This document shows, piece by piece, positions 1-64,000 of a DNA stretch of 64,000 nucleotides. The notes beneath the pieces are model-generated. The model worked only from the letters and a program-made list of their open reading frames with translations, made no database searches and had not been told where the DNA came from. Made by a program: the position numbers and the translations under genes. The stretch comes from Pseudomonadota bacterium (GTDB lineage: Bacteria; Bdellovibrionota_C; UBA2361; OMII01), in assembly GCA_038134595.1 (NCBI GenBank), contig JAYPVM010000006.1, forward strand, positions 67,440 to 131,439. Reading direction: 5' to 3'. Positions within the stretch are counted from its first letter, which is position 1, and every line of letters starts with the position of its first letter.

Positions 1-1031
1 ACCTTTCGACCGGCAAGGCCGGCATCATCAGAAACCGGTTTTGAACCAGCCGGTAAAGAGCTAGCTACCGCATCTCCGAAACCAGTTGCTATCACCGTAA
101 CACGCACCTTATCTGAGAGGTTTTCATCTATCACCATACCCCAAATGATATTCGCATCATCATGAGACTCACCATGAATCAGTTCTGCTGCCTCATTAAC
201 CTCTTGAAGCGTTACATCAGGCGAAGCGGTAACGTTAATGAGCACTCCTCGAGCTCCGTGAATCGAGATATCCTCAAGCAACGGACTAGAGATCGCTTTT
301 TCTGCCGCCTCTACCGCTCGATTATCCCCGCTTGCCTCACCCGTTCCCATCATTGCCATGCCCATTTCAGACATAACAGCTCTAACATCGGCAAAGTCTA
401 CGTTGACTAAACCTTCACAAATAATAAGGTCACTAATTCCTTTGACAGCTTGATAGAGCACATCATCGGCCTTGCGGAAGGTATCAAGCAATGATGTATT
501 CCGGCCCGCGATAGAAAGAAGTCGCTGATTCGGAATTGTGATAAGAGTGTCCGCGTGCTTTCGAAGCTCTTCAATGCCGAAGTCAGCGTTTTTCATTCTC
601 CGCTTTCCTTCGAACATGAAAGGCTTTGTGACCACACCAACTGTGAGACATCCTATACTTTTGGCAACTTCCGCAACAACTGAAGCACCAAAGGTACCGG
701 TACCACCACCCATTCCAGCTGTGATAAATACCATGTCAGCGCCATCCAGAGCCTTGCGAATCTCTTCAACACTCTCCCTCGCAGCAGCCCGTCCAACTTC
801 CGGATCAGCGCCCGCTCCCAAGCCCTTGGTGATGTCGTCCCCAAGACAAATCTTATTCTCCGGAAGACATGATGCCAAAGCCTGCGCATCCGTATTGGCC
901 CCGAAGAACTCGACCCCTGTTAGACCGCTTCGGATCATGTTGTTGACGGCGTTTAATCCGCCTCCACCTATACCAAATACTTTTATCTTCGCATTACTCG
1001 CTTGAAGAAGCTTACCCGTTACCTCATCCAT
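1..1031 (-). CDS. ftsZ: Cell division GTPase FtsZ, C-terminally truncated by the window edge
   Basis: Minus-strand translation from the ATG at 1031 reads [33 protein letters not shown]...[51 protein letters not shown] is the tubulin/FtsZ signature. The ORF runs off the window start. The + strand ORF 538..1005 is an out-of-frame artefact of the same DNA. Confidence 0.9.
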
Positions 1032-1443
1032 GCTTCCATCCTCCGCACTACTAAGAAATTCAAAATTAAGCTGTTGACAGCGCCTTACTTTAGCATCCAC
1101 TTGCAAAAAACCGAAGAAAAAGGTGCATGCGATCCCATCTTATTTGCATTTTTTTAAAGGTCATTTCTCTCAAAGCCCTTGGTGACCCTAAACAAACAAC
1201 AAAACCACATAACATCAATTATTTATCAGGACAATCACTATCTCCACAATCGGTTTCGCAACCAGGACAGCAACGTACGTACTGAGCCGGTATCTCCATT
1301 TGCCAAGCACCAAACTAGTTCTTGCCTGTATCGATTACTCCTCGGCTGGACAATACTTTAGTAGCCTATGCGGTCAAAAGTAAAGAGATACAAAAGCTGT
1401 TTCTCTCTAAAGCTAGCAATTAGAATAAATTTTTTGATGCAGG

Positions 1444-2682
1444 CTAAAAATGCTCGGCAAACCAACCTGCAAACTTTCGCATCGTCGTACCCAAGGCCCC
1501 ACCGAACTGCCTCGAGTCAATTTTTCGCCCTCGAATTTGGCTTGCCGAACAACCCTGCCGAACCAGTCCAACCGCGGTTGCATACTCGGGGGCCCTTACC
1601 AAGTCCTTCAATCCATTAACCTCAAACTCCCCGGCGGCCCTTACAGGCAAATTAAGTGCCTGTTCAGCCATCTGAGTCAAACCAGGTAGATTTGCAGTGC
1701 CGCCAGTAAGAACGACTCCGCCAATGAGCATGTCAGCGCAACCTGCTTTCACTACATGATGCTGAACTAAGCTAATAATCTCAGCCATACGCGGCTCGAT
1801 TATGTCGGATAAGATAGACTTAGATAGCACTCGCGGTTGTCGCCCCCCAACCGAGGGGACTTCAATAATGTCATTTAAAGACGCTCCCGCAACACACACC
1901 GCCCCGTAATCGCACTTGATGCGCTCAGCAGATGCAACTGGAGTACGGAGCCCCGCCGCAATATCATTTGTGATATGATTACCGCCTACCGGCAGAACAT
2001 GCGTATAATGCACACCGCCGGCATGAAAAACTGACAAGCCAGTCGTACCGCCCCCAATATCAACCACTAAAACTCCGAGCTCTTGCTCCTCCTCAGAGAC
2101 AGCCGCGGCACCTGCCGCCAGGGGAGAGGCAATAATATCTCGAACTGACAAGCCACACCGATTGGCGCATTTAACCACATTTTGACCGCTCGCTATCGCC
2201 CCTGTGAGTAGATGGACATTCACCTCTAATCGAACTCCAGACATTCCAACTGGATCTCGAACGCCATCCTGATCATCAACAATAAATTCCTGCGGTAAAA
2301 CATGCAGAATTTCTCTATCCAACGGCAATGCTACAGCGCGGGCCGCCTCTATCACTTTCTCGATATCTGCTACCGAAACTTCATTATTCTTGACTGCAAC
2401 TATTCCATGACTGTTCTGAGAGCGTATATGACTTCCAGATATAGATGCGATAACTGAAGAGATTTCACAGCCCCCCATTGACTCGGCTTGGCTCATCGCC
2501 TTCGCTATCGCCGATACCGTGCTCTCAATATTAACAACAACTCCCTTTCGAAGCCCGCGAGATGGGGCCGAACCAACCCCTATGATATCGACTCCTCCAT
2601 CCTCAGTGCGAGCACCAATCACCACCTTAATGCTCGAAGTACCTATATCTAATCCGGTCACTAACGACGATGAGCTTGCCAT
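1444..2682 (-). CDS. ftsA: Cell division protein FtsA
   Basis: 412 aa with an actin/Hsp70-fold FtsA N-terminus (LVTGLDIGTSSIKVVIG) and FtsA-like length. It sits immediately upstream of ftsZ on the same strand. Confidence 0.9.
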   Translation of the reverse strand: MASSSSLVTGLDIGTSSIKVVIGARTEDGGVDIIGVGSAPSRGLRKGVVVNIESTVSAIAKAMSQAESMGGCEISSVIASISGSHIRSQNSHGIVAVKNNEVSVADIEKVIEAARAVALPLDREILHVLPQEFIVDDQDGVRDPVGMSGVRLEVNVHLLTGAIASGQNVVKCANRCGLSVRDIIASPLAAGAAAVSEEEQELGVLVVDIGGGTTGLSVFHAGGVHYTHVLPVGGNHITNDIAAGLRTPVASAERIKCDYGAVCVAGASLNDIIEVPSVGGRQPRVLSKSILSDIIEPRMAEIISLVQHHVVKAGCADMLIGGVVLTGGTANLPGLTQMAEQALNLPVRAAGEFEVNGLKDLVRAPEYATAVGLVRQGCSASQIRGRKIDSRQFGGALGTTMRKFAGWFAEHF

Positions 2683-2983
2683 ACCGAATTCTCCATATAA
2701 CCCTTTTTACGTTCAGCACTTTGAGTGAGAAACCAATTGAGTGTAAGCCCCTTTCGTTCAGCCGCACTGAAACAACTACTGCGCCCCAAAACGAAGAGCT
2801 AATACACACAATACTCCGAACTTCTTAGGGTCTTATCGTCTTTAAATGACAGACAATTCAACCCCGTTCTATTACCATTAGTTTAGAGCGACGTGCCACC
2901 TGCCCAGATTAAACAGAGTTTGAACGACTCGCAAGACACTAATTTTGCGATCTATTCCTATAACGCTTCAGATATTCAACACG

Positions 2984-3772
2984 TCAGGGTGTACGAAATG
3001 ACACCACCCCTACCCGATTAAAGGCTAAGTCTATTTTATCAATATCCGAATATCGATCGCGAACTTCATACAAGAGCGCAGCGCACCTTTTACCCTGCTC
3101 CGCTAAGGCCACTCCATTGGAGGATTCAAGGCCGAATATGATCGGAAACGGCAATCCCTGGAAGTTTACTTTTAGATCTCCGTGGCCAATAAATGCCAGA
3201 GAGACAACTGCTTTTCCAACCTCCTTCTGCAATATTGTCATAAAACTACTTGCTGAATAAAGCTGACTCCTCACCACCTCAGGCGAACTCACCCGTGAAG
3301 CTAGTCCCTTGATTGACACTAGCTTCATATCGTATCGAAGCAGTACGACATCACTATCCGGCACTATAAACGAGCCCTCTCCGTCCACTATCCAAGTATT
3401 TCCATCGACCACAGCGCTAAATACAGGCTCCCTCTCTTGGATCCTTAGAACGAAACACCCCCATTTAGACATCAAGCCTTCATCACAAGAATCAACAGAG
3501 GCTGATTTAATCCAAGGATTGTCCATCAACTTTGCTTGAATTTCGGGCTCATTCAAATGCCACCATAAGACTGAGCGAGAATGCGGCAACAGAGGCTCAA
3601 TATCACTGTGAGTTAACACTACAAGCCCCTGCACCTTAACTTTCTTGTCATTCCAGAAGGATGCAGCAATTTTCGCACTCTCACTAAGTCCGGATTTAAA
3701 AAACTCCGGATTATCGAGCACATGAATAAAAACAACTGCGGCAGCGAGTGCCAATGTATAGACAATTCTCAT
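2984..3772 (-). CDS. ftsQ: Cell division protein FtsQ/DivIB (POTRA-domain, single N-terminal TM)
   Basis: 262 aa with an N-terminal hydrophobic anchor (YTLALAAAVVFIHVL) followed by a periplasmic domain. The ftsQ-ftsA-ftsZ order matches the dcw cluster. Confidence 0.7.
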   Translation of the reverse strand: MRIVYTLALAAAVVFIHVLDNPEFFKSGLSESAKIAASFWNDKKVKVQGLVVLTHSDIEPLLPHSRSVLWWHLNEPEIQAKLMDNPWIKSASVDSCDEGLMSKWGCFVLRIQEREPVFSAVVDGNTWIVDGEGSFIVPDSDVVLLRYDMKLVSIKGLASRVSSPEVVRSQLYSASSFMTILQKEVGKAVVSLAFIGHGDLKVNFQGLPFPIIFGLESSNGVALAEQGKRCAALLYEVRDRYSDIDKIDLAFNRVGVVSFRTP

Positions 3773-4096
3773 ACACGTAGTATAGGACGATTACATCCGG
3801 AAGCCGATATATAAAATATGTTTCCGGAGCGAATCATTACTGAAAACAAATTCTCAGGGCTCACTTTATCTTCCACATATCGACACATCCGCCGCGCTTA
3901 TAACTCATAGAAACTCCACGTCCTCATTTAATCGTAAAACGAGCCCCCAAATACCGCAGTATCAACCAGTACGTTTTACACCAACATGTGAGCAACAGCA
4001 GACTAGGGCTTCACTCAAACGCCTAAAACAATCGAACTCTAACTTTACTCCCAGCGCCCCGCAATCTATTCACAATTGGCAGGGGTACGAAAGCTC

Positions 4097-5074
4097 TTAT
4101 CCCAATGTTACTTGAGAATCGCGAACTACCGGCTCTTGGTTTTTAGCATCATACTCCCAGAGACGAATCTCCGGTTCCAAGGTTACTCCTGCCAACTGCT
4201 GCGCTTGATCCTTGCAGTACGTTATTAATTCCTGAACGTGCCTTGCCGTGCCCTGCTTGGACGGATTAACAATCCAATTTGCGTGAAGCTCTGAAATACG
4301 AACATCGCCAATTGCAACGCCCTTCATTCCCACCTCCTCTAAGACCCTACCTGCACTCAGCGTTGGGGAAGGATTTTTAAATACCGATCCTGCCGAGGGC
4401 ATTGAAAGTGGTTGCGTCGCCTTTCGGTGGGCAAGGTTATTAAGGCAGTTGGCATTGATCCTATCTCTGTCGCCACGCACAAGACTCATAACAACCTCTG
4501 TTACTATTAAGCTAGAAGGCAATCCTGAGTGCCGGTAATTCCACGCCAAATCATCGCCCTGCAACTCACAATACTTTCCCTCTTTGGAAAATCCTCTGAT
4601 AAGATCAACTCGCTCCCCTATTTCTGCTCCATGTGCTCCGGCATTCATATAAACACCACCGCCGAATGACCCCGGAATGCCCGCCGCAAATTCCAATCCA
4701 GAGAATCCCTCCTTAGACATCCTCCTTGACTCTCTCATTAACGAGGCGCCCGCACCAAAGCAGAATGTCTCTTGGCAAATACTCCGGCTAGTTCGAAACT
4801 TCCCGCCCAAACGGATCACCCAACCATGTACGCCACTATCGGGAATCAATACATTACTCCCAAATCCGAGCGTCACAATCGACTGCTGTTCTGCATGCAA
4901 TAACTGCAACAGTGCTTGTAGCTCCGTATCATTATCTACCGTTACAACCGCTCTACACGGGCCTCCGATTGAAAACGTCGTTAGGGTCTTTCCTTGAACA
5001 TCCCTCACAACTCGACCACGAACAATCTTCTCGACGGAAGGCAGTAAAGCCGAATTAAAGCGACAACTATTCAT
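4097..5074 (-). CDS. murB: UDP-N-acetylenolpyruvoylglucosamine reductase MurB
   Basis: 325 aa with an FAD-binding PCMH-type N-terminus (SIGGPCRAVVTVDNDTEL...LGFGSNVLIPDSG) and the MurB C-terminal domain. It sits between murC and ftsQ. Confidence 0.85.
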   Translation of the reverse strand: MNSCRFNSALLPSVEKIVRGRVVRDVQGKTLTTFSIGGPCRAVVTVDNDTELQALLQLLHAEQQSIVTLGFGSNVLIPDSGVHGWVIRLGGKFRTSRSICQETFCFGAGASLMRESRRMSKEGFSGLEFAAGIPGSFGGGVYMNAGAHGAEIGERVDLIRGFSKEGKYCELQGDDLAWNYRHSGLPSSLIVTEVVMSLVRGDRDRINANCLNNLAHRKATQPLSMPSAGSVFKNPSPTLSAGRVLEEVGMKGVAIGDVRISELHANWIVNPSKQGTARHVQELITYCKDQAQQLAGVTLEPEIRLWEYDAKNQEPVVRDSQVTLG

Positions 5075-5134
5075 ATTACGCCAAGAAGACCCGTTGAATA
5101 CTACCTAAGAACCACTATCAGATAAAAAGATGCC

Positions 5135-6571
5135 TTACTCACCAAACCCATTTGCATGCTGGCGAACAAGCTCATTTGAAGATGTTTTCAAATTTTCTTT
5201 ATCCGCTAATTTTTCCAAAAGCATTGCTGGCAACCCGCCTATTGAGCCTGCCCCTAAGCATACAATCACTTCCCCATCGACAAGCTCTCTGTCGAGAATC
5301 TCCCATACACCAGTAAGGGAAGGCACAAACGCCTTGTCACTATGGGTTACAGCAGTGGTTAAGTTCTCACCAGTGATGCCATCAATAGATTCCTCATTGG
5401 CGCTATAAATATCAGTAATAATAAGACGGTCGCAGTCCTTAAACGCTCCCTGCAAATCCTTCCAGCAACTCTCTGTGCGACTATATCTATGCGGCTGAAA
5501 AACTGCTGTAATTCGCCTCTTTGGACTTACAAAACACTCCCTCAAGGCACGCAGACTTGCCTGAATCTCAGTTGGATGGTGCCCGTAATCACTCATCACT
5601 GTCACACCTTGAGAAGTTCCCACCACTTCCAATCTTCGTTTTACTCCCCCAAAAGAGCATAGCGAACCTCGAACTGCATCTATCGGCACCCCAAACTCAA
5701 GTCCGACAGCGATTGCGGCCAATGCATTCTGCACCAAATGTCTACCTAACATTGGCAAAAAGAACCGTCCCAAGTCTTCGCCCAAAAACGTCACAGAAAA
5801 CTCCATTCCTGCTGGGCCCGCAACTATATCAATCGCTCGCAAATCAGCATCCTCACTGAAGCCATATGACATAGTTCGGCGAGATATCTCACCTAAAAAC
5901 TTTCGTAAAACTGGATCATCGATACAAAGTATTGCAAGCCCATAAAATGGTACTGATTCGATAAACTGACGAAAAGAGTCCTCTAAGTCGCTACGTGAGC
6001 TGTAGGCATTCATATGCTCATCGTCTATATTAGTCACGACAGCAACGGTTGGCTTCATCAACAAAAAGCTCCGATCGCTCTCGTCGGTTTCTGCCACGAG
6101 GTATTCCCCTCTACCGAGTCGAGCACCTGTACCTAAGTGTTGCAACTGCCCTCCAATAATAACCGTCGGATCGAGCCCGCCTGCCTCAAGAATTGCGGAG
6201 GCAATACTTGTTGTTGTGGTCTTCCCGTGAGAGCCAGCAACACCCACACCGTACTTTAGCCGCATCAACTCCGCTAGCACTTCGGCGCGCCGCACTAACG
6301 GAAGCTGTCGCCTCTTTGCTTCGAGAATTTCCGGATTATCCGGCACTATGGCTGATGAATAAACTACCAGCGAGGCCTCGGCCGGTATGCTTTGAGCACT
6401 ATGCGTAAAAACTATGTGCGCTCCCTGGGCCATCAATCTATTACAGACGGCACTCTTCTTAATATCAGAGCCGCTCACCTGAAAACCTGAAGCTAGAAGA
6501 ATTTCGGCCAATCCCGACATCCCGGAGCCGCCGATCCCTATAAAATGAAAATACAAGCCTGCTTTGTACAT
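5135..6571 (-). CDS. murC: UDP-N-acetylmuramate--L-alanine ligase MurC
   Basis: 478 aa. Carries the N-terminal FHFIGIGGSGMSGLAEIL motif and the ATP-binding GVAGSHGKTTTTS motif typical of Mur ligases. Confidence 0.9.
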   Translation of the reverse strand: MYKAGLYFHFIGIGGSGMSGLAEILLASGFQVSGSDIKKSAVCNRLMAQGAHIVFTHSAQSIPAEASLVVYSSAIVPDNPEILEAKRRQLPLVRRAEVLAELMRLKYGVGVAGSHGKTTTTSIASAILEAGGLDPTVIIGGQLQHLGTGARLGRGEYLVAETDESDRSFLLMKPTVAVVTNIDDEHMNAYSSRSDLEDSFRQFIESVPFYGLAILCIDDPVLRKFLGEISRRTMSYGFSEDADLRAIDIVAGPAGMEFSVTFLGEDLGRFFLPMLGRHLVQNALAAIAVGLEFGVPIDAVRGSLCSFGGVKRRLEVVGTSQGVTVMSDYGHHPTEIQASLRALRECFVSPKRRITAVFQPHRYSRTESCWKDLQGAFKDCDRLIITDIYSANEESIDGITGENLTTAVTHSDKAFVPSLTGVWEILDRELVDGEVIVCLGAGSIGGLPAMLLEKLADKENLKTSSNELVRQHANGFGE

Positions 6572-6911
6572 AAAGCCTCACAAAACTCCGGTTATAAAAG
6601 AGGTCTTATAATACAGATAAATATACACAAGGAAAACTCTAGTATAGGGCATCTAGCTTTTACGTGGCACGAGTCACATAACTAACTAAAAACGGGCGCG
6701 TTTTTGAGATTTTCATTCCCGTCGTTCCAGAACGGTTGGTAGTTATTTCAAACAAATCAGACTAACAAAGGTCCCCACATCGCCTCCATGTAGCTTCAAT
6801 TATCAAGATCGCTTTGAGTCGGATAAGACCATTGTTTGCATCGACAACCTTTACTAGACTATTTGCTGGCAACAGGTGATAACACATTAAAATAGTATAG
6901 CAAATACGCCG

Positions 6912-7661
6912 ATGGAAATCCTTGAGGAGCTTAAAGTACTAGATCAACCAACAGATACGCCGCCCCAGGTGCGATATCAGTTTAAGTCTCTTCCCGGATC
7001 GAGCCACTCATGGGCCATAGGACATCTCCTGCGGGATATTAGAGGCAAGTCCATGCTGGATGTGGGAGCAGGTGGTGGAGCAATTGGACAAATTATTGCC
7101 GGCCATCACCCACGACAGATTACAGCGGTTGAAATAGATAACCGAGCCCACGAGAATCTACAAAAAACCTACAACTCTGTTTTCACTGAGGTTACTGAAA
7201 TCCAGGGTGAGCGCTTTGACTGGATAGTTGCCTTGGACATCTTGGAACACCTTACAAATCCTGAGCAGTATATTAACAATCTGAGGAATCTTCTCTCTCC
7301 GGGCGGAAAAATGCTGGTTTCAGTTCCTAACGTTGCACATTGGAGCGTTCGCTTTCCCCTCTTTTTTTGCGGAAGTTTTGAATATCGCTCAATCGGAATT
7401 ATGGATGCCTCTCATCTTTATTTCTTTACAAGAAAACGATTTCACCGACTGTGTGCCGGATTAGCCAAAACAAATGTGATAGAATTTTCCTCGAGCATTG
7501 AGCCCTTCGAACTAGCTCTCCCTAAGTGGGTAGGAAAGAGTCCGATCTACCAAAAATTAATCCCCGCCCGTCGTCTATTTGCCAAGGTATTACCGGGCCT
7601 TATGGCATACCAACATCTAGCCCTGCTACAAGATTCATCCTCCGACGACGTTACCTCGTAA
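6912..7661 (+). CDS. Class I SAM-dependent methyltransferase
   Basis: 249 aa with SAM-binding motif I (MLDVGAGGGAIG) and motif II/post-I (DWIVALDILEHL), the Methyltransf_11/23 type. Divergent from murC. Confidence 0.7.
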   Translation: MEILEELKVLDQPTDTPPQVRYQFKSLPGSSHSWAIGHLLRDIRGKSMLDVGAGGGAIGQIIAGHHPRQITAVEIDNRAHENLQKTYNSVFTEVTEIQGERFDWIVALDILEHLTNPEQYINNLRNLLSPGGKMLVSVPNVAHWSVRFPLFFCGSFEYRSIGIMDASHLYFFTRKRFHRLCAGLAKTNVIEFSSSIEPFELALPKWVGKSPIYQKLIPARRLFAKVLPGLMAYQHLALLQDSSSDDVTS

Positions 7662-7842
7662 GCTCATCGAAAGCTTTTCCATCTACAAGGCATTTCTTGA
7701 GAATTAAGAATACTGGCTAACCCCGTCTTATGGGCCTAATAAGGTTCGCTATTTGAGGCAAAGGGATGTTATCAACAGTGGGCTCGTGCTAATGTCTAGT
7801 TGCAGCGCCAGGGAGAACTAAAAATAGAGTAAAGGCCCTTAA

Positions 7843-8172
7843 ATGAATATCAGCTTCATGGAAATAGCGGTCATATTTGGCTTGGCTCTCTTGTTGTTTG
7901 GGCCAGAGCAGTTGCCCCACATCGCCCGACAGGTCGGAAAACTCGTCGGTGAGCTTCGCAAGGGGAGCTCAATGATCAGAAAAGAGTGGTATAATGCGGT
8001 ATATCCACCAGCCCAGGAAATGAAGCAAGAAATATCTCGCTACTCCTCAGAGCTACGCACGATTGGCAACGAGGCCTTGTCATTATCTCCCACTGCTTCA
8101 GAGGCAAAAGATTCAACAGCAAACAGTGAGGCGTCGATCACAAGTAAAGGTGGAAAGGAGCATAACCAATGA
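7843..8172 (+). CDS. tatB: Twin-arginine translocase TatA/TatB-family protein (TatB-like by length)
   Basis: 109 aa with an N-terminal TM plus amphipathic helix (IAVIFGLALLLFGPEQLP), the Tat signature. Its stop overlaps the tatC start by 4 nt (ATGA). Confidence 0.75.
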   Translation: MNISFMEIAVIFGLALLLFGPEQLPHIARQVGKLVGELRKGSSMIRKEWYNAVYPPAQEMKQEISRYSSELRTIGNEALSLSPTASEAKDSTANSEASITSKGGKEHNQ

Positions 8173-8957
8173 CGGCTCCATCCTCAGAACAATCCACAAT
8201 GGGCATCCTAGAACATCTTCGAGAGCTACGGCGTCGCGTGTTGTTTGTTGTGATATCAATTTTGATCGGAGCCTGTGGAAGCTATTACTATGCAGACATA
8301 ATTTTCAATTGGCTGTGCGCCCCTTATTTCGAGGGTTTCGGCGACAGCGTTTTAATCGGCACCTCCCCAGCTGAAGCCTGGATACTCAAAGTAAAGGTCT
8401 CCTTGTTCACGGGCGCCATCATTATGTCGCCGTTTATTTTTATGCAGGCCTGGCTGTTCATATCTCCAGCTCTCTATCGCTCGGAAAAACTGCTTGCGAT
8501 TCCCTTTGTAGTATCAAGTAGCTTGCTTTTTCTTGGTGGCTCCCTTTTTTGTTACCACCAAGTGCTTCCGCTTTCGTTCCAGTTTTTTTACGAGCAGTTT
8601 CAATCAATCGGTGTTACCCCCACGATTAAAATAGGAGATCATATCTCTCTAACACTTCTATGTATCCTTGGTTTCGGTGCAATATTTCAGTTGCCAGTTG
8701 CGACGTTCATTCTCGCTAGAATGGGGTTAATAGACCACAGATTTTTAACTCACTGGTTCCGTCACGCTGTGTTAATCATTTTTATCCTTGCAGCTATCAT
8801 CACACCTCCTGATGTGATCACTCAATTCTTGATGGCTGGCCCACTGCTCATCCTTTACGCAATTAGCATCATTATTGCTCGATACAGTTATAAGCCACTA
8901 CCTGCTAAAGCAGACACTAATTCAGAAAAGACCCAACAGGATCTCTCAATACGATAA
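8169..8957 (+). CDS. tatC: Twin-arginine translocase subunit TatC
   Basis: 262 aa polytopic membrane protein. It has the TatC N-terminal motif (LEHLRELRRRVLFVVISILIG) and about 6 TM segments. Translationally coupled to the upstream tatB-like gene. Confidence 0.85.
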   Translation: MTAPSSEQSTMGILEHLRELRRRVLFVVISILIGACGSYYYADIIFNWLCAPYFEGFGDSVLIGTSPAEAWILKVKVSLFTGAIIMSPFIFMQAWLFISPALYRSEKLLAIPFVVSSSLLFLGGSLFCYHQVLPLSFQFFYEQFQSIGVTPTIKIGDHISLTLLCILGFGAIFQLPVATFILARMGLIDHRFLTHWFRHAVLIIFILAAIITPPDVITQFLMAGPLLILYAISIIIARYSYKPLPAKADTNSEKTQQDLSIR

Positions 8958-9392
8958 TTATCATCGAGCCTCTCCTAGTGTGGCTAACTTACCTAAAATC
9001 CCACTAAGTATCGAAGCCCCCATCCGTTCGAAACAGCTACAAGCTACAAACTCGCCTACACGAACTAGTCCTCTTCTCACGATCATATGTGAATAAAATG
9101 TCCTCCGGCGCTCCCTATCCTCCAACAACCCACTTTCTTTCGATAGCAATCCCCAAGTTACCTAAATCCTACAACTGCAAACCAACCCATCTATTTGGCG
9201 CCATACTTTTAGCCGTATCATACCGCTGGCTTGCAAAAATGGTGCTTTCCCCGATACACTCATTGTTTGACCTCAGGTCCCTTCAGGCTCTACCCTAAAA
9301 GTAGGGCGAATATTGACTGAAGTGGCTGGAAATCCCTCCCCATGTACTTAGCTTCCCCTCTGGTTGCTTCAGAAGATGTTTCGTTCAAACTG

Positions 9393-9432
9393 GTGCACCT
9401 ATCTCTTTTCAGAGATAGGTGCTTTTTCTTTC
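9393..9432 (+). terminator. Rho-independent terminator hairpin
   Basis: Perfect 12-bp stem GCACCTATCTCT / AGAGATAGGTGC (9395-9406 / 9411-9422) with loop TTTC, followed by TTTTTCTTTC. It lies about 435 nt downstream of the tatC stop and about 150 nt upstream of lpxD. Confidence 0.5.
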
Positions 9433-9584
9433 TCAATTCACTCGTACTTTGAAAAGCTACCCCTGCAAAGCTATGCTCGGAGACACCTTTTTTATAGATA
9501 TCAGGGGTATTGCTATTGACGTGTCCATAGTAGCATCTCTACCAAAAGGGAATTCCTACGCCTTAGAGCAATGGCATGTAGCAT

Positions 9585-10613
9585 ATGAAAGCGCGTTCAG
9601 TCACAATCACAGCCCAAGAGATACAAAAGCTCGTTGGAGGCACACTTCATGGGCCAGAAAAATTCATTGTTCGAGGCCTCAGTACGTTAGAAGCCCCTCA
9701 AGCGGAGACAGTCGTTTTTTTTCGCGGCTCTTCAGAAAAGAAGCTTCAAGAAATAATCGCTCAGTCCCCCCCTTTGTTTATCTTAGTGGGATTTGCGCCC
9801 GAAAATGTAACAAACAACAGCTCTTGTCTATTACGTGTCGACAATCCTCAAGAGAGCTTTATACGGCTAGTTGAAACCTTCTACGAATCTGATCAACCGC
9901 TTCCACATGTAAGCCCAAGTGCCATAATTCATCCTTCAGTAAAACTGGGAAATGATGTCTACATCGGTTCACATGTAATCCTTGATGCCGATGTTACTCT
10001 GGGAGACGGAGTAAAAATCCATGGTGCCACCCATTTATATCGAGGTGTCACCGTCGGAGCAAACTCTGTTCTTTACAGTGGCGTTCGCGTTAGAGAGGAT
10101 TGTGTAATTGGGTCAAACTGTACCGTGCATGCCAATTCTGTTATCGGAGCTGATGGCTTTGGCTATCTTCCCTCTCGATCTACTGGACTACTCAAAGTTC
10201 CTCAAGTCGGTTTTGTACTAATAGAGGATGACGTTGAAATTGGAGCTTTGACTTCCATAGATCGTGGGACAGTTGGTCCAACAGTCGTTGGAAGGGGAAC
10301 GAAAATAGACAACCAGGTTCAAATCGGACACAACGTTCAAATCGGCAAGTATTGTATTATCTGTGCTCAGGTTGGAATAGCTGGAAGTGCTGTGATCAGT
10401 GATGGCGTGGTTTTGGGAGGTGGTGTCGGCGTAGCCGATCATATTCACATTGCACGCGGCGTACGTGTAGGTGGTCACTCAGGAGTAGTAAGCAACCTAC
10501 ATATTCCGGGGGACTATCTGGGAATGCCAGCCATAAAGGCATCTTTGTATAAGCGAACACAGGTGTATCTCAAAAAACTTCGAGAAACCCGTAGTCGCTC
10601 CAAATCTATCTAA
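9585..10613 (+). CDS. lpxD: UDP-3-O-acylglucosamine N-acyltransferase LpxD
   Basis: 342 aa. The N-terminal LpxD-specific domain is followed by left-handed beta-helix hexapeptide repeats. The IGADGFGY motif matches the LpxD active-site region. Confidence 0.85.
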
Positions 10614-10628
10614 GGGAGCCCTGTACTA

Positions 10629-11234
10629 ATGACTTTAGAAGAATTAGCTCGTCAGCCTATATTTACCGCAAGCATTGTTATCTGCGCGTTAGTCATCACA
10701 TACGCAGTAGTCCGATGCTTATCTGCCCTCACTCAAGGCGCTGTACGAACCATTGCAAACGCGAGCATATCACCGATAGAGCTGGAGAGTATTGAATTAG
10801 CAGGCCACTTTCATGAAGACCTAGAGCAGCTTATTATATGGGTCGTATCAATTGAAAAACTCTCCGCCGAGCTTCCGGGTCCATTTGACGATCACTCATG
10901 GCTTCGACTGCTAGAGCTTATTGACACGCTCGAGATGATAAGAAATGAACTCAATACGAAACTACAGGAATCAAACTTCGCTATCGCTCTTCCGCTAAGT
11001 CGATATCTCACGGGCCAAAAAACTACTCCTCCAGAAATTTCTCTTCCTAACGGAAAACAAATTCATAGCATATCTCATTGGCAAGACACCTCGCATAACC
11101 TCATTCTGCGCATGCTCTCAAGGATAGAAGACGCTCTTACCTATGGCACAGGCGGAAATTCCAAGGAGATTTCAGATTCCTTTCGAAAAAACCTGGCAGA
11201 CATAAAAGAAGACGTGCTTCAACGACGTGACTGA
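10629..11234 (+). CDS. Hypothetical membrane-anchored protein
   Basis: 201 aa ORF starting 15 nt after lpxD. One N-terminal TM (FTASIVICALVITYAVV). I recognise no motif. Confidence 0.45.
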   Translation: MTLEELARQPIFTASIVICALVITYAVVRCLSALTQGAVRTIANASISPIELESIELAGHFHEDLEQLIIWVVSIEKLSAELPGPFDDHSWLRLLELIDTLEMIRNELNTKLQESNFAIALPLSRYLTGQKTTPPEISLPNGKQIHSISHWQDTSHNLILRMLSRIEDALTYGTGGNSKEISDSFRKNLADIKEDVLQRRD

Positions 11235-11253
11235 ACTGACACCAACCCTGAAG

Positions 11254-12534
11254 TCAACCTACCTGCTTAGCAACCTCTACGGTAAAAAACTCTTCGTGCA
11301 AAACACTCACGGCCATCTTGCAATATTTTCGTGCAACCATAATGGAAATCTTTATCTCAGATGTATTGACCATCTTAATGTCAATACCAGCACGCGCTAA
11401 GACTTTAAACACCCTCGAAGCGACTCCCGTGTGGTACCGCATGCCGATACCAACAACAGAAACTTTTGCAATATCTCTCTGAATCGTCACCGCATTTGCC
11501 CTCAAGGTTTCAACGCTATTACGAATAATCTCCAGCGCTCGTTCGCTTTGTTCATCAGGGACAGTTAAACTTACATTAACCTCATCGTCACCAATAAACT
11601 CCTGAGAGATCATGTCGATATAGATATCCTCCTCCGCAAGCACTTCGAATAGATGCGCTAAGGATTTAATATCAGCCTTCATGCCCGAGACAGCTATCTG
11701 AGCCTCGTCTAAGCGGTGCGTCACACCTGTCACCAACGCCTTTTCCATGAGTTCCTCCTCTGAGACAACGAATGTTCCATTTCTTCCGGGCTGCAAAGCT
11801 CCTAAAAACGTAGATAAAACCACTAGAGGTACCTTATATCGCATTGCAAAATAAACCGAGCGAGTATGGAGCACTTTCGCCCCCAAACTAGCCATTTCCA
11901 ACATCTCTTCATGCGATACTTGCGGCAACAAACGTGCGTCTTTGCAAAGTCGGGGGTCAGTAGAAAACACCCCCGCAACATCAGTGTAGATAAAACACAC
12001 CCGTGCGTGTAATACAGCTGCTAGAGCAACCGCCGTAATATCCGAGCCCCCTCTACCTAAGGTAGTAATGTCTCCCGAATCGACACAAATACCCTGAAAT
12101 CCAGCAACAACAGGAATGCCATTATCTGCCAATAGACTTTTTAGCGCTTGACTTTCAATACCCTCAATTTGTGCGTTAGTGTGCCGATCATTTGTAGAGA
12201 TCCTTGCCTGAGGGGCCAAATAACTTCTTGCCTTCAATCCCCTATCCTGTAACGCCATCGCCAAAAGCGCTACAGACACCTGTTCGCCACTTGCCAAAAG
12301 AACATCCATCTCTCGCGGCGCTGGACTATTGGCACAGTGCTTGGCAAGGGATGTAAGGCGATTAGTTTCTCCAGCCATCGCAGAAACAACCACAACTATA
12401 CCTTCGTTCGGATTGCGCACTCGATGCTCTACGATAATATCAGCAACACGATTGATTCTATCGACATCACCTACAGAAGTTCCTCCAAATTTCATAACTA
12501 CGAGGGGGCATGTCACTAACACATCTGACCTCAT
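11254..12534 (-). CDS. lysC: Aspartate kinase with C-terminal ACT domains
   Basis: Glycine-rich kinase N-terminus (MKFGGTSVGDV...VVVVSAMAGETNRL) plus C-terminal ACT repeats. The start is either 12534, which overlaps the tsaE stop as ATGA and has a GAGGGA SD, or 12495 at MKFGG. Confidence 0.85.
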   Translation of the reverse strand: MRSDVLVTCPLVVMKFGGTSVGDVDRINRVADIIVEHRVRNPNEGIVVVVSAMAGETNRLTSLAKHCANSPAPREMDVLLASGEQVSVALLAMALQDRGLKARSYLAPQARISTNDRHTNAQIEGIESQALKSLLADNGIPVVAGFQGICVDSGDITTLGRGGSDITAVALAAVLHARVCFIYTDVAGVFSTDPRLCKDARLLPQVSHEEMLEMASLGAKVLHTRSVYFAMRYKVPLVVLSTFLGALQPGRNGTFVVSEEELMEKALVTGVTHRLDEAQIAVSGMKADIKSLAHLFEVLAEEDIYIDMISQEFIGDDEVNVSLTVPDEQSERALEIIRNSVETLRANAVTIQRDIAKVSVVGIGMRYHTGVASRVFKVLARAGIDIKMVNTSEIKISIMVARKYCKMAVSVLHEEFFTVEVAKQVG

Positions 12535-12986
12535 GGAACATCCCTCTCTACATGTGCTCGCCCAGGAGTTATCGTCAACGTTCGTTTTTCTGGTTCTTCC
12601 GTTTCATCCAAATCTATTGTGACGAAGAGGTCTATAGCCCCTTCGGGCCATCGAACGCTTTCTGGCCACTCGATCAATCGGAGTGTCGATTCATTAGGTT
12701 GCTCGTATAACTCATCCGGCAGTTCTGCAACCCTGTAAAGATCCCAATGCTCTACTGTAAACTGAGTCCCAATCGCGTACTGATACTCGAGCGTATACGA
12801 CGGTGAAGCCACCTGGTCAGATTGGCCTCCTAAAGCGGCAACAAAATACCGAACAAATGTTGTCTTGCCCGCGCCCAAAGGTCCCGACAAGCCAATAACA
12901 CATCCGCCATCGACTGCAGCCGCAAGCCATTGGGCAGCTTGCCTGGTGTCATACTCGCAAGAGATGCAGAATATCTTGTTCATCAT
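12531..12986 (-). CDS. tsaE: tRNA threonylcarbamoyladenosine biosynthesis ATPase TsaE (YjeE)
   Basis: P-loop (GLSGPLGAGKTTFVRYF) in the TsaE-typical context. The longest ORF extends to 13028, but the likely start is the MMNKIF codon at 12986. Confidence 0.8.
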   Translation of the reverse strand: MMNKIFCISCEYDTRQAAQWLAAAVDGGCVIGLSGPLGAGKTTFVRYFVAALGGQSDQVASPSYTLEYQYAIGTQFTVEHWDLYRVAELPDELYEQPNESTLRLIEWPESVRWPEGAIDLFVTIDLDETEEPEKRTLTITPGRAHVERDVP

Positions 12987-13040
12987 AGCAATTCGGCAGT
13001 ACCCGAACCGAAACAACCACAGAAGCACAGAGTAGCAAGA

Positions 13041-14456
13041 CTATTCGCTCCATTCAGTATGAAAAACACCATCTTTATCTTTCCGCTCGTACGTATGGGC
13101 TCCAAAGAAATCTCGTTGTGCCTGCGTCAGGTTTTGAGGCAGATCAACCGTTCTAAAGCTATCAAAATACGACAGTGATCCACTAAGCGCCAGTGTGGGA
13201 ACACCCCGCTCCGCCGCCCTACAAACAACAGACCGAAGGCTTGGAATACAGCGAGTTAGCTCCTCCTTCATAAACGGATCTGTAACTAGATTTTTCAGAT
13301 CTTGCTTTCCTTTAAACGCCCTGCGAATTTCATCTAAAAATTGCGCGCGGATAATACATCCGCCCTTCCACATAGCCGCAATTTCATCTAACTTCAAATC
13401 CCATTGCCAATGGTCCGATGCAGAAGCTATAAGAGCCATTCCCTGGGCATAAGACATAATTTTCGAGGCATACAGTGCATCGTGAACTTGTGAGACTAAT
13501 TCGTCCGACCGAGCTGGAGCCGATTCAATAGCCTCTGGCGACATGAAATCTTTTGCGCCCTCAATTCGCTGATCCTTCATACTACTCAGGATCCGAGCAT
13601 CCACTGCCGCCGATATTGTTGGAATAGCGACACCAAGCTCCAGTGCAATTTGAGCGGTCCACGTTCCGGTTCCTTTTTGGCCAGCCTTGTCTAGTATTTT
13701 ATCTACTAAAAAGGAACTATCATCCTCATCTCGCTTTCCAAAGATTTTTGCCGTAATCTCTATTAAATAAGATGAAAGCGGCCCACTATTCCAAGAAGTA
13801 AAAATCTCCTGAAGCTCGATGGGCGTGTATCCCCCGATTCTTTTTAGGATGTCATACGCCTCTGCAATTAACTGCATGTCACCATATTCGATCCCATTGT
13901 GAACCATCTTAACAAAATGGCCAGCCCCATTAGGCCCAACGTAATTTGTGCATGGCTCATCTGCTACCGCCGCAATTTTCTCTAGTAACGGCTGGACAAT
14001 CCTCCACGCTTCTTTAGGGCCTCCAGGCATCAAACTTGGGCCTTTGAGCGCACCCTCCTCGCCTCCTGAGATTCCAACTCCCAGAAAGTTCAAACCAACA
14101 TCGTACAGTTTTTTCTCCCGACGAATTGTATCCTTGAAATAAGTATTTCCTCCATCGATTATGATATCGCCCTTATCCAAAAGAGGAATGAGCTGATCAA
14201 TAATTGCATCAACTGCTCCGCCAGCCTTGATCATTATAAATATTTGCCTTGGAGCCTGCATGCTGTTAACAAATCCCTCCAAGTCATAGGAGGATACGAA
14301 TGCACTGCCATCAACGACAAAATCTTTTTCGAACTGCTCAGTCACACTTCGACTGCGATTGTAAACTGCAACTGGTATGCCACGACTCTCAATGTTTCGG
14401 GCTAAATTGGAACCCATCACTGCTAAACCGATTACACCAACGTTTGGCTTACTCAT
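13041..14456 (-). CDS. gnd: 6-phosphogluconate dehydrogenase (decarboxylating)
   Basis: 471 aa with an N-terminal Rossmann motif (VGVIGLAVMGSNLARN) and the conserved Gnd catalytic and C-terminal domains. Confidence 0.9.
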   Translation of the reverse strand: MSKPNVGVIGLAVMGSNLARNIESRGIPVAVYNRSRSVTEQFEKDFVVDGSAFVSSYDLEGFVNSMQAPRQIFIMIKAGGAVDAIIDQLIPLLDKGDIIIDGGNTYFKDTIRREKKLYDVGLNFLGVGISGGEEGALKGPSLMPGGPKEAWRIVQPLLEKIAAVADEPCTNYVGPNGAGHFVKMVHNGIEYGDMQLIAEAYDILKRIGGYTPIELQEIFTSWNSGPLSSYLIEITAKIFGKRDEDDSSFLVDKILDKAGQKGTGTWTAQIALELGVAIPTISAAVDARILSSMKDQRIEGAKDFMSPEAIESAPARSDELVSQVHDALYASKIMSYAQGMALIASASDHWQWDLKLDEIAAMWKGGCIIRAQFLDEIRRAFKGKQDLKNLVTDPFMKEELTRCIPSLRSVVCRAAERGVPTLALSGSLSYFDSFRTVDLPQNLTQAQRDFFGAHTYERKDKDGVFHTEWSE

Positions 14457-14580
14457 ACAAACTCTCCTTACCGCTCACTCCCGCAGCCCTATTTTTTAGT
14501 CAAATATCGTGACCTATTGTTACTTCCCTGGTGGGAATGTACGCCTTTATATGCAGCCGGTATTCTAGGACAGATTGAGA

Positions 14581-15348
14581 TTAAGATCCACTAGGCAAAA
14601 AACAGGGGATTTTTCTTCGTGTTACCTGACTTTCTCCACATTGCACCTGATACTGTAGGCCTTGTGTAAGCTCCACTATTGACAAAGCATTTCCATATGC
14701 AATTCCAGTGTCAATTCCTAACTTGTAGGGCAAGTCAATAAACAGTTCGTTAAAGGATGTGTGGCCAAAGACAACTGTTTTTCCAAATCTATGCTGATTG
14801 TTGATAAAGTCGTGTCGAATCCATCGTAAATCATGAGGATCTTGCATCTCTAGAGGCACTTCAGGCCTAATGCCCGCGTGGACTAAAATATAATTATCTA
14901 CTATCACACCGACTGGCAGCCCTTGGATAAAATCTATATCCCCCGGTGGAAGCGCTCGCACTATCTCACTCCGCTCCATCGTGGGATCAATACCGTAACT
15001 TTCTAAGCATTGTGTTCCACCATTTGCCAGGTAAAACTCTCCGTGCTCTCCACTCAGGCCGAGAAAACTCAGTAACATTTCTTCGTGATTTCCCTGAAGA
15101 CACTGCGTATTGGGATTTTTTTGACAGAAAGCCCTTAGATATTCAATGACCCCACGAGAGTCTGGCCCCCTGTCGATGTAATCACCTATAAAGACCACCA
15201 AGTCATATTCGGTAATAGGGCGCTCTTGAGAAATGAAATCAATAAGTGTCGCAAGCTCTTTTAAATTGCCGTGGACATCGCCCACCGCATAGATGCGCTG
15301 GAAATCATCCGGCAATATTATAAATTCCCCCATAGGCGATTCACTCAT
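14581..15348 (-). CDS. PPP-family serine/threonine phosphatase (metallophosphoesterase, PrpA/ApaH-like)
   Basis: 255 aa with the three PPP motifs GDVHGN, GDYIDRG and GNHE. It starts 12 nt after the lepA stop. Confidence 0.75.
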   Translation of the reverse strand: MSESPMGEFIILPDDFQRIYAVGDVHGNLKELATLIDFISQERPITEYDLVVFIGDYIDRGPDSRGVIEYLRAFCQKNPNTQCLQGNHEEMLLSFLGLSGEHGEFYLANGGTQCLESYGIDPTMERSEIVRALPPGDIDFIQGLPVGVIVDNYILVHAGIRPEVPLEMQDPHDLRWIRHDFINNQHRFGKTVVFGHTSFNELFIDLPYKLGIDTGIAYGNALSIVELTQGLQYQVQCGESQVTRRKIPCFLPSGS

Positions 15349-15359
15349 ATCGAAGGGTT

Positions 15360-17171
15360 TTATCTATCATCTCCTAGTTTCAGAACCGCCAAGAATGCTT
15401 CCTGCGGAATCGACACCTTTCCTACTTGCTTCATCCGCTTTTTGCCCTCTTTTTGCTTTTCGAGCAGCTTTCGCTTTCGAGTTATGTCTCCACCATAGCA
15501 CTTCGCCGTCACATTCTTTCTAAGCGCCTTTACCGTACTACGCGCAATAACCTTTGTTCCTATTGATGCCTGAATAGCAATCTCAAACATCTGTCTATCG
15601 ATTATATCTCGTAGCTTTTCGGTTAGTTCCTTTCCGCGATAATACGCTTTATCACGATGCACTATGATACTTAAAGCATCGACAATCTCTCCATTTAACT
15701 TTATATCAAGTTTCACCAAATCTGCAGGCTGATAGCCTATGATTTCATAGTCAAATGAGGCGTATCCCTTAGTCATTGATTTCAAGCGGTCGTGAAAGTC
15801 TAAGACTATCTCATTTAGAGGAATCTCATAGGTGATAACAGCCCGTTCCATCCCGTGGAAAGCAAGATCCCTCTGCACTCCTCTCCGATCTTCACACAAT
15901 GACAAAACGTTACCCACAAACTCCTTTGGACAGTGAATTGTTGCCTGCACCACCGGCTCTTCAATTCGATCGATTTCTTGCGTTGGTGGCATCTTCGATG
16001 GATTATCAACATCCAAAACAACGCCATCTTCTTTATGAATCTTATACACCACTGAAGGGGCTGTAGTGATAAGATTAAGTTCAAATTCACGCTCTAATCG
16101 CTCTTGCACTATCTCCATATGCAAAAGGCCAAGATAGCCACAACGATATCCAAATCCCAATGCAACGGAGGTTTCCGGCTCAAATGTAAAGGCACTGTCA
16201 TTGAGGCTTAATTTTTCAAGCGCAACCTTAAGAGCGGCATAATCATCGGAATCTACCGGGAACAGCCCACCAAAAACCATGGGCTGCACCTCCTTAAATC
16301 CCGGCAAAGGCTCAACATCGCCATTCTTACTGTGAGTAACGGTATCTCCAATCTTGACGTCTCGAAGTGTCTTTACAGCTGCGGAGAAAAATCCAACCTC
16401 ACCACTTCGAAGCGTCTTGACCTCTGTGGCATGTGGTGTGAAAACTCCCAGCTTGTACACCTCATATTCTCGATCGGTAACAACAAAGCGTATATCATCC
16501 CCTGGCTCAATTGCCCCATCGATTACTCTAACCTGCACCACAACTCCAAGATACGGGTCAAACCACGAATCATATACCAGGGCTCGTAATGGCGCATCAG
16601 CAGAGCCTCTCGAGGGCGGTGGCACCCGCTTGACAATAGCTTCTAATACCTCTGGGACTCCTATGCCAGTTTTTGCACTGATCGTCAGTGCATCCGAAGT
16701 ATCTAGCCCAATAACAGCTTCAATCTCTTCCTTGATCCTCTCAGCATCGGCATTAGGGAGGTCGATCTTATTCAAAACCGGAATGATTTCTAAATCGTGC
16801 TCAAGGGCAAGGTATACGTTTGCCAACGTCTGTGCCTCTACACCTTGTGAAGCATCAACAACTAACAGCGCACCCTCACAGGCTGAGAGGCTTTTTGACA
16901 CTTCGTAGTTAAAATCGACGTGCCCCGGGGTATCGATAAGATTTAGCTGATAATTAACGCCGTCACTCCCCTTATAGCTTAGACGGACCGTTTGAGCCTT
17001 AATAGTAATGCCTCGTTCCCTTTCCAAGTCTAACTTGTCGAGGATTTGCGACTGCATCTCACGCTTCTGGAGCGCTCCAGTCACTTCCAGGATCCTATCA
17101 GCAAGCGTCGATTTTCCGTGGTCGATATGGGCTATAATACTGAAATTGCGAATTCTACTTCGTTCTGTCAC
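15360..17171 (-). CDS. lepA: Elongation factor 4 (LepA)
   Basis: 603 aa with the G1 motif [13 protein letters not shown], an EF-G-like domain layout and a LepA-specific C-terminus. Confidence 0.95.
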
Positions 17172-17189
17172 AAAAAATATCCAGCTCTA

Positions 17190-18140
17190 TTACGCAGTCT
17201 GTTTCAACGCTCGTAAGCGAGCATCAAAGTCGGCAATCGTACGTTTTAATCCCTCGTCCAGGAGCACACTGGGCTCCCATTTTAACTCCCGTTTCGCAAG
17301 TGAGATATCTGGCTTTCGTCGAGTCGGGTCATCGGTAGGGAGCGGGCGCAAAACGACCTTGGATGACGATCCGGTTAATTCAATTATCTTCTTAGCTAGA
17401 TCGATAATTGTCATCTCATTCGGATTACCCAGATTAACCGGGCCATAGAATCCTTCTCGATTCATCGCACCCATGATCCCCCGAACCAGATCATCGACAA
17501 AACAAAACGACCGAGTCTGCAAGCCTTCTCCGTATACCGTAATATCCTCACCTTTTAGTGCCTGTACGATGAAATTCGATACTACTCTCCCATCATCAAA
17601 CAACATCCGAGGGCCGTATGTGTTAAATATCCGTACGATCCTAGCGTCAACTGTACCCTGCTCTTTATAATTGAACGAGAGGGTCTCAGCGACTCGCTTG
17701 CCTTCATCATAACAGCTTCTTGGCCCGACAGGATTCACATTACCCCAGTACGTCTCGCACTGTGGATGCTCCAGAGGGTCTCCATACACCTCCGAAGTCG
17801 AAGCCAATAAGAAGCGTGACTTAGTACGCTTGGCCAAGCCCAGCATATTCAGAGTACCTGTAACGCTTGTTTTAATAGTCTTTATTGGATTGTACTGATA
17901 GTGAATCGGGGAAGCAGGACACGCCAAATGGTACACTTGATCACACTCAAGCCACAATGGTTGGGTTACGTCGTGACGTACAAAGTCAAAATTTGGATCA
18001 TCCAAAAACCCATAAATGTTGGCCTTGGTCCCGGTAAAAAGGTTATCTACGGCTATGACCTCATGCCCCTCCGAAAGCAGTTCACCACAGAGGTGTGAAC
18101 CAATAAAACCAGCACCACCAGTAACCACTATCCTTGCCAT
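17190..18140 (-). CDS. UDP-glucuronate decarboxylase (UDP-xylose synthase-type extended SDR; ArnA decarboxylase-domain-like)
   Basis: 316 aa with [11 protein letters not shown] Rossmann motif, YDEGKR catalytic Tyr motif and a VDNLFTG UXS-like signature. Immediately downstream of ugd. Confidence 0.8.
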
Positions 18141-18181
18141 GCGTCGTACCTCTTATCCCTTGTATTGCGTTTTGCTCTCTA

Positions 18182-19507
18182 TCAGGAGCCCCGTACCACG
18201 GGCCGTCCGATGCTGTAGTATGTAAAGCCTAATGACTGCATATCCTCAAGCTCATACAGATTCCTTCCGTCAAATATGACAGGAGACTGCAATGCAGTCT
18301 TGATACGATCGAAATTCGGCTGACGAAATGAATTCCATTCAGTGCATATAATCAAGGCATCGGCCCCGTTTAGGGCCTCGTAATTATCCTGACAGTAGGA
18401 AATTTGCGGATTAGCCCCGAAGCGCTCATTAAAGGTTCCATTAGCCTCTGGATCATGGGCACGAACAGTAGCGCCTAATCGAACCAAGTCCTCACATAAA
18501 ACTAGTGCCGGCGCATCACGAACATCATCGGTTTTAGGCTTAAATGCCAACCCCCATACGGCAACAGTCTTCCCGTTTAAATTATCAGCTCCAAAATGCT
18601 CCACCACCTTGGAGGTCATTACTTTCTTCTGTTGATGATTTGTCTGCTCCACGGCTTCTGAAATCCTCATCGGCACATCATGTTCCAATCCGGTTCGAAC
18701 AAGCGCCTGAACATCCTTTGGAAAGCACGAACCACCGTATCCCATCCCCGGAAAGATAAAACTCATTCCGATTCGCGAATCGGTTCCGATTCCTAATCGC
18801 ACCTTATCTATATCAGCACCCGCCTGCTCACACAGATTAGCAACTTCATTCATAAATGAAATCCGGAGAGCCAGCATTGCATTTGCAGCATACTTAGTCA
18901 TTTCTGCAGATTTGATATCCATGACAAGAATAGGATTATTATTCCTCACAAATGGCGCATACAATTCACGCATCACTTCAGCTACCTTATCATCGGCGGC
19001 CCCAATGACGACTCGATCTGGACGCAGAAAATCATCTATCGCCGCACCCTCCTTTAAAAACTCAGGATTGCTGACAACATGAACAGGATGTGATGAAACG
19101 CTTTCGATTGCAGCCCGCACCTTATCTGCGGTACCTACTGGCACTGTCGACTTATCCACAACTATCTTTGTGCCATTCATATGCTGACCGATACCCAGTG
19201 CAACATTGAGAACATGAGACAGGTCGGCTGAGCCATCCTCATCCTGTGGGGTACCGACTGCAATAAAGATAATCTGTGAGCTCTCGACGGCATCTTTTAG
19301 CGACGTCGAAAACTTCAGGCGCCCGGCCTTCGCATTGCCCTGAACAAGTTCCTCTAATCCTGGTTCGTATATTGGTATCTGCCCATTTTTAAGCGCAGTT
19401 ATTTTTTCTTGATTAACATCAACACACACAACGTCATTACCGGTTTCGGCAAAACATGCCCCGGCCACCAATCCAACATATCCAGTTCCTACAATCGCAA
19501 TATTCAT
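18182..19507 (-). CDS. ugd: UDP-glucose 6-dehydrogenase
   Basis: 441 aa with the NAD-binding N-terminus IAIVGTGYVGLV and the catalytic Cys region GYGGSCFPKD. Confidence 0.9.
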   Translation of the reverse strand: MNIAIVGTGYVGLVAGACFAETGNDVVCVDVNQEKITALKNGQIPIYEPGLEELVQGNAKAGRLKFSTSLKDAVESSQIIFIAVGTPQDEDGSADLSHVLNVALGIGQHMNGTKIVVDKSTVPVGTADKVRAAIESVSSHPVHVVSNPEFLKEGAAIDDFLRPDRVVIGAADDKVAEVMRELYAPFVRNNNPILVMDIKSAEMTKYAANAMLALRISFMNEVANLCEQAGADIDKVRLGIGTDSRIGMSFIFPGMGYGGSCFPKDVQALVRTGLEHDVPMRISEAVEQTNHQQKKVMTSKVVEHFGADNLNGKTVAVWGLAFKPKTDDVRDAPALVLCEDLVRLGATVRAHDPEANGTFNERFGANPQISYCQDNYEALNGADALIICTEWNSFRQPNFDRIKTALQSPVIFDGRNLYELEDMQSLGFTYYSIGRPVVRGS

Positions 19508-19775
19508 CTTACTTCCTCGTGATTATACTTTCGTGACTCATGGCTGCCAGCCTTGCTTTTGGAACCTATACTCTCGGCACATCGTGTGCGAAACAATCGA
19601 CACTACTCAAGTGTGGCAGAATATAGCCCAAGTCAAAGGGGAGATCAAAGAGGGATTGCAGTCCCAGAGAAGTCGCCCCTCCCCTTCATGCCTGGCAGTT
19701 TAAACGATAAAAACCTAGCATATATAAGCGATTTGTCTGCATGTTAGAGCATAGCATCAAGGTAGCACATAGAAA

Positions 19776-22100
19776 CTACCACCCAAGCACAGCAAGCGTC
19801 CTATCTCCAATGGCCTCCTGGTAAACACCCCCTTCGAGCCCACGCTGTTCATCTAATCGCTTAAAATCACCAGCATCCAATGAAAAGAGCGTAAGAGTTG
19901 GATTGTGAAAACCATAGGTACCAGCAGGCGCCTCAAACTGCCTAATAACAGGCACTTCGGAGAAGATCTCTCTAAACCGCTGTCGCAGTATCGCTGCACT
20001 TTCTGGCTGACTGAAATAACGGTCATAAAACAAGCTCGACAACACAAGGTATTGAGCTCCGGAACTTCTTAATCGACCGACGGACAGATCCTGTATGATC
20101 CTCGCCCTCGGAATGTGTTCGACATTAAAAAATTTACCGTGAAAGTTTGGACAATACGGCTTCCAGTCCATTAAGACTTTTGAATCGTGTGGCAAGTTAT
20201 GGATCATCCAAGTTGCTAATTGCTCTCGAGTATCATTTGTTACATCTCTTGCCAACAAAACGCTTCGGGCAAGTGGAAACGAACCAAGAACGAATATAAA
20301 AAGAACCGCACCATACCTTAGCAATACCGTTCTATCCCTTCTCAACTGCTCACAAACGACAGCTATACCGATCGCCATAAACGGCAAACAGGGCAGAATA
20401 TACCTCTCCGGCTGGGGAGCTGGTTTAGCCTTAACAAACTCTGCGGGAAGATAAAATAAAAGTGCCATGGAAACGACAATTAGGTCCTCTAGCTTCGACC
20501 TCCTGATCAGAAATCCCAAAGCAACACAACTGACAACCGTAATTGGCAGGGTCATTCCCGGTCGGATACTTCGCCACAAATGATAACACCAAAGCTGAGA
20601 CCACGCGGAAATAGTTACGGTATGACCGGTCTGCATGTGTCTTGATTCAGAATGAAAATCTTTCAAGAATTTAGCCGAATTCAGCACAGAGAACGGCGTA
20701 GTTGCTATAAAGCCCAACGGCGCTACACATACTGAGAAGATAGCAATAGCGAGCCACCGCTTGTCAGGTTTAATACTACGGGAGCTAATCCACGGCGCAG
20801 TAGCAGGTATACCCACCATTAGTAGTCCGGAATACTTAACTCCCGCTGATGCTCCCGCAAGAAGTCCTGCAACGACCAAAAGCCATCGTTTGTTTGTTTG
20901 TACAGCGACTAATGTTGTCCACAAACACATCAAGACGACAAATGTCAACAAAGCGTCTTCCTTCATATACCGACTACATGTGACATGTAGCGGAAACGTC
21001 GCGAGCAAGAGTGCTCCTATAGCTCCGACCATCCGAGAATATAACCGCGTCCCGATTAAATAGACTAAAATTACAGAGCCAATCCCAGCCGTTGCACTAA
21101 CGAGCCTCCCTGCCAAAAAGGCAGTTTCCCGAAAGCTACCTTCTACGCCCAACCAATGCAGAAGCACATTTACCGCATAGCTTGAATAAAGAAGTAGAGA
21201 GGGATGTAAAAAATACTGTGGATCAAGGGTATTTTGATCCACCATCCTCATAATGGCATTAACTTTTGGCACCTCATCTGGATGGAAATTTGCCGGCAAG
21301 CCGAATGTAATTCCATATAATCTGAGCGAGGCCGCCACTACCACCGCAAGTAGGAGCACACCCATAGAGACAATTCTTGAATCCTCATCTTCCTGCACCC
21401 TTCTCTGAAGGTATCCCCACATACCAACTAGCATCCCCAAGCTAAGAACCATCACAGGCGGAAATTTAGACGGGGCGACATCCGAGAAAAAAACGAGCCC
21501 GCCCGCCAATATCCCTATTGCGGTAAGGGCAACAAGGCTTGAGAGCCCTGATTTTTGCGCAACATACCGAGTGAAAAATCCAAGTCCAGCAAAAAACCCC
21601 GCAACCACTGCAATCAACCACCAACCAACAAGTGGAAGGCCTATCCACGAGTTAATAGAAACCGACGCTAGGTGTGTTCCCAATAATCTTGGCTTACTCT
21701 CTGTTACGGGCTGAAAGAATCGAAGAGACTTAATCTTTAGATGCAGAGGACTGCATCCAAATGGCAACGACAGCTTAATTGGTGCTGCCCCGCCGATTTC
21801 AAAGTTTTTCCAGGAGCCATCGCAAACAGAAATTGCAACCAGAGGGACCTCATTTGCTCCAGGCCGAATATGGCCGAAATGCAACGCGATACGATTCCCG
21901 ATCCCAGCAAAATTCGATACCGCAATACGAAGTTCCTCTCCTACCCATCCATCATGAGTAATGTCCCCCTTGCTTATTCCCTGCAAATCATGTCCAGAAA
22001 ACGAATGTTTCGAAAGTGTGCCAGTAGAGGCAATCGAAGCAAGCATGCTAACGACGAAAATAAGGGCGAGTCGACTCAAGCGACCCATTTTGACCTGCAT
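19776..22100 (-). CDS. GT-C superfamily glycosyltransferase (GT39/GT83, ArnT/PMT-like) with extra N- and C-terminal extracytoplasmic domains
   Basis: 774 aa polytopic protein. The first extracytoplasmic loop carries an acidic HPDE motif in a GT39/ArnT-like context (LYGITFGLPANFHPDEVP). More than 10 TM helices. A C-terminal domain of about 200 aa is soluble. Confidence 0.65.
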   Translation of the reverse strand: MQVKMGRLSRLALIFVVSMLASIASTGTLSKHSFSGHDLQGISKGDITHDGWVGEELRIAVSNFAGIGNRIALHFGHIRPGANEVPLVAISVCDGSWKNFEIGGAAPIKLSLPFGCSPLHLKIKSLRFFQPVTESKPRLLGTHLASVSINSWIGLPLVGWWLIAVVAGFFAGLGFFTRYVAQKSGLSSLVALTAIGILAGGLVFFSDVAPSKFPPVMVLSLGMLVGMWGYLQRRVQEDEDSRIVSMGVLLLAVVVAASLRLYGITFGLPANFHPDEVPKVNAIMRMVDQNTLDPQYFLHPSLLLYSSYAVNVLLHWLGVEGSFRETAFLAGRLVSATAGIGSVILVYLIGTRLYSRMVGAIGALLLATFPLHVTCSRYMKEDALLTFVVLMCLWTTLVAVQTNKRWLLVVAGLLAGASAGVKYSGLLMVGIPATAPWISSRSIKPDKRWLAIAIFSVCVAPLGFIATTPFSVLNSAKFLKDFHSESRHMQTGHTVTISAWSQLWCYHLWRSIRPGMTLPITVVSCVALGFLIRRSKLEDLIVVSMALLFYLPAEFVKAKPAPQPERYILPCLPFMAIGIAVVCEQLRRDRTVLLRYGAVLFIFVLGSFPLARSVLLARDVTNDTREQLATWMIHNLPHDSKVLMDWKPYCPNFHGKFFNVEHIPRARIIQDLSVGRLRSSGAQYLVLSSLFYDRYFSQPESAAILRQRFREIFSEVPVIRQFEAPAGTYGFHNPTLTLFSLDAGDFKRLDEQRGLEGGVYQEAIGDRTLAVLGW

Positions 22101-22126
22101 GAAAACCTCTCTCTCTCTTATTCTCT

Positions 22127-24136
22127 CTAGCTTGATACCTTGCGCGCTTCAAGCATCTTTGCGACAACTACTGGCTCGCTTCCGCTATTTTGTCGGTGCC
22201 TGTTCATGGCCACTCGAATCGGGTCCTGCGGCGGAGACCAGCCTCGGCTACGAAGATAGGATGTTAACTCCTTAACGTCGACAATAATAGAGGTCTTATC
22301 TACAAACACGACGAAAGGATACTGCTCCTTATCGACCCCTTTTCTTGGTAACGAGTAGAAAAGCAATTCCTCAGACGGACGCGACGTCAACTCCTTCACA
22401 ACTTTGTCTAATGGCGGAAAGTACGTTGCCTTACTGAGCTTCTCTGGGCGAAAATCCTCTCGTCGGTATACAAAGTGGGTAACCCCTTCGGGAGCAAGGA
22501 GCGTGACTAGCTCCTGCAATGAAGTCGCATAATGAGCTCGAAGCGAAATCTCGCTCCGACGCCTCATCTCCAGATTGTAGCGTGGATAGAACGGCTGTGA
22601 AGTCTCGGTAGTCACCAATGCTCTTCTTATCCCAAACAATTGCATTCCATCACAGTGAGTCGGGTGACAAGCTATCAAGGAATCAGACGGAGTATTGTCT
22701 CGAATCCACTCATACATCTTTCCGCGCTTGTAAAAGTGATAATTGAAATTAGCATCACCCTGCAAGCCATTACCTGAGCAGAGAAAAACCACAGCTCCCA
22801 CGACGGTAAAACTAATAAGAGCACCCCAACAGCTACGAAGCGTATCAGCTTTACCCCCTGTATTGCAGAGATTGGCTTCTCGCTTTTCCCGTTTCACGAA
22901 CAAGCGCCAAATACCGACACAGAAAGCGGTAATAAGAACAACGACCATCGGGATTTGCAAATGTCTATCTGGCACAAACAGCCAAAAAGCCACAAGGCGA
23001 GACAAGAAATACGTACATGACGCAGCCAAACCAAAAAAGAAAACTTCTGCTGGAAAGACCAATCGCCTTCTCAGTGCGCCAGCTCCGGCTATCAGCAGTA
23101 AACTACCGGGGACAGCCCACCACATAATCTCTCGCAAGAAAACCGGAGGTCGAAAAAGCCGTCCGATAAACGCCTGCAAGCCAAAAATTTTATACTCCGA
23201 TAAGATGGGCCTTAGCGGCAGAAACGGAAATCTACCAAAAGGCTTTTGGAATTCAGGCATACTAGCCGCTTCCGAAAAAGACACCATTTGACCAATATGC
23301 GCTGGTCGCTGAACAACTAGCAGAGCAACAAACACAAAAAGCGGGACAAGTGCTATTGATTGCACCAACACCTTACGGGCGGTTCTTCGCTCCTCCCCTC
23401 GACTACTAACGGCTCGCCATATCAAAAGAAAACCGTATGCCACACCAACAATCAAAGCCCCTGGCGGATTCAACATCGAACCAACAAGAATTGTTCCCAA
23501 ACAAGCCCAATGATTTCGCGTGGTCGCAAAGTAGAGAAACGCCGTAAAAATCGCCGGCGTCCAACCGCGCGGCAACCCCCCCGTCATCCGCTGCATAGTG
23601 TTGCGAGAGTGTAAAAGCCAAACAACTGATAGAAAAGCTGGCACCATGGCATTGTTAGACAGCCGCCGCACCGCCAAAAACAGAAATGTTACTGCAAGAC
23701 CCACTTGCAACAACATAATCCAATGCCCCGTCATGATCGGGTTTTTGGTAGCCAATGTTACGACAAAACTAAGCCAATAGTGTACGGGCGGTAAACATCC
23801 CCGCATAACTTCAGCAATCAAGTCATTACTAAATCTCCCGGGATACAGAGCATCATACAAAGGAAAAGTCTGCTGTGTCGCATCGTCGGTAGTCCATAGG
23901 GGATGAAACCACCGTCCCTGTAAACTAGTTAAAAATGCCGCAGCGTAGTACACAAGCAAGGCGCCGGACAAAAGAATCGGGGTGGTAACATACCTACGCA
24001 CCCAACCCCACAAATACATTATGCCATTAACTCGGTCGTGATTGCCGGCCGCTCCCTGCGCCGTCTTAACTGCATGGGCAGGCGATTGAGAAGAAAGAGC
24101 ATCTTCGGAGACGTTAACTGGACTACTCTGCATCAA
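22127..24136 (-). CDS. Large polytopic membrane protein with a C-terminal soluble domain, function unknown (possible second GT-C-type transferase)
   Basis: 669 aa with more than 10 predicted TM helices, followed by a hydrophilic C-terminal domain of about 230 aa. It is 26 nt upstream of, and co-directional with, the GT39-like gene. Confidence 0.5.
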   Translation of the reverse strand: MMQSSPVNVSEDALSSQSPAHAVKTAQGAAGNHDRVNGIMYLWGWVRRYVTTPILLSGALLVYYAAAFLTSLQGRWFHPLWTTDDATQQTFPLYDALYPGRFSNDLIAEVMRGCLPPVHYWLSFVVTLATKNPIMTGHWIMLLQVGLAVTFLFLAVRRLSNNAMVPAFLSVVWLLHSRNTMQRMTGGLPRGWTPAIFTAFLYFATTRNHWACLGTILVGSMLNPPGALIVGVAYGFLLIWRAVSSRGEERRTARKVLVQSIALVPLFVFVALLVVQRPAHIGQMVSFSEAASMPEFQKPFGRFPFLPLRPILSEYKIFGLQAFIGRLFRPPVFLREIMWWAVPGSLLLIAGAGALRRRLVFPAEVFFFGLAASCTYFLSRLVAFWLFVPDRHLQIPMVVVLITAFCVGIWRLFVKREKREANLCNTGGKADTLRSCWGALISFTVVGAVVFLCSGNGLQGDANFNYHFYKRGKMYEWIRDNTPSDSLIACHPTHCDGMQLFGIRRALVTTETSQPFYPRYNLEMRRRSEISLRAHYATSLQELVTLLAPEGVTHFVYRREDFRPEKLSKATYFPPLDKVVKELTSRPSEELLFYSLPRKGVDKEQYPFVVFVDKTSIIVDVKELTSYLRSRGWSPPQDPIRVAMNRHRQNSGSEPVVVAKMLEARKVSS

Positions 24137-24658
24137 ACTGAACCTTTCGGACTATAACTTCTTGCAAGAATCGACGACTAGAACAGACAATCAAACACTA
24201 TCTCCGACTAAGGAAGTTTCGTGCCTACCTGTTTTGGGCTAGGTTATCCGTCCATAGGAGCTTAGTCAAACCCCATAAAGTACCGAAACCGCACAAAATA
24301 CAGGCATTTAAAAAAGACTTTTGCGCCACAGGCAAACTACAGCCGAGTAGCATTTCAATCTCGCTGTTAAAAAACAACGAGCATAGCCAACAATACACCG
24401 ATCAGGCGCTGCCTCTCGTGCCCCCCATTCTCGTACTTGCACCGAATATGGTTTCATTTATCTCTCGATTTCACGCAATGATTCGTTAAATGACCAGCTC
24501 TCGCCCCCTCATAAGCCGGGCCGCTAGCCTATTGAACTTTACGACAAGAGAACTTAGCTTACAAAAAAGATTATTTACTCTCTAGCGTAGTTTGCCAAAA
24601 AAAATTATTACGGTAAGCGTACACGATTAAACGTTATATTCTGATTGAGTATATTAAA

Positions 24659-25222
24659 ATGACAAAAAGAACCTGGCTCCACGCCACACTGATAACAACG
24701 ACACTAACCATCCTGACAGGCTGTGGTGGCGGCGGGAGCAATAGCAACGATAACTTTGTAGGAGCTGCGTCAGTAGTGGTTCGCACAGCACCTTCTCGAA
24801 TAGACTCAGGAGACAGAACTCTGACCAGAATTGAAGTTTCATCTGTCCACGAAAACGGAATCGCACTAAAGGTTCGCTTTCCGAGTGGTCTTCGATACGT
24901 TTCTGGCTCTGCCCTGCTAGAGGTTGACAATAGAGAGATTGACATTTCGCCCACTGTAAATTCAATCGCACGCGCTGAAGACCAAACGTATTTAATCTTT
25001 TACCTCGAACAAAGCTTATTTAAGCGGGCCAACCAACCATACAACGGCGAATCGGGGACGGTTACTCTTCAACTTGAAGGTCGTGAGGAAGTTGAACGGG
25101 GCTCCATAGATATTGACGCAGATGTCGACGATCCGGCCGAGGATAATTCCACAGAGTTTGACATAGAGAATCCTGAATTCATATCAGAGTCATCAGCGTC
25201 AATTGAGGTCATCGTTGAGTAA
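24659..25222 (+). CDS. Hypothetical lipoprotein with an acidic C-terminus
   Basis: Signal peptide with lipobox (LTILTGC), a Gly/Ser/Asn linker, then a beta-rich domain and a D/E-rich tail. An AT-rich divergent promoter region lies upstream. Confidence 0.55.
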   Translation: MTKRTWLHATLITTTLTILTGCGGGGSNSNDNFVGAASVVVRTAPSRIDSGDRTLTRIEVSSVHENGIALKVRFPSGLRYVSGSALLEVDNREIDISPTVNSIARAEDQTYLIFYLEQSLFKRANQPYNGESGTVTLQLEGREEVERGSIDIDADVDDPAEDNSTEFDIENPEFISESSASIEVIVE

Positions 25223-25444
25223 GCGTTTAGTTTGACAAGCCCAAAAGGCATTTAACGGCAGCATAACGCCCCTCAATATAATTGCGGATAATCAACAACT
25301 CTACTATGCTACCCGTGGGGGTCATTGTAACGGATACAACCTTGGAGCACAGAGAGCCTCGGGGAGCTATTGAAGCCTCCAGAAAGTACCGGCCTCACAG
25401 AGCCATTATCTTGCAAGAATTACCTTTTTAGATGAGGTGTAACA

Positions 25445-26764
25445 TTGGGCAATCACCGACAAATCCTTCTCGAACACATTAATAATCCAGATCAACACAC
25501 CCTTGCCGGGTATGAATCTAGAGACGGCTATAAAGCCGTCCTGAAGACTCTGGCTATGGAGTCCTCTGCAATTATCGATGAAGTCAAAAACTCTGGTCTC
25601 CGAGGTCGAGGAGGCGCAGGATTTCCTGCCGGTCAAAAGTGGAGCTTTGTCCCTCGCGATACTGGAAAACCCACGTACATCATTTGCAATGCGGACGAAA
25701 GCGAGCCTGGAACGTTTAAAGATCGTCTCTTACTTGAGAAAAACCCCCACGCAATAATCGAAGGAATGATGATTGCCGCCCTAGCTGTTGGGAGCAAATG
25801 GATGTGTGTATACATCCGTGGAGAATATGCATTTCCGTATACACAGCTCAAAAAGGCGGTCGACGAGTGCTATCAAAAGGGATATCTAGGGAAGAACATC
25901 TTTGGCTCTCAGCGCGAGCTTGAACTAGTGGTTCATCGCGGAGCTGGGGCCTACATATGTGGGGAAGAGACAGGGCTTATTGAGTCACTCGAGGGGAAGA
26001 AAGGACAGCCGAGATTAAAGCCCCCCTACTTTCCCGCCGTCTTGGGGCTATATCATGCGCCAACAGTGCTCAATAACGTTGAGACTTATGCCGCAGTTCC
26101 ATGGATAATTCGGAACGGCGCGGAGGAATATGCAAAAATAGGTACAGAGAAATCAAAAGGGACAAAGCTTGTTTCTGCCTCGGGACACATCAACAACCCA
26201 GGTGTGTACGAAATTGAGATGGGGTATCCATTCAAACGATTCCTTGAGGAGGAGTGTGGCGGCATGCTAGACGGTACCACACTAAAGGCCGTCATTCCGG
26301 GTGGGTCATCAGTACCGATTGTAAGAGCCGATGAGATTGAAGATGTAACCATGGATTATGAGGGATGGAACAAGCTTGGAACATTTTTGGGCTCAGGGGG
26401 AGTTATTGTTATCAACGATTCAGTTGATATGGTTGACGCCATCCGCAACCTCACTCACTTTTATGCCCATGAATCATGTGGGCAATGCACCCCGTGTCGC
26501 GAGGGAGGGCATTGGTTGGCGAAAACCTTCGACAGAATCCTTGATCAACGAGGAAAACCTAAAGACATAGAGTTCATTCAAACAGTAGTTAACCAAATTG
26601 CGGGACACACAATTTGCTTTTTGGGCGACTCCCTAGCAATGCCGATAAAGAGTTTTATGGCGAAGTTTCCGGAGGAATTCGCAGCTCTCACAGAACACAA
26701 GGAAAGCTCACCAACAAAGGACATACAGAGCAACCTGCATGCATCGTACAATCAAGGGGCATAA
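25445..26764 (+). CDS. nuoF: NADH:quinone oxidoreductase flavoprotein subunit NuoF homolog (51-kDa subunit)
   Basis: 439 aa with the FMN/NADH site (GRGGAGFPAGQKW, GAGAYICGEETGLIESLEG) and 4Fe-4S ligands (ESCGQCTPCREG). The start is TTG at 25445. No nuoE or nuoG is adjacent. Confidence 0.85.
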   Translation: MGNHRQILLEHINNPDQHTLAGYESRDGYKAVLKTLAMESSAIIDEVKNSGLRGRGGAGFPAGQKWSFVPRDTGKPTYIICNADESEPGTFKDRLLLEKNPHAIIEGMMIAALAVGSKWMCVYIRGEYAFPYTQLKKAVDECYQKGYLGKNIFGSQRELELVVHRGAGAYICGEETGLIESLEGKKGQPRLKPPYFPAVLGLYHAPTVLNNVETYAAVPWIIRNGAEEYAKIGTEKSKGTKLVSASGHINNPGVYEIEMGYPFKRFLEEECGGMLDGTTLKAVIPGGSSVPIVRADEIEDVTMDYEGWNKLGTFLGSGGVIVINDSVDMVDAIRNLTHFYAHESCGQCTPCREGGHWLAKTFDRILDQRGKPKDIEFIQTVVNQIAGHTICFLGDSLAMPIKSFMAKFPEEFAALTEHKESSPTKDIQSNLHASYNQGA

Positions 26765-26861
26765 GCATACAATGGCAGTCGCAGACTGTCTTGCAAGAAA
26801 AATCCGCTCGGCAGAGCCTCTCGCTCGAGGCTCAAGTAAGACCTGCACTGCTGTATTGGAC

Positions 26862-27863
26862 ATGACATCGAAAGAAACGCGCGCCCTTAGTGTAAAAACC
26901 TTTCGATATTTCAATCGGAACAGCCCCACCTCTCATCAGGGGGCCTTCTCAGAGCTACTATCCACACCATCTTCCTCAACAGAAACATCTCCCCGTACCA
27001 CGGAGAGCTCGGGTGGCTATTACCGCTCAAAAGCCAAGCCGAACAATTGTGCAAGTCGAACCATACAGATAGCCATACTAGTACTACTAACTATGTCTAT
27101 TTTCCCACATCAAGCTGTTTGCACTCCTTCTCCAGAATCTCAGAAGTGGCAAACCTTACGACCGGGATTAGAATCAATTACCACATCAGTCAGTGGTGAA
27201 TTCCTCTTTTCCTCTTCAATCCTAGCTGTCCGGGCTTCACCAATTACATTTCAACCAAAAGTATTTCGCGCAGTAGAATTTGGGGCTCCAACGGCCTCAG
27301 CCAAGCGAGTTTGCCAGGCAAGTGGAGCCAGTGCTTGCATCAACGCAAACTTCTTCGACGAGCAACACCGCCCGCTTGGAACGGTGATCAGTCGAGGAAT
27401 CATCCACAAAAATATCCACAGAGGAGGAGGAACCCTCACGGGCATCTTTGTAGCTACAAAAAACAGCTTATCCATAAAACATCGAAAAAGCTTCATTACG
27501 GAGAACGTTCTCGAAGCCTTTCAAGCTGGTCCACGTCTCATTGCTCATGGACATCCAGTTAGTGGTATCAAGGCATCGTCAGCACAAGGAGCGCTTTCCA
27601 TTCTCTGCATTGATTCTGAAAAACGAATAATTTTGGCAAAAATTGCCCTTTCAATCTTCGCTCGTTATCCATCAAAAATCCAAAGCACATTACTGCAAAA
27701 GCCCTTTAACTGTATTGATGCGCTCAATCTCGATGGAGGAAGCTCGTCACAATTATTTGCGTGGGGAGAGCAAACTCCGGCAAAGCTCGACTCCTCGAAG
27801 GTTATCGACTCACCTGGTTTGGATATGGTTCCGGTGGTGTTTGCTCTTGTAGCGCGACCTTGA
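26862..27863 (+). CDS. Phosphodiester glycosidase family protein (DUF2233/NAGPA-like)
   Basis: C-terminal LNLDGGSSS motif and surrounding region typical of the phosphodiester glycosidase family. A hydrophobic segment (IAILVLLTMSIF) precedes the domain. The start is uncertain: the ORF opens at 26739 overlapping nuoF, and ATG candidates lie at 26862 and 27093. Confidence 0.55.
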   Translation: MTSKETRALSVKTFRYFNRNSPTSHQGAFSELLSTPSSSTETSPRTTESSGGYYRSKAKPNNCASRTIQIAILVLLTMSIFPHQAVCTPSPESQKWQTLRPGLESITTSVSGEFLFSSSILAVRASPITFQPKVFRAVEFGAPTASAKRVCQASGASACINANFFDEQHRPLGTVISRGIIHKNIHRGGGTLTGIFVATKNSLSIKHRKSFITENVLEAFQAGPRLIAHGHPVSGIKASSAQGALSILCIDSEKRIILAKIALSIFARYPSKIQSTLLQKPFNCIDALNLDGGSSSQLFAWGEQTPAKLDSSKVIDSPGLDMVPVVFALVARP

Positions 27864-28324
27864 ACCAGGCAGGTATCTGAAGGGGGCCATCTTCATTCTA
27901 ATAAGAGCTTCTTTCCGCCCACCATCAACCATTCCTCCGCTACGGTTCTATTATTACTCCTTCAAAAAACCCGCGCGAATCAAAGTCAGCTTGCATCCAA
28001 AAAGGTCGCTCTTTATCGCCCAACAAGCCTGCTCAGTGCCCGACAACGCATCTTTCTATCCACTGATTAGGAAATCTTAAATGGCAACTGATACGATCTA
28101 AACATCCCCAAAACACTGTACAAACTCCTGTGGATGCCTGCCGCTGATTTTAAGTCCCCTGATTCATGAGGTTTTGCGGCTCGGATAGATAGAATCTTCA
28201 GCCCTGCCCTATTCTCGTCAAACAATGTACGTTGACATACATTGCTTCCTCCCTGTAGCTTAGTTGAAGGTACTTGAAGTACTATATGAAGTATATCTGT
28301 TCGAGCAGTAATTGGAGTAGCTAC

Positions 28325-28840
28325 ATGACGGTTCACATTCTTGATAGGGAATTTACAGCAAAGGATGTACAAGAAATCCTGAGGACACTCACCGGTGATT
28401 CTGAAAAAATCGGTCTTGCATTACTAAACTACTACGCCCGAACAAATCTGGTTCCCACTACAGGCAAGACGAAAAGCCGGGGCCGCGCCAAATATTCATA
28501 TCCAGATTTAATCCTACTCTGTTGGCTCTTTCGAATGAAAAGAGAGGGACTTCCCGTCAACCGATTCCGAAGAGGTATTGATTATCTCCGAAAGCGCCTA
28601 CCCAAGCTCCATAAAAACCCGAGCGACATGGTTTTGCTGACAGATGGCAAACAGCTCTTCATCAAGCATCGTGTTGCCGAAAAAGGAGATATTGCCGAGG
28701 TGCTGACCGGAAACAAGGCGGGCCAATACGTGTGGGCGTATGCCATCGGCTCATTAATTGAAGAAGTGGATAAAATTATCACAGAGCTCACAGAAACCAA
28801 AAAGCTTGACGATAAAACAGACTCGAAAGTCGCCGCATAA
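28325..28840 (+). CDS. MerR-like HTH transcriptional regulator (tentative)
   Basis: The N-terminus reads FTAKDVQEIL...LNYYARTNLVPTTG...YSYPDLILLCWLFRMKREGLPV, which fits the MerR HTH pattern. GGAG SD sits 7 nt upstream of the ATG at 28325. The ORF track starts earlier, at 28274. Confidence 0.5.
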   Translation: MTVHILDREFTAKDVQEILRTLTGDSEKIGLALLNYYARTNLVPTTGKTKSRGRAKYSYPDLILLCWLFRMKREGLPVNRFRRGIDYLRKRLPKLHKNPSDMVLLTDGKQLFIKHRVAEKGDIAEVLTGNKAGQYVWAYAIGSLIEEVDKIITELTETKKLDDKTDSKVAA

Positions 28841-28858
28841 TCAATAGAGAGTGTATCC

Positions 28859-29017
28859 ATGAGCAAATCAAATACAGTCAAGCAGATATTCGATCTCCTA
28901 TTAGAGAGAAAGGCTTGGTGGCTGGTTCCGATGGTAGTGGTCTTTCTCCTTGTAGGCCTTCTGATTGTGGCAACAAATGGGTCAGCTATTTCACCCTTTA
29001 TCTATGCCCTTTTCTAG
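28859..29017 (+). CDS. 52-aa single-TM micro-protein, DUF5989/SxtK-like (C-terminal SAISPFIYALF)
   Basis: Translates to MSKSNTVKQIFDLLLERKAWWLVPMVVVFLLVGLLIVATNGSAISPFIYALF. It is absent from the ORF track because it is under 60 aa. It begins 18 nt after the MerR-like gene. The motif architecture (KxWW, TM, GSAxAPFIYxLF) matches a conserved small-protein family as I recall it. Confidence 0.5.
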   Translation: MSKSNTVKQIFDLLLERKAWWLVPMVVVFLLVGLLIVATNGSAISPFIYALF

Positions 29018-29132
29018 CATGGGGCCCGTTTCTCACACGTAACGGGCTAATGCATATAAGCTCCTTTAAATCGGTCGGCCAGTTCACGCTACTGTGGCCT
29101 AATCGTCGCTCCCCCTCCAGAGAGTCCTAGCA

Positions 29133-29540
29133 CTAGTCTTTTGAGGTGACAGTTCCAACTGCATCCAGAAAATCTTGCGGCGGCTTTACAGAGCGCCTGC
29201 TCTCCAGACTCATGAACGCCAACCCAATCCGAGCCTCCATTACTACCTTGCCTCGCGCGTTATAAACACTCTGATCAATAAAGAGACGACGCTCATCAAC
29301 AATCATCTCAGCGCATCGCACCTCAATCGCACCCTCTTTGAGCTCCCTCTTGTACTTTGCCTCGACAGAAATTATCACCAATGCATCTCCTCGGGCCAAC
29401 ATAGATTCATAAGAAACGCCCAAACTATCTAAGTAGGCGATTCGAGCTTTTTCAAGAATTTCAAGACATTTGGCATGATGAACGTGATGATACGTCGAAT
29501 CAACCAACTCTCGGTCAATAGTGTACGGAAATACGAACAT
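29133..29540 (-). CDS. Hotdog-fold acyl-CoA thioesterase (4HBT/YbgC-like)
   Basis: 135 aa with the 4HBT pattern (YHHVHHAKCLEILEKAR...GDALVIISVEAKY). Confidence 0.75.
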   Translation of the reverse strand: MFVFPYTIDRELVDSTYHHVHHAKCLEILEKARIAYLDSLGVSYESMLARGDALVIISVEAKYKRELKEGAIEVRCAEMIVDERRLFIDQSVYNARGKVVMEARIGLAFMSLESRRSVKPPQDFLDAVGTVTSKD

Positions 29541-29584
29541 GCTTGTCCCTTTAAAAAACTCATACTGGTTAAACTCAGACTTTC

Positions 29585-30907
29585 ATGATTATATCTCAAC
29601 AGCAATATCAGAACACCAACAACCACATGCAACAGACTTACAGTAGACGAATCAAGAAAGTCCTTAAAAAGCTAGCCGCCGAGCCCCGTTCTAGCTGCTT
29701 AGTACTAACGAGCAATCCTGTAGCACGTCGCTCATTAGACACTGAATATCCATATCGGCAGAATAGCGACCTCTTTTATCTCACAGGTTCGCTAAGAAAC
29801 GATATCACACTAGTGTTACGCCCAAACACTAGTGAGCCTATCACACTCATAGTCCCACCAGAGGATAAAATAAAAAATCTCTGGGAGGGCGCTCCACCGA
29901 ACATACGGCCCGTTGCAGAAGAACTCAATGCTCGCCTGATCCGCTCTACCGGAGCAGCTGAAACTGTCTTCAAAATGATCCGCAGATTTGATTCCGTCTT
30001 CCTACCGACAAACGGCAGTCCACTAGCTACAAAACTAAGAAATCACCTCTCATCTCTCCCAAGCCATGAGAAGCGCACACTACCATCTACCGTCATGGAC
30101 GCCGAACCTCTCCTGTCGGAACTTAGATGCGTTAAGACACCGCAGGAAATTGCAAAGATTAAGCGGGCTACCGCTCTTACCTCGGCCGTCTTATATCACA
30201 TTAGTCAAACAATCGCGCCCGGAATAACGGAATATGAAATCGCCACCCTCATAGACTACCTATACCGCCTACACGGAGCCGAGCCAGCTTTTAATACTAT
30301 TGTTGCCGCCGGAAAATCTGCGGCAACACTCCACTATCGTCCGGGAGAGCGCCGCCTAAAGGCAGGAGAGTTTGTTTTGATCGATTCTGGATGCGAATTA
30401 GATATGTACTCTTCAGATATTACTCGAAGTATCCCAATCGGGGAATCGCTACCAGCACCGTTGCGCGACGCGTATGAAATTGTCTTATCAAGCCAAAAAG
30501 CTGCCATAAAAAAAGTAAAACCGGGCGTAACGCTACGTGCTATTCACAATGCTGCGGCCAAGGAAATAACCCTGGGACTTAAAAGCCTCGGCATTCTAAA
30601 GGGGTCAACCGACAAACTACTTCAAGAATCTGCCTATCACCCTTGGTTTCCCCATGGCATCGGCCATTCGCTTGGAATCGATGTTCACGATCCCACCCCA
30701 TTTCAAGACCACAGCGACTTTATCTTACAGCCCGGCATGGTCATAACTATTGAACCCGGCCTCTACTTTCCGAAACGTGCTGGTAAGGTTTCAGCGTGTG
30801 GCATCCGAATCGAAGATGACGTGCTAGTAACCAAACAAGGCTGCCAAATTTTAAGCCAAGACACATTTCCCAAAGAGCTCTCGGAGCTCGCGCTCCTTCT
30901 AGGCTAA
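29585..30907 (+). CDS. pepP: Xaa-Pro aminopeptidase (M24B, PepP)
   Basis: 440 aa with M24 metal ligands (HGIGHSLGIDVHD, D...D...E) and an AMP_N-like N-terminal domain. Confidence 0.85.
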   Translation: MIISQQQYQNTNNHMQQTYSRRIKKVLKKLAAEPRSSCLVLTSNPVARRSLDTEYPYRQNSDLFYLTGSLRNDITLVLRPNTSEPITLIVPPEDKIKNLWEGAPPNIRPVAEELNARLIRSTGAAETVFKMIRRFDSVFLPTNGSPLATKLRNHLSSLPSHEKRTLPSTVMDAEPLLSELRCVKTPQEIAKIKRATALTSAVLYHISQTIAPGITEYEIATLIDYLYRLHGAEPAFNTIVAAGKSAATLHYRPGERRLKAGEFVLIDSGCELDMYSSDITRSIPIGESLPAPLRDAYEIVLSSQKAAIKKVKPGVTLRAIHNAAAKEITLGLKSLGILKGSTDKLLQESAYHPWFPHGIGHSLGIDVHDPTPFQDHSDFILQPGMVITIEPGLYFPKRAGKVSACGIRIEDDVLVTKQGCQILSQDTFPKELSELALLLG

Positions 30908-31023
30908 CATCCTCATTACTATTACGCTTAAGAGTGATCAGGCTTTTATAACCAAAGGGGCGTTCTACTGCGGCAAATGATACATCTGCTCTGCTGCAAT
31001 CATATTACCCCACCGTTGTGGCT

Positions 31024-31800
31024 CTAAAACCCGTAGTGACTAGGATTGCCTAAGATCAGCGTCATCGCAATCACCCGTGGAACAAACCGCTTCGTCTCAT
31101 TAGACAGTTCACCTGCATGAGCTAACTGCCAAAAATCGACCGCTTTTGTTTTTTGTAATTTTCGATTAATTTTCGTACGACCAGCATTATATGCCGCAAG
31201 CGCGAGTCCCCAATCCCCGTAAGCGTTAAACAAATCACGCAGATGTTGCGCAGCGGCTAAGGTAGATCGAGTAAAGTCAAGTCGTTCGTCCCTGATACTA
31301 GAAACCTCAAGACCATAGCTCTCTGCGGTCCCTCTCATAAATTGCCATAATCCCGTGGCACCCGCAGGGCTTCTTGCATACTGATTAAGGTTACTCTCGA
31401 CAGCTGCTAAAGATACCAACTCCTCGGGAACCCCCTTCTTTTTCAACAATCGCTGAATGGATTCGAAAGAGTTTCCCCTCTGGCTCAGAATCTCCTCTAC
31501 TGTACCACGCTCCCGAGTTGTATACCGAACAATCTCACGCCGCACCTCTGGAGTAATGGGAAATGTTAATTTAGGCAGTGGATCGTAAACGTGCTCTAGG
31601 TCGTCATCCCCTGCAAATTCCTCATCGCCAATCCGAGAAGATTCGCCAAACAGGGACAGTCCCAACCCTCTGATGTTTGTGCACCCAAGCAGTCCACTCG
31701 AAACCACTAAAAAAAAGATAGTCAGAAAGGTTTGCCTTCGACCCCAATAAAAATTTCGGCAGTGGCGCAGCATACGTAGTTCACTAATCTGGATCGTCAT
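31024..31800 (-). CDS. Lytic transglycosylase (SLT-domain) with signal/anchor
   Basis: SLT catalytic motif (AAVESNLNQYARSPAGATGLWQFM) with an N-terminal hydrophobic segment. Confidence 0.8.
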   Translation of the reverse strand: MTIQISELRMLRHCRNFYWGRRQTFLTIFFLVVSSGLLGCTNIRGLGLSLFGESSRIGDEEFAGDDDLEHVYDPLPKLTFPITPEVRREIVRYTTRERGTVEEILSQRGNSFESIQRLLKKKGVPEELVSLAAVESNLNQYARSPAGATGLWQFMRGTAESYGLEVSSIRDERLDFTRSTLAAAQHLRDLFNAYGDWGLALAAYNAGRTKINRKLQKTKAVDFWQLAHAGELSNETKRFVPRVIAMTLILGNPSHYGF

Positions 31801-32155
31801 TTTAATTCATTTAGCGCGACCAAAAGTCACCCGCAGACACTAGCATCAAAACGATGTTTTGATGCCTACATAATACCTTATGCGCCAATTTTTTTCGAGC
31901 GAACGAACCCATAAAGAGATCTTGCTAGCCTTATAATCACATCATACTCGGCTCTAATCCTGTTACAGCAGAAAAATTCACAAACCAAGCTAGGTTATTA
32001 ACAATCATTTACTACCTTAGTTTCATATAAAACAACATTACAACTTCATTTCAACCCCCTTTATCCACAATAATTCCATCCTTCGAGGCTCAAATCTGCA
32101 TCTTATTCTATGACAGACAAGAGAGCTGTGCATTTTCAGGCAGATTTATCTCGTT

Positions 32156-32797
32156 ATGTGTGGTGCCGTGGTGAACCGAGTGGAACGTAAAAAGGATTTT
32201 CTCACCCCCCCTAGAATTACTAGGCTTATATTTGCTGCCTCCCTTTTGGGGACACTCGTTAGTACTGGCTGTGTTCCAATGACCAGTCCAAATCACTCTA
32301 AACAGCTACTATCAAGTGGCGTGATAGCAATTTCAAGACCTATCCCTGTGGCATCAACGAATTCGTTCCTCGCAACCATAGCAACGAGCTCCCAATCTTC
32401 CATATCCGAAAATCGTGCTGAAACAGTAGTTATCTCACGCACTGATGCAACAATCACTGCTTTTAATACATTAGGAACTCCACTCATTTTTAGAGCTGAG
32501 GGAGCCGAAGGCTTATCCCCCGGTTCATTCACAATTACCGTTAAGGAAGAACAACCTCTTTGGTACGCACCCAACGTTTACTTTCAAAGGCGCTCACTCA
32601 AAATTCCTCAGGAAGGAAGTCGAGACAGATTTCGACGGGCGGCTTTAGGCAAGCGTGCAGTTTTTTTAAATAACAGAATCCCTATTCATTCAGGCCCTGT
32701 ATGGCTAGAGGAGATTGGCGGTCTTAAGGTGCGGTCTTCTGATATGTCTGCCCTCTATGCGATGCTTGATGTAGGTACAAGAGTTGAAATTCGGTAG
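32156..32797 (+). CDS. Lipoprotein with a degenerate L,D-transpeptidase (YkuD)-like C-terminal domain
   Basis: Lipobox (LVSTGC). The C-terminus reads IHSGPVW...SSDMSALY...VGTRVEI, which resembles the YkuD H/G...SHGC[IV]R...GT.V.I motif but with no Cys at the catalytic position. Confidence 0.4.
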   Translation: MCGAVVNRVERKKDFLTPPRITRLIFAASLLGTLVSTGCVPMTSPNHSKQLLSSGVIAISRPIPVASTNSFLATIATSSQSSISENRAETVVISRTDATITAFNTLGTPLIFRAEGAEGLSPGSFTITVKEEQPLWYAPNVYFQRRSLKIPQEGSRDRFRRAALGKRAVFLNNRIPIHSGPVWLEEIGGLKVRSSDMSALYAMLDVGTRVEIR

Positions 32798-33040
32798 GCA
32801 TCATCACCGGAAGCCTCTCTGCCCCAGGTCATCTCAGCCCCCCCTTTTTTTCAGATTAGACTAATTCCCACACCCTTCCTAACCTGCAAAGTCTCATCAC
32901 CATCAGCCTAAACATTACAGCCAGGATTTGCCTAAAGCGTTCAAGAAAAGGTATACTCCCCGCCAACCTACATAAGGCTAATAACACGGGTAGAAGTGGC
33001 TTAAGCTTATACAAGCAAGTGGTGGATGGGGAGATATGGT

Positions 33041-33739
33041 ATGACAGAACAGAAATATCAAGAAGTAAGTGGTGGCCTTGTCAAGAAAACCAAGAGACGG
33101 ATTGTAGGCGTATTTATCGACGGAATCGGATTAGATAGGGCCACAAGGCGGTTAAATCGCAGAATTGATTTGGCGGCTTTAGTAAAAGGAGTCACCTCCG
33201 GATTACAACCAATTACAGCTCGATATTATACCGTGGTTCCTCACGAGGACGATTCACGACACAGGGCTTTCTTGGACGCTGTAGCCCGGGCTGGCCTAAA
33301 CGTAATCGTCAAAAGACTTCCCCCCAAAGGCATCACTCGCCAAGTCACCACCGATATCGAAATGTCCACCGATATCGTTGCTTATGCCTTAGGTCTGTCT
33401 TCATTTAACAAAGCCTTTGAGTATCTTCCAGCAGAAATCCAAGCTGTCAAATCGATGTCGATGACAAGTGGCAAGACAACCATCTCGCAAGATGATGTAT
33501 CGGATCAAAAACGACAATCGGGCCCCTTATTGCAAACCGATCCCCAAGACCGAAACGTAACCCGCTCCCTCATCGTAGTGTGTCCAACTCGTGAGCTATC
33601 GTATGCGATGAGTCTTGCAAAGGATCTCGGAGCCGATACAACAACTGCAGATTTTGGCACGTTTAATCGCGGAGATGTTCTTAAATCAGCGACAAAGTGG
33701 ATTGACCTTTCCGATTCAGAGACCATATGGAAAGATTAA
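33041..33739 (+). CDS. NYN-domain (LabA-like PIN-fold) putative RNA nuclease
   Basis: The core reads VFIDGIGLDRATRRL...IDLAALVKG...RYYTVV...FLDAVARAGLNVIVK...DIEMSTDIVAYAL, which matches NYN/LabA conserved acidic positions. GGGGAG SD sits before the ATG at 33041. An alternative ATG is at 33026. Confidence 0.7.
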   Translation: MTEQKYQEVSGGLVKKTKRRIVGVFIDGIGLDRATRRLNRRIDLAALVKGVTSGLQPITARYYTVVPHEDDSRHRAFLDAVARAGLNVIVKRLPPKGITRQVTTDIEMSTDIVAYALGLSSFNKAFEYLPAEIQAVKSMSMTSGKTTISQDDVSDQKRQSGPLLQTDPQDRNVTRSLIVVCPTRELSYAMSLAKDLGADTTTADFGTFNRGDVLKSATKWIDLSDSETIWKD

Positions 33740-33931
33740 ACTCTGGTAGCGACTAGACGCATAGGTTCTACGCGTCCACGCCGACAGTAACAACCGAAAA
33801 TCACAATGCTTTCAGTTATTTACCAAAACTCCCAGTAAACAACAAGGGCATGAAAGTTACGCCTTGACAATAACTTGCTCTTTGTATAGTTGCATCCTAA
33901 ACTGCGTCTTACGATTAATGTAGGATTGTCA

Positions 33932-35962
33932 ATGGTCTTTAACAGCTCGATTTCAGGACAAAGCTCCCACCGAGATGGTGGAAGGAGCAGCGATCGGCAA
34001 CAATCAAACGAGCGATCAATAAGCGACTTGCAGCTTAGTCGCCTCGCGTTCTTTACACCCGCTTCTGTAGTCGAACGTCAGCTAAAAATAGATTTTACAA
34101 CCACACTAGACGGCGACATAGCCCTTGATCGTCCAATTAGACTTTTTGCAAAAAATGCAACGGGCGTAACCGTGGCCCAGTACACTGTAGAGAACCTCCA
34201 GTTGCTCGACGAGAGTGTCAAAAAAACGCTATCGGATAAAATCAAAAGCTGCCGTAGATTAGAACTATCGGTCGAGACTCTTGCTCAAACCCTTCTAGGC
34301 CTTACGGAACACGACAATCGAATACAATGGAGCACAGAATCGCTCTATCCTGGAGCGAGGAAGCCTCTGCGGGAACTCCGTCCGTGCACTCCCTCTCTTG
34401 CCGAGTTTTTGCAAAATCCGACATGCCTCGAAAAAGCCTTCTATTCCATTCGTAAGACTGGGCATACAGAAGAGAAGCTTACAGCAGTAATGGATACAGA
34501 TGCTCAGACAATCACCTTTACTCTTTGCTCAGAAAACCTACCACACTGGAGCCCCTCTGAGCACAAAAATCAACGCGTCGTAGTTTCTTGTTCATCACTC
34601 GACGACAGATCTTCCGATACGAATCCGCAAGACGTTCTGGCTCCAATTGTATGGCAAGCCATGGAGGCGTTTTGGAATACCGGAGCAACAGGTCTCACTA
34701 GATATCTGTTTAGAGCCTCTAAAGACAACAAGGACACAAGCCCCCCCGGAATACAAGTGCGAGTACAGGACTTTTCTTTTTACGGAAAAAGCAGTTCAGG
34801 AGCCTATGTATCATTTGAGGGGTCATCTCAAGTCGCGCAAGTTACCCTAACACAAGAACCCCTGCTATCCCCTTTAAGTAAAAAACCAGCTTCTGGAAGT
34901 GGGCAATGGATTTTTGTAAATGATTCAAAAACGTCTCGTACTACCGCTAGCTCCGCTGAGAACACAATGTTAAGAGAAATCGGCACTGCGGTGACCAAGC
35001 TCATGCACTCACGAGGCGAGAGCTCCCTAGAAGAGGTATTTGCGACACTAACACTGGCGGCTCGCTCTGAGGTGTTCTTTCGACCAGACACTTCTGCCGT
35101 GGTAGAACCAGAGGTTTCCACGTATCTCGCAAAACTTGTAAATACGCGGGTATTACACTCCTGGGAAAGACCCTCTATTCCAGAGTTAATAAATTTTCTA
35201 GAGGGAACAAAAAGCCTCCAAATAATACTTACAGAAGACCCTGCTACACCCTCTCGCTTTCCATTTAACGCTCTCACTATTGATAAGTTCGTCGACGGCC
35301 GCACGCGACTCTCTCTCGTTAATAATCTCGGAGCACACTGCGAAGCTCAATTCTGCCGCCTCTCTTCAGATGATATGCGCCTCATCCTGAAAACCTTCGA
35401 TCAACAATTGGAAGAAGGAGTCCCCTCGTTGAGCAGAAGACGTTTGCAGTTGGTCTTGGAAACTTTGAAAAGCAGAAACACAGAAAACTGGGTGTTATTC
35501 TCCGGAACTTCATCAATCCCCGCAGCCGATGATACAGACGCGCACCAACTACTCGACGCCGCACTGCCAGTGATCAATCGTTACCTAGCTATGCGAACGA
35601 TTCGAGAAAAAACGAGCTATTCAGAGAAAAGCAATACAGCAGTTGTTTATCCCCAAAATGGCGTCATAGAGGTAAGCCTAGGAGAGGATTACCATCCCTA
35701 TCAATTAAGAGTGAGATTACAGCATAACTCGCTAACGCAAATAGAGATAATTCCCGACGAGTCCTCCTCCGGCCGGTTTAAAAAGCCGCGAAGGTATGCT
35801 TCTCGAAGTGGGATTACGTTAAACACTCCCGAATCAGATAGGTTTTTCGAATCTACACTCAAACATTTCTTTTCACTTGTCAGCAACACGACCGGGAGCC
35901 TTGAATTCGGCAATTCTGAGCTTCGTAGATTTCTAGACAGGCATTTTCAGGGCCCGCAGTGA
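33932..35962 (+). CDS. Large orphan hypothetical protein (677 aa)
   Basis: Long uninterrupted ORF with AGGA SD 6 nt before the ATG at 33932. The ORF track starts at TTG 33890. I recognise no motif. It is mostly hydrophilic and lies 190 nt downstream of the NYN gene. Confidence 0.6.
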   Translation: MVFNSSISGQSSHRDGGRSSDRQQSNERSISDLQLSRLAFFTPASVVERQLKIDFTTTLDGDIALDRPIRLFAKNATGVTVAQYTVENLQLLDESVKKTLSDKIKSCRRLELSVETLAQTLLGLTEHDNRIQWSTESLYPGARKPLRELRPCTPSLAEFLQNPTCLEKAFYSIRKTGHTEEKLTAVMDTDAQTITFTLCSENLPHWSPSEHKNQRVVVSCSSLDDRSSDTNPQDVLAPIVWQAMEAFWNTGATGLTRYLFRASKDNKDTSPPGIQVRVQDFSFYGKSSSGAYVSFEGSSQVAQVTLTQEPLLSPLSKKPASGSGQWIFVNDSKTSRTTASSAENTMLREIGTAVTKLMHSRGESSLEEVFATLTLAARSEVFFRPDTSAVVEPEVSTYLAKLVNTRVLHSWERPSIPELINFLEGTKSLQIILTEDPATPSRFPFNALTIDKFVDGRTRLSLVNNLGAHCEAQFCRLSSDDMRLILKTFDQQLEEGVPSLSRRRLQLVLETLKSRNTENWVLFSGTSSIPAADDTDAHQLLDAALPVINRYLAMRTIREKTSYSEKSNTAVVYPQNGVIEVSLGEDYHPYQLRVRLQHNSLTQIEIIPDESSSGRFKKPRRYASRSGITLNTPESDRFFESTLKHFFSLVSNTTGSLEFGNSELRRFLDRHFQGPQ

Positions 35963-36263
35963 CCGACACATCAAAATAACTAGTAGAAGCTCTTGGAGCT
36001 ACAATCAGACTCAATGCTATGTAGCCTCAGGTATTTGCCCGTACTTTTGCATCTTTATCCATCTCAGAGAGAAGTCTCCGACAATTTTTTGCTTTTTGAT
36101 TGACCTTCATTCAAGGGTGCCCGATACTGACCCAGCTTCTACAGGGGAGACCGCCCAGCATGGGGCAATCACCTGAATATGGAGATATTCGCATACAAAC
36201 CAAAGAGAAATGGGCTAGCGTAGCGGTGATTACTATCGGCGAGCCTCACTAACATACCAATTC

Positions 36264-37688
36264 ATGGCTATAAAACCAAAGCGTCGAGCTGAAACCCCTC
36301 TCCCTCCTTCTGAAAAACCGCAAAATGCTGGTCGAGTACCTCCTCAATCTATCGATGCAGAAGAGTCAGTGCTCGGAAGTATCCTCCTCGACAATCAGGC
36401 CATCAACATTTGCTTAGAAAGAATCCGAGCAGAAGACTTTTATAAGAGCAACCATCAGATCGTCTTTGAAGCCATGGCGAAGCTTTCGGACAAACGAGAG
36501 CCTATCGATATCATCACGCTAGGTCAGCAACTCCGTGCGATGGGGCAGCTAGAATCTGTCGGAGGTGCGCAGACTCTATCGTATCTTGCCTCATCGGTTC
36601 CTAATTCAGCGAACGTTCCATACTACGTCCGCGTAATAAAGGAAATGTCAATCCGACGGCGGCTCATAAACGAGTCTACTGATATCATCAATTCGGCTTT
36701 TGAGATGGAAGGCGAAATTGAAGACTTTCTCGATTCAACCGAGCAACGAATCCTAGGAGTTTCTGATTTCAGAGTAAATCAATCATTCCACCGAGTCGGC
36801 GATGTTGTCCAAGATTCCATTCGAATCGTTGAACAACTTTATGATCAAAAGGAGCCCGTTACAGGAGTGCCAAGTGGCTTGGTCAAACTAGACAAATTAA
36901 CAGCGGGCTTCCAGCCTTCAGATCTTGTCATTGTGGCAGCGAGACCCTCTATGGGTAAGACAGCACTTGTATTAGGATGGAGCCAATTTGTCGGAATCTA
37001 TAATCGAAAGCCTGTTGCATTCTTCTCATTGGAAATGTCCAAAGAGCAATTAGTCTTGAGAATGCTCTGCAGTGAAAGTCGAATTAACAATTCGAGCGTT
37101 CGAACGGGTCAATTATCAGAGCGCGACTTTGCCCGTATAGTTGAAGGAGCAAGTCGGATATCAGACGCAGACATATTTATTGACGATACTCCCGCGATCA
37201 CCATAACGGAGTTGCGCGCAAAAGCACGGAGACTACACCGAGATCACTCGTTAGGCTTGATTGTTGTTGACTATTTGCAGCTCTTAAGAAGCCCCGCCTA
37301 CAGCCATTCTCGAGAACAAGAGATTTCAGATATATCTCGTTCACTGAAAGCTCTCGCTAAGGAGCTAAATGTGCCCGTTGTAGCCCTTTCTCAGCTCAAT
37401 CGTTCGGTGGAATCTCGAACTGACAAACGACCTATGATGTCAGACCTCCGGGAGTCTGGAGCTATTGAGCAAGATGCGGACGTAATTATGTTTATCTATC
37501 GAGATGAGGTCTACAATAAGGAGTCACCAGACAAAGGTGTCGCTGAAATCATCATTTCCAAGCAACGGTCGGGTCCAACCGGCGCAATTCGCGTTGCATT
37601 CTCCGGTGAGTACACTCGTTTTGACAACCTAGAGGAAAGCGATTTTCCTTTATCCGCAGATGATGAGTTCAGTGGCGACGATTTTTAG
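36264..37688 (+). CDS. dnaB: Replicative DNA helicase DnaB
   Basis: 474 aa with the DnaB N-terminal domain (IDAEESVLGSILLDNQ), Walker A (ARPSMGKTALVLG), Walker B (LIVVDYLQLL) and RecA-fold C-terminus. Confidence 0.9.
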   Translation: MAIKPKRRAETPLPPSEKPQNAGRVPPQSIDAEESVLGSILLDNQAINICLERIRAEDFYKSNHQIVFEAMAKLSDKREPIDIITLGQQLRAMGQLESVGGAQTLSYLASSVPNSANVPYYVRVIKEMSIRRRLINESTDIINSAFEMEGEIEDFLDSTEQRILGVSDFRVNQSFHRVGDVVQDSIRIVEQLYDQKEPVTGVPSGLVKLDKLTAGFQPSDLVIVAARPSMGKTALVLGWSQFVGIYNRKPVAFFSLEMSKEQLVLRMLCSESRINNSSVRTGQLSERDFARIVEGASRISDADIFIDDTPAITITELRAKARRLHRDHSLGLIVVDYLQLLRSPAYSHSREQEISDISRSLKALAKELNVPVVALSQLNRSVESRTDKRPMMSDLRESGAIEQDADVIMFIYRDEVYNKESPDKGVAEIIISKQRSGPTGAIRVAFSGEYTRFDNLEESDFPLSADDEFSGDDF

Positions 37689-37794
37689 CTGCTAGGACGC
37701 AAAGCCTCCCCCATTAACAGCAACGTATCTTAACCGTACTGTGAAGGGGCATATATAGAGTAATGACGTAGATACACAGCCATAGATCCTGCGA

Positions 37795-38748
37795 TTAAGA
37801 GTGTGTGTTTGTGTCATACGCAACTGCAAGTAAGACATCCTGCACGTCCATCGGCCAGTGAAGAAGCTGATACGACGATTGCTCAACGATGTTCCTTGCA
37901 CTATCTTCCCAACGCTTTCGTTCTTCATCTCTTTGTGTGTTTTCTCCTGAGTGTTGCAAAACAATTAACTGCAGGGCGTCCAATTCTTTAAGGTATGTCG
38001 CTCCTTTCTTGCTTAAGCGTCTAGCAAGCTTCAGAGCCTTTTCTCCACTCTCGAAATCACCCTTTGCAATTGCTGTTAAACTCAAAACAAACTGGACCAT
38101 ACCACTATCTCTTACTGAGCGTTTCGCGGCAGCCTGTTGCAACAAAAAGTTATGTACTTGCTCAATCTGATTTAATGCGAGCAGCAAAATTCCATGATAA
38201 GCCACTTGCTCAACATCTTCTGACTGATGAAGCGCCTCGTATGAATAACACAACGCCTCTTGCTCCTCTCCGCTTACGAAAGCCAGATTGGCAATAGATC
38301 GCGCCAGTAGTGTTGCTTGCTCTCGATTATCAACCTCGTCAAATCGTCGATATGCTCCCTTCAACAAAGCTCGTGCCTGCACAAAATTACCCTCTTGTCT
38401 CTCGATATCTGCGAGGACAATCATGATATCCGGTCGTGGGCCTGACGACTTTCTTACACTCTCAATAACCTGCCTTGCTTCCAACAACCGACCCTGCTGG
38501 CTTAGGACCACAGCAAGGTTAAATTGCACGGCAGAGTTTGTTGAATCCAGCCAAGCAGCTTTCCGCAGTTGCCCCTCAGCATCCAAGAGTCGTCCCCGAC
38601 CAGCCGAAGCAACTGAATCAACAAGAAGGCCTGAAAGAATCAATTCTTCCGTCACAATCGACTTTGAGACACGATAGTCTCGTGAATGTGCACAGCCAAA
38701 ACAAATCGCAGTCATTACTGCTATTGCAAAATATCTAAACCGCGTCAT
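37795..38748 (-). CDS. TPR-repeat lipoprotein
   Basis: Lipobox (AICFGCAHS) followed by multiple TPR-like repeats. It is 12 nt downstream of, and co-directional with, the HAD::UbiA gene. Confidence 0.7.
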   Translation of the reverse strand: MTRFRYFAIAVMTAICFGCAHSRDYRVSKSIVTEELILSGLLVDSVASAGRGRLLDAEGQLRKAAWLDSTNSAVQFNLAVVLSQQGRLLEARQVIESVRKSSGPRPDIMIVLADIERQEGNFVQARALLKGAYRRFDEVDNREQATLLARSIANLAFVSGEEQEALCYSYEALHQSEDVEQVAYHGILLLALNQIEQVHNFLLQQAAAKRSVRDSGMVQFVLSLTAIAKGDFESGEKALKLARRLSKKGATYLKELDALQLIVLQHSGENTQRDEERKRWEDSARNIVEQSSYQLLHWPMDVQDVLLAVAYDTNTHS

Positions 38749-38760
38749 TTCAAATCACTT

Positions 38761-40233
38761 TTATAACCCTAAGCGCGCTGCGGTAAAGATTAGAAGCCCA
38801 AGAAGCCCCACGACATAAGTACCTACGTCTCGCAACGCAAATACAAGCGGATCATCATGCACCAGGCCCCGGCGCGCTAACAACCAAACACGACTAATCC
38901 AATACAACATGAGAGGACATGCCAACCAAATCATCTTCGGACTTTGATACAACGCCACTACCTCATTGCTACTGACATACAAAACTAGAACCAACGCTGC
39001 TATGTAACCACTCGCCGAACCGAATGAAGATACTTGTTCCATATCTCCTACCCAATAGCCCCTGCCCCAGGTCCTTTTTTCATTGCGCTGCTGAAGAGTC
39101 AGAAGTTCAGAAAAACGCTTAACGCAGGCAAGACTTAAGAAAAGAAACATCGACACACCGAGGAGCCATTGTGACAATGGTATTTCTGTAGCCACTCCGC
39201 CTCCGACGATTCGAATAGTATAAAGCATTGCCAATAAGATAATATCAACCAGAACTATAGCCTTTAAACGAAAAGAGTATGCAGTTGTAATCAGCAGATA
39301 GACCAACAATAATCCAACAAAGTGAGAGTGAATCTGCCAAGCAATACCGAACGCTGATACAAATAAAAGCGGAGCTAAACAAATTGCATATACTAACGGG
39401 AATCTACCAGCCGCACATGGGCGTTTCTTCTTTCTCGGATGCTGTCTATCTGACGCAAGATCAAGCAAATCGTTTACGATGTACACTCCCGATGCGCATA
39501 ACGAGAAAGCGACCGCGGCAAGCACGCTTCGTCCCACAACCATCGGTTCTAACCAACGATGTGCTAAAAACATCGGCGCAAATATCAAAAAGTTCTTCAA
39601 CCATTGATGGACTCTGAGGACTCGAAGGATAACGCTCCACGATGAGCGTACCACCTCAATCATTCGTGCACCTGGAAAAGCCTTTGAAATAGTCTCTGCA
39701 TATCCTATTGACGAGACCACCGCTGTTACCTCACAAGCCTCTCGCCACACTGCTATATCTGCCTCTGAATCACCAACATACTCCCAATCGTTTTGCCCAA
39801 GATGCTCCTTTATAGCCTCTACTTTCTTACTCCCTTTGCAGTTACGCGACACTGAAGAGCCAATCGAATGGGTCACAAAATTAAAACGGTCGGCAACAAG
39901 AGCAACTAATCGCTCATCAGATGCAGATGCAAGAATAATCCTCCGGCCCGATGCTGCTTGCGTTTCCAAGTATGAGACGACTCCCTCATGAACTGGCATC
40001 AAATCAACTCGCAATCCCTCCGCCCTGCCAGCCAATTCAGATTTTAGTGTAGCGCGTCCTCGAAATAGCCACCAAGGCAGTAGGAACAAAATCAGTGGAT
40101 TTCTCTTTAAAGCCAGTAAAAGGCTCTCATACAAGAGATCTGTTGCCAAAATTGTTCCATCAACATCAGCGACAACAACCGCAGGTCTACCACTCATCTT
40201 TTCCTGAACCATAGTCCTCTCTGAAAACGCCAT
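38761..40233 (-). CDS. HAD-phosphatase::UbiA-family fusion; C-terminal domain resembles decaprenyl-phosphate 5-phosphoribosyltransferase (Rv3806c-like DPPR synthase)
   Basis: N-terminal HAD motif I (VVVADVDGTILATD) in a domain of about 200 aa. The C-terminal 8-TM UbiA domain has the Asp-rich motif NDLLDLASDRQHPRKKKRP, which resembles the NDxxDxxxDRxHPxKxxRP signature of DPPR synthases. Start candidates are 40233, 40212 and 40197. The ORF extends to 40398. Confidence 0.75.
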   Translation of the reverse strand: MAFSERTMVQEKMSGRPAVVVADVDGTILATDLLYESLLLALKRNPLILFLLPWWLFRGRATLKSELAGRAEGLRVDLMPVHEGVVSYLETQAASGRRIILASASDERLVALVADRFNFVTHSIGSSVSRNCKGSKKVEAIKEHLGQNDWEYVGDSEADIAVWREACEVTAVVSSIGYAETISKAFPGARMIEVVRSSWSVILRVLRVHQWLKNFLIFAPMFLAHRWLEPMVVGRSVLAAVAFSLCASGVYIVNDLLDLASDRQHPRKKKRPCAAGRFPLVYAICLAPLLFVSAFGIAWQIHSHFVGLLLVYLLITTAYSFRLKAIVLVDIILLAMLYTIRIVGGGVATEIPLSQWLLGVSMFLFLSLACVKRFSELLTLQQRNEKRTWGRGYWVGDMEQVSSFGSASGYIAALVLVLYVSSNEVVALYQSPKMIWLACPLMLYWISRVWLLARRGLVHDDPLVFALRDVGTYVVGLLGLLIFTAARLGL

Positions 40234-40957
40234 TTCACGACTTTTTTCTGGTCGTGTGTATCGCACACAAATCAACGTCATCAAACGCAAGGCTTGAGTC
40301 GCGCAGTAGCCCTTCAAATCCAATACGCCTAAACACACACCGCAATCATATCTGTGGGGCACACCTACAATACTATCGAAGTAAGAGGATGAACACACCT
40401 CTTAATACGAAGAGCGGTAGAAACATCGGTCTGGCTAGCTCACAATCCACCGTAAATATTTAGAAACCCACTTAAGCAGCACCAAAAACCAATGAGATAC
40501 TATCATGTTACAGACCATTTTCACTAGCAGTCACACTAGAGAACGACTCAAAACATCGTCGCAAGCTAAAACAGTACACCAAAAGCATCTGCACAGTCTT
40601 CCCCAAGTCACGCCAAAATGAGTCGCAAGATCGAAGAAATACAACAGCGGTTACGCTAATTTTAACATCGCTCTGGGTCATATTTTGGCTAGTAGTAAGT
40701 GCTCCGATACGTTAAAATCAGGCGACAGGTTTCAACACTGTCGACAAGGCATGCCTTTGGATAGTAGAGCTAAAACTCATTTGAGATAATCAAGAGAGAG
40801 TTCTTACTCACTGTCAACGCTGGCTCAATTTTAGGCCGTAAGTTTTTGCCTCGGATCGCGCCATTAGATGGCAGAGTCCTCAAAAACAGGCTCGGTCCTT
40901 GAGGACAGGATCGTGATATGGCAGGTACAGGCGAGACTACCCGCATATTGAATTATC

Positions 40958-42307
40958 ATGGACGAACTGATTACAAGGATGGTACACAAGCATAACGGCA
41001 CTCAATTTTCATCGTGGGGCAAGTATCCAATACCAGTTGACCAATCGGCGGCTTTCCTTTGCTCGTCGTCATCGGAGCTTCCTCAAACAGATACTGGTCA
41101 ATTGCTCCTTCCTTATGGACTCGGCAGAAGCTACGGAGATAGCTGCATTAACAGTGGGCATACCGTTCTCCCCTGTTCGCGGCTAAACAACTTCCTTGCT
41201 TTCGATCCACACTCAGGAGTATTACGAGCTGAAGCTGGTGTCAGCTTAGCAGATATCTTGGAGGTCTTTGTGCCACGGGGATGGTTTCTACCCGTCTCTC
41301 CCGGAACTAAATTTGTCACACTCGGAGGAGCTGTGGCCAACGACATCCACGGCAAAAACCATCATGTTGCAGGAACCTTCGGCTGTCATGTGAGGCGATT
41401 TGAACTAATTAGATCCTCGGGAGAGCGATTTATATGCTCTCCGGAAGAGAACCCCGAACTCTTTCGAGCAACAATTGGTGGCATGGGGCTAACTGGATTG
41501 ATAACGTGGGTAGAGCTCACCCTCATCCCGATACATAGCCCCTACCTTGATACAGCTACCATCAAGTTTCGCAATCTCGATGAATTCTTTGACATCTCGG
41601 CCGAATCTGATTCCACGTATGAGTACAGCGTCTCGTGGGTCGATTGCACCTCTGAGGGCGCCAACCTCGGTCGCGGACTATTCATGGCTGGCAATTTTTC
41701 GGAGAAAACCAAGAGAAGACAGCCCCCCAAGCTCTCAATCCCCTTTCCCTGCGAAGCTCCCTCTTGGCTACTCAACTCTCTCTTCATGCGGTCTTTTAAC
41801 ACGCTCTACTACAACAAACAAAGAACACGCAAAGTCGAAGCTTTGACCCACTATGAGCCATTTTTCTATCCCCTTGATGCAATACTGAACTGGAACCGTA
41901 TGTATGGCAGGCGTGGTTTTTTTCAGTACCAATTCGTCATTCCATTCACAAATGACCGCCGTGTTATCAAAGACATCTTCACCCGCATTACAAAATCAAA
42001 GAGAGCATCTTTTTTAGCAGTGCTTAAAACATTTGGCGACATTCCATCCCCTGGCTTGCTTTCCTTTCCCAGAAAGGGCGTCACATTAGCTCTAGATTTT
42101 CCAAATCAAGGGAAGCCAACTCTTGAGCTCCTAACAGACCTTGATACTATCGTTAAGTCTGTGGGTGGATCTATTTATCCAGCTAAAGATGCCCGAATGA
42201 GCCCCGAAATGTTCAAGCTTTCGCATCCATACCTTGACGAATTCCTAAAATGGAAAGATCCTCAATTTTCATCCACTCTATGGAGACGTGTAATGGAGTC
42301 CGCATGA
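40958..42307 (+). CDS. dprE1: DprE1-like FAD-dependent decaprenylphosphoryl-beta-D-ribose 2'-oxidase
   Basis: FAD_binding_4 N-terminus. GRSYGD, PGT..VTLGGAVANDIHGKNHH.AGTFG.HV and GFFQYQFVIP align closely, by eye, with Mtb Rv3790. The position of the BTZ-target Cys387 (NICVDFP) reads TLALDFP here, so Cys becomes Ala. Confidence 0.85.
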   Translation: MDELITRMVHKHNGTQFSSWGKYPIPVDQSAAFLCSSSSELPQTDTGQLLLPYGLGRSYGDSCINSGHTVLPCSRLNNFLAFDPHSGVLRAEAGVSLADILEVFVPRGWFLPVSPGTKFVTLGGAVANDIHGKNHHVAGTFGCHVRRFELIRSSGERFICSPEENPELFRATIGGMGLTGLITWVELTLIPIHSPYLDTATIKFRNLDEFFDISAESDSTYEYSVSWVDCTSEGANLGRGLFMAGNFSEKTKRRQPPKLSIPFPCEAPSWLLNSLFMRSFNTLYYNKQRTRKVEALTHYEPFFYPLDAILNWNRMYGRRGFFQYQFVIPFTNDRRVIKDIFTRITKSKRASFLAVLKTFGDIPSPGLLSFPRKGVTLALDFPNQGKPTLELLTDLDTIVKSVGGSIYPAKDARMSPEMFKLSHPYLDEFLKWKDPQFSSTLWRRVMESA

Positions 42308-43041
42308 AGAGAATACTCGTAATAGGTGCCACATCAGGTATCGCCACGGCTGTCGCGCGACAGTATGCTCAAGACGGCGTCGCTTTATGCCTGTTAGGAA
42401 GAAATCACGAGAAACTCACAGCTCTAGCAACTGACCTCTCAGTGAGAGGCGCCTCGGAGGTGAGCACTTTTTGTTTTAATGCTTCGGACATCGAGCAACA
42501 CGCCCAAACATTAGAGAACGCCCAAATGCAATTTGGGCACTTTGACTACGCCCTAATAGCGCACGGGAACCTACCCGATCAAAAAGAATGTGAGCGCTCC
42601 TTTGAGCAAACTCATACAGAGCTTACAACAAATTTACTGAGCCCTATTGCATTGCTAACATGGCTGGGCAATTACTTTGAGGAACGCAAGGGTGGAACTA
42701 TAGCGGTCATCACATCGGTTGCTGGAGATCGCGGTCGTCAAAGCAACTATATCTATGGAACCGCCAAGGGTGCTCTTTCTCGATACCTACAGGGCCTAAG
42801 AAACAGATTAGCCCCCAGTGGGGTAGCAGTTGTTGATATCAAGCCCGGGTTTGTTGACACACCAATGACTCAGCATTTGAAAAAGGGGGCGCTTTTCGCC
42901 TCTCCAGAAAAAATAGCTGTGGGCATTAAGAAAGCCATAGAGCGCGGGACATCAGAGATTTACCTTCCTCGCTTCTGGTGGGTGATAATGTCCATAATTA
43001 AGACAATCCCAGAATGCATCTTCAAAAGACTAAAACTCTAA
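42304..43041 (+). CDS. dprE2: DprE2-like SDR (decaprenylphosphoryl-2-keto-ribose reductase)
   Basis: The start ATG at 42304 overlaps the dprE1 stop as ATGA. It has an SDR Rossmann motif (ILVIGATSGIATAV), a catalytic region (SVAGDRGRQSNYIYGTAKGAL) and a C-terminus (IMSIIKTIPECIFKRLKL) that resemble Rv3791. Confidence 0.8.
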   Translation: MKRILVIGATSGIATAVARQYAQDGVALCLLGRNHEKLTALATDLSVRGASEVSTFCFNASDIEQHAQTLENAQMQFGHFDYALIAHGNLPDQKECERSFEQTHTELTTNLLSPIALLTWLGNYFEERKGGTIAVITSVAGDRGRQSNYIYGTAKGALSRYLQGLRNRLAPSGVAVVDIKPGFVDTPMTQHLKKGALFASPEKIAVGIKKAIERGTSEIYLPRFWWVIMSIIKTIPECIFKRLKL

Positions 43042-43250
43042 GAGCCTGCTACTCAATCAGCATAACGCTAGGGCAACATGAGATCCGGGAGAGTTTTAAA
43101 GCAACTCGCAGCAGGTGTTTTTTGCACGAGGAAAACCAAGGCGCAACCGGCGCACCTAACTTCAACACCCACTTCTCCACTATGCGAAAAATTTGCCAGA
43201 ATTGGCCTTACGGCTCGTGGAAAAACATCCCAAGCCGTAAGAACAAGAGA

Positions 43251-43754
43251 TCACATCTCCAAGAGGAATTGAATTTGCTTTACGAGCAAGCTCTCCGCAC
43301 GAAACTTTTCACAGAACATATCCGCCCCACGTTCTAGTGCCACGAACTCTAGGTCATCTCCACAAGCAGTCAACATGATGACCGGAATTTCTCCACCGTC
43401 CCACTCGGTACCCTTACCTCTTACCGCCTTGAGAAATTCAAAGCCATCCATCTCGGGCATCTTGTAATCTGATACAATAACATCACACTGCTGTGCCTCC
43501 AATACTCCCAGTGCCTCCGTGGCAGATCCTGAGACCGTCACTTGATAACCTGCTCTCTCAACAATCCTCTTTAAAAATTGCAACTGATCTGGATCGTCAT
43601 CAACCACAAGAACATTATGGTCATGTGGAGTAGGTCGTCGCGAAATTTGATCCTCAGTTTCATTCCATGTAGCCATCATGAGAGCCTCCGTATCACTATA
43701 GTCATCTGGTATTTTGCAGCCTCGCTTCTCTCTAGAATCACGATTCCGACGCAT
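43251..43754 (-). CDS. Single-domain response regulator (CheY-like receiver)
   Basis: Receiver motifs: VLVVDDD, the phospho-acceptor context DVIVSDYKMPEMDG, and a conserved Lys region. No cognate kinase is present in the window. The start may be internal, at the MMATW codon 43679. Confidence 0.7.
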   Translation of the reverse strand: MRRNRDSREKRGCKIPDDYSDTEALMMATWNETEDQISRRPTPHDHNVLVVDDDPDQLQFLKRIVERAGYQVTVSGSATEALGVLEAQQCDVIVSDYKMPEMDGFEFLKAVRGKGTEWDGGEIPVIMLTACGDDLEFVALERGADMFCEKFRAESLLVKQIQFLLEM

Positions 43755-44222
43755 CTTGTCACCTCACTGTTTATCATCGTTGGTTGAGTTCCAATCCTCG
43801 GAATATTTACGTGTCCCTGTAACTATGACTTCGGAGCGAAGGTAAAAGAGCTTGCTATTTCGGTGCTAAATTCTCCTCGCCTAAAGAATATGAGCTGTGA
43901 GCAAATTACCTAAGGGCCCTACCAAAGACACAATAAAATACTTGTAAACAGCGGCCATTAAGCCCACTCGCCACGCTCTCTTACTGCCCCTCATGCTATG
44001 AACCTCGAAACACATCTCTATTGCAAACATCAATCCTGGCAGCTCTTACCCTGACAAACTCTAAAGACAAACTCCCCACTTGACACCATTAATGTGATTT
44101 GAAAGCCGATCAATTTTACCGAAGCCACCTCGTGCGTTGCATAAAAACCACCTGACGCGCAAAAGGTTACATAGTTAATTTGCGTAGACGTGATCGCTAA
44201 ACTTGGCCATACGCCTCTCACC

Positions 44223-45110
44223 TCACCGGATAAGAACATCTAGTAGCGTGCAAAGAAAAAAAATGACGCTGGCCAATCCATTTCTTAAGAAAAATATCGG
44301 TTCAATTTGAGCATTTCGATCTCGCGCCACTGAGATGTGCTGTGTCGCTATTAAACCCGCAAAGAATACTATACCGGCCCAACACACAGCTCCCACATCA
44401 AACCAAACACCAGCTACAGACATAGCGATAACGGTACCAGCATGGAACACGCCGGCGCATAGTAAGGCTCGCCTGCGCCCCAAACGTGCCGGGACACTCT
44501 GTAATCCTCTTGCTCTATCAAACTCGATATCCTGCAGAGCATATATGATATCAAACCCTGCCACCCAAGTTAACACAGCTATCATGAGAGGCACCGGTCG
44601 CCAACTAAACTCACCAGCAATCGCTATCCAAACTCCACCCGGTGCCAATGCCAACGACAAGCCTAACACAGCGTGGCAAAGAATTGAGAAACGCTTCAAA
44701 TAGGAATATCCGAGTAGTATCATCAACACTGGGACAGAGAGATATCCACACAGCAAACTTAGAGCCGATGCAGATGCAATAAAAACAAGTGAAAAAAATA
44801 CGACGAGCATTCCGACCTCTACAGAGCTTACCGTTCCTTGAGGTATCTCTCGCATCGCTGTGCGAGGATTTTCGGCGTCAAGCTTTTGATCTACAAGCCG
44901 ATTAAACGCCATAGCGGCAAAGCGTGCAGAAACGACGCACATCACAATCAAAACAATCTGACCAACCGATATTGAAAATTCATACCATAAGAGGGCAACT
45001 ACCGATAGAGCAAACGGCATCGCAAAAATAGTGTGCGAAAACTTCACGAGCCTCCCCCACACCACTATGCGATCTCCGGTCTTGGTAAATACTGCTCCAC
45101 GCTTATCCAT
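44223..45110 (-). CDS. UbiA-family aromatic prenyltransferase (4-hydroxybenzoate polyprenyltransferase / MqnP-like)
   Basis: About 8 TM helices with the Asp-rich motif variant NRLVDQKLDAENPRT and a second motif near YALQDIEFD. The ORF track extends to 45173. The likely start is the MDKRG codon at 45110. Confidence 0.75.
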   Translation of the reverse strand: MDKRGAVFTKTGDRIVVWGRLVKFSHTIFAMPFALSVVALLWYEFSISVGQIVLIVMCVVSARFAAMAFNRLVDQKLDAENPRTAMREIPQGTVSSVEVGMLVVFFSLVFIASASALSLLCGYLSVPVLMILLGYSYLKRFSILCHAVLGLSLALAPGGVWIAIAGEFSWRPVPLMIAVLTWVAGFDIIYALQDIEFDRARGLQSVPARLGRRRALLCAGVFHAGTVIAMSVAGVWFDVGAVCWAGIVFFAGLIATQHISVARDRNAQIEPIFFLRNGLASVIFFLCTLLDVLIR

Positions 45111-45303
45111 AGGGGTCCCCAAGACGATCATACACATAAAGACAGCTGTTTCAATAGAACCCGTCTTTGTCATGTGCGGGCCGATAGTGAATGCCTAAAT
45201 GGATTTTGTAGCGTCTATTGCTGTTTATATGCCAAATCGGCCGAAAAAATACGTAACGATAGACTCAGATGCTGGATTTTTGTAACATATTGGTGGTGCA
45301 TCC

Positions 45304-46056
45304 ATGAGACTAAAGACGACGCCACAAAATATATCTGATCACGCTACTATGACTTCCCTAAACCACAGGCCACACAGCACTCAAGAGGTGCAAAGGATGT
45401 TCGACAGCATTGCTCCGACCTATGACATTCTAAACCTGATGTTAAGTGGCGGAAGTCACAGGAGGTGGGAATCAAAGCTCGTAGACTCACTACCAGAAGC
45501 GACCTCGGGAATATGCCTCGATATCTGTACAGGCACAGGCGCGTTAATACCCAGATTGGCACGAAGGTTTTCATCTGTTGTCGGTCTTGATGTTTCTCCA
45601 AATATGCTCTCTATCGCAAAACGAAAGTATGGCAGTATGCATAAGGTTTCTTTCATAGAAGCCGATGCCCAAAAGCTACCGTTTTCTGATAACTGCTTTG
45701 ACCGAATCACTGTTGCATACGGGGTTCGAAACTTACCGGACTATCGTACTGGCCTTAAAGAGATCAAACGAGTTCTTAAGCCAGGAGGTGTGGTGGGCAT
45801 TCTCGAGTTTGGGCAACCAAGCGTTCCGGTATGGCGTCAGGCGTTCAATCTCTATTCCAGAACACTTATGCCACTACTGGGTCGAATCGTCTCAGGAGAC
45901 TCCCATGCCTATAGATATCTTCCGAAAACAGCCGCCGCATTTCCATGCGGAAAAGCATTCGAAAATGATTTAATCGCCTGTGGCCTCTCTCCGACTAAAA
46001 CCCACTCATGTTTGGGAGGCATTGCATATATTTATGTGGCTAACAAAAGGACGTAG
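45304..46056 (+). CDS. ubiE: Demethylmenaquinone/ubiquinone C-methyltransferase UbiE/MenG
   Basis: UbiE-specific N-terminus (VQRMFDSIAPTYDILNLMLSGG) and a SAM motif (LDICTGTG). Confidence 0.85.
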   Translation: MRLKTTPQNISDHATMTSLNHRPHSTQEVQRMFDSIAPTYDILNLMLSGGSHRRWESKLVDSLPEATSGICLDICTGTGALIPRLARRFSSVVGLDVSPNMLSIAKRKYGSMHKVSFIEADAQKLPFSDNCFDRITVAYGVRNLPDYRTGLKEIKRVLKPGGVVGILEFGQPSVPVWRQAFNLYSRTLMPLLGRIVSGDSHAYRYLPKTAAAFPCGKAFENDLIACGLSPTKTHSCLGGIAYIYVANKRT

Positions 46057-46064
46057 AGAAAGAG

Positions 46065-46667
46065 ATGCACGCACATCAAAAACAACGGTGGATAGTTGGT
46101 ATAACCGGTGCGAGTGGAATTCGCTATGCGCAAAAACTTCTAGAAGTGCTTCCGAAGCTTGTCGACGAAGTCCATGTCGTGTTCTCCGAGGCTGCCCTTA
46201 GGGTTTTAAAGGACGAGGAAGGCATAATACTTCGCAGTGGAGCGGTATGCGCAAAGGAAGTTTGTGGACAAGATTACAGCAACATTTTCTTTTATAATCC
46301 CCGGGATATCGGAGCTAGAATCGCTTCCGGTACGATGATAGCACAAGGGATGGTTATCATTCCTTGTTCGATGGGAACACTCGGCGCCATTGCTCACGGA
46401 ATATCAAATCATTTAGTTCATCGAGCCGCTGACGTCACTCTAAAGGAAGGACGAAAACTTATCGTGGTTCCGCGTGAAGCCCCCCTTTCCACAATACATC
46501 TGAAGAATATGCTTATCCTCTCGGAGCTAGGCGCACGTATTATTCCGGCCATGCCAGGTTTTTACAACTCCCCGAAGTCAATCGATGATTTAGTCTCGCA
46601 TTTTATCATGAAGGTCCTTGACTCAATGGGAATTCACACCGACCTAGCAAAGCGCTGGTTAGAGTAG
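46065..46667 (+). CDS. ubiX: Flavin prenyltransferase UbiX (prenyl-FMN synthase; MqnL-like)
   Basis: 200 aa flavoprotein-fold with VGITGASG and CSMGTLGAIAHG motifs. Confidence 0.85.
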   Translation: MHAHQKQRWIVGITGASGIRYAQKLLEVLPKLVDEVHVVFSEAALRVLKDEEGIILRSGAVCAKEVCGQDYSNIFFYNPRDIGARIASGTMIAQGMVIIPCSMGTLGAIAHGISNHLVHRAADVTLKEGRKLIVVPREAPLSTIHLKNMLILSELGARIIPAMPGFYNSPKSIDDLVSHFIMKVLDSMGIHTDLAKRWLE

Positions 46668-46718
46668 GTCAATTTTCATCTAGAAGCCCCAACTGCAACA
46701 GAGTACACTACAAGGGCT

Positions 46719-47525
46719 ATGAAGAACCTCCTTATCAAGGCGACATACACTCTTATTCTCTATTGCTCTGCCGTAGGAGGATTTTTGTTTTTGGGACTAC
46801 CGACCCAGAACCTTGAGGCTAGTCAAAACATGACAAGCCATATCGTAGATGTGACCATTCGAAACCTCGCGCTACTAGTCTCATGGGATGTAATGGTAGG
46901 GCTCTTTTTTCTGTGGCATTCTAAGCGTAGCAACAACGACCCTAATGCGGGAGGATATGGCATAGCAACTGCACTCGTTACCTTGGTCACTCTGTTCATA
47001 CTTCAGGCTTGTCGAGCTCAAATGAGCCATATTCAGTTTATCATTCTCCTGCTCGCTCTCGGATTTCGGGGTATGGGAAAAGGGAGCTGGGAAAACAATC
47101 GTCCTCAAGTGGGCATGCCATCATCCCTTGCTTCTCACTCTTTATTGGCGGCTCTATCTTTTTCTGTGTTCTATAATGGCACACCTCCATGGCAAACAAT
47201 TCCTTTGAGCATCGCCATAGGCTCTATCGTTGCATCAGCAGAACTATCTCAAAACCGCTCAAGCATTAACCGAACACCCTTTCCCGGTCTCTCCCCTTTA
47301 TACCGAGTAATAACCATACTCGGCCCGCTGATTATTACAACATCGGCCTTCGTGGGACTACTCGAACGCCCTTATACCTACTTCCTGATCGCTCTATTTA
47401 TGAGCGTGACTCATGTCAGAAAATCTGATAAGCAGACGCCGATTCCTCCCGAAGCCCGGTATATGGGTGCTGTGATTAGCTCGGCATCTATCGTAGGATT
47501 ACTTGCAATTCGTGCCAGTCTTTAA
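46719..47525 (+). CDS. Hypothetical polytopic membrane protein
   Basis: 268 aa with 6-7 hydrophobic segments. I recognise no motif. Confidence 0.45.
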   Translation: MKNLLIKATYTLILYCSAVGGFLFLGLPTQNLEASQNMTSHIVDVTIRNLALLVSWDVMVGLFFLWHSKRSNNDPNAGGYGIATALVTLVTLFILQACRAQMSHIQFIILLLALGFRGMGKGSWENNRPQVGMPSSLASHSLLAALSFSVFYNGTPPWQTIPLSIAIGSIVASAELSQNRSSINRTPFPGLSPLYRVITILGPLIITTSAFVGLLERPYTYFLIALFMSVTHVRKSDKQTPIPPEARYMGAVISSASIVGLLAIRASL

Positions 47526-47659
47526 CCAAACGCACAGGAGGGAAGAGCTTCCGCAACCGGCAAAATAGTTAAGTTTCATCTGGACTTGTTGACAAAAGAA
47601 ATCTACCCTTTGCTCCAACATAGTAAAATACTGTTATCTCTTCTACGGGAGGCTCTTTC

Positions 47660-48460
47660 ATGCAGCACAATAGACCTCGATTTCAATTTTATCTGCCGAT
47701 AATCGGCGTCCTGGCAGCAATTACCATCGCAACCTGCCCACTCAGAGCAGAGTCGAGAACAAAATCCGTCGGCACAGAAGTCTCGCAGCACTCCCTTCGT
47801 CTGAATGAACAAGGGGCGCAAGCTGTTAAGGAAAGAAGATTTAAAGATGCCGAACAGCTCTTTAAGAAATCTCTCGAGAGAGATGCATCCAATATAACAG
47901 CAGTCGTTAACCTAGCCGGCATGTATATTACAAACAAGAAAGAGACTCTTGCCATCAGCCTCTTATCTGAATACACAAAAAAATCACCCACTGATGCATA
48001 TCTTCAGGCGAGACTGGGAGATGCTTTCTTCGCTGCAAAAAAATCCTCTCAAGCTATCCGCGCCTACGAAAAAGCCCTTTCACTAGACCCCTCACTCGTA
48101 CCTCCTTTAGTACGACTTGCGTCCCTGTACACAATGAGCAACAAACTGGAACAAGCACGAGATATGTACATCCGCGCGGTCACTGCGAATCCTCAGGATG
48201 CACGGTCACTAAACAATCTAAGCAGCCTCTACCTCGGACTAGGAGATCCAAAAAGTGCGATAGCAACTGCAAAGAAGGCGCTACGAGTCTCGAGCACAAG
48301 CGAAACATATGTAACATTAGGCAATGCATACCAACGAGTTGGAGACCGTAGAAATGCACTACACTCATTCAAAAGAGCTCGCCAAATGGGTAGTAAAGAG
48401 CCTAAACTTACCGCCGTTATCCAAGAGCTCGAGGCTACCCAGAGCAACGCTCACTCTTGA
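47660..48460 (+). CDS. Secreted TPR-repeat protein
   Basis: Signal peptide (IIGVLAAITIATCPLRAES) followed by about 5 TPR repeats. Confidence 0.65.
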   Translation: MQHNRPRFQFYLPIIGVLAAITIATCPLRAESRTKSVGTEVSQHSLRLNEQGAQAVKERRFKDAEQLFKKSLERDASNITAVVNLAGMYITNKKETLAISLLSEYTKKSPTDAYLQARLGDAFFAAKKSSQAIRAYEKALSLDPSLVPPLVRLASLYTMSNKLEQARDMYIRAVTANPQDARSLNNLSSLYLGLGDPKSAIATAKKALRVSSTSETYVTLGNAYQRVGDRRNALHSFKRARQMGSKEPKLTAVIQELEATQSNAHS

Positions 48461-48644
48461 AATACCCCAAGAACATAAAAACGCTATATAATTCGTGGCT
48501 AGCCTTAGAGCCCAAACTTGACTATTCTAGGCCTCTGAGACCATCGCCACTTTCTGCCAAGATAGAAGAGGCTGTATCGTCGAAACTAGATTTGTCACGG
48601 ACATACCGTGGTAAGCAGTAAACTCAAAAAACACCAGGAACCTT

Positions 48645-49007
48645 ATGTCTTACGAATTTTATAAAGCACTTCATCTTTTGGGATTATCTCTTACTCTCTT
48701 ATCATTCGGCGGAATTTTAGTATTTGCGATAAATGGAGGCACAAAGGCATCTAACCAATTTAAAAAGGGAGTAATGATTTCTCACGGCGTGGGCCTTTTG
48801 CTTTTACTCGTCGCTGGCTTTGGTATGTTAGCGAAACTTCAGATATCTGGATTCCCAACATGGGTCGTCCTCAAAATAATCATATGGCTACTCTTCGGCG
48901 GTTTGATAGCAATGGCCTACAAGCAAAACCTGGCCAGAAAACTTTGGTTGCTCATTCCAGCTCTCGTGGTACTTGCTACCATCCTTGCAAACTCCAAGCC
49001 CATGTAG
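48645..49007 (+). CDS. SirB2/YchQ-family small membrane protein
   Basis: 120 aa with 4 TM helices. The N-terminus (YKALHLLGLSLTLLSF) resembles the SirB2 family pattern (Y..K.LHL..v.LS..lF). Confidence 0.5.
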   Translation: MSYEFYKALHLLGLSLTLLSFGGILVFAINGGTKASNQFKKGVMISHGVGLLLLLVAGFGMLAKLQISGFPTWVVLKIIIWLLFGGLIAMAYKQNLARKLWLLIPALVVLATILANSKPM

Positions 49008-49060
49008 CCCCTGAGAGTGATTTCATTCATACATTTGATCCACACATTCGATCCACATTG

Positions 49061-49990
49061 TTAATGTAAAACACTATTGACGAGCCCCTCTTGTGTTGCG
49101 AATAAAGCCAACTGTGGCTCCGAAAATTCGTACTCTACAGGGTGCAGTAGTTTCTGCGGCGCAATCTCTCTCATTGCCTGTAAAAGTGGCCTATGAGCAT
49201 CTGGCCTTAACCAGTGAAAGCATCGCTCCGACGCTAATTTTTGGGCTGCATAGCCTTTGGGACGACCACCATGCGCAAGCTGTGAAAGACTATGCAGGTG
49301 AACAAAATCACCGTATTGATTCAACAAAGAGGCGAACTTTGTCGCATCGGATCTCCAATCACCGTAAGGCAGTAATGGTGCTACTTGTATGCCAACCCGC
49401 ATCCCAAAATGCCGCAACGTTCTAATGGCCTTAAGGCGCTCCGAGATCAAGGGCATATTGGGCATATAGCGTTTTGCTACTTCATCACAATCTGTTTCTA
49501 TTCCCATCGTAATAAAAGTATTCTTCCTGACTCTCTTTAAAACAGGTATACCGATGACAATAAGTGGAGAACGCGTCTGGATGACAAGTCGCCCAGGAAC
49601 AAAACGTTCAAACAACTGTAAAAACCTCATGCTTGTAGCAAATTTCTCATCGAACGGATGAAACGGATCAGTGGTATTTCCAAAAACAACCGTTGCCCGC
49701 CTTAACTCTCCCCTCCGAGAAAGCCTACTGAGAGTTCGCTCCAATTCATGCACCGGTTCGCCTCCCTCGAGCAAATAGCGGCTTCTGAGCATTTGGTTCG
49801 ACGCACCGTCTACGTCGCCAAGAGCTAAAGATATCAAATCATTAGATTGAGAGACTCGTCCCATTGAGATGCCCCCCGCATAGGAATCAACTACAATGAT
49901 AGACCTGTCGTGACAAACATGCTCTTTCGTGTTGTGCTTACCCATACTCATCGCCATCTCCGCTTTACTCAAATTCTGTTGAACCCCCAA
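49061..49990 (-). CDS. Radical-SAM/SPL-like (COG1533 DNA-repair-photolyase fold) homolog lacking the CxxxCxxC cluster motif
   Basis: The C-terminal two thirds match the SPL-family hallmarks (VVFGNTTDPFHPFDEKF, LVIQTRSPLI, ITMGIETDCDEV, RLKAIRTLRHFGMRVGIQVAPLLPY). The position of the Cys triad (NPY.GC.H.C.YC) reads VDSYAGGISMGRVS here, with no Cys. Confidence 0.55.
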   Translation of the reverse strand: MGVQQNLSKAEMAMSMGKHNTKEHVCHDRSIIVVDSYAGGISMGRVSQSNDLISLALGDVDGASNQMLRSRYLLEGGEPVHELERTLSRLSRRGELRRATVVFGNTTDPFHPFDEKFATSMRFLQLFERFVPGRLVIQTRSPLIVIGIPVLKRVRKNTFITMGIETDCDEVAKRYMPNMPLISERLKAIRTLRHFGMRVGIQVAPLLPYGDWRSDATKFASLLNQYGDFVHLHSLSQLAHGGRPKGYAAQKLASERCFHWLRPDAHRPLLQAMREIAPQKLLHPVEYEFSEPQLALFATQEGLVNSVLH

Positions 49991-50256
49991 AATACTTCAA
50001 GCTACTTAAACTTTAGACGCCGAAAGACCTAAATAGGTTCAAGCTAATTAAAGCAACTTCTTAGCCCTCCTTAACCTACTGTATTAACTAACTTATTAGT
50101 TCAATTTCCCATTCTGTCCGACTAAGCTCCATAGGAATCAACATCAGCAAATGACCTTTTTGGGATTTACTTCTTAGTGCTCTTAGGTAAAGATTCAGCT
50201 ACGATAAAACAGTAAGAATACAACCGAATAACGTTTCTGTTGGGAAGGAGTTTGCT

Positions 50257-50583
50257 ATGGCAGGTAATGTCGCAGAGATAAGCGATGCAGAATTTGATGA
50301 AAAAGTACTGAAGGCTTCCAACGTGGTAGTGGTAGACTTTTGGGCTCCATGGTGTGGTCCATGCAAGAGCATCGCTCCTGTATTGGAAGAAGTTGCATCC
50401 GACCTCGGAGATGCTGTGGCAATTTACAAGATAAACGTTGATGACAACAACAAGAGCCCAGCTCAATACAACGTTCGGGCTATACCAAACCTAATTATCT
50501 TCAAAGGTGGTGCAGAGGTTGATAGAGTGGTCGGTGCAGTACCTAAAGAGCAACTAGTAGATACTATCAAGAAAGCGCTCTAG
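50257..50583 (+). CDS. trxA: Thioredoxin
   Basis: 108 aa with the WCGPC active site. A strong SD (GGAAGGAG) sits 6 nt upstream. Confidence 0.9.
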   Translation: MAGNVAEISDAEFDEKVLKASNVVVVDFWAPWCGPCKSIAPVLEEVASDLGDAVAIYKINVDDNNKSPAQYNVRAIPNLIIFKGGAEVDRVVGAVPKEQLVDTIKKAL

Positions 50584-50645
50584 ACCTGTTAACTGAACCG
50601 TGCAGTGCCATTCACAACGAGTGCACTGACAAACAGGCATACTGC

Positions 50646-50700
50646 TGACCGCCACAAGTCCAAACCTCAGCGAGGAACCTGTGGCGGTCTCTTTACTTTA
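50646..50700 (+). terminator. Possible intrinsic terminator downstream of trxA
   Basis: 10-bp stem GACCGCCACA / TGTGGCGGTC (50646-50655 / 50679-50688) followed by TCTTTACTTT. The 23-nt loop is long, hence the low confidence. Confidence 0.3.
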
Positions 50701-50720
50701 GGCCCGGCAATTACATCAGC

Positions 50721-51599
50721 ATGAAACCTTCCGCAAAAAATTGGTTTGCACTAACGGTCACTCCCACCCAAGAAAATCCAGATAGCGAATTAATCGATAG
50801 CATCTCGCTTAATCTAATGGAGCTTGGCGCCGCAGGGACAGCTGTAATGCAAGCGCCAGATATTGTGGCGTATATCGAAGGCGATGAAGCCTCATGCAGA
50901 GCCATACAAAATTGCCTTGCCCAAATCGGTTGTACAGAAAAATCACTTCATAAATTAGAAGACTCGAACTGGCTAGGCAGCTGTCCCGACATCTGGGAAC
51001 CACAAAAAATTGACGACCTAACCATTATTCCCGTGGAATCGCTGGATGCGGCAAAAGCCATCCCGAATACCGACGAAATACAACTTATCCCGGGACAAGG
51101 ATTTGGAACAGGTCATCATGCCACAACCCGCATGATGATTTCGGCAATTCAAAAAAGTGCTATGTATTTTAAAGATAGATCAGAGGTTTGTATTCTAGAC
51201 GTTGGCACCGGTAGTGGCATTCTAGCAATAGCTGCGACGAAACTAGTTTCTTCGTGCCACGTAAATGCTATCGACATCGACGAAGATGCACTTTCTAATG
51301 CTCGCGAAAACTGTCTCCTTAACAAGGTTGCGCAAAAAATAGAATTATCAACAACTCCCGTAGAAGATATCGTAGATGCATATGATATGATACTTGCCAA
51401 CGTCTACGGAGAGGTTTTAATTCAAATGGCGCCTGATTTCGGTCGAATTAGCAAATCGGGCACGATTGTTTTGCTGTCAGGAATTACTGAAATTGTCTGG
51501 CCATCGGTACAAAATGCATTCATGCAGCAAGGAGGCTGGAAAGTTACCAATATTACCCAGGAAGGCGAATGGATGTGTGCAGATTTACGTCGACTGTAG
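50721..51599 (+). CDS. prmA: Ribosomal protein L11 methyltransferase PrmA
   Basis: 292 aa with the PrmA catalytic motifs (FGTGHHATT, DVGTGSGILAIAA). Confidence 0.85.
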   Translation: MKPSAKNWFALTVTPTQENPDSELIDSISLNLMELGAAGTAVMQAPDIVAYIEGDEASCRAIQNCLAQIGCTEKSLHKLEDSNWLGSCPDIWEPQKIDDLTIIPVESLDAAKAIPNTDEIQLIPGQGFGTGHHATTRMMISAIQKSAMYFKDRSEVCILDVGTGSGILAIAATKLVSSCHVNAIDIDEDALSNARENCLLNKVAQKIELSTTPVEDIVDAYDMILANVYGEVLIQMAPDFGRISKSGTIVLLSGITEIVWPSVQNAFMQQGGWKVTNITQEGEWMCADLRRL

Positions 51600-51986
51600 C
51601 AACATCCACAACCGGCATCATGCATCTGCCTTTAGACTTCGATAGCATGCATCTTACGTGAGAGATTATCCCCAACAAAAAACGTACAGAAACAACTTCA
51701 CACTTACTTTCCAGATATTTTGCTAGATCAACGTTTACGAGACTGATTAGGAGCCCTTTGGGTGGCAACGCCCTGGCACTACATACATGATATATGCCCT
51801 TCCCTGAAAGAATAACCGTTCTGATCATTATCCGTTGCCTAGTCGAAGTAACATCTCTTATTATAGAAGGAATATATATTGTTTAATTCCCTCCTCACGG
51901 GGAGAATCACCGACATAACGGGTTCCACAGAGTACTGTTCGTGACGAAGCGCTTACCAGTATAGGATTAGGAGATTTATAGATAAT

Positions 51987-53018
51987 ATGAAGGCTATATT
52001 TTTCGATGAGCACGGGGATATCAACGTTTTAAAGCATGCAGATCTACCAGAACCTGAGCCAAAACCAGGTGAGGCTTTAATACGAGTCCGAGCTGTTGCA
52101 CTCAATCACCTCGACATATGGGTCCGAAAAGGTTGGCCAGGACTTCATCTTCCTCTACCCCATATCGGTGGGGCTGACATTGCAGGAGAGATAGTTTCAA
52201 TCAACTCGCCTGGTTCGACATGGTCCACTGGCTCCCGTGTTATTATATATCCCGGCATAACTACGGCCGACGACGAATGGACAAGAACTGGACAAGAGAG
52301 CTTAAGTCCTGGATACAAGATTGTTGGAGAACAAACTCAGGGAGGATTTGCTGAGTTTGTCACTGTGCCGACGCAAAACTTGTTCCGCTTGCCGGATGGG
52401 ATATCATTTGAAGATGGTGCCGCCCCGCTACTAGTGGGTGTGACCGCATGGAGAATGCTTTTCACCCGTGCTCAGCTCACAGCGGGAGATTCAGTGCTCG
52501 TTGTCGGATCGGGCGGAGGGGTCAATTCCCTCTCTATTATGCTTGCCAGAAGTGCTGGCGCTCACGTCATTGCTTTGGCTGGAAACGCAACGAAATGTGA
52601 CCGTGCCCTTCAAATTGGTGCTCATAGTGTCATCGATTACTCCAAGAATCTCGACTGGCATACGGAGGTCTTAAAATTAACCAAAGGTCGGGGCGTCGAT
52701 ATTGTGGTTGATAACGTAGGCTCAAGAACAATGCACAAGAGCCTTCGAAGTGTTGCCCGAGGTGGAAAAATCGTAACCGTGGGCAATACAAAGGGTTTCG
52801 AATTATCTTTTGACAATCGATTGCTCTTTACAAAACAAGTTTCCTTGGTGGGGTCAACTATGGGTAGTAGACAAGACTTTATAGAGGCGATTGACTATAT
52901 ATTTAAAAATAATATTAAAATCCCAATCGATACGGTCGCACCACTAGCCCAGGGTATTCAGATGATAAAAAAATTAGAAGACGGCGATCATTTCGGAAAA
53001 CTGGTATTAGCTCCGTAA
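51987..53018 (+). CDS. Zinc-type alcohol dehydrogenase / quinone oxidoreductase (MDR superfamily)
   Basis: 343 aa with a GroES-like N-terminal domain and a Rossmann motif (VLVVGSGGGVNSLSIMLA). Confidence 0.8.
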   Translation: MKAIFFDEHGDINVLKHADLPEPEPKPGEALIRVRAVALNHLDIWVRKGWPGLHLPLPHIGGADIAGEIVSINSPGSTWSTGSRVIIYPGITTADDEWTRTGQESLSPGYKIVGEQTQGGFAEFVTVPTQNLFRLPDGISFEDGAAPLLVGVTAWRMLFTRAQLTAGDSVLVVGSGGGVNSLSIMLARSAGAHVIALAGNATKCDRALQIGAHSVIDYSKNLDWHTEVLKLTKGRGVDIVVDNVGSRTMHKSLRSVARGGKIVTVGNTKGFELSFDNRLLFTKQVSLVGSTMGSRQDFIEAIDYIFKNNIKIPIDTVAPLAQGIQMIKKLEDGDHFGKLVLAP

Positions 53019-53050
53019 TCAATACTACTACGCTCTCTTAATTTTCAGGC

Positions 53051-54391
53051 TTATTGCACCGAGTGTTTAGGAGCATCGTTTCTCGATTCCACCAGCAACG
53101 TAATTCGCTCGCACAGTCTTACGTGGTCCTTATTGTCGAAATCCATAAGTGACAATCCTAGCGCGTTCTCTATCACGGCTTCTATATCTCGAGCCTGATC
53201 TGCAGATACAGCCATGTCTATCTCACCTCGAAGCACACCCGGAACAAATTCATAGAGCCCATTCGGAAATTCTACAATGTGGCGTACCCTACCCTGCCAG
53301 CGATTAACACAGGCCTCTATCGTCTTTTCTCTGATACCCGCTGAACGCGCCTGCGCCCGAAACAACGCAACCTCTCCACCCAAATGAACACCCGAAAGGG
53401 GTCGAGAGAAAAATTTCATCTTACGATCTTTGGACGTTCGATATGAAAGCATTGCTTGGACAATCTGAGAGGCCGACCTAAAGGCATCCCAGGGTGCTCG
53501 ATGATTGCAATAAAACACGCCTTTTGTTTGGACCACTGAATAGGCTGATTCAAACCGCCCTCTTACATTACGTGAAAACAGCATTGCATCTACACACAGC
53601 CCCATTTCCTGACATGCCGCTTCAAAAACCGCATCGACGGCATGCTCTATCAAACGCTCCTTGTTAAATAGCAGAGCTGCTTCGTATATCTCAGGAGAGC
53701 GTTTAATGACTATTACTTTTGCTCCATCAGGGCACTCAAAACATCCATACGATTTACCCGCTCGAGCATCGTGTGGAATTACCCTGTACCTGCGATAGAC
53801 CGCACTAACCTGAGATTTTGGAATGGCTGCAACTTGGCCGCCTAAGGCAGTACCGGGCAATCGTTCATGTGCGGGATCAACCATTAAGCCCCCACCACGC
53901 GCTCGAATTGGCACTTCCGAGCCTATGTCCCGAAATTGCACAATAAAGCACCCGCTCTTACTTTCTGCCTCAATATGATCAAACGCGATACGATCAAGGA
54001 CGACTGCTCCCTCTTGTCGTGCCGCAAGAACATACTCATTAATCAGCAAACGCTCATTAACATTATAGAGAGAGACGAACTTCTGAACTAACCTCTGTTG
54101 CGAACACCACGGTGAATCTATCTGAATATCCGCCTCAGTAATCAGATGTGGTGCGACATTCTTTTTTAATTTTGCAAGCAATCTCTTAGCGCGTAGAATG
54201 TTCAGAGGAGCATCTACAAGACTATCGACGGCCCTGAAATCCCACGGTAGCGCATTAACTCCGATAGGCTCAGAGTCCAGCAGCAAAACAGAGAATCCCC
54301 TCAATGCCGCTTCGTGTGCGACCAGAGCACTCGTTAATCCGCCACCGAAGAGAATAAGATCAAAATCATGCTCCGATCTCAGTTTCTCCAT
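53051..54391 (-). CDS. FAD-dependent glycerol-3-phosphate dehydrogenase-family oxidoreductase (GlpD/GlpA-like)
   Basis: FAD dinucleotide-binding motif (DLILFGGGLTSALVAHEAALRGFSVLLLD) near the N-terminus. The ORF track extends to 54559. The likely start is the MEKLRSEHDFD codon at 54391. Confidence 0.65.
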   Translation of the reverse strand: MEKLRSEHDFDLILFGGGLTSALVAHEAALRGFSVLLLDSEPIGVNALPWDFRAVDSLVDAPLNILRAKRLLAKLKKNVAPHLITEADIQIDSPWCSQQRLVQKFVSLYNVNERLLINEYVLAARQEGAVVLDRIAFDHIEAESKSGCFIVQFRDIGSEVPIRARGGGLMVDPAHERLPGTALGGQVAAIPKSQVSAVYRRYRVIPHDARAGKSYGCFECPDGAKVIVIKRSPEIYEAALLFNKERLIEHAVDAVFEAACQEMGLCVDAMLFSRNVRGRFESAYSVVQTKGVFYCNHRAPWDAFRSASQIVQAMLSYRTSKDRKMKFFSRPLSGVHLGGEVALFRAQARSAGIREKTIEACVNRWQGRVRHIVEFPNGLYEFVPGVLRGEIDMAVSADQARDIEAVIENALGLSLMDFDNKDHVRLCERITLLVESRNDAPKHSVQ

Positions 54392-54473
54392 GTTGGCTTC
54401 TCGAGTCGGAATCCTGGAGAAAATATCCCTATCCTCTACCTGGCCCGCATTCTCTTCATATAATGAAAGTAAT

Positions 54474-54869
54474 TCATTCGTCATCAAAATGCACCTTCCA
54501 TTCCTTTCCTTGTGGAATTTTGATCTGCCAAATTCCAGCCGGCATATTTCGAAAGACACATCGACGTGTCGCGTTTAAGATCACACTTCGATCCGCTGCT
54601 AGCCCGCTAATATTTACTGCTCGACATTCTTGACTGCTATCAGAATCAGATAATACGCCCGTCCCAATGTCACTTTTGATGGTAACAACCACTACAATTG
54701 GAGAGCGAACTACTTTAATCGCCCGTACAAGACCGGCAGAATCAAGGATTTTGAGCTCACTCGCGTATCCAGATGCCGCCCAAAACAATGTAAGGATCAA
54801 AGCACAGACGGGTCTCGCAATAAATCGAAGGCAATTACATTGACTCGGCACGTTACGATACCCCGACAT
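54474..54869 (-). CDS. Hypothetical small secreted protein (tentative)
   Basis: ORF with a signal-peptide-like segment (ARPVCALILTLFWAASGYA). It is wedged between purD, whose 3' end it overlaps by about 17 nt, and the GlpD-like gene. Confidence 0.3.
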   Translation of the reverse strand: MSGYRNVPSQCNCLRFIARPVCALILTLFWAASGYASELKILDSAGLVRAIKVVRSPIVVVVTIKSDIGTGVLSDSDSSQECRAVNISGLAADRSVILNATRRCVFRNMPAGIWQIKIPQGKEWKVHFDDE

Positions 54870-56118
54870 CTCGCCGTACTCGGCGTCCACGCAATTGTAG
54901 CAAATCAACAGCTTTATAAACAGAAGAGCGCACTGCCTCACTATCGCTTCCTTTTCCTACCACACAGAGTGTTCTTCCTCCCCCTGATTGCAAACTGCCA
55001 TTCTCACCACGTACCGTGGAAGCGTGAAAAATCGTAACATCGGGAATGAGAGATACTAAATCTAGCCCAGTGATCTCATCCCCAGTTTTCACATTTTCAG
55101 GATAGCCGTCGGACGCAATCACAACACACACAGCCGTGTCGGCACTCCATTGCACAACCGGCTTATTCTCATTTTGACCGCTCATCCATTCAAAAAGTTC
55201 TACCGGATCACTTTCAAGGCGAACCAAAATAGACTGACATTCGGGGTCTCCAAGACGAGTATTGTACTCCAACACCCGCACACCTTCCTCCGGCCTACGA
55301 TCCGGGTCGATCATCAATCCTGCGTATAAAAATCCGACAAACTGCTCCCCTCTCTCCTTCATTACGTCAATGATAGGTTGCGCACAATGGATCTCAATCC
55401 ACTGCAACAATTCATCGCTTATCCGAGGGGTTGGACAGACAGATCCCATTCCCCCGGTGTTTGGTCCCTGATCGTTATCAAGTAAACGCTTGTAGTCATG
55501 GGCAGGCGCAAGAGGAACAAGCGCATTTCCATTCGACGCAAAAATACAACTGACTTCAAAACCTTGGAGAAACTCCTCAACGACTACTTCTTCAACCCCG
55601 AGCACGTTGTAGAGCTGAAAAATAGCGCTTTCGAGCTCTTCTTGGGTGTGCACAACAAACACTCCCTTACCAGAGGCTAATCCATCAGCTTTGAGAACCA
55701 ACGGTAGGCCATGATCGCTACAATACGACTCTACCTCATTGCGATTAGCGCACAGCTTGTACGCTGCCGTAGGAACTTGCCCCTGACTCATGATCTCTTT
55801 GGCAAAACTCTTTGAACTCTCTAACCGAGCGGCCGCACGCGTCGGTCCGACGATCGGCAACCCATGATTTCGAAAAACATCAACTACTCCAACTGCAAGC
55901 GACGCCTCAGGTCCCACAATAGTCAGATTTACTCCGCTTTCCTTGGCATACGCTACCAACTCATCAACCTGCGTAACGCCAATGTCGATACACGTAGCGA
56001 TCTGCGCTATCCCTGCATTTCCAGGTGCGCACACTACTTCACTAACTCGAGGAGACTTCCGAAGGCTGTAACACAAGGCGTGTTCCCTACCACCTCCACC
56101 AATGACTAATATTTTCAT
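54853..56118 (-). CDS. purD: Phosphoribosylamine--glycine ligase PurD
   Basis: The start at 56118 has an AAGGTGA SD 5 nt upstream and gives the canonical PurD N-terminus (MKILVIGGGGREHAL). The ATP-grasp domain follows. Confidence 0.9.
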   Translation of the reverse strand: MKILVIGGGGREHALCYSLRKSPRVSEVVCAPGNAGIAQIATCIDIGVTQVDELVAYAKESGVNLTIVGPEASLAVGVVDVFRNHGLPIVGPTRAAARLESSKSFAKEIMSQGQVPTAAYKLCANRNEVESYCSDHGLPLVLKADGLASGKGVFVVHTQEELESAIFQLYNVLGVEEVVVEEFLQGFEVSCIFASNGNALVPLAPAHDYKRLLDNDQGPNTGGMGSVCPTPRISDELLQWIEIHCAQPIIDVMKERGEQFVGFLYAGLMIDPDRRPEEGVRVLEYNTRLGDPECQSILVRLESDPVELFEWMSGQNENKPVVQWSADTAVCVVIASDGYPENVKTGDEITGLDLVSLIPDVTIFHASTVRGENGSLQSGGGRTLCVVGKGSDSEAVRSSVYKAVDLLQLRGRRVRRDVGVS

Positions 56119-56152
56119 AACATCACCTTTCAATCAGACATAAGGGTAACTA

Positions 56153-57730
56153 TCAGTGGCGAAAATGCCTATCTGGAGCAAAAAACAAACTGATGTTCTT
56201 CTCCGTTGCAACCTTACAGACCTCATCATCCCGACGAGCTCCCGATGGAGCAACAACCGCACACACTCCCTGCTCCGCAAACGCCTCGATAGAATCGGCA
56301 AACGGGAAGAAGGCATCGGAGGCGGCAACAGCACCATCGACAATATGCCCGTGCATTTTAGCTTTTTTGAATGCCAACTCTATCGAATCAATACGACTCA
56401 TCTGACCAGCTCCAACACCGATTAAAAGGCCATCTCGAACTAGTACAATCGCATTTGATTTGACGTGTCCCACAACACGCCACGCCAATTCTATATCAGA
56501 AAGCTCTTCTTCACTCGGAATCCTCGAACTCACTAAGCCCTCAATAGTTACAGATGACCGCTCAACATCAGATTCCTGCACTAGTACCGAACCTGCTACA
56601 GTGCGCAACTCTAATCCACCTAAAGATCCATCACCAGTCTCGATAAGCCGAAGGTTTTTTCTTGTCTCGAGGATAGCTCGTGCCTCTTTCGAGTACGATG
56701 GCGCAATCACAATTTCAGCAAAATCTCCCTTTATCTCTTCTGCAGCCTCACCATCAACACAACAACTCAGGACAAGGATTCCTCCGAAATGACTACGAGG
56801 GTCGCATTGTTTTGCTCTTTGAATCGCAGAAACTGCCGTTTCCCCTGTTGCTAATCCGCATGGATTAAGGTGCTTAAGTATCGCCACGGTAGGTACACCT
56901 TTAGGCAAATCAGTCATTAATCGCAATCCTGCATCCAAATCGAGCATGTTATTGTAGGAAAGCTCCTTACCCTGTAACTGCTTCCAATGAACACCATCAA
57001 ACAATCGTAGTCTATTACCTTTACTAGCATACACAGCTCCCGCTTGATGCGGATTCTCTCCGTATCTGAGTGACGCACTCCGTTCTAAGGTAAGCGTGAG
57101 TGACTCCGGGAACGCATCTCCAGTTACTTCATGCTCCGCGTTTGATGCCAGATACGAACCTATCGAGGCATCATAACAGGACATGTAGGAAAATACTTTT
57201 GAAGCAAGTCGCCGTCGAAATGCACTATCAAACCCCTCGTTAGTCTTTACGCGGTCTATTATCTCTGGATAATCCGCCGGATCAATCACCGGTAGCACAT
57301 AGGCATGATTTTTGGCAGCGGCCCTGATCATCGTTGGACCACCGATATCAATAAGTTCCACCATTTCCTGCAAAGAACTTGCACGCTCACTATTTATGTA
57401 CTTTTGAAAAGGATAGAGATTCACCACTACTATATCGATAGCATCGATCTCGGCCTCAGCCAATTGCTGAGTGTGTGCAACGTTATCACGCTTGGCTAAT
57501 ATACCAGCGTGAATCTTTGGATGAAGGGTCTTCACTCGTCCATCAAGTAACTCAGCAACTCCCGTGTATGACTCTACACTCGTGCATGGAACATCCCCCT
57601 CTTTCAATAAGCGTCGCGTTCCAGAGGTAGCTAAAATTTCATAACCGGACTCCACTAAAGCTGCGCCAAGCTCAACTAACCCTTCTCCCTCAGAAACACT
57701 AAACAAAGCCCTCTTTTTCATTGAATCCAA
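56153..57730 (-). CDS. purH: Bifunctional AICAR transformylase / IMP cyclohydrolase PurH
   Basis: 525 aa with an MGS-like N-terminal domain (KRALFSVSEGEGLVELG) plus the AICARFT domain. Confidence 0.9.
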   Translation of the reverse strand: MDSMKKRALFSVSEGEGLVELGAALVESGYEILATSGTRRLLKEGDVPCTSVESYTGVAELLDGRVKTLHPKIHAGILAKRDNVAHTQQLAEAEIDAIDIVVVNLYPFQKYINSERASSLQEMVELIDIGGPTMIRAAAKNHAYVLPVIDPADYPEIIDRVKTNEGFDSAFRRRLASKVFSYMSCYDASIGSYLASNAEHEVTGDAFPESLTLTLERSASLRYGENPHQAGAVYASKGNRLRLFDGVHWKQLQGKELSYNNMLDLDAGLRLMTDLPKGVPTVAILKHLNPCGLATGETAVSAIQRAKQCDPRSHFGGILVLSCCVDGEAAEEIKGDFAEIVIAPSYSKEARAILETRKNLRLIETGDGSLGGLELRTVAGSVLVQESDVERSSVTIEGLVSSRIPSEEELSDIELAWRVVGHVKSNAIVLVRDGLLIGVGAGQMSRIDSIELAFKKAKMHGHIVDGAVAASDAFFPFADSIEAFAEQGVCAVVAPSGARRDDEVCKVATEKNISLFFAPDRHFRH

Positions 57731-57990
57731 TCCCCAGCACTGTATCGAAATTTTTGTTTTAGTAGAGCTCCTAAGAGAAGTAACTTTAAGAGCCCTTTTT
57801 GCTCGCTAATACCTTAGCTTTTTTAGTTTTTTTCTTCTAGTCTCGGTTTGGCCTCTCAAACCCAACAAAACGCATCTATGAAGAAGCCTACTAAGTATTG
57901 TATTTTCAAGGCGTTAAGGCCTTTCTCGTGCGATTCCCGAGCAACCTATTCCAAGATGCATAGTTGCAGCAACTACGATATCCTTGAAAC

Positions 57991-59652
57991 ATGTCCAATA
58001 CGCAACAACAACAAGAGCTATTAGAGCTCAATTCTCTGCGATGCGCCGCTGGCACGGATATCGGGATGCTCCGTCGAGAGAATCAAGATTCATTCGGAAT
58101 CATTCGAAATACATCTTTTCATGCCTACTTTGTGGCAGATGGAATGGGTGGAACCCAAGGTGGTGCTGTAGCATCAAGAATGACAATCAGCGCTCTTGAA
58201 AAAGAACTTGATGAAATTACAACCCCTCCAAGTGTCGGCGAACTACAAGAACTGTTAAAAAAAATCAATAAAGAGATATTTACCGCGGGCCAGAAGAATC
58301 CCGGCCTCGCCGGAATGGGGACAACTCTTGTAGGGCTGGTGTTTTCAAACGAATCGGTGACTTCCCTTTATGTCGGAGATTCAAGAGCATACCGGATTCG
58401 AGGAAACGAAATAACCCAAATATCAGAAGATCACACTCTCATTAAAGAGCTCATCAAAACCGGAGCCGTCGATCCACAGGAAGAATCCTCCCATCCTATA
58501 TCTCATTTGCTCACGAAATCGTTGGGTCCTACTGCAAACATACGGATCGATTGCACCCACTACCAACATCCTGCGCAACGAGGAGATAGCTACATTCTGT
58601 GTTCAGATGGTCTCTACAATTATGTATCTAAAGAGGAGATCCTCTCAGTAGCGCTACAAAACTCGCCTGATGATGCCAGCCAAATTTTAATAAACCTGGC
58701 CAATCAGCGCGGCGGGGCTGACAACATTACATTACTAATCGTTTCGGTCGAATCTGACCAACAAATACGACTCAACCGAACTTTTAGTGAATTTGACGAC
58801 GCCATTTCAGATCAGGACATCTATCCTCCAGAACAGGTGACACTACTCGAAGACACTGCACATACCGCTATCATCCCCCCCCCGGTACAAGAACCCCGCG
58901 ACATGCGGGCTGAGCGCCGAACACTGCGCGAACAAAGGAAGAAAGCAGACACAAAAACTCCCTCGTATTCTATCGCCCTACTCCTTGCAATAACACTATT
59001 GGCAGGCCTTGCTATCGGAAATATTGGCAAAAGCATTTCTTCCGCCTTTACAGTCAAACAACGTCAGACCTCTCAGTCACCGACAACATTCTCAGAGATT
59101 ATGGCAAAAATAAAAGATGGATTTCCGAGTCAAGATTCCGGCCGATACGTTTCCAAGAACTCTCTACAAGCCAAACCCGACAAACAGCCACTTGCAATAA
59201 ACACAACCTCAGGCAATAAGCTGGGCACATCCACTGAGCCGCAAACATCAGACGTAGATGCCGAGCCAGCTCATCCGGGCACCTCCCCAGCTATGGATAG
59301 CGATAAACTCAGGCGAGTGCTCGACTCCTGGAAAAGAAAGTCGCTATTTCTCGCAGAAAACGAAGCACACTATCTGTCTCCTTTACTGTTAGACGCACTC
59401 GAAAATTATTCAGAACTGATACAAAACACTAGAGTAAGGCTTGAAAGTCTATCCTCCAGAATAAATGCGACAGAAAATTATTCAAAGATTCATCCGGAGA
59501 AAAAGGAGATCCAAGAAGAACTTAAAAGTCTGAAAACAGCCGAGATACAGGCAAAAAAACAACTGCGCCAGAGCGTTCATGAACTTGTACAAACAAATAT
59601 CGAGGTACTATCTGCACAACTTCAGTCGCTACGATCAGACAACCGGCCCTAG
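57991..59652 (+). CDS. PP2C-family Ser/Thr phosphatase with a TM segment and C-terminal extension of about 210 aa
   Basis: PP2C motifs (RRENQDSF, FVADGMGG, CSDGL, GGADNIT) in residues about 1-250. A TM helix (ALLLAITLLAGLAIGNI) is followed by an S/T/P-rich and coiled-coil tail. Confidence 0.8.
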   Translation: MSNTQQQQELLELNSLRCAAGTDIGMLRRENQDSFGIIRNTSFHAYFVADGMGGTQGGAVASRMTISALEKELDEITTPPSVGELQELLKKINKEIFTAGQKNPGLAGMGTTLVGLVFSNESVTSLYVGDSRAYRIRGNEITQISEDHTLIKELIKTGAVDPQEESSHPISHLLTKSLGPTANIRIDCTHYQHPAQRGDSYILCSDGLYNYVSKEEILSVALQNSPDDASQILINLANQRGGADNITLLIVSVESDQQIRLNRTFSEFDDAISDQDIYPPEQVTLLEDTAHTAIIPPPVQEPRDMRAERRTLREQRKKADTKTPSYSIALLLAITLLAGLAIGNIGKSISSAFTVKQRQTSQSPTTFSEIMAKIKDGFPSQDSGRYVSKNSLQAKPDKQPLAINTTSGNKLGTSTEPQTSDVDAEPAHPGTSPAMDSDKLRRVLDSWKRKSLFLAENEAHYLSPLLLDALENYSELIQNTRVRLESLSSRINATENYSKIHPEKKEIQEELKSLKTAEIQAKKQLRQSVHELVQTNIEVLSAQLQSLRSDNRP

Positions 59653-60596
59653 CGAACTTCTCTGATAAATGGGTCAGTGGGGATATACCTTTCAGATCGA
59701 AGCTGCAAGATTAAGCGTTCAGCATACAATTTATTTTTCTCAGGACCTACAAGAACTCTATAGAAACTTTGCTGTCCAATAACTACAGATTCAATTGCGA
59801 TAGGAAAGCCAGACTGCTTCAGACGCCGCGCCAACTTATCAGCATCCTGTAGTCGTTTTGGTGCCGCAACTTGCGCATAAAAACCAGTCGGTATTGACTC
59901 CGCAAATTTGCTATCGTCGCTGATAGCTTTCGGCGCTTGTTTTATTGCTTCTGCAGCAACTCGATCCTTTTCTCCTTGCCGTGCTAGGGGGTTCTTCTCC
60001 GAGGCAGGCTTCTCTTTCAAAACCCTTGGAATCGATGCCTCATCTCCAATGATAAGCTCTCCACCCGAAGTCAAATCCCGAAATAAGTCGTCACCTAAAT
60101 CGCTCGGTTCGCCCCTATCTAAACCACTGGAATTCTTACCAGCTACCGCGCTTTCAGCCTCAAGCTTGATAGCTTCTCCACTCTCTTCAATAATTGCGGG
60201 TCGATTGAGCTTCTCATAAATCTTCGCCGAATTCTTTTCTACATCAACAAACGAAACATGGGGGACTGACAATTTTGCAAGATCTATTGCTGAGGTATCA
60301 CGAGCAACCTGAAATCCTACGTGTCGACCCGAGTAAAATCCGACAAAGTATGCGCCACATATGCCCGCCAATGCAAGGCCTATCCATACAGCGACCTGTA
60401 ACTTACCCAACCGAACTTGAACCATTTGGGATTGATATCCTTCTCGCTCCGATGACGGACGCATCGTATATCCTTCCCGATTACCGCGGCTATTATGTCT
60501 GTAATAGCCGCTATTTCGCCCCTTATTTTCAGCTGCAGAGCCTCGCATACATCCCTCCCGATACGCAGTACGGTCAATACAATTTCCAAGGAACAA
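59649..60596 (-). CDS. SPOR-domain (peptidoglycan-binding) protein, single TM
   Basis: A C-terminal SPOR domain of about 75 aa (FYAQVAAPKRLQDADKLARRLKQSGFPIAIE...FYRVLVGPEKNKLYAERL), a TM (VAVWIGLALAGICGAYFVGF) and a Lys/Glu-rich linker. The start is uncertain: internal ATGs are at 60464 and 60425. Its 3' end overlaps the PP2C gene's 3' end by 4 nt (convergent). Confidence 0.6.
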   Translation of the reverse strand: MFLGNCIDRTAYREGCMRGSAAENKGRNSGYYRHNSRGNREGYTMRPSSEREGYQSQMVQVRLGKLQVAVWIGLALAGICGAYFVGFYSGRHVGFQVARDTSAIDLAKLSVPHVSFVDVEKNSAKIYEKLNRPAIIEESGEAIKLEAESAVAGKNSSGLDRGEPSDLGDDLFRDLTSGGELIIGDEASIPRVLKEKPASEKNPLARQGEKDRVAAEAIKQAPKAISDDSKFAESIPTGFYAQVAAPKRLQDADKLARRLKQSGFPIAIESVVIGQQSFYRVLVGPEKNKLYAERLILQLRSERYIPTDPFIREVR

Positions 60597-60624
60597 TCCT
60601 TCTAAAGACCGGTCAAATATGGGC

Positions 60625-61884
60625 TTACCATCTGTCTGCTAAGGGCAGTATACTCGACAAACCCTGTTGTAGACCAGCGACTAAATACCAATCATCTGGG
60701 GTAAAATCTTGATCGGCACGCTTTATCGCTCGCATTCGTGGTGTATTGATTAACTTGTGTCCCCAATCAATAAAATCCTCTAGGAGCGTGACAAATTCAT
60801 CCGACTTACCCTTCTCGATGCTAGCGCTAACATAGTTAGACATCAAAAAACCGACCGCACCAAGGGATTCCCGCACGCTGACCCATTGATTCGAAGAGAC
60901 TCTCTCAGGCAAATCGTCCGGTAATTCTATAGATTTTGCATATCGATAAAACCGCTCCTGCAACAAATGCAAACTCCACACGGGACTTGCAAACTCATCA
61001 AACAACGCCACAAAAGGATCGAGATCTCCAGAGGGCACCGATCCCGCCATGTGAAAAAGAAACTCCTTCCACTTTTGTGCCTTTGAAACCGCTTCTATTG
61101 TCATGCTCAGGCTTTCCCGCTCCAAAAGACTAGATAGCGCCCGATCACGACTGATGAGCCATCCATCAGGGGGCATGTTAATGCAGGCCCCACTCTTTCG
61201 AGCACGATTTACTTCCTCGCGCTCTACCGCGGACAGAAGTTGATAGTACCCGTGAGACGTAACCACAACTTTAGTAGCGTCAGTCTGCAAACCATGCGCT
61301 AGAAACGGCCTGCGACTACTACAGGTTTGCCCATCATCTTCAAACAAAGATAATACCACCCTTGAAAACAAAGCGACGCAATCAGATGGGGTATCCATAA
61401 CCTGCGATACCAACGGATGCAGTGATACGGTCACCGCCCGTCCATATGAAGTTGCTAAGACAGCTTGTAACATCACCCTGGCAATGAGGCGAAGTGAAAC
61501 GTAATTCGGAACCCTTTGATCCGGAACCAGGCAACAGTACTCCTCCTTCTTCCTATCCTTACTAGCCTTTCTACTTACTTCGCCAAGTTGGATGCACTCC
61601 AGTGCGTGAGAATAAAACAGGGGAAAAGGCATCTGAGAGCAAACGATATATCCCCGCAAGCAATGAAACTTCAGTGGAAGATTAGCCTCTAAATATTTGA
61701 TGAGAACTTCGGCCACCTGCTCAGAGGATATTCTCTGAACCTTGGCGATTTCAAGCGGAGCAGAGGAGCTAAACAACCCCTTCTGAGGACTAAACATCGG
61801 CTCGAATCGACAATCATCTCCAAAAGAAAGTTTCGGAAAGCCGGCCTTAACAGCATCACACAAAACCTGATCAAGTAGAGTCAT
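60625..61884 (-). CDS. Hypothetical protein, translationally coupled to the downstream nucleotidyltransferase
   Basis: 419 aa soluble ORF whose 5' end overlaps the stop of the upstream NTase gene by 4 nt. I recognise no motif. Confidence 0.5.
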   Translation of the reverse strand: MTLLDQVLCDAVKAGFPKLSFGDDCRFEPMFSPQKGLFSSSAPLEIAKVQRISSEQVAEVLIKYLEANLPLKFHCLRGYIVCSQMPFPLFYSHALECIQLGEVSRKASKDRKKEEYCCLVPDQRVPNYVSLRLIARVMLQAVLATSYGRAVTVSLHPLVSQVMDTPSDCVALFSRVVLSLFEDDGQTCSSRRPFLAHGLQTDATKVVVTSHGYYQLLSAVEREEVNRARKSGACINMPPDGWLISRDRALSSLLERESLSMTIEAVSKAQKWKEFLFHMAGSVPSGDLDPFVALFDEFASPVWSLHLLQERFYRYAKSIELPDDLPERVSSNQWVSVRESLGAVGFLMSNYVSASIEKGKSDEFVTLLEDFIDWGHKLINTPRMRAIKRADQDFTPDDWYLVAGLQQGLSSILPLADRW

Positions 61885-63008
61885 GCCACCGCCTCACGTA
61901 GCGCTTGCTGTAGGCGTTCACGTAATACGTCAGTGCAATGAATACAGTACGCCGCCGCTATCTCCGAAACCGTTACAACATCAGCCGGAAACTTTTGAGC
62001 CTTCAGTGCCATGTCTGCTTGCCTCAGAGCACGGCGCCCCTCATGGACGGCACGCGCGACATCATCCCTCTCCAAGCGACTCAAATTAGCTAATAACAAC
62101 AATTTACTCGCTTCAAAAAAAGCGTTGGGGCCGATAAAAGACCTCAATTGCTCCAAGCGCTCTAGTGATTCGAATAGCCACGTCGTATCGTCTGAGACGA
62201 TAATAGGTAGATCACTAAACAAGCCCCGATCGGTAAACTCTTGGAGAACCTCGCATACGGAGCTCTCATCCAGAGCAACCAAAACCTCATTCCACACTCT
62301 GCGAGGTGTCAGTGTCGCCAAACATCCGCCGCGCACCGCCTCTACAAAACTAGCAAGTGTGGGCATATCAAAATGCAGCGATAGCCTTACCAAATAACGT
62401 ACTGCCCGAAACAATCTGGTAGGGTCATCCACAAAACTATTGGAATGTAATACCCGCAATACCGCTGCATTAATATCAGCAACACCCCCCGCAGGATCTA
62501 TTACGCGATGCTCCACTTGAGCGGCAGACCTATTTCCTTCTATCACCTCTTGGTACGCCGAAAGGGGCAGTGCTATCGCATTAACACTGAAATCTCGCCT
62601 CCAGAGATCCTCTTCAATCGAAGCTGGCGAAACTATCGGTAGTGCACCTGGTTTCTCGTACCGCTCAAGCCTTGCAGTCGCAATATCTAACTCGTCAATA
62701 CTTCGTCCGTCTCGAGATTTTTTCCCCGGAAAAGGCCCTCGAATTTTTGCCGTCAAAAACTGTCGGTGTTCTACGATTGTGGAACTCAAGGAGCCGGCTA
62801 ATTCTCTTGCGACCTCTAGCCCAGCGCCTTCGACGACCACATCTAAGTCGTGGTCCATCGAGCTCCGCTGCATGACTAGATCTCGAACAACACCACCCAC
62901 AACGAAAAAACGCTCATTCCGAAGGCCTTCAATCCGCAATAGATTTTCCAACACCTCCGCAAGAGATATCTCCATTACTCGCAAAGAGGCGACATCAGAA
63001 GTGTCCAC
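61881..63008 (-). CDS. tRNA nucleotidyltransferase / poly(A) polymerase-family (class II CCA-adding-type head domain)
   Basis: PolyA_pol head motif (FVVGGVVRDLVMQRSSMDHDLDVVV...RRDFSVNAIAL). At 375 aa it is shorter than full CCA enzymes with an HD domain. Confidence 0.75.
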   Translation of the reverse strand: MDTSDVASLRVMEISLAEVLENLLRIEGLRNERFFVVGGVVRDLVMQRSSMDHDLDVVVEGAGLEVARELAGSLSSTIVEHRQFLTAKIRGPFPGKKSRDGRSIDELDIATARLERYEKPGALPIVSPASIEEDLWRRDFSVNAIALPLSAYQEVIEGNRSAAQVEHRVIDPAGGVADINAAVLRVLHSNSFVDDPTRLFRAVRYLVRLSLHFDMPTLASFVEAVRGGCLATLTPRRVWNEVLVALDESSVCEVLQEFTDRGLFSDLPIIVSDDTTWLFESLERLEQLRSFIGPNAFFEASKLLLLANLSRLERDDVARAVHEGRRALRQADMALKAQKFPADVVTVSEIAAAYCIHCTDVLRERLQQALREAVA

Positions 63009-63017
63009 GCGCAGTTC

Positions 63018-63590
63018 CTATAAATCCAGGTCTGTATCGTCTAGTATTTCGTTTACGAATATCGGTACTCCCACCGACTGCTGGTCCCGGTACTTACCCG
63101 AATCATCGTATCTAACCGAGCTCGGCGTCTTAAGCTCAAACAACACCACTCGCGCGATCTTCATATTTGGATATAGCAAAATTGGGTTAGGGCCATGATT
63201 CGCAAGCTCCAAGGTAACAGGCCGGTCACTATGTCCGGGGTATACCATCATCGCCGTCTGAACAATGGTTAAACCAACCCGAGCCAACGTGCTCCGTCCT
63301 TCAATCATAAAGCCTAAAGAGCTTCCAACGGTTACATTTTCCATAGTGTGCCCGAGCAAAAACTCACCCGGCTCCAAAGAATACGGCTTATGCTTGGAAA
63401 TTATTATTGATTCATAAGGTGGTGGCGCTGACTTTGTAACATCGACTACATGACCAGATTCAGGCTTTAGCAGCTCCTTTCCCAGGTGCATCGTAATGCC
63501 TGAAGACCGCAACCACTTTTCCGAAAACGGTGAAATTCGAAGCTCCCCAGCGTCAATGACTTTCTTGATATCTTCATTTGATAACATCAT
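63018..63590 (-). CDS. dcd: dCTP deaminase
   Basis: 190 aa dUTPase-fold with Dcd motifs (GITMHLG, PGEFLLGHTMENV, GRSTLARVGL). Confidence 0.85.
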   Translation of the reverse strand: MMLSNEDIKKVIDAGELRISPFSEKWLRSSGITMHLGKELLKPESGHVVDVTKSAPPPYESIIISKHKPYSLEPGEFLLGHTMENVTVGSSLGFMIEGRSTLARVGLTIVQTAMMVYPGHSDRPVTLELANHGPNPILLYPNMKIARVVLFELKTPSSVRYDDSGKYRDQQSVGVPIFVNEILDDTDLDL

Positions 63591-63906
63591 AACAACATTC
63601 CCCTTACCTCAATTGTCGGAAAAATCCGCCCACAACCAAGCTCTCCCCTTGAAAACAATACCACAAACCCTGTCCTTGGTAGATAGCTTGACCAAATTAA
63701 GTCTCCATATTGTCCTAATACAGTCTACCATAACACATCTAATCGACTTAGCTTTTTAGACAAGCGCGGGCATTAAATTAGCATGTATCTATTGCCCGAT
63801 CCGCTCCATACAGTATAGACTTCTCACGTAAGTTATAAAGTGCCGATGTAGCTCATCGGCGACAAGGGCCGTAGAAATAAGTGCGGTAGAAATAGAGGTA
63901 ATCGCT

Positions 63907-64000
63907 ATGGACGTTAAAGAAAACGAAATAAAGGGTGGTTTCAAGTGGTTATTCTTTGCCGGCGGTGCCGCAGTGCTACTAAGCTGTTTTCTATTTTTTA
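63907..64000 (+). CDS. 5' end of an ORF running off the window (N-terminal TM)
   Basis: The ATG at 63907 gives MDVKENEIKGGFKWLFFAGGAAVLLSCFLFF, a signal/anchor-like start. Only 31 codons are visible. Confidence 0.2.
   Translation, partial: MDVKENEIKGGFKWLFFAGGAAVLLSCFLFF

Follow-up and report, generated by a model that had tools for sequence, protein, structure and literature searches.

The closest described systems to the two membrane proteins analysed here are all built around GT-C glycosyltransferases. The PMTs of family GT39 (yeast Pmt1-Pmt2 and Pmt4, actinobacterial Pmt) act as dimers of two GT-C subunits, and the acidic motif of Pmt4 starts the HH1 helix (PMC12586580). ArnT/PmrK and FlmK (GT83) use an undecaprenyl-phosphate monosaccharide donor at the periplasmic face. 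In Francisella, the ArnT homolog FlmK adds the mannose of lipid A from undecaprenyl-P-mannose (PMC2233673). STT3, PglB and AglB (GT66) have a 13-TM-type core, an extracytoplasmic alpha/beta domain past the last TM helix and a WWDYG motif. DPY19 (GT98) has E71 in its first loop and the arginines R211 and R471 (PMC10154233), and its described C-mannosylation enzymes and acceptors are eukaryotic. The Gtr systems combine a GtrA flippase, a GtrB GT2 and a GtrC-type GT-C. The three-component pentofuranose systems comprise a PRP-UbiA synthase, a DprE1/E2 or ORF13 epimerase, a flippase and a GT136 GT-C, the gene of which typically lies beside that of the synthase (PMC11127046).

The window, a 64-kb stretch of DNA from an uncultured freshwater Bdellovibrionota lineage, encodes two large membrane proteins that share the GT-C fold in their structural models, possess conserved motifs and are encoded side by side in relatives. 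We designate them GTC774 and MP669.

Gene Organisation of the Locus

The first-pass annotation had grouped four minus-strand open reading frames (22127-24136, 19776-22100, 18182-19507 and 17190-18140) into one operon. All were found at these positions, and each has full-length homologs in the hundreds, showing that the genes are real. The first one, annotated as 669 aa from a TTG at 24136, most likely starts at the ATG at 24133, where its 91%-identical homolog P0121 starts, which gives a protein of 668 aa. Only 26 nt separate this MP669 gene from that of GTC774, whereas a gap of 268 nt (19508..19775) with a sigma-70-like site (CTGGCA-17-TATAAT, 19550-19522, minus strand) lies between GTC774 and ugd. 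This gap is likely a boundary of transcription units. In four related loci (L001, L002, L005 and L008) argJ fills it on the opposite strand, and in others ugd does not occur within 10 kb of the pair, so that a four-gene operon is not supported. It is worth noting that the same-strand run goes on to include lepA, a metallophosphoesterase gene, gnd, tsaE and an aspartokinase gene, which makes the shared strand by itself weak evidence for an operon.

The identification of ugd (18182..19507, minus strand, 441 aa) as a UDP-glucose 6-dehydrogenase gene was borne out by three UDPG_MGDP_dh domains in Pfam and by the NCBIfam nucleotide-sugar dehydrogenase model (458 bits for a cut-off of 190), the best named match being TuaD. 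It is a neighbour of the GT-C pair, with no conserved association. The uxs gene (17190..18140, minus strand, 316 aa) does encode a UDP-glucuronate decarboxylase; of the two types considered earlier, UXS or ArnA, it is UXS1-type (UDP-xylose synthase), as residues 3-308 matched the human UXS1 structures 4gll and 2b69 with an E value of 2e-121 (408 bits). The ArnA type was rejected, its match reaching only about 1e-24. Together, ugd and uxs supply UDP-GlcA and UDP-xylose, and they form a separate unit that moves with lepA, outside the GT-C module.

GTC774 Belongs to the PMT/ArnT Clan

At first pass, GTC774 (19776..22100, minus strand, 774 aa) had been taken for a GT-C enzyme and its acidic loop motif for one of the PMT/ArnT type, and our data agree with this view. 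It matched Pfam PMT_2 at residues 329-461 (E 2e-15; 57.7 bits for a cut-off of 26.1), PMT matches occur in most of its homologs, and the family profile reached yeast Pmt1 (E 7e-6), the best sequence match among solved structures. With its AlphaFold2 model (pLDDT 85.6), Foldseek returned STT3/AglB (E 1e-10), then ALG12, ArnT, Pmt4, Emb and AftD; the models of both GTC774 and MP669 matched GT-C enzymes exclusively. From its N-terminus, the protein comprises a signal-anchor, a beta-sandwich (33-151) that is CBM-like in the model comparison, three extra TM helices, the GT-C core and an alpha/beta domain (620-760); thus, both soluble domains noticed at first pass are present in the model.

The HPDE motif (H273-P-D275-E276; codons 21273..21284, minus strand) lies at the N-terminus of the first loop helix and is invariant across 52 homologs of 40-90% identity. 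In the model, helix 276-288 starts at E276, within the first outward loop. Also invariant are R332, which aligns with Pmt1 R138 (as counted from the family-profile alignment), and S376-R-Y-x-K-E-D382. In both GT-C proteins the N-termini and the loops preceding the last TM helix are K/R-rich, and the charge-based topology places the acidic loops and the C-terminal domains outside. The HPDE loop (262-322) and both soluble domains of GTC774 are therefore predicted to face the periplasm rather than the cytoplasm.

Similarly to the PMTs, GTC774 has a D-E pair starting the first loop helix, an arginine at the Pmt1 R138 position and an S-R-Y...D motif. In contrast to them, it lacks the MIR beta-trefoil domain between TM7 and TM8, it adds the signal-anchor, the beta-sandwich, the three TM helices and an OST/DPY19-like C-terminal domain, and its partner comes from a different GT-C family instead of being a PMT paralog. 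With the GT83 enzymes it shares the clan, the fold and a D-E-type loop motif, and by analogy it may use a similar donor at the same face of the membrane. It is however about 220 aa longer and has two added soluble domains, it has no ArnT match in NCBIfam, and there is no arnBCADEF or flmF nearby, the adjoining decarboxylase being UXS-type and not ArnA. Neither the window nor the neighbourhoods of the orthologs contain an ArnB, ArnC, ArnD or ArnE/F gene, all members of the Ara4N set already noted as incomplete, and we rejected a classical Ara4N role of the pair on this ground.

MP669 Is a Second GT-C Enzyme from a Large Family

MP669 (22127..24133, minus strand) is a protein of about 12 TM helices with a periplasmic C-terminal alpha/beta domain at about 454-650. 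That domain had been noticed at first pass, with no motif recognised; the protein turns out to be itself a GT-C glycosyltransferase, with a conserved TTDD loop motif. In a Foldseek search of the PDB, its AlphaFold2 model (pLDDT 88.4) matched STT3 (E 5e-8), CeDPY19 (E 1e-7), which ranks third among the fold matches, then PglB, AftA and ArnT. The family profile matched the C-terminal domain of CeDPY19 (E 1e-4), a link limited to that domain and lost with a broader family profile. As judged from the models, MP669 is thus another GT-C enzyme, built like STT3 and DPY19, and part of a large uncharacterised family (1947 clusters at 50% identity, E<=1e-3) that Pfam scarcely covers. Among 47 homologs, 18 have weak matches to Dpy19 and 23 to DUF6798; for the window protein itself, all Pfam glycosyltransferase models, Dpy19 included, stayed below threshold.

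The motifs W80-T-T-D-D and G186-L-P-R-G-W are invariant in the close homologs. In the former, which extends to W80-T-T-D-D-x-Q-Q in the first periplasmic loop, D83 and D84 (codons 23882..23887, minus strand) are both invariant in 47 close homologs, and D84 occupies one of just three invariant columns across 47 distant members (about 22% identity). The conserved arginines are R189, R301 and R390; R189 and R390 are retained, like D84, at about 22% identity. The loop is low in K+R and high in D+E. From this sequence pattern, the D83-D84 pair is a candidate for the catalytic acidic residue. DPY19 likewise has a first-loop carboxylate and conserved arginines, a likeness that implies no residue-by-residue equivalence with CeDPY19 (PDB 7zlg).

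The periplasmic C-terminal domains of GTC774 and MP669 are alike in kind and align with each other over W-x-x-N-(T/L)-P ... P-(F/Y)-(Y/C)-P ... G-(A/I)-D-Y-(L/F)-V. The family-to-family hhalign comparison was weak (E 0.077), which counts against the explanation that we favour below. The GT66 enzymes, the top fold matches of both proteins, share with them the 13-TM-type core followed by the extracytoplasmic alpha/beta domain. They differ in that the WWDYG motif is replaced by L-M-D-W-K-P-Y in GTC774 and by G/C-H-P-T-H-x-D-G in MP669, and the window proteins have neither a Pfam STT3 match nor lipid-linked-oligosaccharide assembly genes nearby.

The GT-C Pair and Its Neighbouring Lipoprotein Gene

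The genes for homologs of MP669 and GTC774 adjoin each other in 17 of the 19 related loci, and the conserved unit is this pair alone. In many cases the stop codon of one gene overlaps the start codon of the next (by 4 to 14 nt in L014, L016 and L034). The partnership is not obligatory, since L013 and L015 have MP669 homologs without GTC774.

Divergently upstream of MP669 lies hyp187 (24659..25222, plus strand), which encodes a predicted lipoprotein of 187 aa with an LTGC lipobox, a poly-Gly linker, a beta-rich domain and an acidic C-terminal tail, and which has no match in Pfam or NCBIfam. Eighteen loci show the corresponding side, and 15 of them have a homolog at this position, among them the distant L013, L016 and L034. 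We regard hyp187 as a candidate partner or acceptor of the GT-C pair, although it has no conserved N-x-S/T sequon and no tryptophan, the latter being another difference from the DPY19 systems. Its kept position could also come from a common promoter region alone. The 525-nt intergenic region (24134..24658) probably holds the promoters of both genes, judging from its sequence; the promoter-like minus-strand sites (24598-24570 and 24665-24638) are no commoner than in shuffled sequence. Elsewhere, three to four GT-C genes stand in a row in L014, and a PBP1A gene follows the pair in L034. Together with the CBM-like beta-sandwich, these arrangements suggest that the acceptor could be a glycan or part of the cell wall.

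Genes for a GT2 synthase or a flippase are missing from the window and, in the annotated relatives, from the 10 kb on either side of the pair, so that the donor route can be traced only indirectly, from MP669 family members of about 22% identity. In Chondrinema litorale, one such member (profile E 2e-76) is encoded after GtrA and a GT2 in an exopolysaccharide cluster. In L040, two tandem members precede, with a 4-nt overlap, a 320-aa GT2 with two C-terminal TM helices. The best matches of both GT2s are the polyprenyl-phosphate sugar synthases PpgS, AglJ and ArnC, suggesting donors made from nucleotide sugars. These distant members thus occupy the GtrC position of a Gtr system, whereas the window pair and its closer relatives have a second GT-C and a lipoprotein gene in place of GtrA and GtrB.

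Proposed Function of the Pair

We propose, with about an even chance of being right, that the two genes form a module of two periplasm-facing GT-C enzymes, which act together with a polyprenyl donor derived from a nucleotide sugar and an envelope acceptor. GTC774 and MP669 would be co-transcribed and would cooperate either in sequence or as a complex like Pmt1-Pmt2 or EmbA-EmbB. Each would take a sugar off a polyprenyl-monophosphate carrier at the periplasmic face, the loop Asp/Glu serving as the base and the Arg/Lys residues holding the phosphate. Because distant family members adjoin such GT2 genes, the donor would most likely come from a nucleotide sugar through the action of a GtrB/ArnC-type GT2 whose gene lies beyond the window. 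The acceptor would be an envelope molecule, for which hyp187 may be the leading single candidate, a glycan or lipid A being nearly as likely.

A rather unlikely alternative, close to the pentosyltransferase role suggested by the first-pass annotation, is that one or both GT-Cs transfer D-Araf or Ribf as part of a dispersed three-component system, drawing on a polyprenyl-phospho-pentose that a HAD-UbiA synthase and a DprE1/DprE2-like epimerase would supply. Fifteen kb from the pair, the window holds a DPA-like cluster (37795..43041; assigned from Pfam, NCBIfam and the ORF list) made up of genes for a TPR lipoprotein (37795-38748, minus strand), a HAD-UbiA polyprenyl-phosphoribose synthase (38761-40398, minus strand; PRK08238, E 2e-172), a DprE1-like protein (40958-42307, plus strand; E 8e-107) and a DprE2-like SDR (42250-43041, plus strand; E 2e-52). 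This is a complete-looking donor pathway, the donor half of the described pentofuranose, mycobacterial Emb/Aft and Pseudomonas TfpW systems. Annotation and a hydropathy scan of the unannotated window ORFs revealed no GT-C or flippase gene adjoining it, and the same holds for the synthase clusters of L017, L036 and L037, so that a consuming GT-C would have to be encoded elsewhere; GTC774 and MP669 are the only GT-Cs of the 64 kb. The pair and the synthase share a contig in at least nine cases, two of these contigs being shorter than 38 kb. Emb, AftA and AftD are among the fold matches, and CBM-like beta domains, as in GTC774, also occur in the Araf/Ribf transferases Emb, AftD and GT136 (PMC11127046). 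Against this, the shared contigs all belong to the window's own lineage (GT-C identity >=53%), where the entire backbone is syntenic, and the contigs of 60-375 kb with more distant pairs are absent from the best 120 HAD-UbiA matches. In 16 HAD-UbiA loci from several lineages, homologs of the two GT-Cs were absent up to 10 kb from the synthase, and the neighbourhood comparison revealed no specific link between the pair and the DPA-like genes. In the described systems the GT-C and the flippase go with the synthase, whereas the window GT-Cs lie behind housekeeping genes; where other lineages do have a GT-C gene beside that of the synthase (as in L022 and L027), it encodes either another, shorter GT-C of about 430 aa or a membrane protein lacking annotation, accompanied by an SMR/EamA-like transporter. 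Finally, the distant MP669 relatives go with GtrA and GtrB-type GT2s, not with a PRPP-dependent synthase.

It seems distinctly unlikely that the pair modifies lipid A or the LPS core in the manner of ArnT, FlmK or RgtD, using neutral or acidic sugars, with two enzymes for two positions. Mannose provides an example of such a sugar, as phosphate-free mannose at the 1 and 4' positions is reported for the lipid A of Bdellovibrio; the source of the window is an uncultured lineage and not Bdellovibrio proper. The clan of GTC774, the occurrence of ArnT among the fold matches of both proteins, the name 'Ara4N transferase-like' given by JGI to several homologs and the heptosyltransferase and Kdo kinase genes located 8-10 kb upstream of the pair in L035 are all consistent with this possibility. 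Yet no NCBIfam ArnT model matched at E<=0.01, and the known lipid A transferases, of about 550 aa, have neither the N-terminal beta-sandwich nor the OST/DPY19-like C-terminal domain. In addition, lpx, arn and phosphatase genes are not conserved next to the pair in relatives.

There is, lastly, a slim chance that GTC774 is the sole working glycosyltransferase, with MP669 serving as a non-catalytic scaffold, an acceptor-binding subunit or a carrier-lipid handler. Such a role would fit the missing Pfam match of the window protein and the confinement of its DPY19 similarity to the C-terminal domain. By contrast, the retention of a loop Asp and several Arg down to about 22% identity over some 1900 clusters is the pattern expected for a catalytic site. 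Furthermore, MP669 homologs stand alone in two loci, or beside a GT2 and GtrA with no PMT_2 partner, which argues for autonomous activity.

The GT-C pair

Lipid-linked sugars are the substrates with which GT-C enzymes make and modify the bacterial envelope, and the list of GT-C families is still growing (GT136 was added in 2024). Four minus-strand ORFs of the window (22127-24136, 19776-22100, 18182-19507 and 17190-18140) proved to be positioned as in the first-pass annotation, which had regarded them as an operon for a second membrane protein without recognisable motif or function (MP669), a GT-C enzyme of 774 residues (GTC774), Ugd and a decarboxylase. For assignment to the GT-C superfamily, we considered a multi-pass core, an extracytoplasmic loop 1 with juxtamembrane helices and a conserved carboxylate, and fold likeness to solved GT-C enzymes.

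GTC774 (19776-22100, minus strand) was confirmed as a GT-C protein by its match to Pfam PMT_2 (residues 329-461; E 2e-15; 57.7 bits for a cut-off of 26.1), by the hits of its family profile on yeast Pmt1 (E 7e-6) and Chaetomium thermophilum Pmt4, and by structure prediction. PF02366 is precomputed for most of its homologs, some of which NCBI names 'glycosyltransferase family 39 protein'. The AlphaFold2 model (pLDDT 85.6) starts with a signal-anchor helix (7-29) and a beta-sandwich (33-151), continues with three transmembrane helices (160-231) and the GT-C core, whose first loop helix starts at E276, and ends in a C-terminal alpha/beta domain (620-760). Every Foldseek match in the PDB at E≤1e-3 is a GT-C enzyme (STT3/AglB, 1e-10; ALG12, ArnT, PglB, Pmt4, Emb, AftD). 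H273-P-D-E276-V-P-K, R332 and S376-R-Y-x-K-E-D382 are invariant across 52 homologs (40-90% identity), and counting along the profile alignment places R332 on Pmt1 R138, which is essential. The modelled fold, the Foldseek matches and the invariant D275/E276 make GTC774 a predicted member of the GT-C superfamily.

Positive-inside counts over the family alignment assign the N-terminus and the loops 232-241 and 588-591 to the cytoplasm. From these counts and homology, we infer that the HPDE loop and both soluble domains of GTC774 face the periplasm, and the invariant cysteine pair C93/C116 of the N-terminal beta-sandwich fits such an oxidising compartment. The first-pass annotation had staked its proposal on a GT-C fold and on an HPDE loop outside the cytoplasm; with the fold recovered by AlphaFold2 and Foldseek and the loop predicted to be periplasmic, the proposal passed both structural tests.

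Similarly to the GT39 protein O-mannosyltransferases, GTC774 combines a PMT-type transmembrane domain with an acidic D-E motif in loop 1. Unlike them, it lacks the MIR (beta-trefoil) domain between TM7 and TM8 (no Pfam match; the corresponding loop, 468-505, has just 38 residues in the model), and is therefore not a canonical PMT. GTC774 was not assigned to ArnT (GT83), no NCBIfam ArnT model being matched at E≤0.01, nor was either protein assigned to the GT66 oligosaccharyltransferases, as both lack the WWDYG motif and any Pfam STT3 match. A search of a plasmid collection for GTC774 homologs found none.

The MP669 ORF, listed at 22127-24136 (minus strand), most likely starts at ATG 24133, giving a product of 668 residues. 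Pfam returned nothing for MP669 beyond a sub-threshold DUF6798 match, and neither the single MP669 nor the single GTC774 sequence matched a PDB sequence, so that family profiles were needed to reach DPY19 and Pmt1. The AlphaFold2 model of MP669 (pLDDT 88.4) shows a multi-transmembrane core and a C-terminal alpha/beta domain, and its top 25 Foldseek matches are STT3 (5e-8), CeDPY19 (1e-7), PglB, AglB, AftA and ArnT. The MP669 family profile matches the luminal domain of CeDPY19 (E 1e-4). Searched over 47 homologs, Pfam gave weak Dpy19 matches in 18 (best E 2e-7), DUF6798 matches in 23 and PTPS_related matches in seven, and a published HHpred analysis groups these families in one clan with PMT and STT3 (PMC7801869).

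W80-T-T-D-D-x-Q-Q, G186-L-P-R-G-W and R390-H391 are invariant in the 47 homologs. An exhaustive profile search retrieved 1947 clusters (50% identity) at E≤1e-3 and 257 at E≤1e-30; family members of about 22% identity, which are almost devoid of Pfam annotation, keep D84 (invariant), G-G-x-x-R189, R301, R390 and R526. Such conservation speaks for a catalytic site. MP669 D83/D84, R189 and R390 are candidate counterparts of the catalytic loop 1 carboxylate (E71) and the two phosphate-binding arginines (R211, R471) of DPY19; for the membrane part, the profile comparisons with CeDPY19 yielded no alignment at residue level. The acidic loop and the soluble domain of MP669 are predicted, from positive-inside counts and homology, to face the periplasm.

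By its modelled fold, its Foldseek matches and the invariance of D84, MP669 is likewise a predicted GT-C superfamily member, a point that the first-pass annotation had missed. We conclude that the pair includes a second GT-C enzyme in MP669, whose family is uncharacterised and whose build resembles those of STT3 and DPY19. We do not assign it to GT98, for the window protein has no Pfam Dpy19 match and a broader profile including the distant members does not match DPY19. The C-terminal domains of MP669 and GTC774 align and have short motifs in common, at a weak hhalign score (E 0.077).

Conservation of the pair and of the lipoprotein gene

The source lineage is uncultured and freshwater, and its nearest neighbours among genome records are MAGs from lakes, which carry the labels Bdellovibrionota, Bdellovibrionales or 'delta proteobacterium'. 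We compared 19 related loci, 12 from genomes and seven from contigs encoding homologs. The MP669 and GTC774 genes are adjacent and co-directional in 17 of the 19; 26 nt separate them in the window and in L031, a relative 90% identical to it, and they overlap stop to start by 4-14 nt in L014, L016 and L034. MP669 homologs without a GTC774 partner occur in L013 and L015.

The sugar-nucleotide genes are less constant. Ugd (441 residues; 18182-19507, minus strand) has all three UDP-glucose/GDP-mannose dehydrogenase domains, and its best matches are UDP-glucose 6-dehydrogenases. The next gene (17190-18140, minus strand) encodes a 316-residue SDR, for which either a UXS-type or an ArnA-type activity had been proposed. 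Its residues 3-308 match human UXS1 over its full length (structures 4gll and 2b69; 408 bits, E 2e-121), as compared with about 1e-24 for ArnA and 128 bits for the best non-UXS structure. This much closer relationship retains the UXS-type half of the proposal and dismisses the other: the enzyme is predicted to be a UDP-xylose synthase, making UDP-xylose and not an Ara4N precursor. Neither in the window nor beside the orthologs did we find arnB, arnC, arnA (formyltransferase-decarboxylase), arnD or arnE/F; together with the UXS-type decarboxylase and the lack of an ArnT match at E≤0.01, this agrees with the earlier statement that a classical Ara4N set is incomplete.

Both ugd and uxs directly follow the pair only in the window and in L031. 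An opposite-strand argJ separates GTC774 from ugd in L001, L002, L005 and L008, ugd is missing within 10 kb in L003, L011 and L012, and for L014, L034 and L035 the retrieved sequence, reaching at most 9.4 kb past the pair, has no call for ugd or uxs; L016 stops just past the pair. The 268-nt gap between GTC774 and ugd in the window (19508-19775) contains a promoter-like site, and the same-strand run continues past uxs into lepA (15360-17171, minus strand), a metallophosphoesterase gene, gnd, tsaE and an aspartokinase gene. Wherever ugd and uxs are both present and the locus is long enough (L001, L002, L005, L031), lepA follows them. From the adjacency of the pair in 17 of 19 loci, the inconstant ugd and uxs, and the gap with its promoter-like site, it follows that the four-gene operon was drawn too broadly, and that the conserved functional unit is the GT-C pair, probably with the divergent lipoprotein gene.

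This gene (24659-25222, plus strand) encodes a predicted lipoprotein of 187 residues with a lipobox, a poly-Gly linker, a beta-rich domain and an acidic tail, and belongs to no assigned family. The tail ends in DADVDDP...EF..NPEF, and a P-T-x-N motif is invariant. A lipoprotein gene (165-195 residues) lies divergently upstream in 15 of the 18 loci in which that side is visible, including the distant L013, L016 and L034, and it keeps this place beside MP669 even where the other neighbours vary. A comparison of the lipoprotein with the beta-sandwich at the GTC774 N-terminus revealed no homology.

The pair belongs to a known enzyme class, with one member, MP669, from an uncharacterised family. 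This family is large (about 1900 clusters at 50% identity) and barely represented in Pfam, and with the conserved candidate catalytic residues of MP669, its fixed PMT-like GT-C partner and its conserved lipoprotein neighbour, the module is small enough to be tested, in a phylum with scarcely charted envelope chemistry.

Several loci display further features. Where relatives have argJ on the opposite strand, between GTC774 and ugd (for example 12336-13571 of L001), no more than some 270 nt of gap remain in the window and L031, indicating that argJ was lost or moved in this sub-lineage. One assembly (GCA_041739995.1; L015 and L035) carries two MP669-family genes, one with a GTC774 ortholog and the other unpaired, with a YfhO-family GT-C gene 4 kb upstream of it.

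Possible donors

From sequence, the window is predicted to encode a pentofuranose-donor pathway in a DPA-like cluster (37795-43041). It comprises a HAD-UbiA synthase, i.e. a polyprenyl-phosphoribose synthase with a fused HAD phosphatase (38761-40398), a DprE1-like oxidase (40958-42307; NCBIfam score 358 for an equivalog cut-off of 500) and a DprE2-like reductase (42250-43041; 178 for a cut-off of 250). In the three-component pentofuranose systems described by Kelly et al., a GT-C (GT136) and a flippase are encoded alongside the synthase (PMC11127046). The window cluster resembles these systems (PMC11127046) in its donor half, with the HAD-fused synthase and the DprE1/DprE2-type epimerase, and differs from them in that the GT-C pair lies 15 kb off, with housekeeping genes between. 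We saw no MATE, SMR, GtrA or other flippase gene, and no GT-C gene, adjoining the cluster.

The proposal that the pair consumes this donor draws its main support from the cluster itself, which needs a GT-C encoded elsewhere in the genome. Against it, none of 16 HAD-UbiA loci has an MP669 or GTC774 homolog within 10 kb. By matching lengths of the longest contigs, at least nine contigs carry both synthase and pair, and all nine belong to the lineage of the window itself, in which synteny extends over the whole region. The synthase is likewise without an adjacent GT-C or flippase gene in L017 and in the outgroup loci L036 and L037, all three of which, like the window, have a TPR lipoprotein gene directly after the synthase gene; in the two outgroups, two or three GT2 genes precede it. 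In other lineages, the gene after the synthase encodes another GT-C, a short PMT_2-like protein of 428 (L022) or 433 residues (L027), and in L020 an SMR/EamA-like transporter gene and a gene for an unannotated multi-transmembrane protein lie near it. The neighbourhood comparison called for in the first-pass annotation therefore cuts both ways, the orthologs being without arn genes and also without DPA genes. We consider it unlikely that the pair uses the DPA-like donor, and regard the DPA-like genes, as well as ugd and uxs, as neighbours of the pair and not as demonstrated partners.

Two independent contexts of distant MP669-family members, remote as these relatives are, suggest that nucleotide sugars are the source of the donors. 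One is a sulfated-exopolysaccharide cluster on a Chondrinema litorale plasmid (NZ_CP111067.1; record 8602-11520), in which the gene for a 544-residue protein comes directly after genes for a GtrA-family protein and a GT2. Annotated as a 'hypothetical protein', the 544-residue protein is a clear MP669-family member (profile E 2e-76, full length), and its annotation could be changed to GtrC-type GT-C glycosyltransferase. The other is L040, where the gene for a 320-residue GT2, whose two C-terminal transmembrane helices give it the GtrB/ArnC/Dpm1 build, comes after two tandem MP669-family genes and overlaps them by 4 nt. The best NCBIfam matches of the GT2s of both loci are polyprenyl-phosphate sugar synthases, below the cut-offs. 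These distant members thus resemble Gtr-type three-component systems in having a GtrB-like GT2 beside the GT-C, with GtrA in Chondrinema, whereas the window MP669 and its closer relatives have no GtrB-like GT2 or GtrA-like flippase alongside.

Possible acceptors

A protein is one candidate acceptor, given that the closest solved relatives of the pair (PMT, DPY19 and OST) all act on proteins and that the lipoprotein neighbour is conserved. For the lipoprotein itself, two modifications were ruled out: C-mannosylation because its mature part has no tryptophan, as is the case in 14 homologs (WxxW/C sequons were checked on this protein alone), and PglB-type N-glycosylation because no N-x-S/T sequon is conserved in it, the E-D-N-S-T of its tail included. 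There are also hints of a glycan or lipid acceptor, in the CBM-like beta-sandwich of GTC774, with its weak matches to carbohydrate-active enzymes, in the run of three to four consecutive GT-C genes of L014, in the PBP1A gene directly after the pair in L034, and in the mannose-substituted lipid A reported for Bdellovibrio, as cited in PMC2233673. The most far-reaching proposal is that the lipoprotein, MP669 and GTC774 form an undescribed bacterial protein-glycosylation system, in which both GT-Cs cooperate on the lipoprotein, perhaps with undecaprenyl-phospho-arabinofuranose from the HAD-UbiA/DprE1/DprE2 genes. We hold this to be very improbable; if true, it would amount to an arabinosylated-lipoprotein pathway in a Gram-negative predator lineage, with MP669 as the founder of a new CAZy GT-C family.

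In L014 (10001-17637), from a more distant relative, the genes for an MP669 homolog and a GTC774 ortholog are joined by a third, for a PMT_2 protein of 621 residues, and by one on the opposite strand for a DUF8201 protein (590 residues) with a weak match to the GTC774 profile, a gene set that suggests a multi-GT-C assembly line. In L034 (8208-16406), a class A penicillin-binding protein gene begins 14 nt after the pair and an HtrA-type protease gene comes next, an order that hints at some connection to cell-wall assembly.

Other genes of the window

A scan of the window for Rfam families and tRNAs found none. A NuoF-like gene, which encodes FMN and 4Fe-4S domains and stands apart from any other nuo genes, overlaps by 26 nt the gene for a membrane-anchored protein with a NAGPA (phosphodiester glycosidase) domain (25445-27863, plus strand), and this pairing recurs in 11 related loci. 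At 33890-35962 (plus strand), between an NYN-domain gene and dnaB, lies a gene for a soluble protein of 690 residues with no Pfam or NCBIfam match, which occupies the same position in L032.

What the first reader, a model, noticed from the sequence alone, without database searches (positions are those of the whole stretch)
38761..43041. Complete polyprenyl-phospho-D-arabinofuranose (DPA-like) donor pathway in a diderm, non-actinobacterial context
Three adjacent genes reconstruct the four-step route that makes decaprenyl-P-arabinose in mycobacteria. A UbiA-family enzyme with a DPPR-synthase-type Asp-rich motif (equivalent to Rv3806c) is fused to a HAD phosphatase. The phosphatase stands in for the Rv3807c dephosphorylation step. 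Divergently transcribed, a DprE1-like FAD oxidase and a DprE2-like SDR are coupled by an ATGA overlap. Judged by eye against the mycobacterial proteins, the similarity is strong: GRSYGD, DIHGKNHH.AG.FG.HV and QYQFVIP in DprE1, and the YG[ST]AKGAL active-site block plus C-terminal helix in DprE2. The rest of the window is a Gram-negative-type backbone (lpxD, tatBC, SPOR, SLT). This implies a D-arabinofuranosylated glycoconjugate (glycoprotein, LPS/LOS or exopolysaccharide) outside the Corynebacterineae. That situation is known only sporadically: Pseudomonas aeruginosa PA7 pilin arabinosylation, and the rhizobial Nod-factor genes noeC/H/O/P. The residue aligned with the benzothiazinone-target cysteine of DprE1 appears to be Ala. 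That predicts intrinsic BTZ insensitivity.
Basis: partly seen in the sequence, partly recalled or inferred. Interest (0 to 1): 0.85.

Follow-up and report, generated by a model that had tools for sequence, protein, structure and literature searches.

The report
Lipid-linked D-arabinofuranose donor gene cluster
Three adjacent genes in an uncultured Bdellovibrionota-like bacterium very probably make a lipid-linked D-arabinofuranose sugar donor for a surface glycan, but this gene set is already described and is widespread in Gram-negative bacteria, so it is an ordinary new example.

Summary
Window 38761-43041 carries a HAD-phosphatase/UbiA fusion gene on the minus strand. A DprE1-like FAD oxidase and a DprE2-like SDR are transcribed divergently from it, coupled by an ATGA overlap at 42304-42307. 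Each protein's best solved-structure match is the mycobacterial enzyme (Rv3806c 4e-32, DprE1 7e-72, DprE2 8e-26). The Cys387-equivalent residue is Ala378.

The pathway reading is well supported. The novelty claim is not. Kelly et al. (PNAS 2024, PMC11127046) showed biochemically that such a fusion makes undecaprenyl-P-ribofuranose. They report DprE1/E2 homologues wherever the glycan contains Araf.

- NCBIfam has a curated model for the fusion (NF006088; 574 bits, cutoff 351).
- The fusion occurs in at least 578 species genomes across many diderm phyla and on 105 plasmids.
- 57 of 80 fetched loci carry E1 and E2 beside it.
- Ala at the Cys387 position is the family norm (57 of 65).

Features specific to this lineage:
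- No flippase or GT-C transferase lies next to the cluster.
- A TPR lipoprotein is conserved beside it in 12 of 12 Bdellovibrionota/Oligoflexia loci.
- Two tandem GT-C-fold proteins lie 15-19 kb away; their donor is unknown.

Verdict: new member of a known kind; acceptor glycan unknown.

The parts
38761..40233 (-). Gene for a bifunctional HAD phosphatase / UbiA-type polyprenyl-phosphate 5-phosphoribosyltransferase (PRP-PPPRS fusion), 490 aa from Met56. The open frame extends to a GTG at 40398 (545 aa).
   Evidence: NCBIfam NF006088 scores 574 bits against a cutoff of 351, covering both domains. The PDB match to Rv3806c (8j8j) has E 4.3e-32. Homologues are 481-490 aa. A hydropathy scan finds 7 or more transmembrane segments in the C-terminal half.
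39751..40176 (-). N-terminal cytoplasmic HAD (phosphoribose phosphatase) domain. It carries the DVDGT nucleophile motif (D23/D25 in 490-aa numbering), LASASD and GDSEAD.
   Evidence: Pfam HAD PF12710, E 6.9e-10. D23, D25, G26, T27, K137 and D159 are invariant in 18 homologues. The role follows the C. youngae ORF15 N-domain, where a D18A mutant accumulates the 5-phosphate product (PMC11127046).
38869..39582 (-). UbiA-fold membrane domain. It carries the DPPR-synthase motif NDLLDLASDRQHPRKKKRP (N254, D255, D258, D262) and the loop-IV motif VKRFSEL (K372, R373, E376).
   Evidence: Pfam UbiA, E 5.3e-22. The alignment to Rv3806c pairs it with VNDVRDVEADREHPTKRFRP and GKRYAEL. These residues are invariant in the family. 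The equivalent residues are needed for ORF15 activity.
40234..40957 (.). Divergent intergenic region of 724 nt between the fusion gene and the DprE1-like gene. It presumably holds the two promoters.
   Evidence: Sequence read. No Rfam match. No convincing promoter or terminator excess. Only short ORFs of 69 aa or less, none membrane-like. The spacer length varies from about 150 to 560 nt in relatives.
40958..42307 (+). DprE1-like FAD-dependent polyprenyl-phospho-ribofuranose 2'-oxidase, 449 aa, with no signal peptide.
   Evidence: NCBIfam NF053785 scores 358 bits (curated cutoff 500); the next family scores 33 bits. PDB matches to M. smegmatis and M. tuberculosis DprE1 have E 7e-72 and 1e-69 over residues 30-433. 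The equivalents of H132, K134, Q336, K367 and K418 are invariant in the aligned residues of 65 family members.
42089..42091 (+). Codon for Ala378, the residue aligned with the benzothiazinone-reactive Cys387 of M. tuberculosis DprE1.
   Evidence: The same column is Ala in 57, Cys in 6, Ser in 1 and Thr in 1 of 65 family members.
42304..43041 (+). DprE2-like short-chain dehydrogenase/reductase (2'-keto reductase), 245 aa. Its start overlaps the DprE1-like stop codon (ATGA at 42304-42307).
   Evidence: NCBIfam NF005489 (PRK07102) scores 316.6 bits against a cutoff of 267. The DprE2 model NF053786 scores 178 bits against a cutoff of 250. The best PDB match is DprE2 (21gq_C), E 8.3e-26 over the full length, against 1.8e-15 for the next SDR. 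The overlap is seen. The start follows the gene call. GATSGIA and YGTAK motifs are located.
37795..38748 (-). TPR lipoprotein, 317 aa, starting 12 nt after the fusion gene's stop codon. Probably co-transcribed. It is a lineage-specific conserved partner of unknown role.
   Evidence: TPR hits. The N-terminus reads ...AICFGC|A; homologues carry clear lipoboxes (LMGCA, LAGCA, LAACA). It lies next to the pathway genes in 12 of 12 Bdellovibrionota/Oligoflexia loci and in both gene orders.
19776..22100 (-). GT-C-fold glycosyltransferase, 774 aa (PMT_2/GT39-like). It has an N-terminal periplasmic beta-sandwich and an invariant HPDEVPK motif. It is only a candidate user of the lipid-linked donor.
   Evidence: Pfam PMT_2, E 2.2e-15. 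AF2 model pLDDT 81.9. Foldseek matches STT3/AglB/PglB, ArnT, AftD and Emb; the beta-sandwich weakly resembles CBM35. The family is related to the polytopic protein beside the operon in Oligoflexia MAGs (hhalign probability 95.9%, E 5.7e-9). It shares contigs with fusion homologues in relatives.
22127..24136 (-). Second GT-C-fold membrane protein, 669 aa, with an invariant WTTDD loop-1 motif. It lies immediately upstream of the 774-aa GT-C. Candidate only.
   Evidence: No Pfam hit for this protein itself. Homologues sporadically hit DUF6798, PTPS_related or Dpy19. AF2 model pLDDT 84.6. Foldseek matches STT3, DPY19, PglB, AftA and ArnT. The pair is conserved in L083 and L084.

Best explanation
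The cluster is a cytoplasmic-face pathway that turns PRPP and a polyprenyl phosphate into polyprenyl-phospho-D-arabinofuranose. In a diderm the carrier is presumably undecaprenyl phosphate.

Steps:
1. [quoted passage not shown]
2. The fused N-terminal HAD domain removes the 5-phosphate, giving polyprenyl-P-ribofuranose.
3. The DprE1-like flavoenzyme oxidises the 2'-OH to a 2'-keto intermediate.
4. The translationally coupled DprE2-like SDR reduces it with inverted stereochemistry, giving polyprenyl-P-Araf.

The donor must then be flipped to the periplasm. There a GT-C glycosyltransferase would attach Araf to an envelope glycan or glycoprotein. Neither the flippase nor the transferase is encoded next to the cluster here.

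What is shown: the gene structure, the homologies, the motif conservation and the co-occurrence. What is inferred: every catalytic step, the lipid carrier, the arabino configuration of the product and the acceptor.
For: - Family and structure matches point to the DPA enzymes for all three proteins: NF006088 574 bits (above cutoff), the DprE1 model 358 bits, PRK07102 316 bits plus the DprE2 model 178 bits. PDB E-values are 4e-32, 7e-72 and 8e-26.
- Catalytic motifs are intact: HAD DxDGT; UbiA NDxxDxxxD and KRxxE; DprE1 H132/K134/Q336/K367/K418 equivalents; SDR YxxxK.
- The ATGA overlap couples the oxidase and the reductase.
- 57 of 80 loci from other species keep E1 and E2 beside the fusion gene.
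- The window proteins are 44-52% identical to the Stenotrophomonas maltophilia cluster in L029.
- Published biochemistry covers the same architecture. C. youngae ORF15 makes polyprenyl-P-Ribf from PRPP, and its HAD domain removes the 5-phosphate. DprE1/E2 homologues accompany Araf-containing glycans in S. maltophilia and Rathayibacter (PMC11127046).
- P. aeruginosa pilin arabinosylation needs the PPPRS, DprE1 and DprE2 homologues (bioRxiv 10.1101/2020.04.19.049825).
Against: - No enzyme assay or sugar analysis exists for this organism.
- The DprE1-like and DprE2-like proteins score below NCBI's curated equivalog cutoffs (358 against 500; 178 against 250). Orthology to the actinobacterial enzymes is therefore not formally met, and the stereochemical outcome is inferred.
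- No flippase (MATE, SMR or GtrA type) and no GT-C lies within about 15 kb.
- The only GT-C candidates sit in an operon with Ugd and an SDR epimerase/dehydratase. That context suggests a glucuronate-derived donor instead.
- One close relative (L010) appears to lack the oxidase.
Confidence: 0.8

Rival explanations
1. The fusion protein makes polyprenyl-P-ribofuranose as proposed. The oxidase/reductase pair then yields a different end product, such as a retained 2-keto sugar, ribose recycled without inversion, or another pentofuranose, so the glycan does not contain D-Araf.
For: - Both redox proteins fall below the curated DprE1 and DprE2 equivalog cutoffs.
- N385 of M. tuberculosis DprE1 is Thr and C387 is Ala in this family.
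- Other systems diversify the pentose with other epimerases: ORF13 gives Xylf, and extra SDR epimerases follow E2 in Xanthomonadales loci.
Against: - DprE1 and DprE2 are by far the closest families and solved structures.
- Catalytic residues are invariant.
- Where structures are known, Gram-negative glycans whose loci carry DprE1/E2 homologues contain Araf (PMC11127046).
Confidence: 0.1
2. The three genes are neighbours without a shared pathway. The FAD oxidase and the SDR act on an unrelated alcohol or lactone substrate, and the UbiA fusion acts on its own.
For: - The genes are divergently arranged here rather than in one operon.
- 8 fusion loci with full flanks lack E1 and E2, so the fusion can work alone.
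Against: - Adjacency is kept in 57 of 80 loci across many phyla and in two different gene orders.
- The oxidase has no comparable similarity to lactone, cytokinin or alditol oxidases (33 bits or less; E 2e-7 or weaker).
Confidence: 0.05
3. The UbiA domain is an aromatic prenyltransferase of quinone or heme biosynthesis, given that menaquinone genes lie nearby, and not a phosphoribosyltransferase.
For: - A second UbiA gene (MqnP-like, 44223-45173) lies within 6 kb, together with UbiE and UbiX-like genes.
- JGI pipelines label homologues of the fusion '4-hydroxybenzoate polyprenyltransferase'.
Against: - The fusion scores 42 bits or less on every quinone, heme or chlorophyll prenyltransferase model. 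It scores 574 bits on NF006088 and 130-155 bits on the DPPR-synthase models.
- Its only PDB relative is Rv3806c.
- The menaquinone UbiA is a separate, typical MqnP/UbiA protein.
Confidence: 0.02

Closest known systems
Three-component pentofuranose side-chain systems of Gram-negative glycans: Citrobacter youngae O1/O2 ORF15 PRP-PPPRS, plus a flippase and a GT136 GT-C. Araf variants with DprE1/E2 homologues occur in Stenotrophomonas maltophilia (Kelly et al., PNAS 2024, PMC11127046).
   Same: - The donor synthase has the same fused architecture, an N-terminal HAD phosphatase joined to a UbiA PPPRS, with the same catalytic motifs.
- The same DprE1/E2-type epimerisation module is present.
- The cluster occurs in a diderm.
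- The window proteins are 44-52% identical to an S. maltophilia cluster.
   Different: - No MATE or SMR flippase and no GT-C lies next to the cluster.
- It is not embedded in an O-antigen or capsule locus. It sits in a conserved core-genome block beside dnaB.
- A TPR lipoprotein is its conserved partner.
- The synthase gene is divergent from E1-E2 rather than colinear.
Mycobacterial decaprenyl-phospho-arabinose pathway (Rv3806c, Rv3807c, DprE1 Rv3790, DprE2 Rv3791).
   Same: - The chemistry has the same four steps.
- The best solved-structure matches of all three window proteins are these enzymes.
- The NDxxDxxxD motif and the DprE1 catalytic residues are conserved.
   Different: - The phosphatase is a fused HAD domain, not a separate Rv3807c-type enzyme.
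- Cys387 is Ala.
- The carrier is presumably C55 rather than C50.
- No Emb/Aft genes are adjacent.
- Scores fall below the actinobacterial equivalog cutoffs.
Pseudomonas aeruginosa Pa5196/PA7 type IV pilin arabinosylation (PsPA7_6246-6249 plus TfpW).
   Same: - It is a Gram-negative D-Araf donor pathway with PPPRS, DprE1 and DprE2 homologues acting in the cytoplasm.
- A TPR module is associated with the transfer step: TfpW has a periplasmic C-terminal TPR domain.
   Different: - The P. aeruginosa PPPRS lacks the HAD domain.
- That system includes a GtrA-like protein and the GT-C TfpW next to pilA.
- Here there is no pilA, tfpW or GtrA-like gene in the 64-kb window, and the TPR module is a separate lipoprotein.
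Azorhizobium caulinodans noeC/H/O/P (D-arabinosylation of Nod factors).
   Same: By recollection, it is a proteobacterial D-arabinosylation locus with DprE1/DprE2-type genes.
   Different: It was not compared here because no sequences were available to the tools. Its acceptor is a secreted lipochitooligosaccharide. Rhizobial plasmids do carry fusion homologues (36 Rhizobium records).

Membership tests
PRP-PPPRS fusion (NCBIfam NF006088 / PRK08238; C. youngae ORF15 type) | One polypeptide with an N-terminal HAD domain and a C-terminal UbiA domain, scoring above the curated whole-protein cutoff. | tested here: met
   574 bits against a cutoff of 351, aligned over profile positions 4-480 of 482. 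Pfam HAD and UbiA domains are both present.
PRP-PPPRS fusion (NCBIfam NF006088 / PRK08238; C. youngae ORF15 type) | HAD loop-I nucleophile motif DxDxT, and the UbiA motifs NDxxDxxxD and R/K..E. | tested here: met
   DVDGT at residue 23, NDLLDLASD at 254 and KRFSE at 372. All are invariant in 18 homologues and align to the Rv3806c motifs.
PRP-PPPRS fusion (NCBIfam NF006088 / PRK08238; C. youngae ORF15 type) | PRPP-dependent formation of polyprenyl-P-ribofuranose. | not testable with these tools
   This needs a membrane enzyme assay with PRPP and farnesyl-P or undecaprenyl-P, as in PMC11127046.
DprE1 (decaprenylphosphoryl-beta-D-ribose oxidase, NCBIfam NF053785) | Score above the curated equivalog cutoff. 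| tested here: not met
   358.2 bits against a cutoff of 500. It is nevertheless the top family by more than 300 bits, and the top PDB match (E 7e-72).
DprE1 (decaprenylphosphoryl-beta-D-ribose oxidase, NCBIfam NF053785) | FAD_binding_4 domain plus the catalytic and substrate residues H132, K134, Q336, K367 and K418. | tested here: met
   PF01565, E 1.8e-17. All five equivalents are conserved here and invariant in the aligned residues of the 65 family sequences.
DprE1 (decaprenylphosphoryl-beta-D-ribose oxidase, NCBIfam NF053785) | Cys387, the covalent benzothiazinone target. This defines drug sensitivity, not catalysis. | tested here: not met
   Ala378 aligns with Cys387. The column is Ala in 57 of 65 family members.
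DprE2 (NCBIfam NF053786) | Score above the curated equivalog cutoff. | tested here: not met
   178.2 bits against a cutoff of 250. The protein does pass the generic NF005489 (PRK07102) model, 316.6 bits against 267.
DprE2 (NCBIfam NF053786) | Classical SDR with a Gly-rich NAD(P) motif and catalytic YxxxK. Closest solved relative is DprE2 over the full length, including the C-terminal helix. | tested here: met
   GATSGIA at residue 8 and YGTAK at 151. 21gq_C matches at E 8.3e-26 over residues 20-262 of 263, against 1.8e-15 for the next SDR.
Three-component extracytoplasmic pentofuranose addition system (Kelly et al. 2024) | A dedicated flippase (MATE or SMR/GtrA type) encoded with the synthase. 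| tested here: not met
   No such gene was found in the window or in the intergenic spacer. Other lineages carry an LPG_synthase_TM protein directly upstream.
Three-component extracytoplasmic pentofuranose addition system (Kelly et al. 2024) | A GT-C glycosyltransferase that uses the lipid-linked pentofuranose, encoded with the synthase. | tested here: inconclusive
   None is adjacent. Two GT-C-fold proteins lie at 19776-24136. One is related to the GT-C beside the operon in Oligoflexia MAGs. Their donor cannot be inferred, and their operon also holds Ugd and an SDR epimerase/dehydratase.
TfpW-type pilin arabinosylation | A GT-C with a C-terminal TPR domain encoded directly downstream of the major pilin gene. 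| tested here: not met
   No pilin gene or TfpW-like protein was found in the window. The TPR protein here is a separate 317-aa lipoprotein without transmembrane helices.

The most novel reading that the evidence does not exclude
In this Bdellovibrionota lineage the Araf-donor pathway is not a variable serotype accessory. It is a fixed core-genome module with its own periplasmic TPR lipoprotein partner. It feeds the two lineage-restricted tandem GT-C enzymes 15-19 kb away. Together these would build a conserved arabinofuranosylated envelope polymer or glycoprotein, an arabinan-like structure in a diderm. The TPR lipoprotein would act as the acceptor-recognition subunit, the role played by the fused TPR domain in TfpW.
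Probability: 0.15. Interest if true: 0.55.

Novelty: new member of a known kind. Interest (0 to 1): 0.25.

Why it matters
The finding predicts that an uncultured Bdellovibrionota-like lineage decorates some envelope glycan with D-arabinofuranose. That sugar was long thought typical of mycobacteria. It is now known to be made through the same lipid-linked route in many Gram-negative bacteria.

The practical value is mainly in annotation. Thousands of 'UbiA family prenyltransferase', 'FAD-binding oxidoreductase' and 'SDR' gene trios could be named as a polyprenyl-P-Araf pathway.

It does not open a new question. The acceptor glycan, the transferase and the role of the conserved TPR lipoprotein remain unknown in this lineage. 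The Ala at the benzothiazinone-reactive position is the family norm and has no special significance.

Tried and rejected
1. The first genome-contig scan, with the single fusion protein, found no relatives. It had to be repeated with an alignment.
2. I looked for a flippase or GtrA-like small membrane protein in the window and in the 724-nt spacer. None was found.
3. I looked for an RNA element or an excess of promoters or terminators in the spacer. Rfam gave no match anywhere in the window, and the consensus scans were at background level.
4. I tested for direct sequence similarity between the two window GT-C proteins and the polytopic proteins flanking the cluster in 80 other loci. There were no tblastn or phmmer hits. 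Pairwise BLASTP was also negative. Only a profile-profile link between the GTC774 family and the Oligoflexia 512-aa family emerged; MP669 showed no link.
5. PDB sequence searches with both GT-C proteins found nothing. Fold searches gave only generic GT-C matches that do not discriminate donors.
6. I checked whether distant homologues of the GT-C pair lie next to the fusion-E1-E2 genes. They do not within 10 kb in L083 and L084.
7. A PADLOC scan of the four proteins for a defence-system link gave no hits.
8. The idea that the UbiA domain belongs to the neighbouring menaquinone genes was rejected on family scores.
9. A literature search for this pathway in Bdellovibrio found nothing relevant.

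Full report
**1. What is in the sequence**

The region contains the three genes described.

- **Fusion gene.** The minus-strand ORF 38761-40398 (545 aa) carries an N-terminal HAD domain and a C-terminal UbiA domain. Homologues are 481-490 aa, and a 94%-identical protein is 490 aa. The real start is therefore most likely Met56, at 40233.
- **FAD oxidase.** On the plus strand, after a 724-nt spacer, lies a 449-aa FAD_binding_4 protein at 40958-42307.
- **SDR.** Its ATG at 42304 overlaps the oxidase's TGA, forming ATGA. Independent gene calls on two metagenome contigs with the identical protein use this start.

**2. What the three proteins are**

*Fusion protein.* It scores 574 bits on NCBIfam NF006088 (PRK08238), against a cutoff of 351, aligned end to end. 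On three decaprenyl-phosphate phosphoribosyltransferase models it scores 130-155 bits. On every quinone, heme or chlorophyll prenyltransferase model it scores 42 bits or less. Its only relative in the PDB is M. tuberculosis Rv3806c (8j8j, E 4e-32). The alignment pairs NDLLDLASDRQHPRKKKRP with NDVRDVEADREHPTKRFRP, and KRFSEL with KRYAEL. The HAD nucleophile motif DVDGT and the other HAD motifs are invariant in the family.

*Oxidase.* It scores 358 bits on the DprE1 model, below the curated cutoff of 500. The next family scores 33 bits. It aligns over almost its full length to DprE1 structures at E 7e-72. The equivalents of H132, K134, Q336, K367 and K418 are invariant in the aligned residues of 65 family sequences.

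*SDR.* It passes the generic model PRK07102 (316 bits against 267). It scores 178 bits on the DprE2 model, against a cutoff of 250. Its best solved relative is DprE2 (E 8e-26, full length), ten orders of magnitude ahead of the next SDR.

*Cys387 position.* The residue aligned with Cys387 is Ala378.

**3. Does the trio co-occur elsewhere?**

A profile-based scan covered one genome per species. They come from Bdellovibrionota, Xanthomonadales (Xanthomonas, Stenotrophomonas maltophilia, Dyella, Rhodanobacter), Paraburkholderia, Myxococcota, Verrucomicrobiota, Chlorobiota, Planctomycetota, Nitrospira and others.

Among the 80 best loci:
- 57 carry both the oxidase and the SDR beside the fusion gene. 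49 are colinear (fusion-E1-E2), 6 are divergent as in the window, and 2 have another order.
- 8 more carry one of the two; 6 of these are cut by a contig end.
- 8 with full flanks carry neither. These presumably stop at ribofuranose or use another epimerase.

The family has 3,169 representatives of 50%-identity clusters at E 1e-30 or better. It also occurs on 105 plasmids, for example inside a polysaccharide locus of Jannaschia sp. CCS1.

The closest relatives are uncultured Bdellovibrionota MAGs: fusion 61-64%, E1 69-72%, E2 59-62% and DnaB 79-87% identical. The window therefore comes from that lineage. It is a core chromosomal region with ftsA/Q, murB/C, tatC, an lpxD-like gene, lepA, nuoF, dnaB, purD/H and menaquinone genes.

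**4. Comparison with published work**

Kelly et al. (PNAS 2024, PMC11127046) characterised Citrobacter youngae ORF15. It has the same architecture, an N-terminal HAD 'PRP' domain joined to a UbiA 'PPPRS' domain.
- Membranes with ORF15 convert PRPP plus farnesyl-P into farnesyl-P-ribofuranose.
- A mutant of the HAD nucleophile accumulates the 5-phosphate product.
- The NDxxDxxxD residues are required.

They describe a three-component scheme of synthase, MATE or SMR flippase, and GT-C transferase, and call it widespread. They state that loci for Araf-containing glycans (S. maltophilia, Rathayibacter) carry DprE1/E2 homologues. They also note that Xanthomonas has more elaborate versions.

P. aeruginosa pilin arabinosylation needs the PPPRS, DprE1 and DprE2 homologues plus TfpW, a GT-C with a periplasmic TPR domain.

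The statement that the situation is 'known only sporadically' is out of date. Ala at the Cys387 position is simply the norm in this family (57 of 65; Cys in 6).

**5. Features particular to this lineage**

- *No adjacent flippase or transferase.* Neither a flippase nor a GT-C lies next to the cluster.
- *A conserved TPR lipoprotein.* A 317-aa TPR protein starts 12 nt after the fusion gene. Its homologues carry clear lipoboxes. It is adjacent to the pathway genes in 12 of 12 Bdellovibrionota/Oligoflexia loci, both in the divergent order (E2-E1 <> fusion-TPR) and in the colinear order (fusion-E1-E2-TPR). dnaB is also syntenic, so some of this could be inherited gene order. Survival of the adjacency through a rearrangement suggests a functional link.
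- *A more typical locus in the distant clade.* In the more distant Oligoflexia clade the operon is preceded by a highly conserved 230-aa GT2. In some loci it is also preceded by a large double GT2 protein, Wzm/Wzt-type ABC transporter genes and a PMT_2 GT-C. It is followed by a 512-aa polytopic protein. That layout looks like a typical ABC-transporter-dependent polysaccharide locus with side-chain modification. None of those genes has a homologue in the window.
- *Two tandem GT-C proteins 15-19 kb away.* The window has two tandem polytopic proteins at 22127-24136 and 19776-22100. They lie upstream of Ugd and an SDR epimerase/dehydratase. Both are modelled with good confidence (pLDDT 84.6 and 81.9) and have the GT-C fold. 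The first has an invariant WTTDD motif. The second has an HPDEVPK motif and an N-terminal beta-sandwich with weak CBM-like matches. The pair is conserved in other Bdellovibrionota contexts. The 774-aa family is related to the 512-aa protein beside the operon in Oligoflexia (hhalign 95.9%, E 5.7e-9). That level of similarity is expected between many GT39/GT83-like GT-C enzymes. The Ugd/epimerase context equally suggests a uronic-acid-derived donor. They are candidates, no more.

**6. Mechanism**

Most likely (about 0.8), the cluster makes polyprenyl-P-D-Araf at the cytoplasmic face in four steps:
1. Phosphoribosyl transfer from PRPP.
2. 5-dephosphorylation by the fused HAD domain.
3. FAD-dependent 2'-oxidation.
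4. NAD(P)H-dependent 2'-reduction with inversion.

The gene structure, homologies, motif integrity and co-occurrence are shown here. The chemistry, the carrier lipid (presumably undecaprenyl-P), the arabino configuration, the flipping step and the acceptor are inferred.

Rivals are a different pentofuranose end product (about 0.1), unrelated functions of neighbouring genes (about 0.05), and an aromatic prenyltransferase role (about 0.02).

**7. Verdict**

This is a correct observation and a largely correct functional reading of a system that is already described, curated in family databases and very widespread. It is a new member of a known kind in a lineage where I found nothing published on it in the searched library. 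Interest is low to moderate. The open points are the acceptor and the role of the conserved TPR lipoprotein.

Noticed in passing
window 19776-24136 (minus strand), with 18182-19507 and 17190-18140: Two tandem GT-C-fold membrane proteins (669 aa with an invariant WTTDD motif; 774 aa PMT_2 type with an N-terminal CBM-like beta-sandwich) lie upstream of UDP-glucose dehydrogenase and an SDR epimerase/dehydratase. The pair is largely restricted to Bdellovibrionota-like genomes and is uncharacterised.
   Followed up: partly
window 37795-38748 (minus strand); L003-L011, L033, L036, L046, L075: A TPR lipoprotein is conserved beside the Araf-donor genes throughout the Bdellovibrionota/Oligoflexia loci, in two different gene orders. 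Its role is unknown. TfpW of P. aeruginosa carries a fused periplasmic TPR domain.
   Followed up: partly
window 38761-40398 (minus strand): The longest ORF, and the public gene call of 545 aa, probably over-extends the fusion gene by 55 codons. Homologues start at the equivalent of Met56 (40233).
   Followed up: yes
window 43251-43754 (minus strand): A receiver-only response regulator lies convergent to the DprE2-like gene and is syntenic in the closest relatives. There it is about 115-119 aa, so the 167-aa ORF here is probably also over-extended.
   Followed up: partly
window 44223-46667: A second, unrelated UbiA gene (MqnP/UbiA type) sits with UbiE/MenG-like and UbiX-like genes, forming a menaquinone (futalosine-type) gene group a few kb from the Araf cluster. 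It could be confused with the fusion's UbiA domain.
   Followed up: partly
L012, L017, L019, L021, L022, L024, L027, L030, L038, L059, L063, L069, L072, L077, L078, L081 (about 1 kb upstream of the fusion gene in most; downstream of E2 in L027): A protein of about 325 aa with 8-10 transmembrane segments, of the LPG_synthase_TM family (PF03706, the MprF flippase-domain family), sits directly upstream of the fusion gene in many Xanthomonadales and other loci. It is a candidate flippase for the lipid-linked pentofuranose and differs from the MATE/SMR types discussed in the literature.
   Followed up: partly
L010 9074-11425: One close Bdellovibrionota relative has the fusion gene and the DprE2-like gene directly adjacent but no detectable DprE1-like gene, despite full flanks.
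   Followed up: no
L011, L018, L033, L036, L046, L075 (about 9300-10000): A 230-248-aa soluble GT2 glycosyltransferase, 72-83% identical between MAGs, immediately precedes the fusion gene in the Oligoflexia clade. L033 and L046 also carry Wzm/Wzt ABC-2 transporter genes, and L033, L036 and L046 carry a double GT2 protein of about 800-836 aa.
   Followed up: partly
L022, L023, L041, L044, L047, L050, L055, L071, L077 (about 13460-14470): An extra NAD-dependent epimerase-family gene of about 314 aa follows the DprE2-like gene in Xanthomonadales and Paraburkholderia. This suggests further pentose diversification in those lineages.
   Followed up: no
window 33890-35962 (plus strand) and 53051-54559 (minus strand): Two large soluble proteins (690 aa and 502 aa) have no Pfam match. 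The second has only marginal NCBIfam matches.
   Followed up: no

Follow-up and report, generated by a model that had tools for sequence, protein, structure and literature searches.

The window, by which we mean the whole stretch of 64,000 nucleotides analysed, carries a minus-strand gene that joins a HAD-type phosphatase domain to a UbiA-type membrane domain. It is followed by a TPR lipoprotein gene and faces a divergent pair of DprE1 and DprE2 homologues. The DNA comes from an uncultured bacterium related to Bdellovibrionota MAGs of fresh water. The features of the locus are as follows.

38761..40212, minus strand: gene of the predicted bifunctional HAD phosphatase / UbiA-type polyprenyl-phosphate 5-phosphoribosyltransferase (483 aa, stop codon included; best-supported start ATG 40212)
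39643..40212, minus strand: N-terminal HAD phosphatase domain, C1-capped and HAD-IB-like, residues ~1-190 (Pfam, motifs, model)
38764..39639, minus strand: C-terminal UbiA-fold membrane domain, putative phosphoribosyltransferase, residues ~192-483 (motifs, PDB 8J8J, NCBIfam)
40213..40398, minus strand: non-coding 5' region, read by the longest frame as a 62-residue Cys-rich extension (homologues, relative L011, periodicity)
40213..40957, no strand: divergent intergenic region of 745 bp, presumed site of both promoters
37795..38748, minus strand: TPR lipoprotein gene, co-directional and 12 nt after the stop codon of the fusion gene (Pfam TPR families)
40958..42307, plus strand: DprE1 homologue (putative polyprenyl-phosphoribose 2'-oxidase using FAD), transcribed away from the fusion gene
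42304..43041, plus strand: DprE2 homologue (putative SDR 2'-keto reductase), 245 aa, sharing 4 nt (ATGA) between its start and the DprE1 stop

The longest open reading frame at the fusion gene (38761..40398, minus strand) gives 545 aa from a GTG and has in-frame methionine codons at 40281 (M40), 40233 (M56), 40212 (M63) and 40197 (M68). A sequence-only reading of this DNA had reported the frame with its DVDGT motif and four possible starts, and a TPR gene that follows after 12 nt, all of which were found again as described. It had also called the start ambiguous, with 55-67 Cys-rich residues in the longer versions. The ambiguity can be lifted, as ATG 40212 is backed by the starts of homologues, by the start of the profile match and by a close relative, and the Cys-rich residues turn out to be untranslated 5' sequence. 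All 20 aligned homologues start at the column of M63 and lack the extension, and the NCBIfam profile match begins at about M63. In the closest relative (L011, 95% identical), the frame of the extension is interrupted by stops and by indels of 4, 1 and 1 nt; mismatches against it across 40213..40398 are spread 11/11/11 over the codon positions, which means no codon periodicity, and identity falls to the intergenic level (77%, vs 81% in the intergenic DNA further upstream). Within the 483-aa gene the differences from the same relative are 28/9/77 by codon position, and the reading frame of the fusion gene is thus under purifying selection. A true start at GTG 40398 or at another upstream codon, by which the Cys-rich extension would become a metal-binding or regulatory peptide, could appeal to the frame being open from 40398, to an identical 545-aa call in the database (P0001) and to the NCBI-deposited version, which reads likewise, but against these comparisons it is extremely improbable. 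As judged from sequence, the start of the fusion protein is the ATG at 40212, giving 483 aa. The 545-aa frame misleads only by its extent, as the first 62 codons do not code for protein, although for the short segment 40213-40233 (M56-T62) a coding role is still conceivable.

The divergent intergenic region of 745 bp compares with gaps, as called, of ~160-270 bp in relatives of 62-63% identity. No sigma-70 consensus-like site was detected in it, promoter and terminator counts stayed at the level of shuffled sequence, and no notable small ORFs lie within it. An Rfam scan of 37500-43500 with E up to 1 returned zero matches, and a repeat search of the whole window found none in or near the locus.

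Both domains lie in one unbroken frame, with HAD (PF12710) at residues 75-216 (E 6.9e-10) and UbiA (PF01040) at residues 273-510 (E 5e-22) in the 545-aa numbering. The NCBIfam model NF006088 (PRK08238, 'UbiA family prenyltransferase'), which has a cutoff of 351 bits, is matched with 574 bits from 4 to 480 of its 482 positions, by ORF residues 65-542 of 545; the proposed union of HAD and UbiA in a single polypeptide is thereby borne out at full length. A frameshift, or two separate genes, is ruled out by the conservation of this single polypeptide of ~483 aa in thousands of homologues. A database search gave >3,500 matches, the best 120 of which are nearly all ~480-490 aa long with both domains, and the fusion was found in at least 571 GTDB species of many phyla as well as in 105 plasmids. 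It had been described as unusual; with a curated full-length model and at least 571 species genomes, the HAD::UbiA fusion is real but ordinary, a widespread architecture whose prototype is already characterised.

This prototype is ORF15 of Citrobacter youngae O1 (PRP-PPPRS; AWU66546.1), in which a HAD phosphoribose phosphatase and a UbiA-type polyprenyl-phosphate phosphoribosyltransferase make polyprenyl-P-ribofuranose from PRPP (Kelly et al., PNAS 2024, PMC11127046). The enzyme converts PRPP and farnesyl-P to farnesyl-P-Ribf, and its HAD mutant D18A releases the 5-phosphate intermediate while some dephosphorylated product remains (PMC11127046). This release speaks neither for nor against substrate channelling, which the sequence-only reading had suggested for the fused domains. 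The window protein has the same order, N-terminal HAD and then C-terminal UbiA, and, counted from M63, also has Asp at position 18 in a DxD motif; the residues tested in ORF15 (N247, D248, D251, D255, R366 and E369) carry identical numbers in it, a likeness by numbering.

The HAD motifs II-IV, which the sequence-only reading had left to a proper alignment, are all present. In the 483-aa numbering, motif I is D16-V-D18-G-T20, encoded at 40153-40167 directly after strand beta-1, motif II is S/T96, motif III K130 and motif IV G147-D148-x3-D152. None of the 30 sequences compared departs from D16, D18, G19, K130 and D152, and throughout the homologue alignment position 96 is Ser or Thr and position 148 Asp or Asn. 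The AF2 model of the fusion protein has a pLDDT of 89.6 and an order of strands and helices that fits HAD, and HAD-fold matches of its N-half are 3fvv, PSP and SerB. One might suppose that the HAD domain has degenerated, lost its catalysis and kept only a structural or regulatory use, and that another phosphatase acts, given the product remaining in ORF15 D18A and the Asn that replaces the first Asp of motif IV in some homologues. We consider this very unlikely, however, since the catalytic positions are kept among homologues only 43-81% identical to the query, the fold is modelled confidently, the 5-phosphate intermediate accumulates in ORF15 D18A, and the cassette holds no PAP2 (Rv3807c-like) gene. 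The HAD domain as the acting phosphatase is hence the preferred reading, with the reservation that its contribution to dephosphorylation may not be absolute, because ORF15 D18A kept some phosphatase-independent product. The idea of a non-orthologous replacement of Rv3807c, with the HAD domain as a functional analogue from an unrelated family, is correct but already published, as it was shown for C. youngae ORF15 (PMC11127046).

For the UbiA domain, N247-D248-x2-D251-x3-D255-R256 is encoded at 39445-39474 and R366-x2-E369 at 39106-39117, and the six residues N247, D248, D251, D255, R366 and E369 do not vary among 30 homologues. In a PDB sequence search the domain matches 8J8J, the M. tuberculosis DPPRS, with E 3.5e-32, the motifs NDxxDxxxDRxHPxKxxRP and KRFSEL being aligned; with Foldseek the C-half of the model matches 8J8J at E 1e-11, TM 0.82 and ~30% identity. 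The NCBIfam DPPRS models come next after the fusion model with 131-155 bits, under the cutoffs of 207-474 of the mycobacterial equivalogs NF008976, NF008977 and NF008978, and by these scores the UbiA part is a homologue, not an equivalog, of mycobacterial DPPRS. It would have a different meaning if the domain prenylated aromatic compounds for quinone biosynthesis and its fusion partner were a phosphatase of the phosphoserine type, as is suggested by the JGI automatic name of homologues ('4-hydroxybenzoate polyprenyltransferase/phosphoserine phosphatase') and by menaquinone-type genes 4-6 kb away (UbiA-family 44223-45173, UbiE 45304-46056, UbiX 46065-46667). These nearby quinone genes, however, have a UbiA of their own, and NCBIfam quinone and heme prenyltransferase models give the fusion protein <=42 bits, vs ~155 for DPPRS and 574 for the fusion model. 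Moreover, the best solved structure is that of the PRPP-using DPPRS, the NDxxDxxxDRxH motif matches DPPRS, and the genes kept beside the fusion are those of DprE1 and DprE2 instead of quinone genes. A quinone role has therefore next to no probability.

The divergent neighbours point in the same direction. The DprE1 homologue scores 358 bits with the NCBIfam DprE1 model, under its equivalog cutoff of 500, and among PDB entries it comes closest to M. smegmatis DprE1 (4AUT, E 7e-72); it has Ala in place of the Cys that is the target of benzothiazinones. The DprE2 homologue, called with 245 aa in relatives too, scores 178 bits with the NCBIfam DprE2 model (cutoff 250) and 316 bits with PRK07102, and its best PDB match is DprE2 (21gq_C, E 1e-25), ten orders of magnitude ahead of the next SDR. 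Here the pair is translationally coupled. Among 80 genome loci, from many phyla, most have both homologues linked to the fusion gene, and in most the DprE1 homologue adjoins it. With these homologues standing divergently at 40958-43041, polyprenyl-P-D-arabinofuranose is the implied end product. The pathway could instead end at polyprenyl-P-ribofuranose or another pentofuranose, the FAD and SDR genes serving another substrate: C. youngae O1 uses the ORF15 product directly as Ribf donor, both DprE homologues stay under their equivalog cutoffs, and some homologous loci, e.g. L009, have no adjacent DprE genes. We regard this as improbable in view of the strength of the two PDB matches, the linkage of the pair to the fusion across phyla together with its coupling here, and the need for a homologous pair in D-Araf pilin glycosylation of P. 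aeruginosa.

This analysis observed how the domains are arranged, their catalytic motifs and fold, where the gene starts and which neighbours are conserved with it, and from this we propose that the 483-aa HAD::UbiA enzyme very probably makes a lipid-linked ribose precursor, which the DprE1 and DprE2 homologues would convert to polyprenyl-P-D-arabinofuranose, to be flipped and used outside the cytoplasm; as to the reactions, the lipid that serves as carrier and the sugar finally made, we rely on homology to ORF15, to Rv3806c/DprE1/DprE2 and to the pilin-Araf genes of P. aeruginosa. The enzyme would sit in the inner membrane with two active sites, and its cytoplasmic N-terminal HAD domain would strip the 5'-phosphate to leave polyprenyl-P-beta-D-ribofuranose. 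The DprE1 homologue as oxidase and the DprE2 homologue as reductase would then epimerise C2' to give polyprenyl-P-D-arabinofuranose, and this donor, once flipped, would be used outside the cytoplasm by a putative transferase.

Such logic is found, with variation, in several known systems. M. tuberculosis Rv3806c (DPPRS) has a homologous UbiA domain with the shared Asp-rich motif and a similar DprE1/DprE2 pathway, but it is without a phosphatase domain, the phosphatase Rv3807c comes from an unrelated family, and the carrier is decaprenyl-P. The O-antigen cluster that contains ORF15 also encodes a MATE flippase and a GT136 GT-C, and the sugar which ORF15 provides is Ribf, or Xylf when an SDR epimerase takes part, whereas the partners in the window are DprE1, DprE2 and the TPR lipoprotein, with no flippase or GT-C nearby. 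DprE1/E2 homologues have been tied to Araf-containing glycans (PMC11127046). In P. aeruginosa PA7/Pa5196, the pilin D-Araf genes PsPA7_6245-6249 provide a DPPRS homologue with DprE1 and DprE2 for a lipid-linked D-Araf donor; in this Gram-negative pathway the synthase is without a fused HAD, the phosphatase is separate, and the cluster includes TfpW, a GT-C, besides a GtrA-like protein. The operons of Rhizobium leguminosarum and of Burkholderia plasmids (NF006088) likewise have the fusion gene followed by FAD oxidoreductase and SDR genes; they differ by encoding a member of the GtrA family, to which Rhizobium adds a large hypothetical protein, presumably a candidate GT-C. In the clade of the window the DprE pair is inverted and the TPR lipoprotein stands instead.

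The association of this lipoprotein with the fusion gene, already suspected from the 12-nt spacing, is supported by conserved synteny: in every related locus examined its gene directly follows the fusion gene or DprE2, so that it accompanies the cassette in Bdellovibrionota and in some Oligoflexia and Dadabacteria. It has a lipoprotein-type N-terminus with lipobox Cys19 invariant in 28 orthologues, and the conserved motif ARSI...EALCYS.EA together with H185 and P299. Pentofuranose glycosylation as a three-component system (donor synthase, flippase and GT-C) is incomplete in the window, and the missing parts may be elsewhere in the genome. No GtrA, SMR or MATE type flippase and no GT-C related to the ones in other clusters was found in the 64-kb window, and searching it with flippases, GT-C candidates and GT2 enzymes from Dyella, Trueperaceae, Paraburkholderia, Oligoflexia, Dadabacteria and Rhizobium gave nothing at E<0.1. 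The only GT-C in the window is an unlinked PMT_2 protein at 19776-22100. It is one of two large membrane proteins at 19776-24136, which had no match in PDB sequence searches; in Pfam the first matched PMT_2, and the second no more than DUF6798 below threshold. As the genes around these two proteins are those of UDP-glucose dehydrogenase and UDP-glucuronate decarboxylase-like enzymes, we did not count the two as parts of an Araf pathway.

What is mildly new is only that this TPR lipoprotein is a conserved partner in Bdellovibrionota and some relatives, whose cassettes have neither a flippase nor a GT-C gene next to them. As a tentative idea, which we think somewhat doubtful, the D-Araf cassette of Bdellovibrionota (and of some Oligoflexia and Dadabacteria) may have lost flippase and GT-C and gained a dedicated, fast-evolving TPR lipoprotein as a new fourth component of pentofuranose glycosylation, which would either act in the periplasm as an adaptor, bringing the acceptor to an unlinked GT-C, or be arabinosylated itself as the acceptor. 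If this were true, a largely predatory phylum would bear mycobacterial-type D-arabinofuranose glycoconjugates on its envelope.

These results leave the understanding of the pathway unchanged. For annotation, they correct an over-extended gene call from 545 aa to 483 aa and put a specific predicted function in place of the misleading names '4-hydroxybenzoate polyprenyltransferase/phosphoserine phosphatase' and 'UbiA family prenyltransferase'. They also indicate that the ORF15-type fused synthase is very widespread and usually coupled to DprE1 and DprE2. For the organisms themselves, they predict D-arabinofuranose-containing surface glycans in uncultured freshwater Bdellovibrionota, with the conserved TPR lipoprotein as a candidate partner to characterise.

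The longest open reading frame (ORF) of the fusion gene, its Met codons and the TPR lipoprotein gene behind it were all found as the sequence-only reading had described them. The frame contains Met codons at 40233, 40212 and 40197, and both Pfam domains share it without a break.

38761..40398, minus strand: longest ORF, 545 aa, GTG start
residues 75-216 of the 545-aa ORF, minus strand: HAD domain, PF12710
residues 273-510 of the 545-aa ORF, minus strand: UbiA domain, PF01040
37795..38748, minus strand: TPR lipoprotein gene, beginning 12 nt past the fusion gene stop
40958..42307, plus strand: DprE1 homologue, divergent from the fusion gene, best PDB match M. smegmatis DprE1 (E 7e-72)
42304..43041, plus strand: DprE2 homologue, overlapping the DprE1 homologue by 4 nt

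With the Met at 40212 (M63 of the ORF) counted as residue 1, conservation was assessed over 30 homologues sharing 43-81% identity with the query. D16, D18 and G19 of HAD motif I and K130 of motif III are invariant, position 96 of motif II is Ser or Thr in every homologue, and motif IV combines a nearly invariant G147 and an invariant D152 with either Asp or Asn at position 148; in the UbiA half, N247, D248, D251, D255, R256, R366 and E369 are invariant. Lack of motifs II-IV or a frameshift had been named beforehand as grounds for refutation; on both points the outcome favours a genuine single-polypeptide fusion. In sequence, the UbiA half aligns with M. tuberculosis DPPRS (PDB 8J8J; E 3.5e-32), and the aligned stretches include NDxxDxxxDRxHPxKxxRP and KR(F/Y)xEL. 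In a confident AlphaFold2 model (pLDDT 89.6, pTM 0.86) the C-terminal half superposes on 8J8J with TM 0.82, and the N-terminal half resembles capped HAD phosphatases, e.g. 3fvv and phosphoserine phosphatases.

Four starts had been considered possible, the longer ones adding 55-67 Cys-rich residues. The M63 column is the start of 20 of 20 aligned homologues, which favours 40212; M68 (40197) is unconserved, being Asn for example in the database homologue P0003 (81% identical). As to the extension from 40398, the related locus L011, whose synthase is 95% identical, has stops in the upstream frame 13-17 codons ahead of its first ATG and differs from the window by indels of 4, 1 and 1 nt within the extension, and a second locus, L003, has a stop 4 codons upstream of the Met. 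Differences between the window and L011 are distributed 28/9/77 over codon positions 1/2/3 in the coding part (92% identity) and 11/11/11 in 40234-40398 (77% identity, six gap columns), the latter being similar to intergenic DNA further upstream (81%). Taken together, these comparisons show that the Cys-rich extension is non-coding and that the gene starts at 40212, while 40233, giving seven more residues, may still be a candidate. The 545-aa database version P0001 is thus an over-extended call.

The fusion had also been regarded as unusual, which did not hold. A curated full-length NCBIfam model of 482 positions, NF006088/PRK08238 ('UbiA family prenyltransferase'), covers the protein from profile position 4 to 480; the score is 574 bits, where the cutoff is 351. 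Among 5.8 billion proteins searched there were over 3,500 matches, and almost all of the best 120 are 480-490 aa long with both Pfam domains. Scanning one genome per GTDB species detected relatives in at least 571 species; among the matches listed the closest are Bdellovibrionota (60-64% identity), and the species listed include Verrucomicrobiota, Trueperaceae, Planctomycetota, Binatia, Dadabacteria, Rhodanobacteraceae (Dyella, Luteibacter, Frateuria), Paraburkholderia and Polynucleobacter. Homologues occur on 105 plasmids, at full length on 81, and PGAP labels the annotated ones 'UbiA family prenyltransferase'.

The gene is therefore an ordinary representative of a curated family that is already known and has an experimentally characterised prototype. 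In Citrobacter youngae O1, ORF15 is a fusion with a HAD-family phosphoribose phosphatase (PRP) at its N-terminus, followed by a UbiA-type polyprenyl-phosphate 5-phosphoribosyltransferase (PPPRS), and membranes containing it convert PRPP and farnesyl-P to farnesyl-P-Ribf (Kelly et al., PNAS 2024, PMC11127046). In the HAD mutant D18A the 5-phosphate intermediate builds up; activity is almost lost in N247A, D248A and D255A, D251A is inactive in vitro with slight activity in vivo, and R366A and E369A are still active (PMC11127046). These six UbiA residues carry the same numbers in the window protein, which points to collinearity of the two proteins. According to the same authors Rv3807c is unrelated to HAD PRPs, so the earlier idea of a non-orthologous phosphatase replacement is correct and already published; they also report that Araf-adding systems are accompanied by DprE1/E2 homologues (PMC11127046).

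Both homologues are found here, DprE2 being the top PDB match of 42304..43041 by ten orders of magnitude. Comparison of 80 genome loci showed that the commonest order in many phyla is fusion gene, DprE1, DprE2, whereas the DprE pair is inverted in the window's clade. Complete systems are found on a Rhizobium leguminosarum plasmid (fusion gene, GtrA, FAD oxidoreductase, SDR, 518-aa hypothetical protein) and in Burkholderia stagnalis (fusion gene, FAD oxidoreductase, SDR, with GtrA further along). In view of the DprE homologues and this conserved context, the product of the pathway is most likely polyprenyl-P-D-Araf. At 41990-42100 (DprE1 residues about 375-385) the window has GVTLALDFP versus GWNVCVDFP in M. 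smegmatis. The Cys of the latter is the residue covalently modified by benzothiazinones in mycobacterial DprE1; with Ala in its place, natural insensitivity to BTZ-type inhibitors would be expected of the window homologue. The divergent intergenic region, 40213-40957, is 745 bp long and about as long in L011, versus only about 160-270 bp as called in 62-63%-identical relatives; no Rfam match, repeat or consensus promoter was found in it.

GT-C candidates (DUF2079 or PMT-like) adjoin the operon in other taxa. Within the 64-kb window, no homologue was found of the flippases, GT-Cs and GT2s that accompany the fusion gene elsewhere. Two large membrane proteins lie 15 kb from the cassette.

19776..22100, minus strand: PMT_2-type GT-C (Pfam), 774 aa
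22127..24136, minus strand: polytopic membrane protein, 669 aa, only a below-threshold DUF6798 match
within 44223-46667, minus strand: separate UbiA-family prenyltransferase
within 44223-46667, plus strand: UbiE-type methyltransferase and UbiX-type flavin prenyltransferase

No PDB sequence relatives of the two membrane proteins and no link between them and the cassette were found. Together with a UDP-glucose 6-dehydrogenase and a UDP-glucuronate decarboxylase-like SDR they form an apparent operon (17190-24136, minus strand), a second envelope-glycosylation module using lipid-linked sugars. The region 44223-46667 looks like a menaquinone-type quinone biosynthesis cluster, near whose counterpart L003 has a CofH-like radical-SAM gene; its UbiA gene probably explains why the fusion gene was misnamed as a hydroxybenzoate prenyltransferase. 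Elsewhere, a 237-aa NYN-domain protein and a 690-aa protein without Pfam match lie upstream of DnaB (33026-35962, plus strand); the NYN gene adjoins DnaB throughout the Bdellovibrionota loci, and the 690-aa protein is 74% identical in L011, with unannotated genes of 659-682 aa at its position in distant relatives. Another TPR protein, which is unrelated and carries a signal peptide (47660-48460, plus strand; 266 aa, strong TPR_1 and TPR_2 matches), and a small SirB-family membrane protein (48645-49007, plus strand) are both kept in L011.

More distant loci from Bdellovibrionota, Oligoflexia and Dadabacteria (L005, L009, L051 and L077) encode a large GT2 protein (about 640-845 aa) upstream of the fusion gene; in L005 and L009 its GT2 domain is double. 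One or two small GT2 genes also precede the cassette there, and the arrangement suggests an ancestral polysaccharide locus since lost or relocated in the window's clade. A TPR-repeat lipoprotein of about 320 aa directly follows the fusion gene or DprE2 in every Bdellovibrionota locus examined as well as in the Oligoflexia and Dadabacteria loci, and two further homologues whose contigs were looked up both directly follow a HAD-UbiA gene. Across its orthologues the lipobox Cys is invariant, and they have in common the family-specific motif ARSIxxxxFxxGxExEALCYSxEA, H185 and P299. Only 15 database matches were found, and identity to L011 is 78% for the lipoprotein versus 95% for the synthase, which points to a quickly evolving family. 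Given this conserved placement, it is reasonable to consider the lipoprotein a candidate periplasmic partner or acceptor. What interest remains lies in part in this conserved lipoprotein, and in part in the D-Araf glycans predicted for Bdellovibrionota.

Follow-up and report, generated by a model that had tools for sequence, protein, structure and literature searches.

Radical SAM-fold proteins without cluster cysteines form a conserved family in the spore photoproduct lyase-like branch

A [4Fe-4S] cluster is the defining feature of the radical SAM superfamily, and sequences without the cluster motif are usually discarded as fragments. One ORF in the stretch of DNA analyzed here (64,000 nucleotides, herein referred to as the window) raises the question of what such a protein can be when it is intact: a first-pass annotation had read it as a spore photoproduct lyase-like (SPL-like) protein that has lost its [4Fe-4S]-binding cysteine triad, and had offered a pseudoenzyme, a scaffold or a repurposed cluster-less homolog as possible identities. 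Both homology and family-wide loss of the triad support that range of readings, and what began as a single unusual protein turns out to belong to a stable, selected and apparently regulated clade.

Gene, homology and cysteine content

The likely gene is somewhat shorter than the ORF listed in table 1. Homologs in the family alignment begin at the equivalents of M12–M16 and a GGAG lies 6 nt upstream of the ATG of M14, and the real start is therefore probably ATG 49951 (M14) or ATG 49957 (M12), giving a protein of about 296–298 aa. The first-pass description of the ORF as convergent to a SirB2-like gene and adjoining trxA is confirmed by the Pfam assignments of both neighbors, with the SirB-like gene adjoining the family gene in the window's sub-clade only. 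A PADLOC search gave no defense-system match.

Table 1. Coordinates of the gene, its neighbors and the segments discussed in the text (positions in the window; residues in the listed ORF).
Feature	Coordinates	Strand	Details
Cys-less radical-SAM-fold protein ORF	49061..49990	(-)	309 aa counted from TTG
N-terminal beta-hairpin, residues 34-46, conserved	49853..49891	(-)	VDSYAGGISMGRV; family consensus VDSYAxGISIGR
Linker, residues 47-68	49787..49852	(-)	sequence and length variable across family; mostly low pLDDT
Partial (beta/alpha)6 barrel core, residues 69-283	49142..49786	(-)	homologous to canonical COG1533/SPL-like proteins; motifs RSRY 69-72, TTDPFHPFDEKF 106-117, QTRSPL 138-143, ET 165-166, ER 184-185, QVAPLLPYGDW 202-212, FHWLRPD 258-264
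Conserved promoter-like element (candidate)	49995..50053	(-)	CTTTAAT-N4-TTGAACC-N15-GCGTC-N5-TTTAAGTAGCTTGAAG
Element part TTGAACC	50042..50036	(-)	
Element part GCGTC	50020..50016	(-)	
Element part TTTAAGTAGCTTGAAG	50010..49995	(-)	
trxA (thioredoxin, WCGPC)	50257..50583	(+)	divergent; Pfam Thioredoxin E 3e-34
SirB-like small membrane protein	48645..49007	(+)	convergent; Pfam SirB E 1.9e-7

Curated profiles recognize the protein only below threshold. Pfam Radical_SAM (PF04055) matches at E 5e-4, with 20.7 bits against a gathering threshold of 29.5 and over profile positions 29–152 only, so that the Cys-motif part of the profile is unmatched; Pfam SPL (PF20903) matches at E 0.012 (15 bits against a cutoff of 27). 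Local E-values in NCBIfam are 1.8e-10 (PA0069), 8e-10 (mobile-pair B), 5e-8 (Rv2578c) and 4.7e-4 (SPL), at scores of roughly one tenth of the curated cutoffs (40.3/360, 38.5/410 and 32.4/430 bits for the models of the COG1533 subgroup, which comprises NF033668 PA0069, NF038135 Rv2578c and TIGR04470), and the model of spore photoproduct lyase itself (TIGR04070) reaches 19.2 of the 400 bits required; no full-length score rises above any curated cutoff. All of these sub-threshold matches are confined to residues ~79–234 (~88–234 for the PA0069, mobile-pair B and Rv2578c models), and a PHROG family annotated as DNA repair photolyase matches at E 0.0045. Since the family falls outside every Pfam and NCBIfam model, its members are annotated as hypothetical or, wrongly, as radical SAM protein or DNA repair photolyase.

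Comparison of profiles and of predicted structures argues for true homology. An alignment of 25 family sequences (A1) matches an alignment of 12 canonical CX3CX2C-bearing relatives (A2) in hhalign with a probability of 99.9% (E 6.6e-36; residues 69–283, 210 columns). When single canonical proteins were searched against the window by tblastn, this ORF was the sole match (E 1.7e-19), and no canonical COG1533 paralog was found in the window. The AF2 model of the window protein (pLDDT 75, pTM 0.74; N-terminal third poorly defined) consists of alternating beta and alpha elements that form a partial (beta/alpha)6 TIM-barrel, for which the top Foldseek match in the PDB is SPL (4fhg, E 2.3e-5, TM 0.41–0.47); radical SAM enzymes make up 49 of the 50 matches listed, and 34 matches have E<=1e-3. 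SPL is also the first match for the AF2 model of a canonical relative, P0231 (E 3.5e-8, TM 0.61). Searches of PDB sequences gave no meaningful match with the single protein or the family profile, and a search with one canonical relative was of no help in carrying over SPL residue numbers. Together, the profile alignment and the modeled fold identify the window protein as a homolog of the COG1533/SPL-like radical SAM branch. This bears out the C-terminal family blocks noted in the first-pass annotation and answers the profile-level question of radical SAM/SPL homology that it had posed.

The cysteines, by comparison, are gone throughout the family. The window protein has Cys only at positions 26, 168 and 257, none of them conserved, and lacks the NPYxGCxxxCxYC cluster motif of the COG1533 subgroup; Cys is invariant at no position of the family alignment, CX3CX2C occurs in none of 166 full-length relatives, and 79 of the 166 contain a single Cys or none, 21 of them being free of Cys altogether. 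A frameshift or a hidden upstream Cys motif, which the first-pass annotation had flagged as a way in which its reading could fail, is rejected: neither the corrected start nor the upstream sequence reveals a CxxxCxxC segment or a hidden exon, and all three upstream frames are full of stops. The triad is thus lost as had been claimed, and since orthologs consistently lack it too, the subfamily is stable and the loss did not happen recently. Because the triad is absent family-wide and Cys itself is absent from many members, the family is presumably unable to hold a [4Fe-4S] cluster or to generate a 5'-deoxyadenosyl radical. The label "catalytically dead" can be kept for radical chemistry; beyond that, a dN/dS of 0.12 and the invariant pocket residues described below argue for a function, whether retained or newly acquired. 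Neither "radical SAM protein" nor "DNA repair photolyase" should be used as an annotation for the window protein, given that it lacks the Cys triad and fails every curated cutoff.

The former cluster loop and the retained pocket

The first-pass annotation had placed the segment VDSYAGGISMGRVS at the position of the NPYxGCxHxCxYC motif, an assignment that neither global profile alignment nor comparison of AF2 models supports. The significant (local) alignment of A1 and A2 ends at residue 69. A forced global hhalign alignment, of low confidence in this region, sets the canonical motif opposite residues ~45–57, which is the start of the variable linker 47–68, and sets VDSYAGG, again with low confidence, opposite the pre-beta1 hairpin of the canonical proteins ("KSALTPTGGFLRG"). 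The secondary-structure order of the two models agrees with this placement: canonical P0231 has E14–16, E26–34, the Cys loop with short helices at 34–57, E62–66 and H69–82, and the window protein has E30–37, E40–46, the linker 47–68, E70–73 and H79–92. Finding no support in the global alignment or in the comparison of the two models, residue-by-residue equivalence of VDSYAGGISMGRVS and the Cys motif is rejected. Hairpin 34–46 probably corresponds to the pre-beta1 hairpin and not to the Cys loop, and the resemblance of DSY to NPY and of GG to GC is probably coincidental. As the order of elements in both models coincides with the global alignment, the linker, where pLDDT falls below 50 at residues 49–53 and 59–65, is most likely the remnant of the degenerated [4Fe-4S]-binding loop.

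Conservation within the family is extensive (57 invariant columns across A1), and part of it is common to the canonical relatives and to both Cys-less groups, the second of which (A3) is described in the next section. Shared by all three are D108-P109 (TDP), Q138-T139-R140-S141-P142-L143, T166, P177, P180, R185, G196 and P205, and the TDP (D108), QTRSP (R140), ET (165–166) and VAP (204) motifs are invariant and shared with the canonical relatives. None of the canonical relatives' non-cluster motifs (TDP, QTRSPL, ET, ER, VAP) has been lost. Specific to the Cys-less proteins are D35 (96% in both groups), E165 (100% and 92%), E184, Q202, G104 and P149, and the window's group alone has RSRY 69–72, PYGDW 208–212 and FxWLRxD 258–264. 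SPL holds SAM through Ser142 and Asp143 after beta2, Lys174 after beta3 and Ser195 after beta4, and also contacts it through the backbone of Ala234 in "VAP" (PMC3467042); the window protein likewise has an Asp after beta2 and a basic residue after beta3, comparable to Asp143 and Lys174 of SPL (PMC3467042). The equivalences at VAP and R185 are visible in a weak HMMER alignment of A2 to SPL, and the other SAM-contact positions are equated by their place in the motifs and are correspondingly provisional. On these alignments, the residues that lined the ancestor's pocket appear to be still under selection, with new carboxylates fixed beside them.

Set against its canonical relatives (the COG1533 clade of ~288 aa with NPYxGCxFxCSYCY, such as P0231 and P0235, themselves weak relatives of the NF033668 PA0069 and NF038135 Rv2578c families), the window family has the same size and barrel core. 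Both share TDP[YF]xP, IQTRSPL, the T that ends beta4, R185 and VAPLLP, both have SPL as their best PDB fold match, and both are basic (median pI 9.55 for the family and 9.48 for the canonical set). Only the canonical clade has the CX3CX2C triad, with five to nine Cys in each protein and a WGxW strand following the loop, whereas the variable linker, RSRY at the WGxW position, the additional PYGDW and the invariant D35, E165 and E184 are features of the window family only. With SplB (PDB 4FHC/4FHG; TIGR04070, PF20903) the window protein shares VAP...W after beta5 ("VVAPIYRHEGW" in SplB, "QVAPLLPYGDW" here). It lacks the SPL H-donor Cys (Cys140/141), which lies two residues before the S-D of the GGE-equivalent segment and where the window protein has FGNTT before TDP; it has no room for SPL's N-terminal alpha/beta domain, with only ~30 residues before the hairpin; and the SPL beta-hairpin with its Arg-Tyr pair was not detected in it.

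Distribution, selection and upstream control

The family is an old, stable clade and not a recent lesion. A database of 90%-identity clusters holds 181 relatives, and among 50%-identity representatives there are 1966 matches at E<=1e-3, of which 384 reach E<=1e-10. CX3CX2C is absent from 137 of the best 150 of these 384; the remaining 13 are canonical proteins, the highest-ranked of them at E ~3e-22 and the others scattered below it. When one genome from each GTDB species was scanned, 67 loci were recovered at protein identities of 37%–66%, all in genomes labeled as uncultured-lineage assemblies, mostly Bdellovibrionota, with others labeled Bdellovibrionales, Oligoflexia or "Deltaproteobacteria" and a few placed under other phyla. 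Beside the window's group stands a second, more divergent Cys-less sister group (A3) of about 260–290 aa, which aligns with A1 over its whole length, N-terminal hairpin included, at E 1.9e-54, compared with E 5.6e-26 for A3 against the canonical proteins. The two Cys-less groups are thus closer to each other than to canonical proteins, a pattern consistent with a single ancient loss of the Cys triad. A whole, deeply diverged clade, preserved by selection in 67 species genomes and about 400 representative clusters, keeps the remaining active-site architecture without cluster cysteines.

Divergence at the window locus tells of constraint. Against a 92%-identical ortholog (locus L077) the gene has a dN/dS of 0.117 (for other genes: prmA 0.18, a TPR gene 0.09, adh 0.045, trxA 0.014) and is under purifying selection; the family is clearly still in use for something other than radical chemistry.

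The most constant neighbor is trxA, the immediate head-to-head neighbor in 60 of the 62 loci with enough upstream sequence (the exceptions being L046 and L053), at a gap of 231–662 nt between the trxA start and family residue 31. This adjacency persists even where protein identity has fallen to 37%; prmA and adh, by contrast, change place or orientation or are lost. Three A3 members are flanked not by trxA but by a conserved hypothetical gene of ~360 aa on one side and an M48 peptidase gene on the other, and among the loci compared no partner gene is common to both Cys-less groups. The trxA adjacency may be inherited synteny.

The intergenic region carries a conserved element of its own. In 61 intergenic regions, k-mer counting picked out words shared by as many as 48 loci, compared with at most 10 in shuffled sequences, and these words belong to a ~60-nt element on the gene strand, aCTTTAAG-N4-TTGAACC-N15-17-GC(G/T)TC-N2-A-N2-TTTAAG-N4-TT(A/G)AAG (in short, CTTTAAS-N4-TTGAAYC-N15-17-GCNTC), with 23 invariant columns in 51 aligned sequences. 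The copy in the window stops some 45 nt short of the likely start, and its TTGAACC-N15-GCGTC (50042..50016) is unique in the window (0.02 expected by chance). The core of the element also lies upstream of A3-type genes (L073, L080), and in L053, where trxA is absent, the element stays with the gene, for which reason we assign the promoter to the gene and not to the trxA pair. Rfam gave no match in the intergenic region and RNAalifold found no consensus structure in 51 copies (0 pairs), so a hairpin or 5'-UTR RNA was dropped in favor of a promoter or operator acting at the level of DNA. A sigma-70 promoter scan found no site, and a sigma-28 reading was rejected because a GCCGATA-like -10 occurs at the right spacing in only 5 of 51 copies. 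Within the element, TGAAC-N16-17-CGTC resembles ECF-type promoters, and the TTNAAS repeats, spaced by 10 bp, resemble response-regulator sites. No LexA-type palindrome was recognized in the element, which is unlike the familiar LexA boxes. The element indicates dedicated, conserved transcriptional control of the family, through a candidate non-sigma-70 promoter.

A repurposed barrel and its alternatives

The explanation that we consider best, and hold to be rather probable, is that the family is a functional, neofunctionalized, cluster-free and non-radical descendant of the SplB-like branch. The old cluster loop would have decayed into the variable linker 47–68, and the pocket at the C-terminal ends of the barrel strands would have been kept (D108 in TDP, R140 in QTRSP and A204 in VAP, at SPL SAM-contact positions) and re-equipped with the new invariant carboxylates D35, E165 and E184. 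The former SAM/cluster pocket would still be the functional site, for a ligand that may be SAM-like, a nucleoside or a nucleic acid, either performing non-radical chemistry, with D35, D108 and E165 as an acid/base or metal site, or serving for binding alone, and the gene would be expressed from its own conserved promoter of a non-sigma-70 type. The parts of this picture differ in strength. That the protein is functional, cluster-free and non-radical is very probable; whether it is catalytic or purely binding we judge to be evenly balanced; a nucleic-acid-related role is a tentative suggestion, somewhat short of an even chance; and functional coupling to thioredoxin is improbable. The retained motifs could also be needed for folding alone.

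A role in a stress or damage response is suggested by several features together, namely the basic pI, the gene's own promoter-like element, the head-to-head trxA and the regulation of canonical COG1533 genes, which are SOS-regulated DNA-repair genes, with Rv2578c LexA-linked in Mycobacterium tuberculosis (PMC8565304, PMC3765255). The SOS-regulated SplB-like genes and the window family belong to the same superfamily branch, and regulation in the window family likewise appears to be dedicated and non-housekeeping, since its promoter-like element accompanies the gene.

The strong conservation and purifying selection in the face of a lost cofactor site would also suit a non-catalytic pseudoenzyme in which the barrel persists as a binding module or scaffold, for instance by recognizing damaged DNA or SAM or by partnering another protein. 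The basic pI, like that of the DNA-repair-linked relatives, fits such a role, as does the C-terminal -FAA of many distant members, which may be a protease degron of the kind typical of regulated factors. However, the placement of D35, E165 and E184 beside the retained pocket motifs suggests a rebuilt active site more than a passive surface, and a scaffold would sit uneasily with the lack of a conserved partner gene common to both Cys-less groups and of a canonical paralog in the window; we regard this possibility as rather unlikely. Less probable again is that the trxA product is a working partner, supplying reducing equivalents or a structural subunit for a reaction in the former pocket. The persistence of trxA beside the gene at 60 of 62 loci while prmA and adh shift speaks for such a partnership, but the many members with no Cys or one Cys cannot be disulfide substrates, the divergent sister group A3 is not beside trxA, and adjacency is missing in L046 and L053, the latter of which keeps the upstream element. 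Moreover, trxA is a housekeeping gene under far stronger constraint (dN/dS 0.014), and its link to the family may be one of synteny only; we think the partnership very improbable.

The retained SAM-pocket motifs outside the cluster site would also suit a protein that is still a radical SAM enzyme and holds an Fe-S cluster through non-Cys ligands or with cysteines that a partner protein contributes. Such an enzyme would need replacements for the triad, yet no set of three conserved potential ligands takes its place, the region where the loop is expected is variable and predicted to be disordered, 21 members have no Cys at all and no conserved partner is present; we are not aware of any site-differentiated [4Fe-4S] cluster with three non-Cys ligands, and give this reading an extremely small chance. 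Nor is there practically any prospect that the ORF is an artefact, that is, a decaying pseudogene or a mis-called ORF whose Cys-bearing N-terminus was lost by frameshift or assembly error: the sub-threshold Pfam and NCBIfam scores are all that speaks for it, and it is refuted by more than 160 full-length homologs of the same length and architecture, by the low dN/dS, by the stops that fill the upstream frames and by the conserved promoter-like element directly upstream.

The neofunctionalized descendant can be extended into a more specific scenario, which we put forward as unlikely in its full form. The clade may have swapped an oxygen-sensitive Fe-S cluster and radical for cofactor-free or carboxylate/metal chemistry in the same pocket and on the ancestral substrate class (damaged DNA, a nucleotide or SAM), yielding an oxygen-tolerant stress or damage enzyme with its own promoter and an ancestral -FAA degron. 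In either form the family would represent a natural experiment in the repurposing of a cofactor-dependent barrel, and D35, D108, R140 and E165 provide a concrete target for the study of non-radical chemistry or ligand sensing in the SplB-like DNA-repair branch, the canonical members of which are themselves still uncharacterized.

Literature searches for cluster-less radical SAM homologs or a Cys-less SPL-like family returned nothing specific, and RadicalSAM.org mentions motif-less sequence only for truncated entries. Departure from CX3CX2C is familiar from ThiC, Dph2, HmdB and QueE, which hold their [4Fe-4S] cluster through three cysteines that are placed elsewhere or spaced differently; these proteins nevertheless keep three cysteines, whereas the window family conserves none.

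A conserved element upstream of the Cys-less gene

The Cys-less gene, which encodes the radical-SAM-fold protein without iron-sulfur cysteines, is preceded by a conserved promoter- or operator-like element of approximately 60 nt, which is also present at the equivalent place in 51 related loci (e.g., L006:5810-5883) and has the consensus CTTTAAG-N4-TTGAACC-N15-17-GC(G/T)TC-N5-TTTAAG-N4-TTRAAG, with 23 invariant columns in an alignment of 51 sequences. The element has no match in Rfam, no RNA structure was found in it, and it does not fit sigma-70. It is kept with the Cys-less gene in L053, a related locus where the thioredoxin gene trxA is missing, and it also accompanies genes of the divergent Cys-less sister group (L073, L080).

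In 5 of the 51 copies of the element (L039, L042, L048, L052, and L056), the spacer that separates TTGAACC from GCGTC includes a GCCGATA-like sequence 19 nt past TAAG, an arrangement that matches the sigma-28 consensus TAAAGTTT-N11-GCCGATAA; GCCGATA is found directly upstream of the element in several further loci. Toward trxA, the intergenic region contains a second conserved word ~85 nt before the ATG of that gene, which reads GGGATTTACT (AGTAAATCCC on the opposite strand) and has exact matches in the window and about 20 related loci; it may belong to the promoter or leader of trxA.

Features of the window around the Cys-less gene
Feature	Position	Strand
UbiA prenyltransferase	44223-45173	-
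UbiE methyltransferase	45304-46056	+
UbiX-like flavoprotein	46065-46667	+
268-aa predicted multi-pass membrane protein	46719-47525	+
Promoter/operator-like element	49995-50053	-
Second conserved word	50162-50171	+

C-terminal endings within the family

Among the more distant family members (set P0100-P0230), 74 of 111 end exactly in -AA and 52 of 111 in -FAA (IFAA, LFAA, or MFAA), examples being P0100, P0103, P0108, P0110, and L046:5989-6834; such endings resemble C-terminal ClpXP degrons of the ssrA/RecN type. Just 1 of the 84 members of the window's closer clade has the same ending, and the window protein carries a C-terminal extension in its place.

Neighboring genes

A quinone-biosynthesis-type cluster (44223-46667), made up of the genes for the UbiA prenyltransferase, the UbiE methyltransferase and the UbiX-like flavoprotein, lies upstream in the window. 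In the related locus L001, the SirB-like and TPR genes flank a canonical, Mqn-like radical SAM gene (7670-8776; Radical_SAM and CofH_C), which is absent from the corresponding place in the window. The 268-aa membrane protein has no match in Pfam and shows weak conservation (33-35% identity) in a few related loci, where it occupies the equivalent place.

Genes of the divergent Cys-less sister group lie in conserved surroundings of their own (L073:2561-7606, L079, and L080), in which a protein of ~360 aa that has no Pfam match is encoded upstream on the opposite strand, with 53-65% identity across these three loci, and a gene for an M48 peptidase lies downstream.
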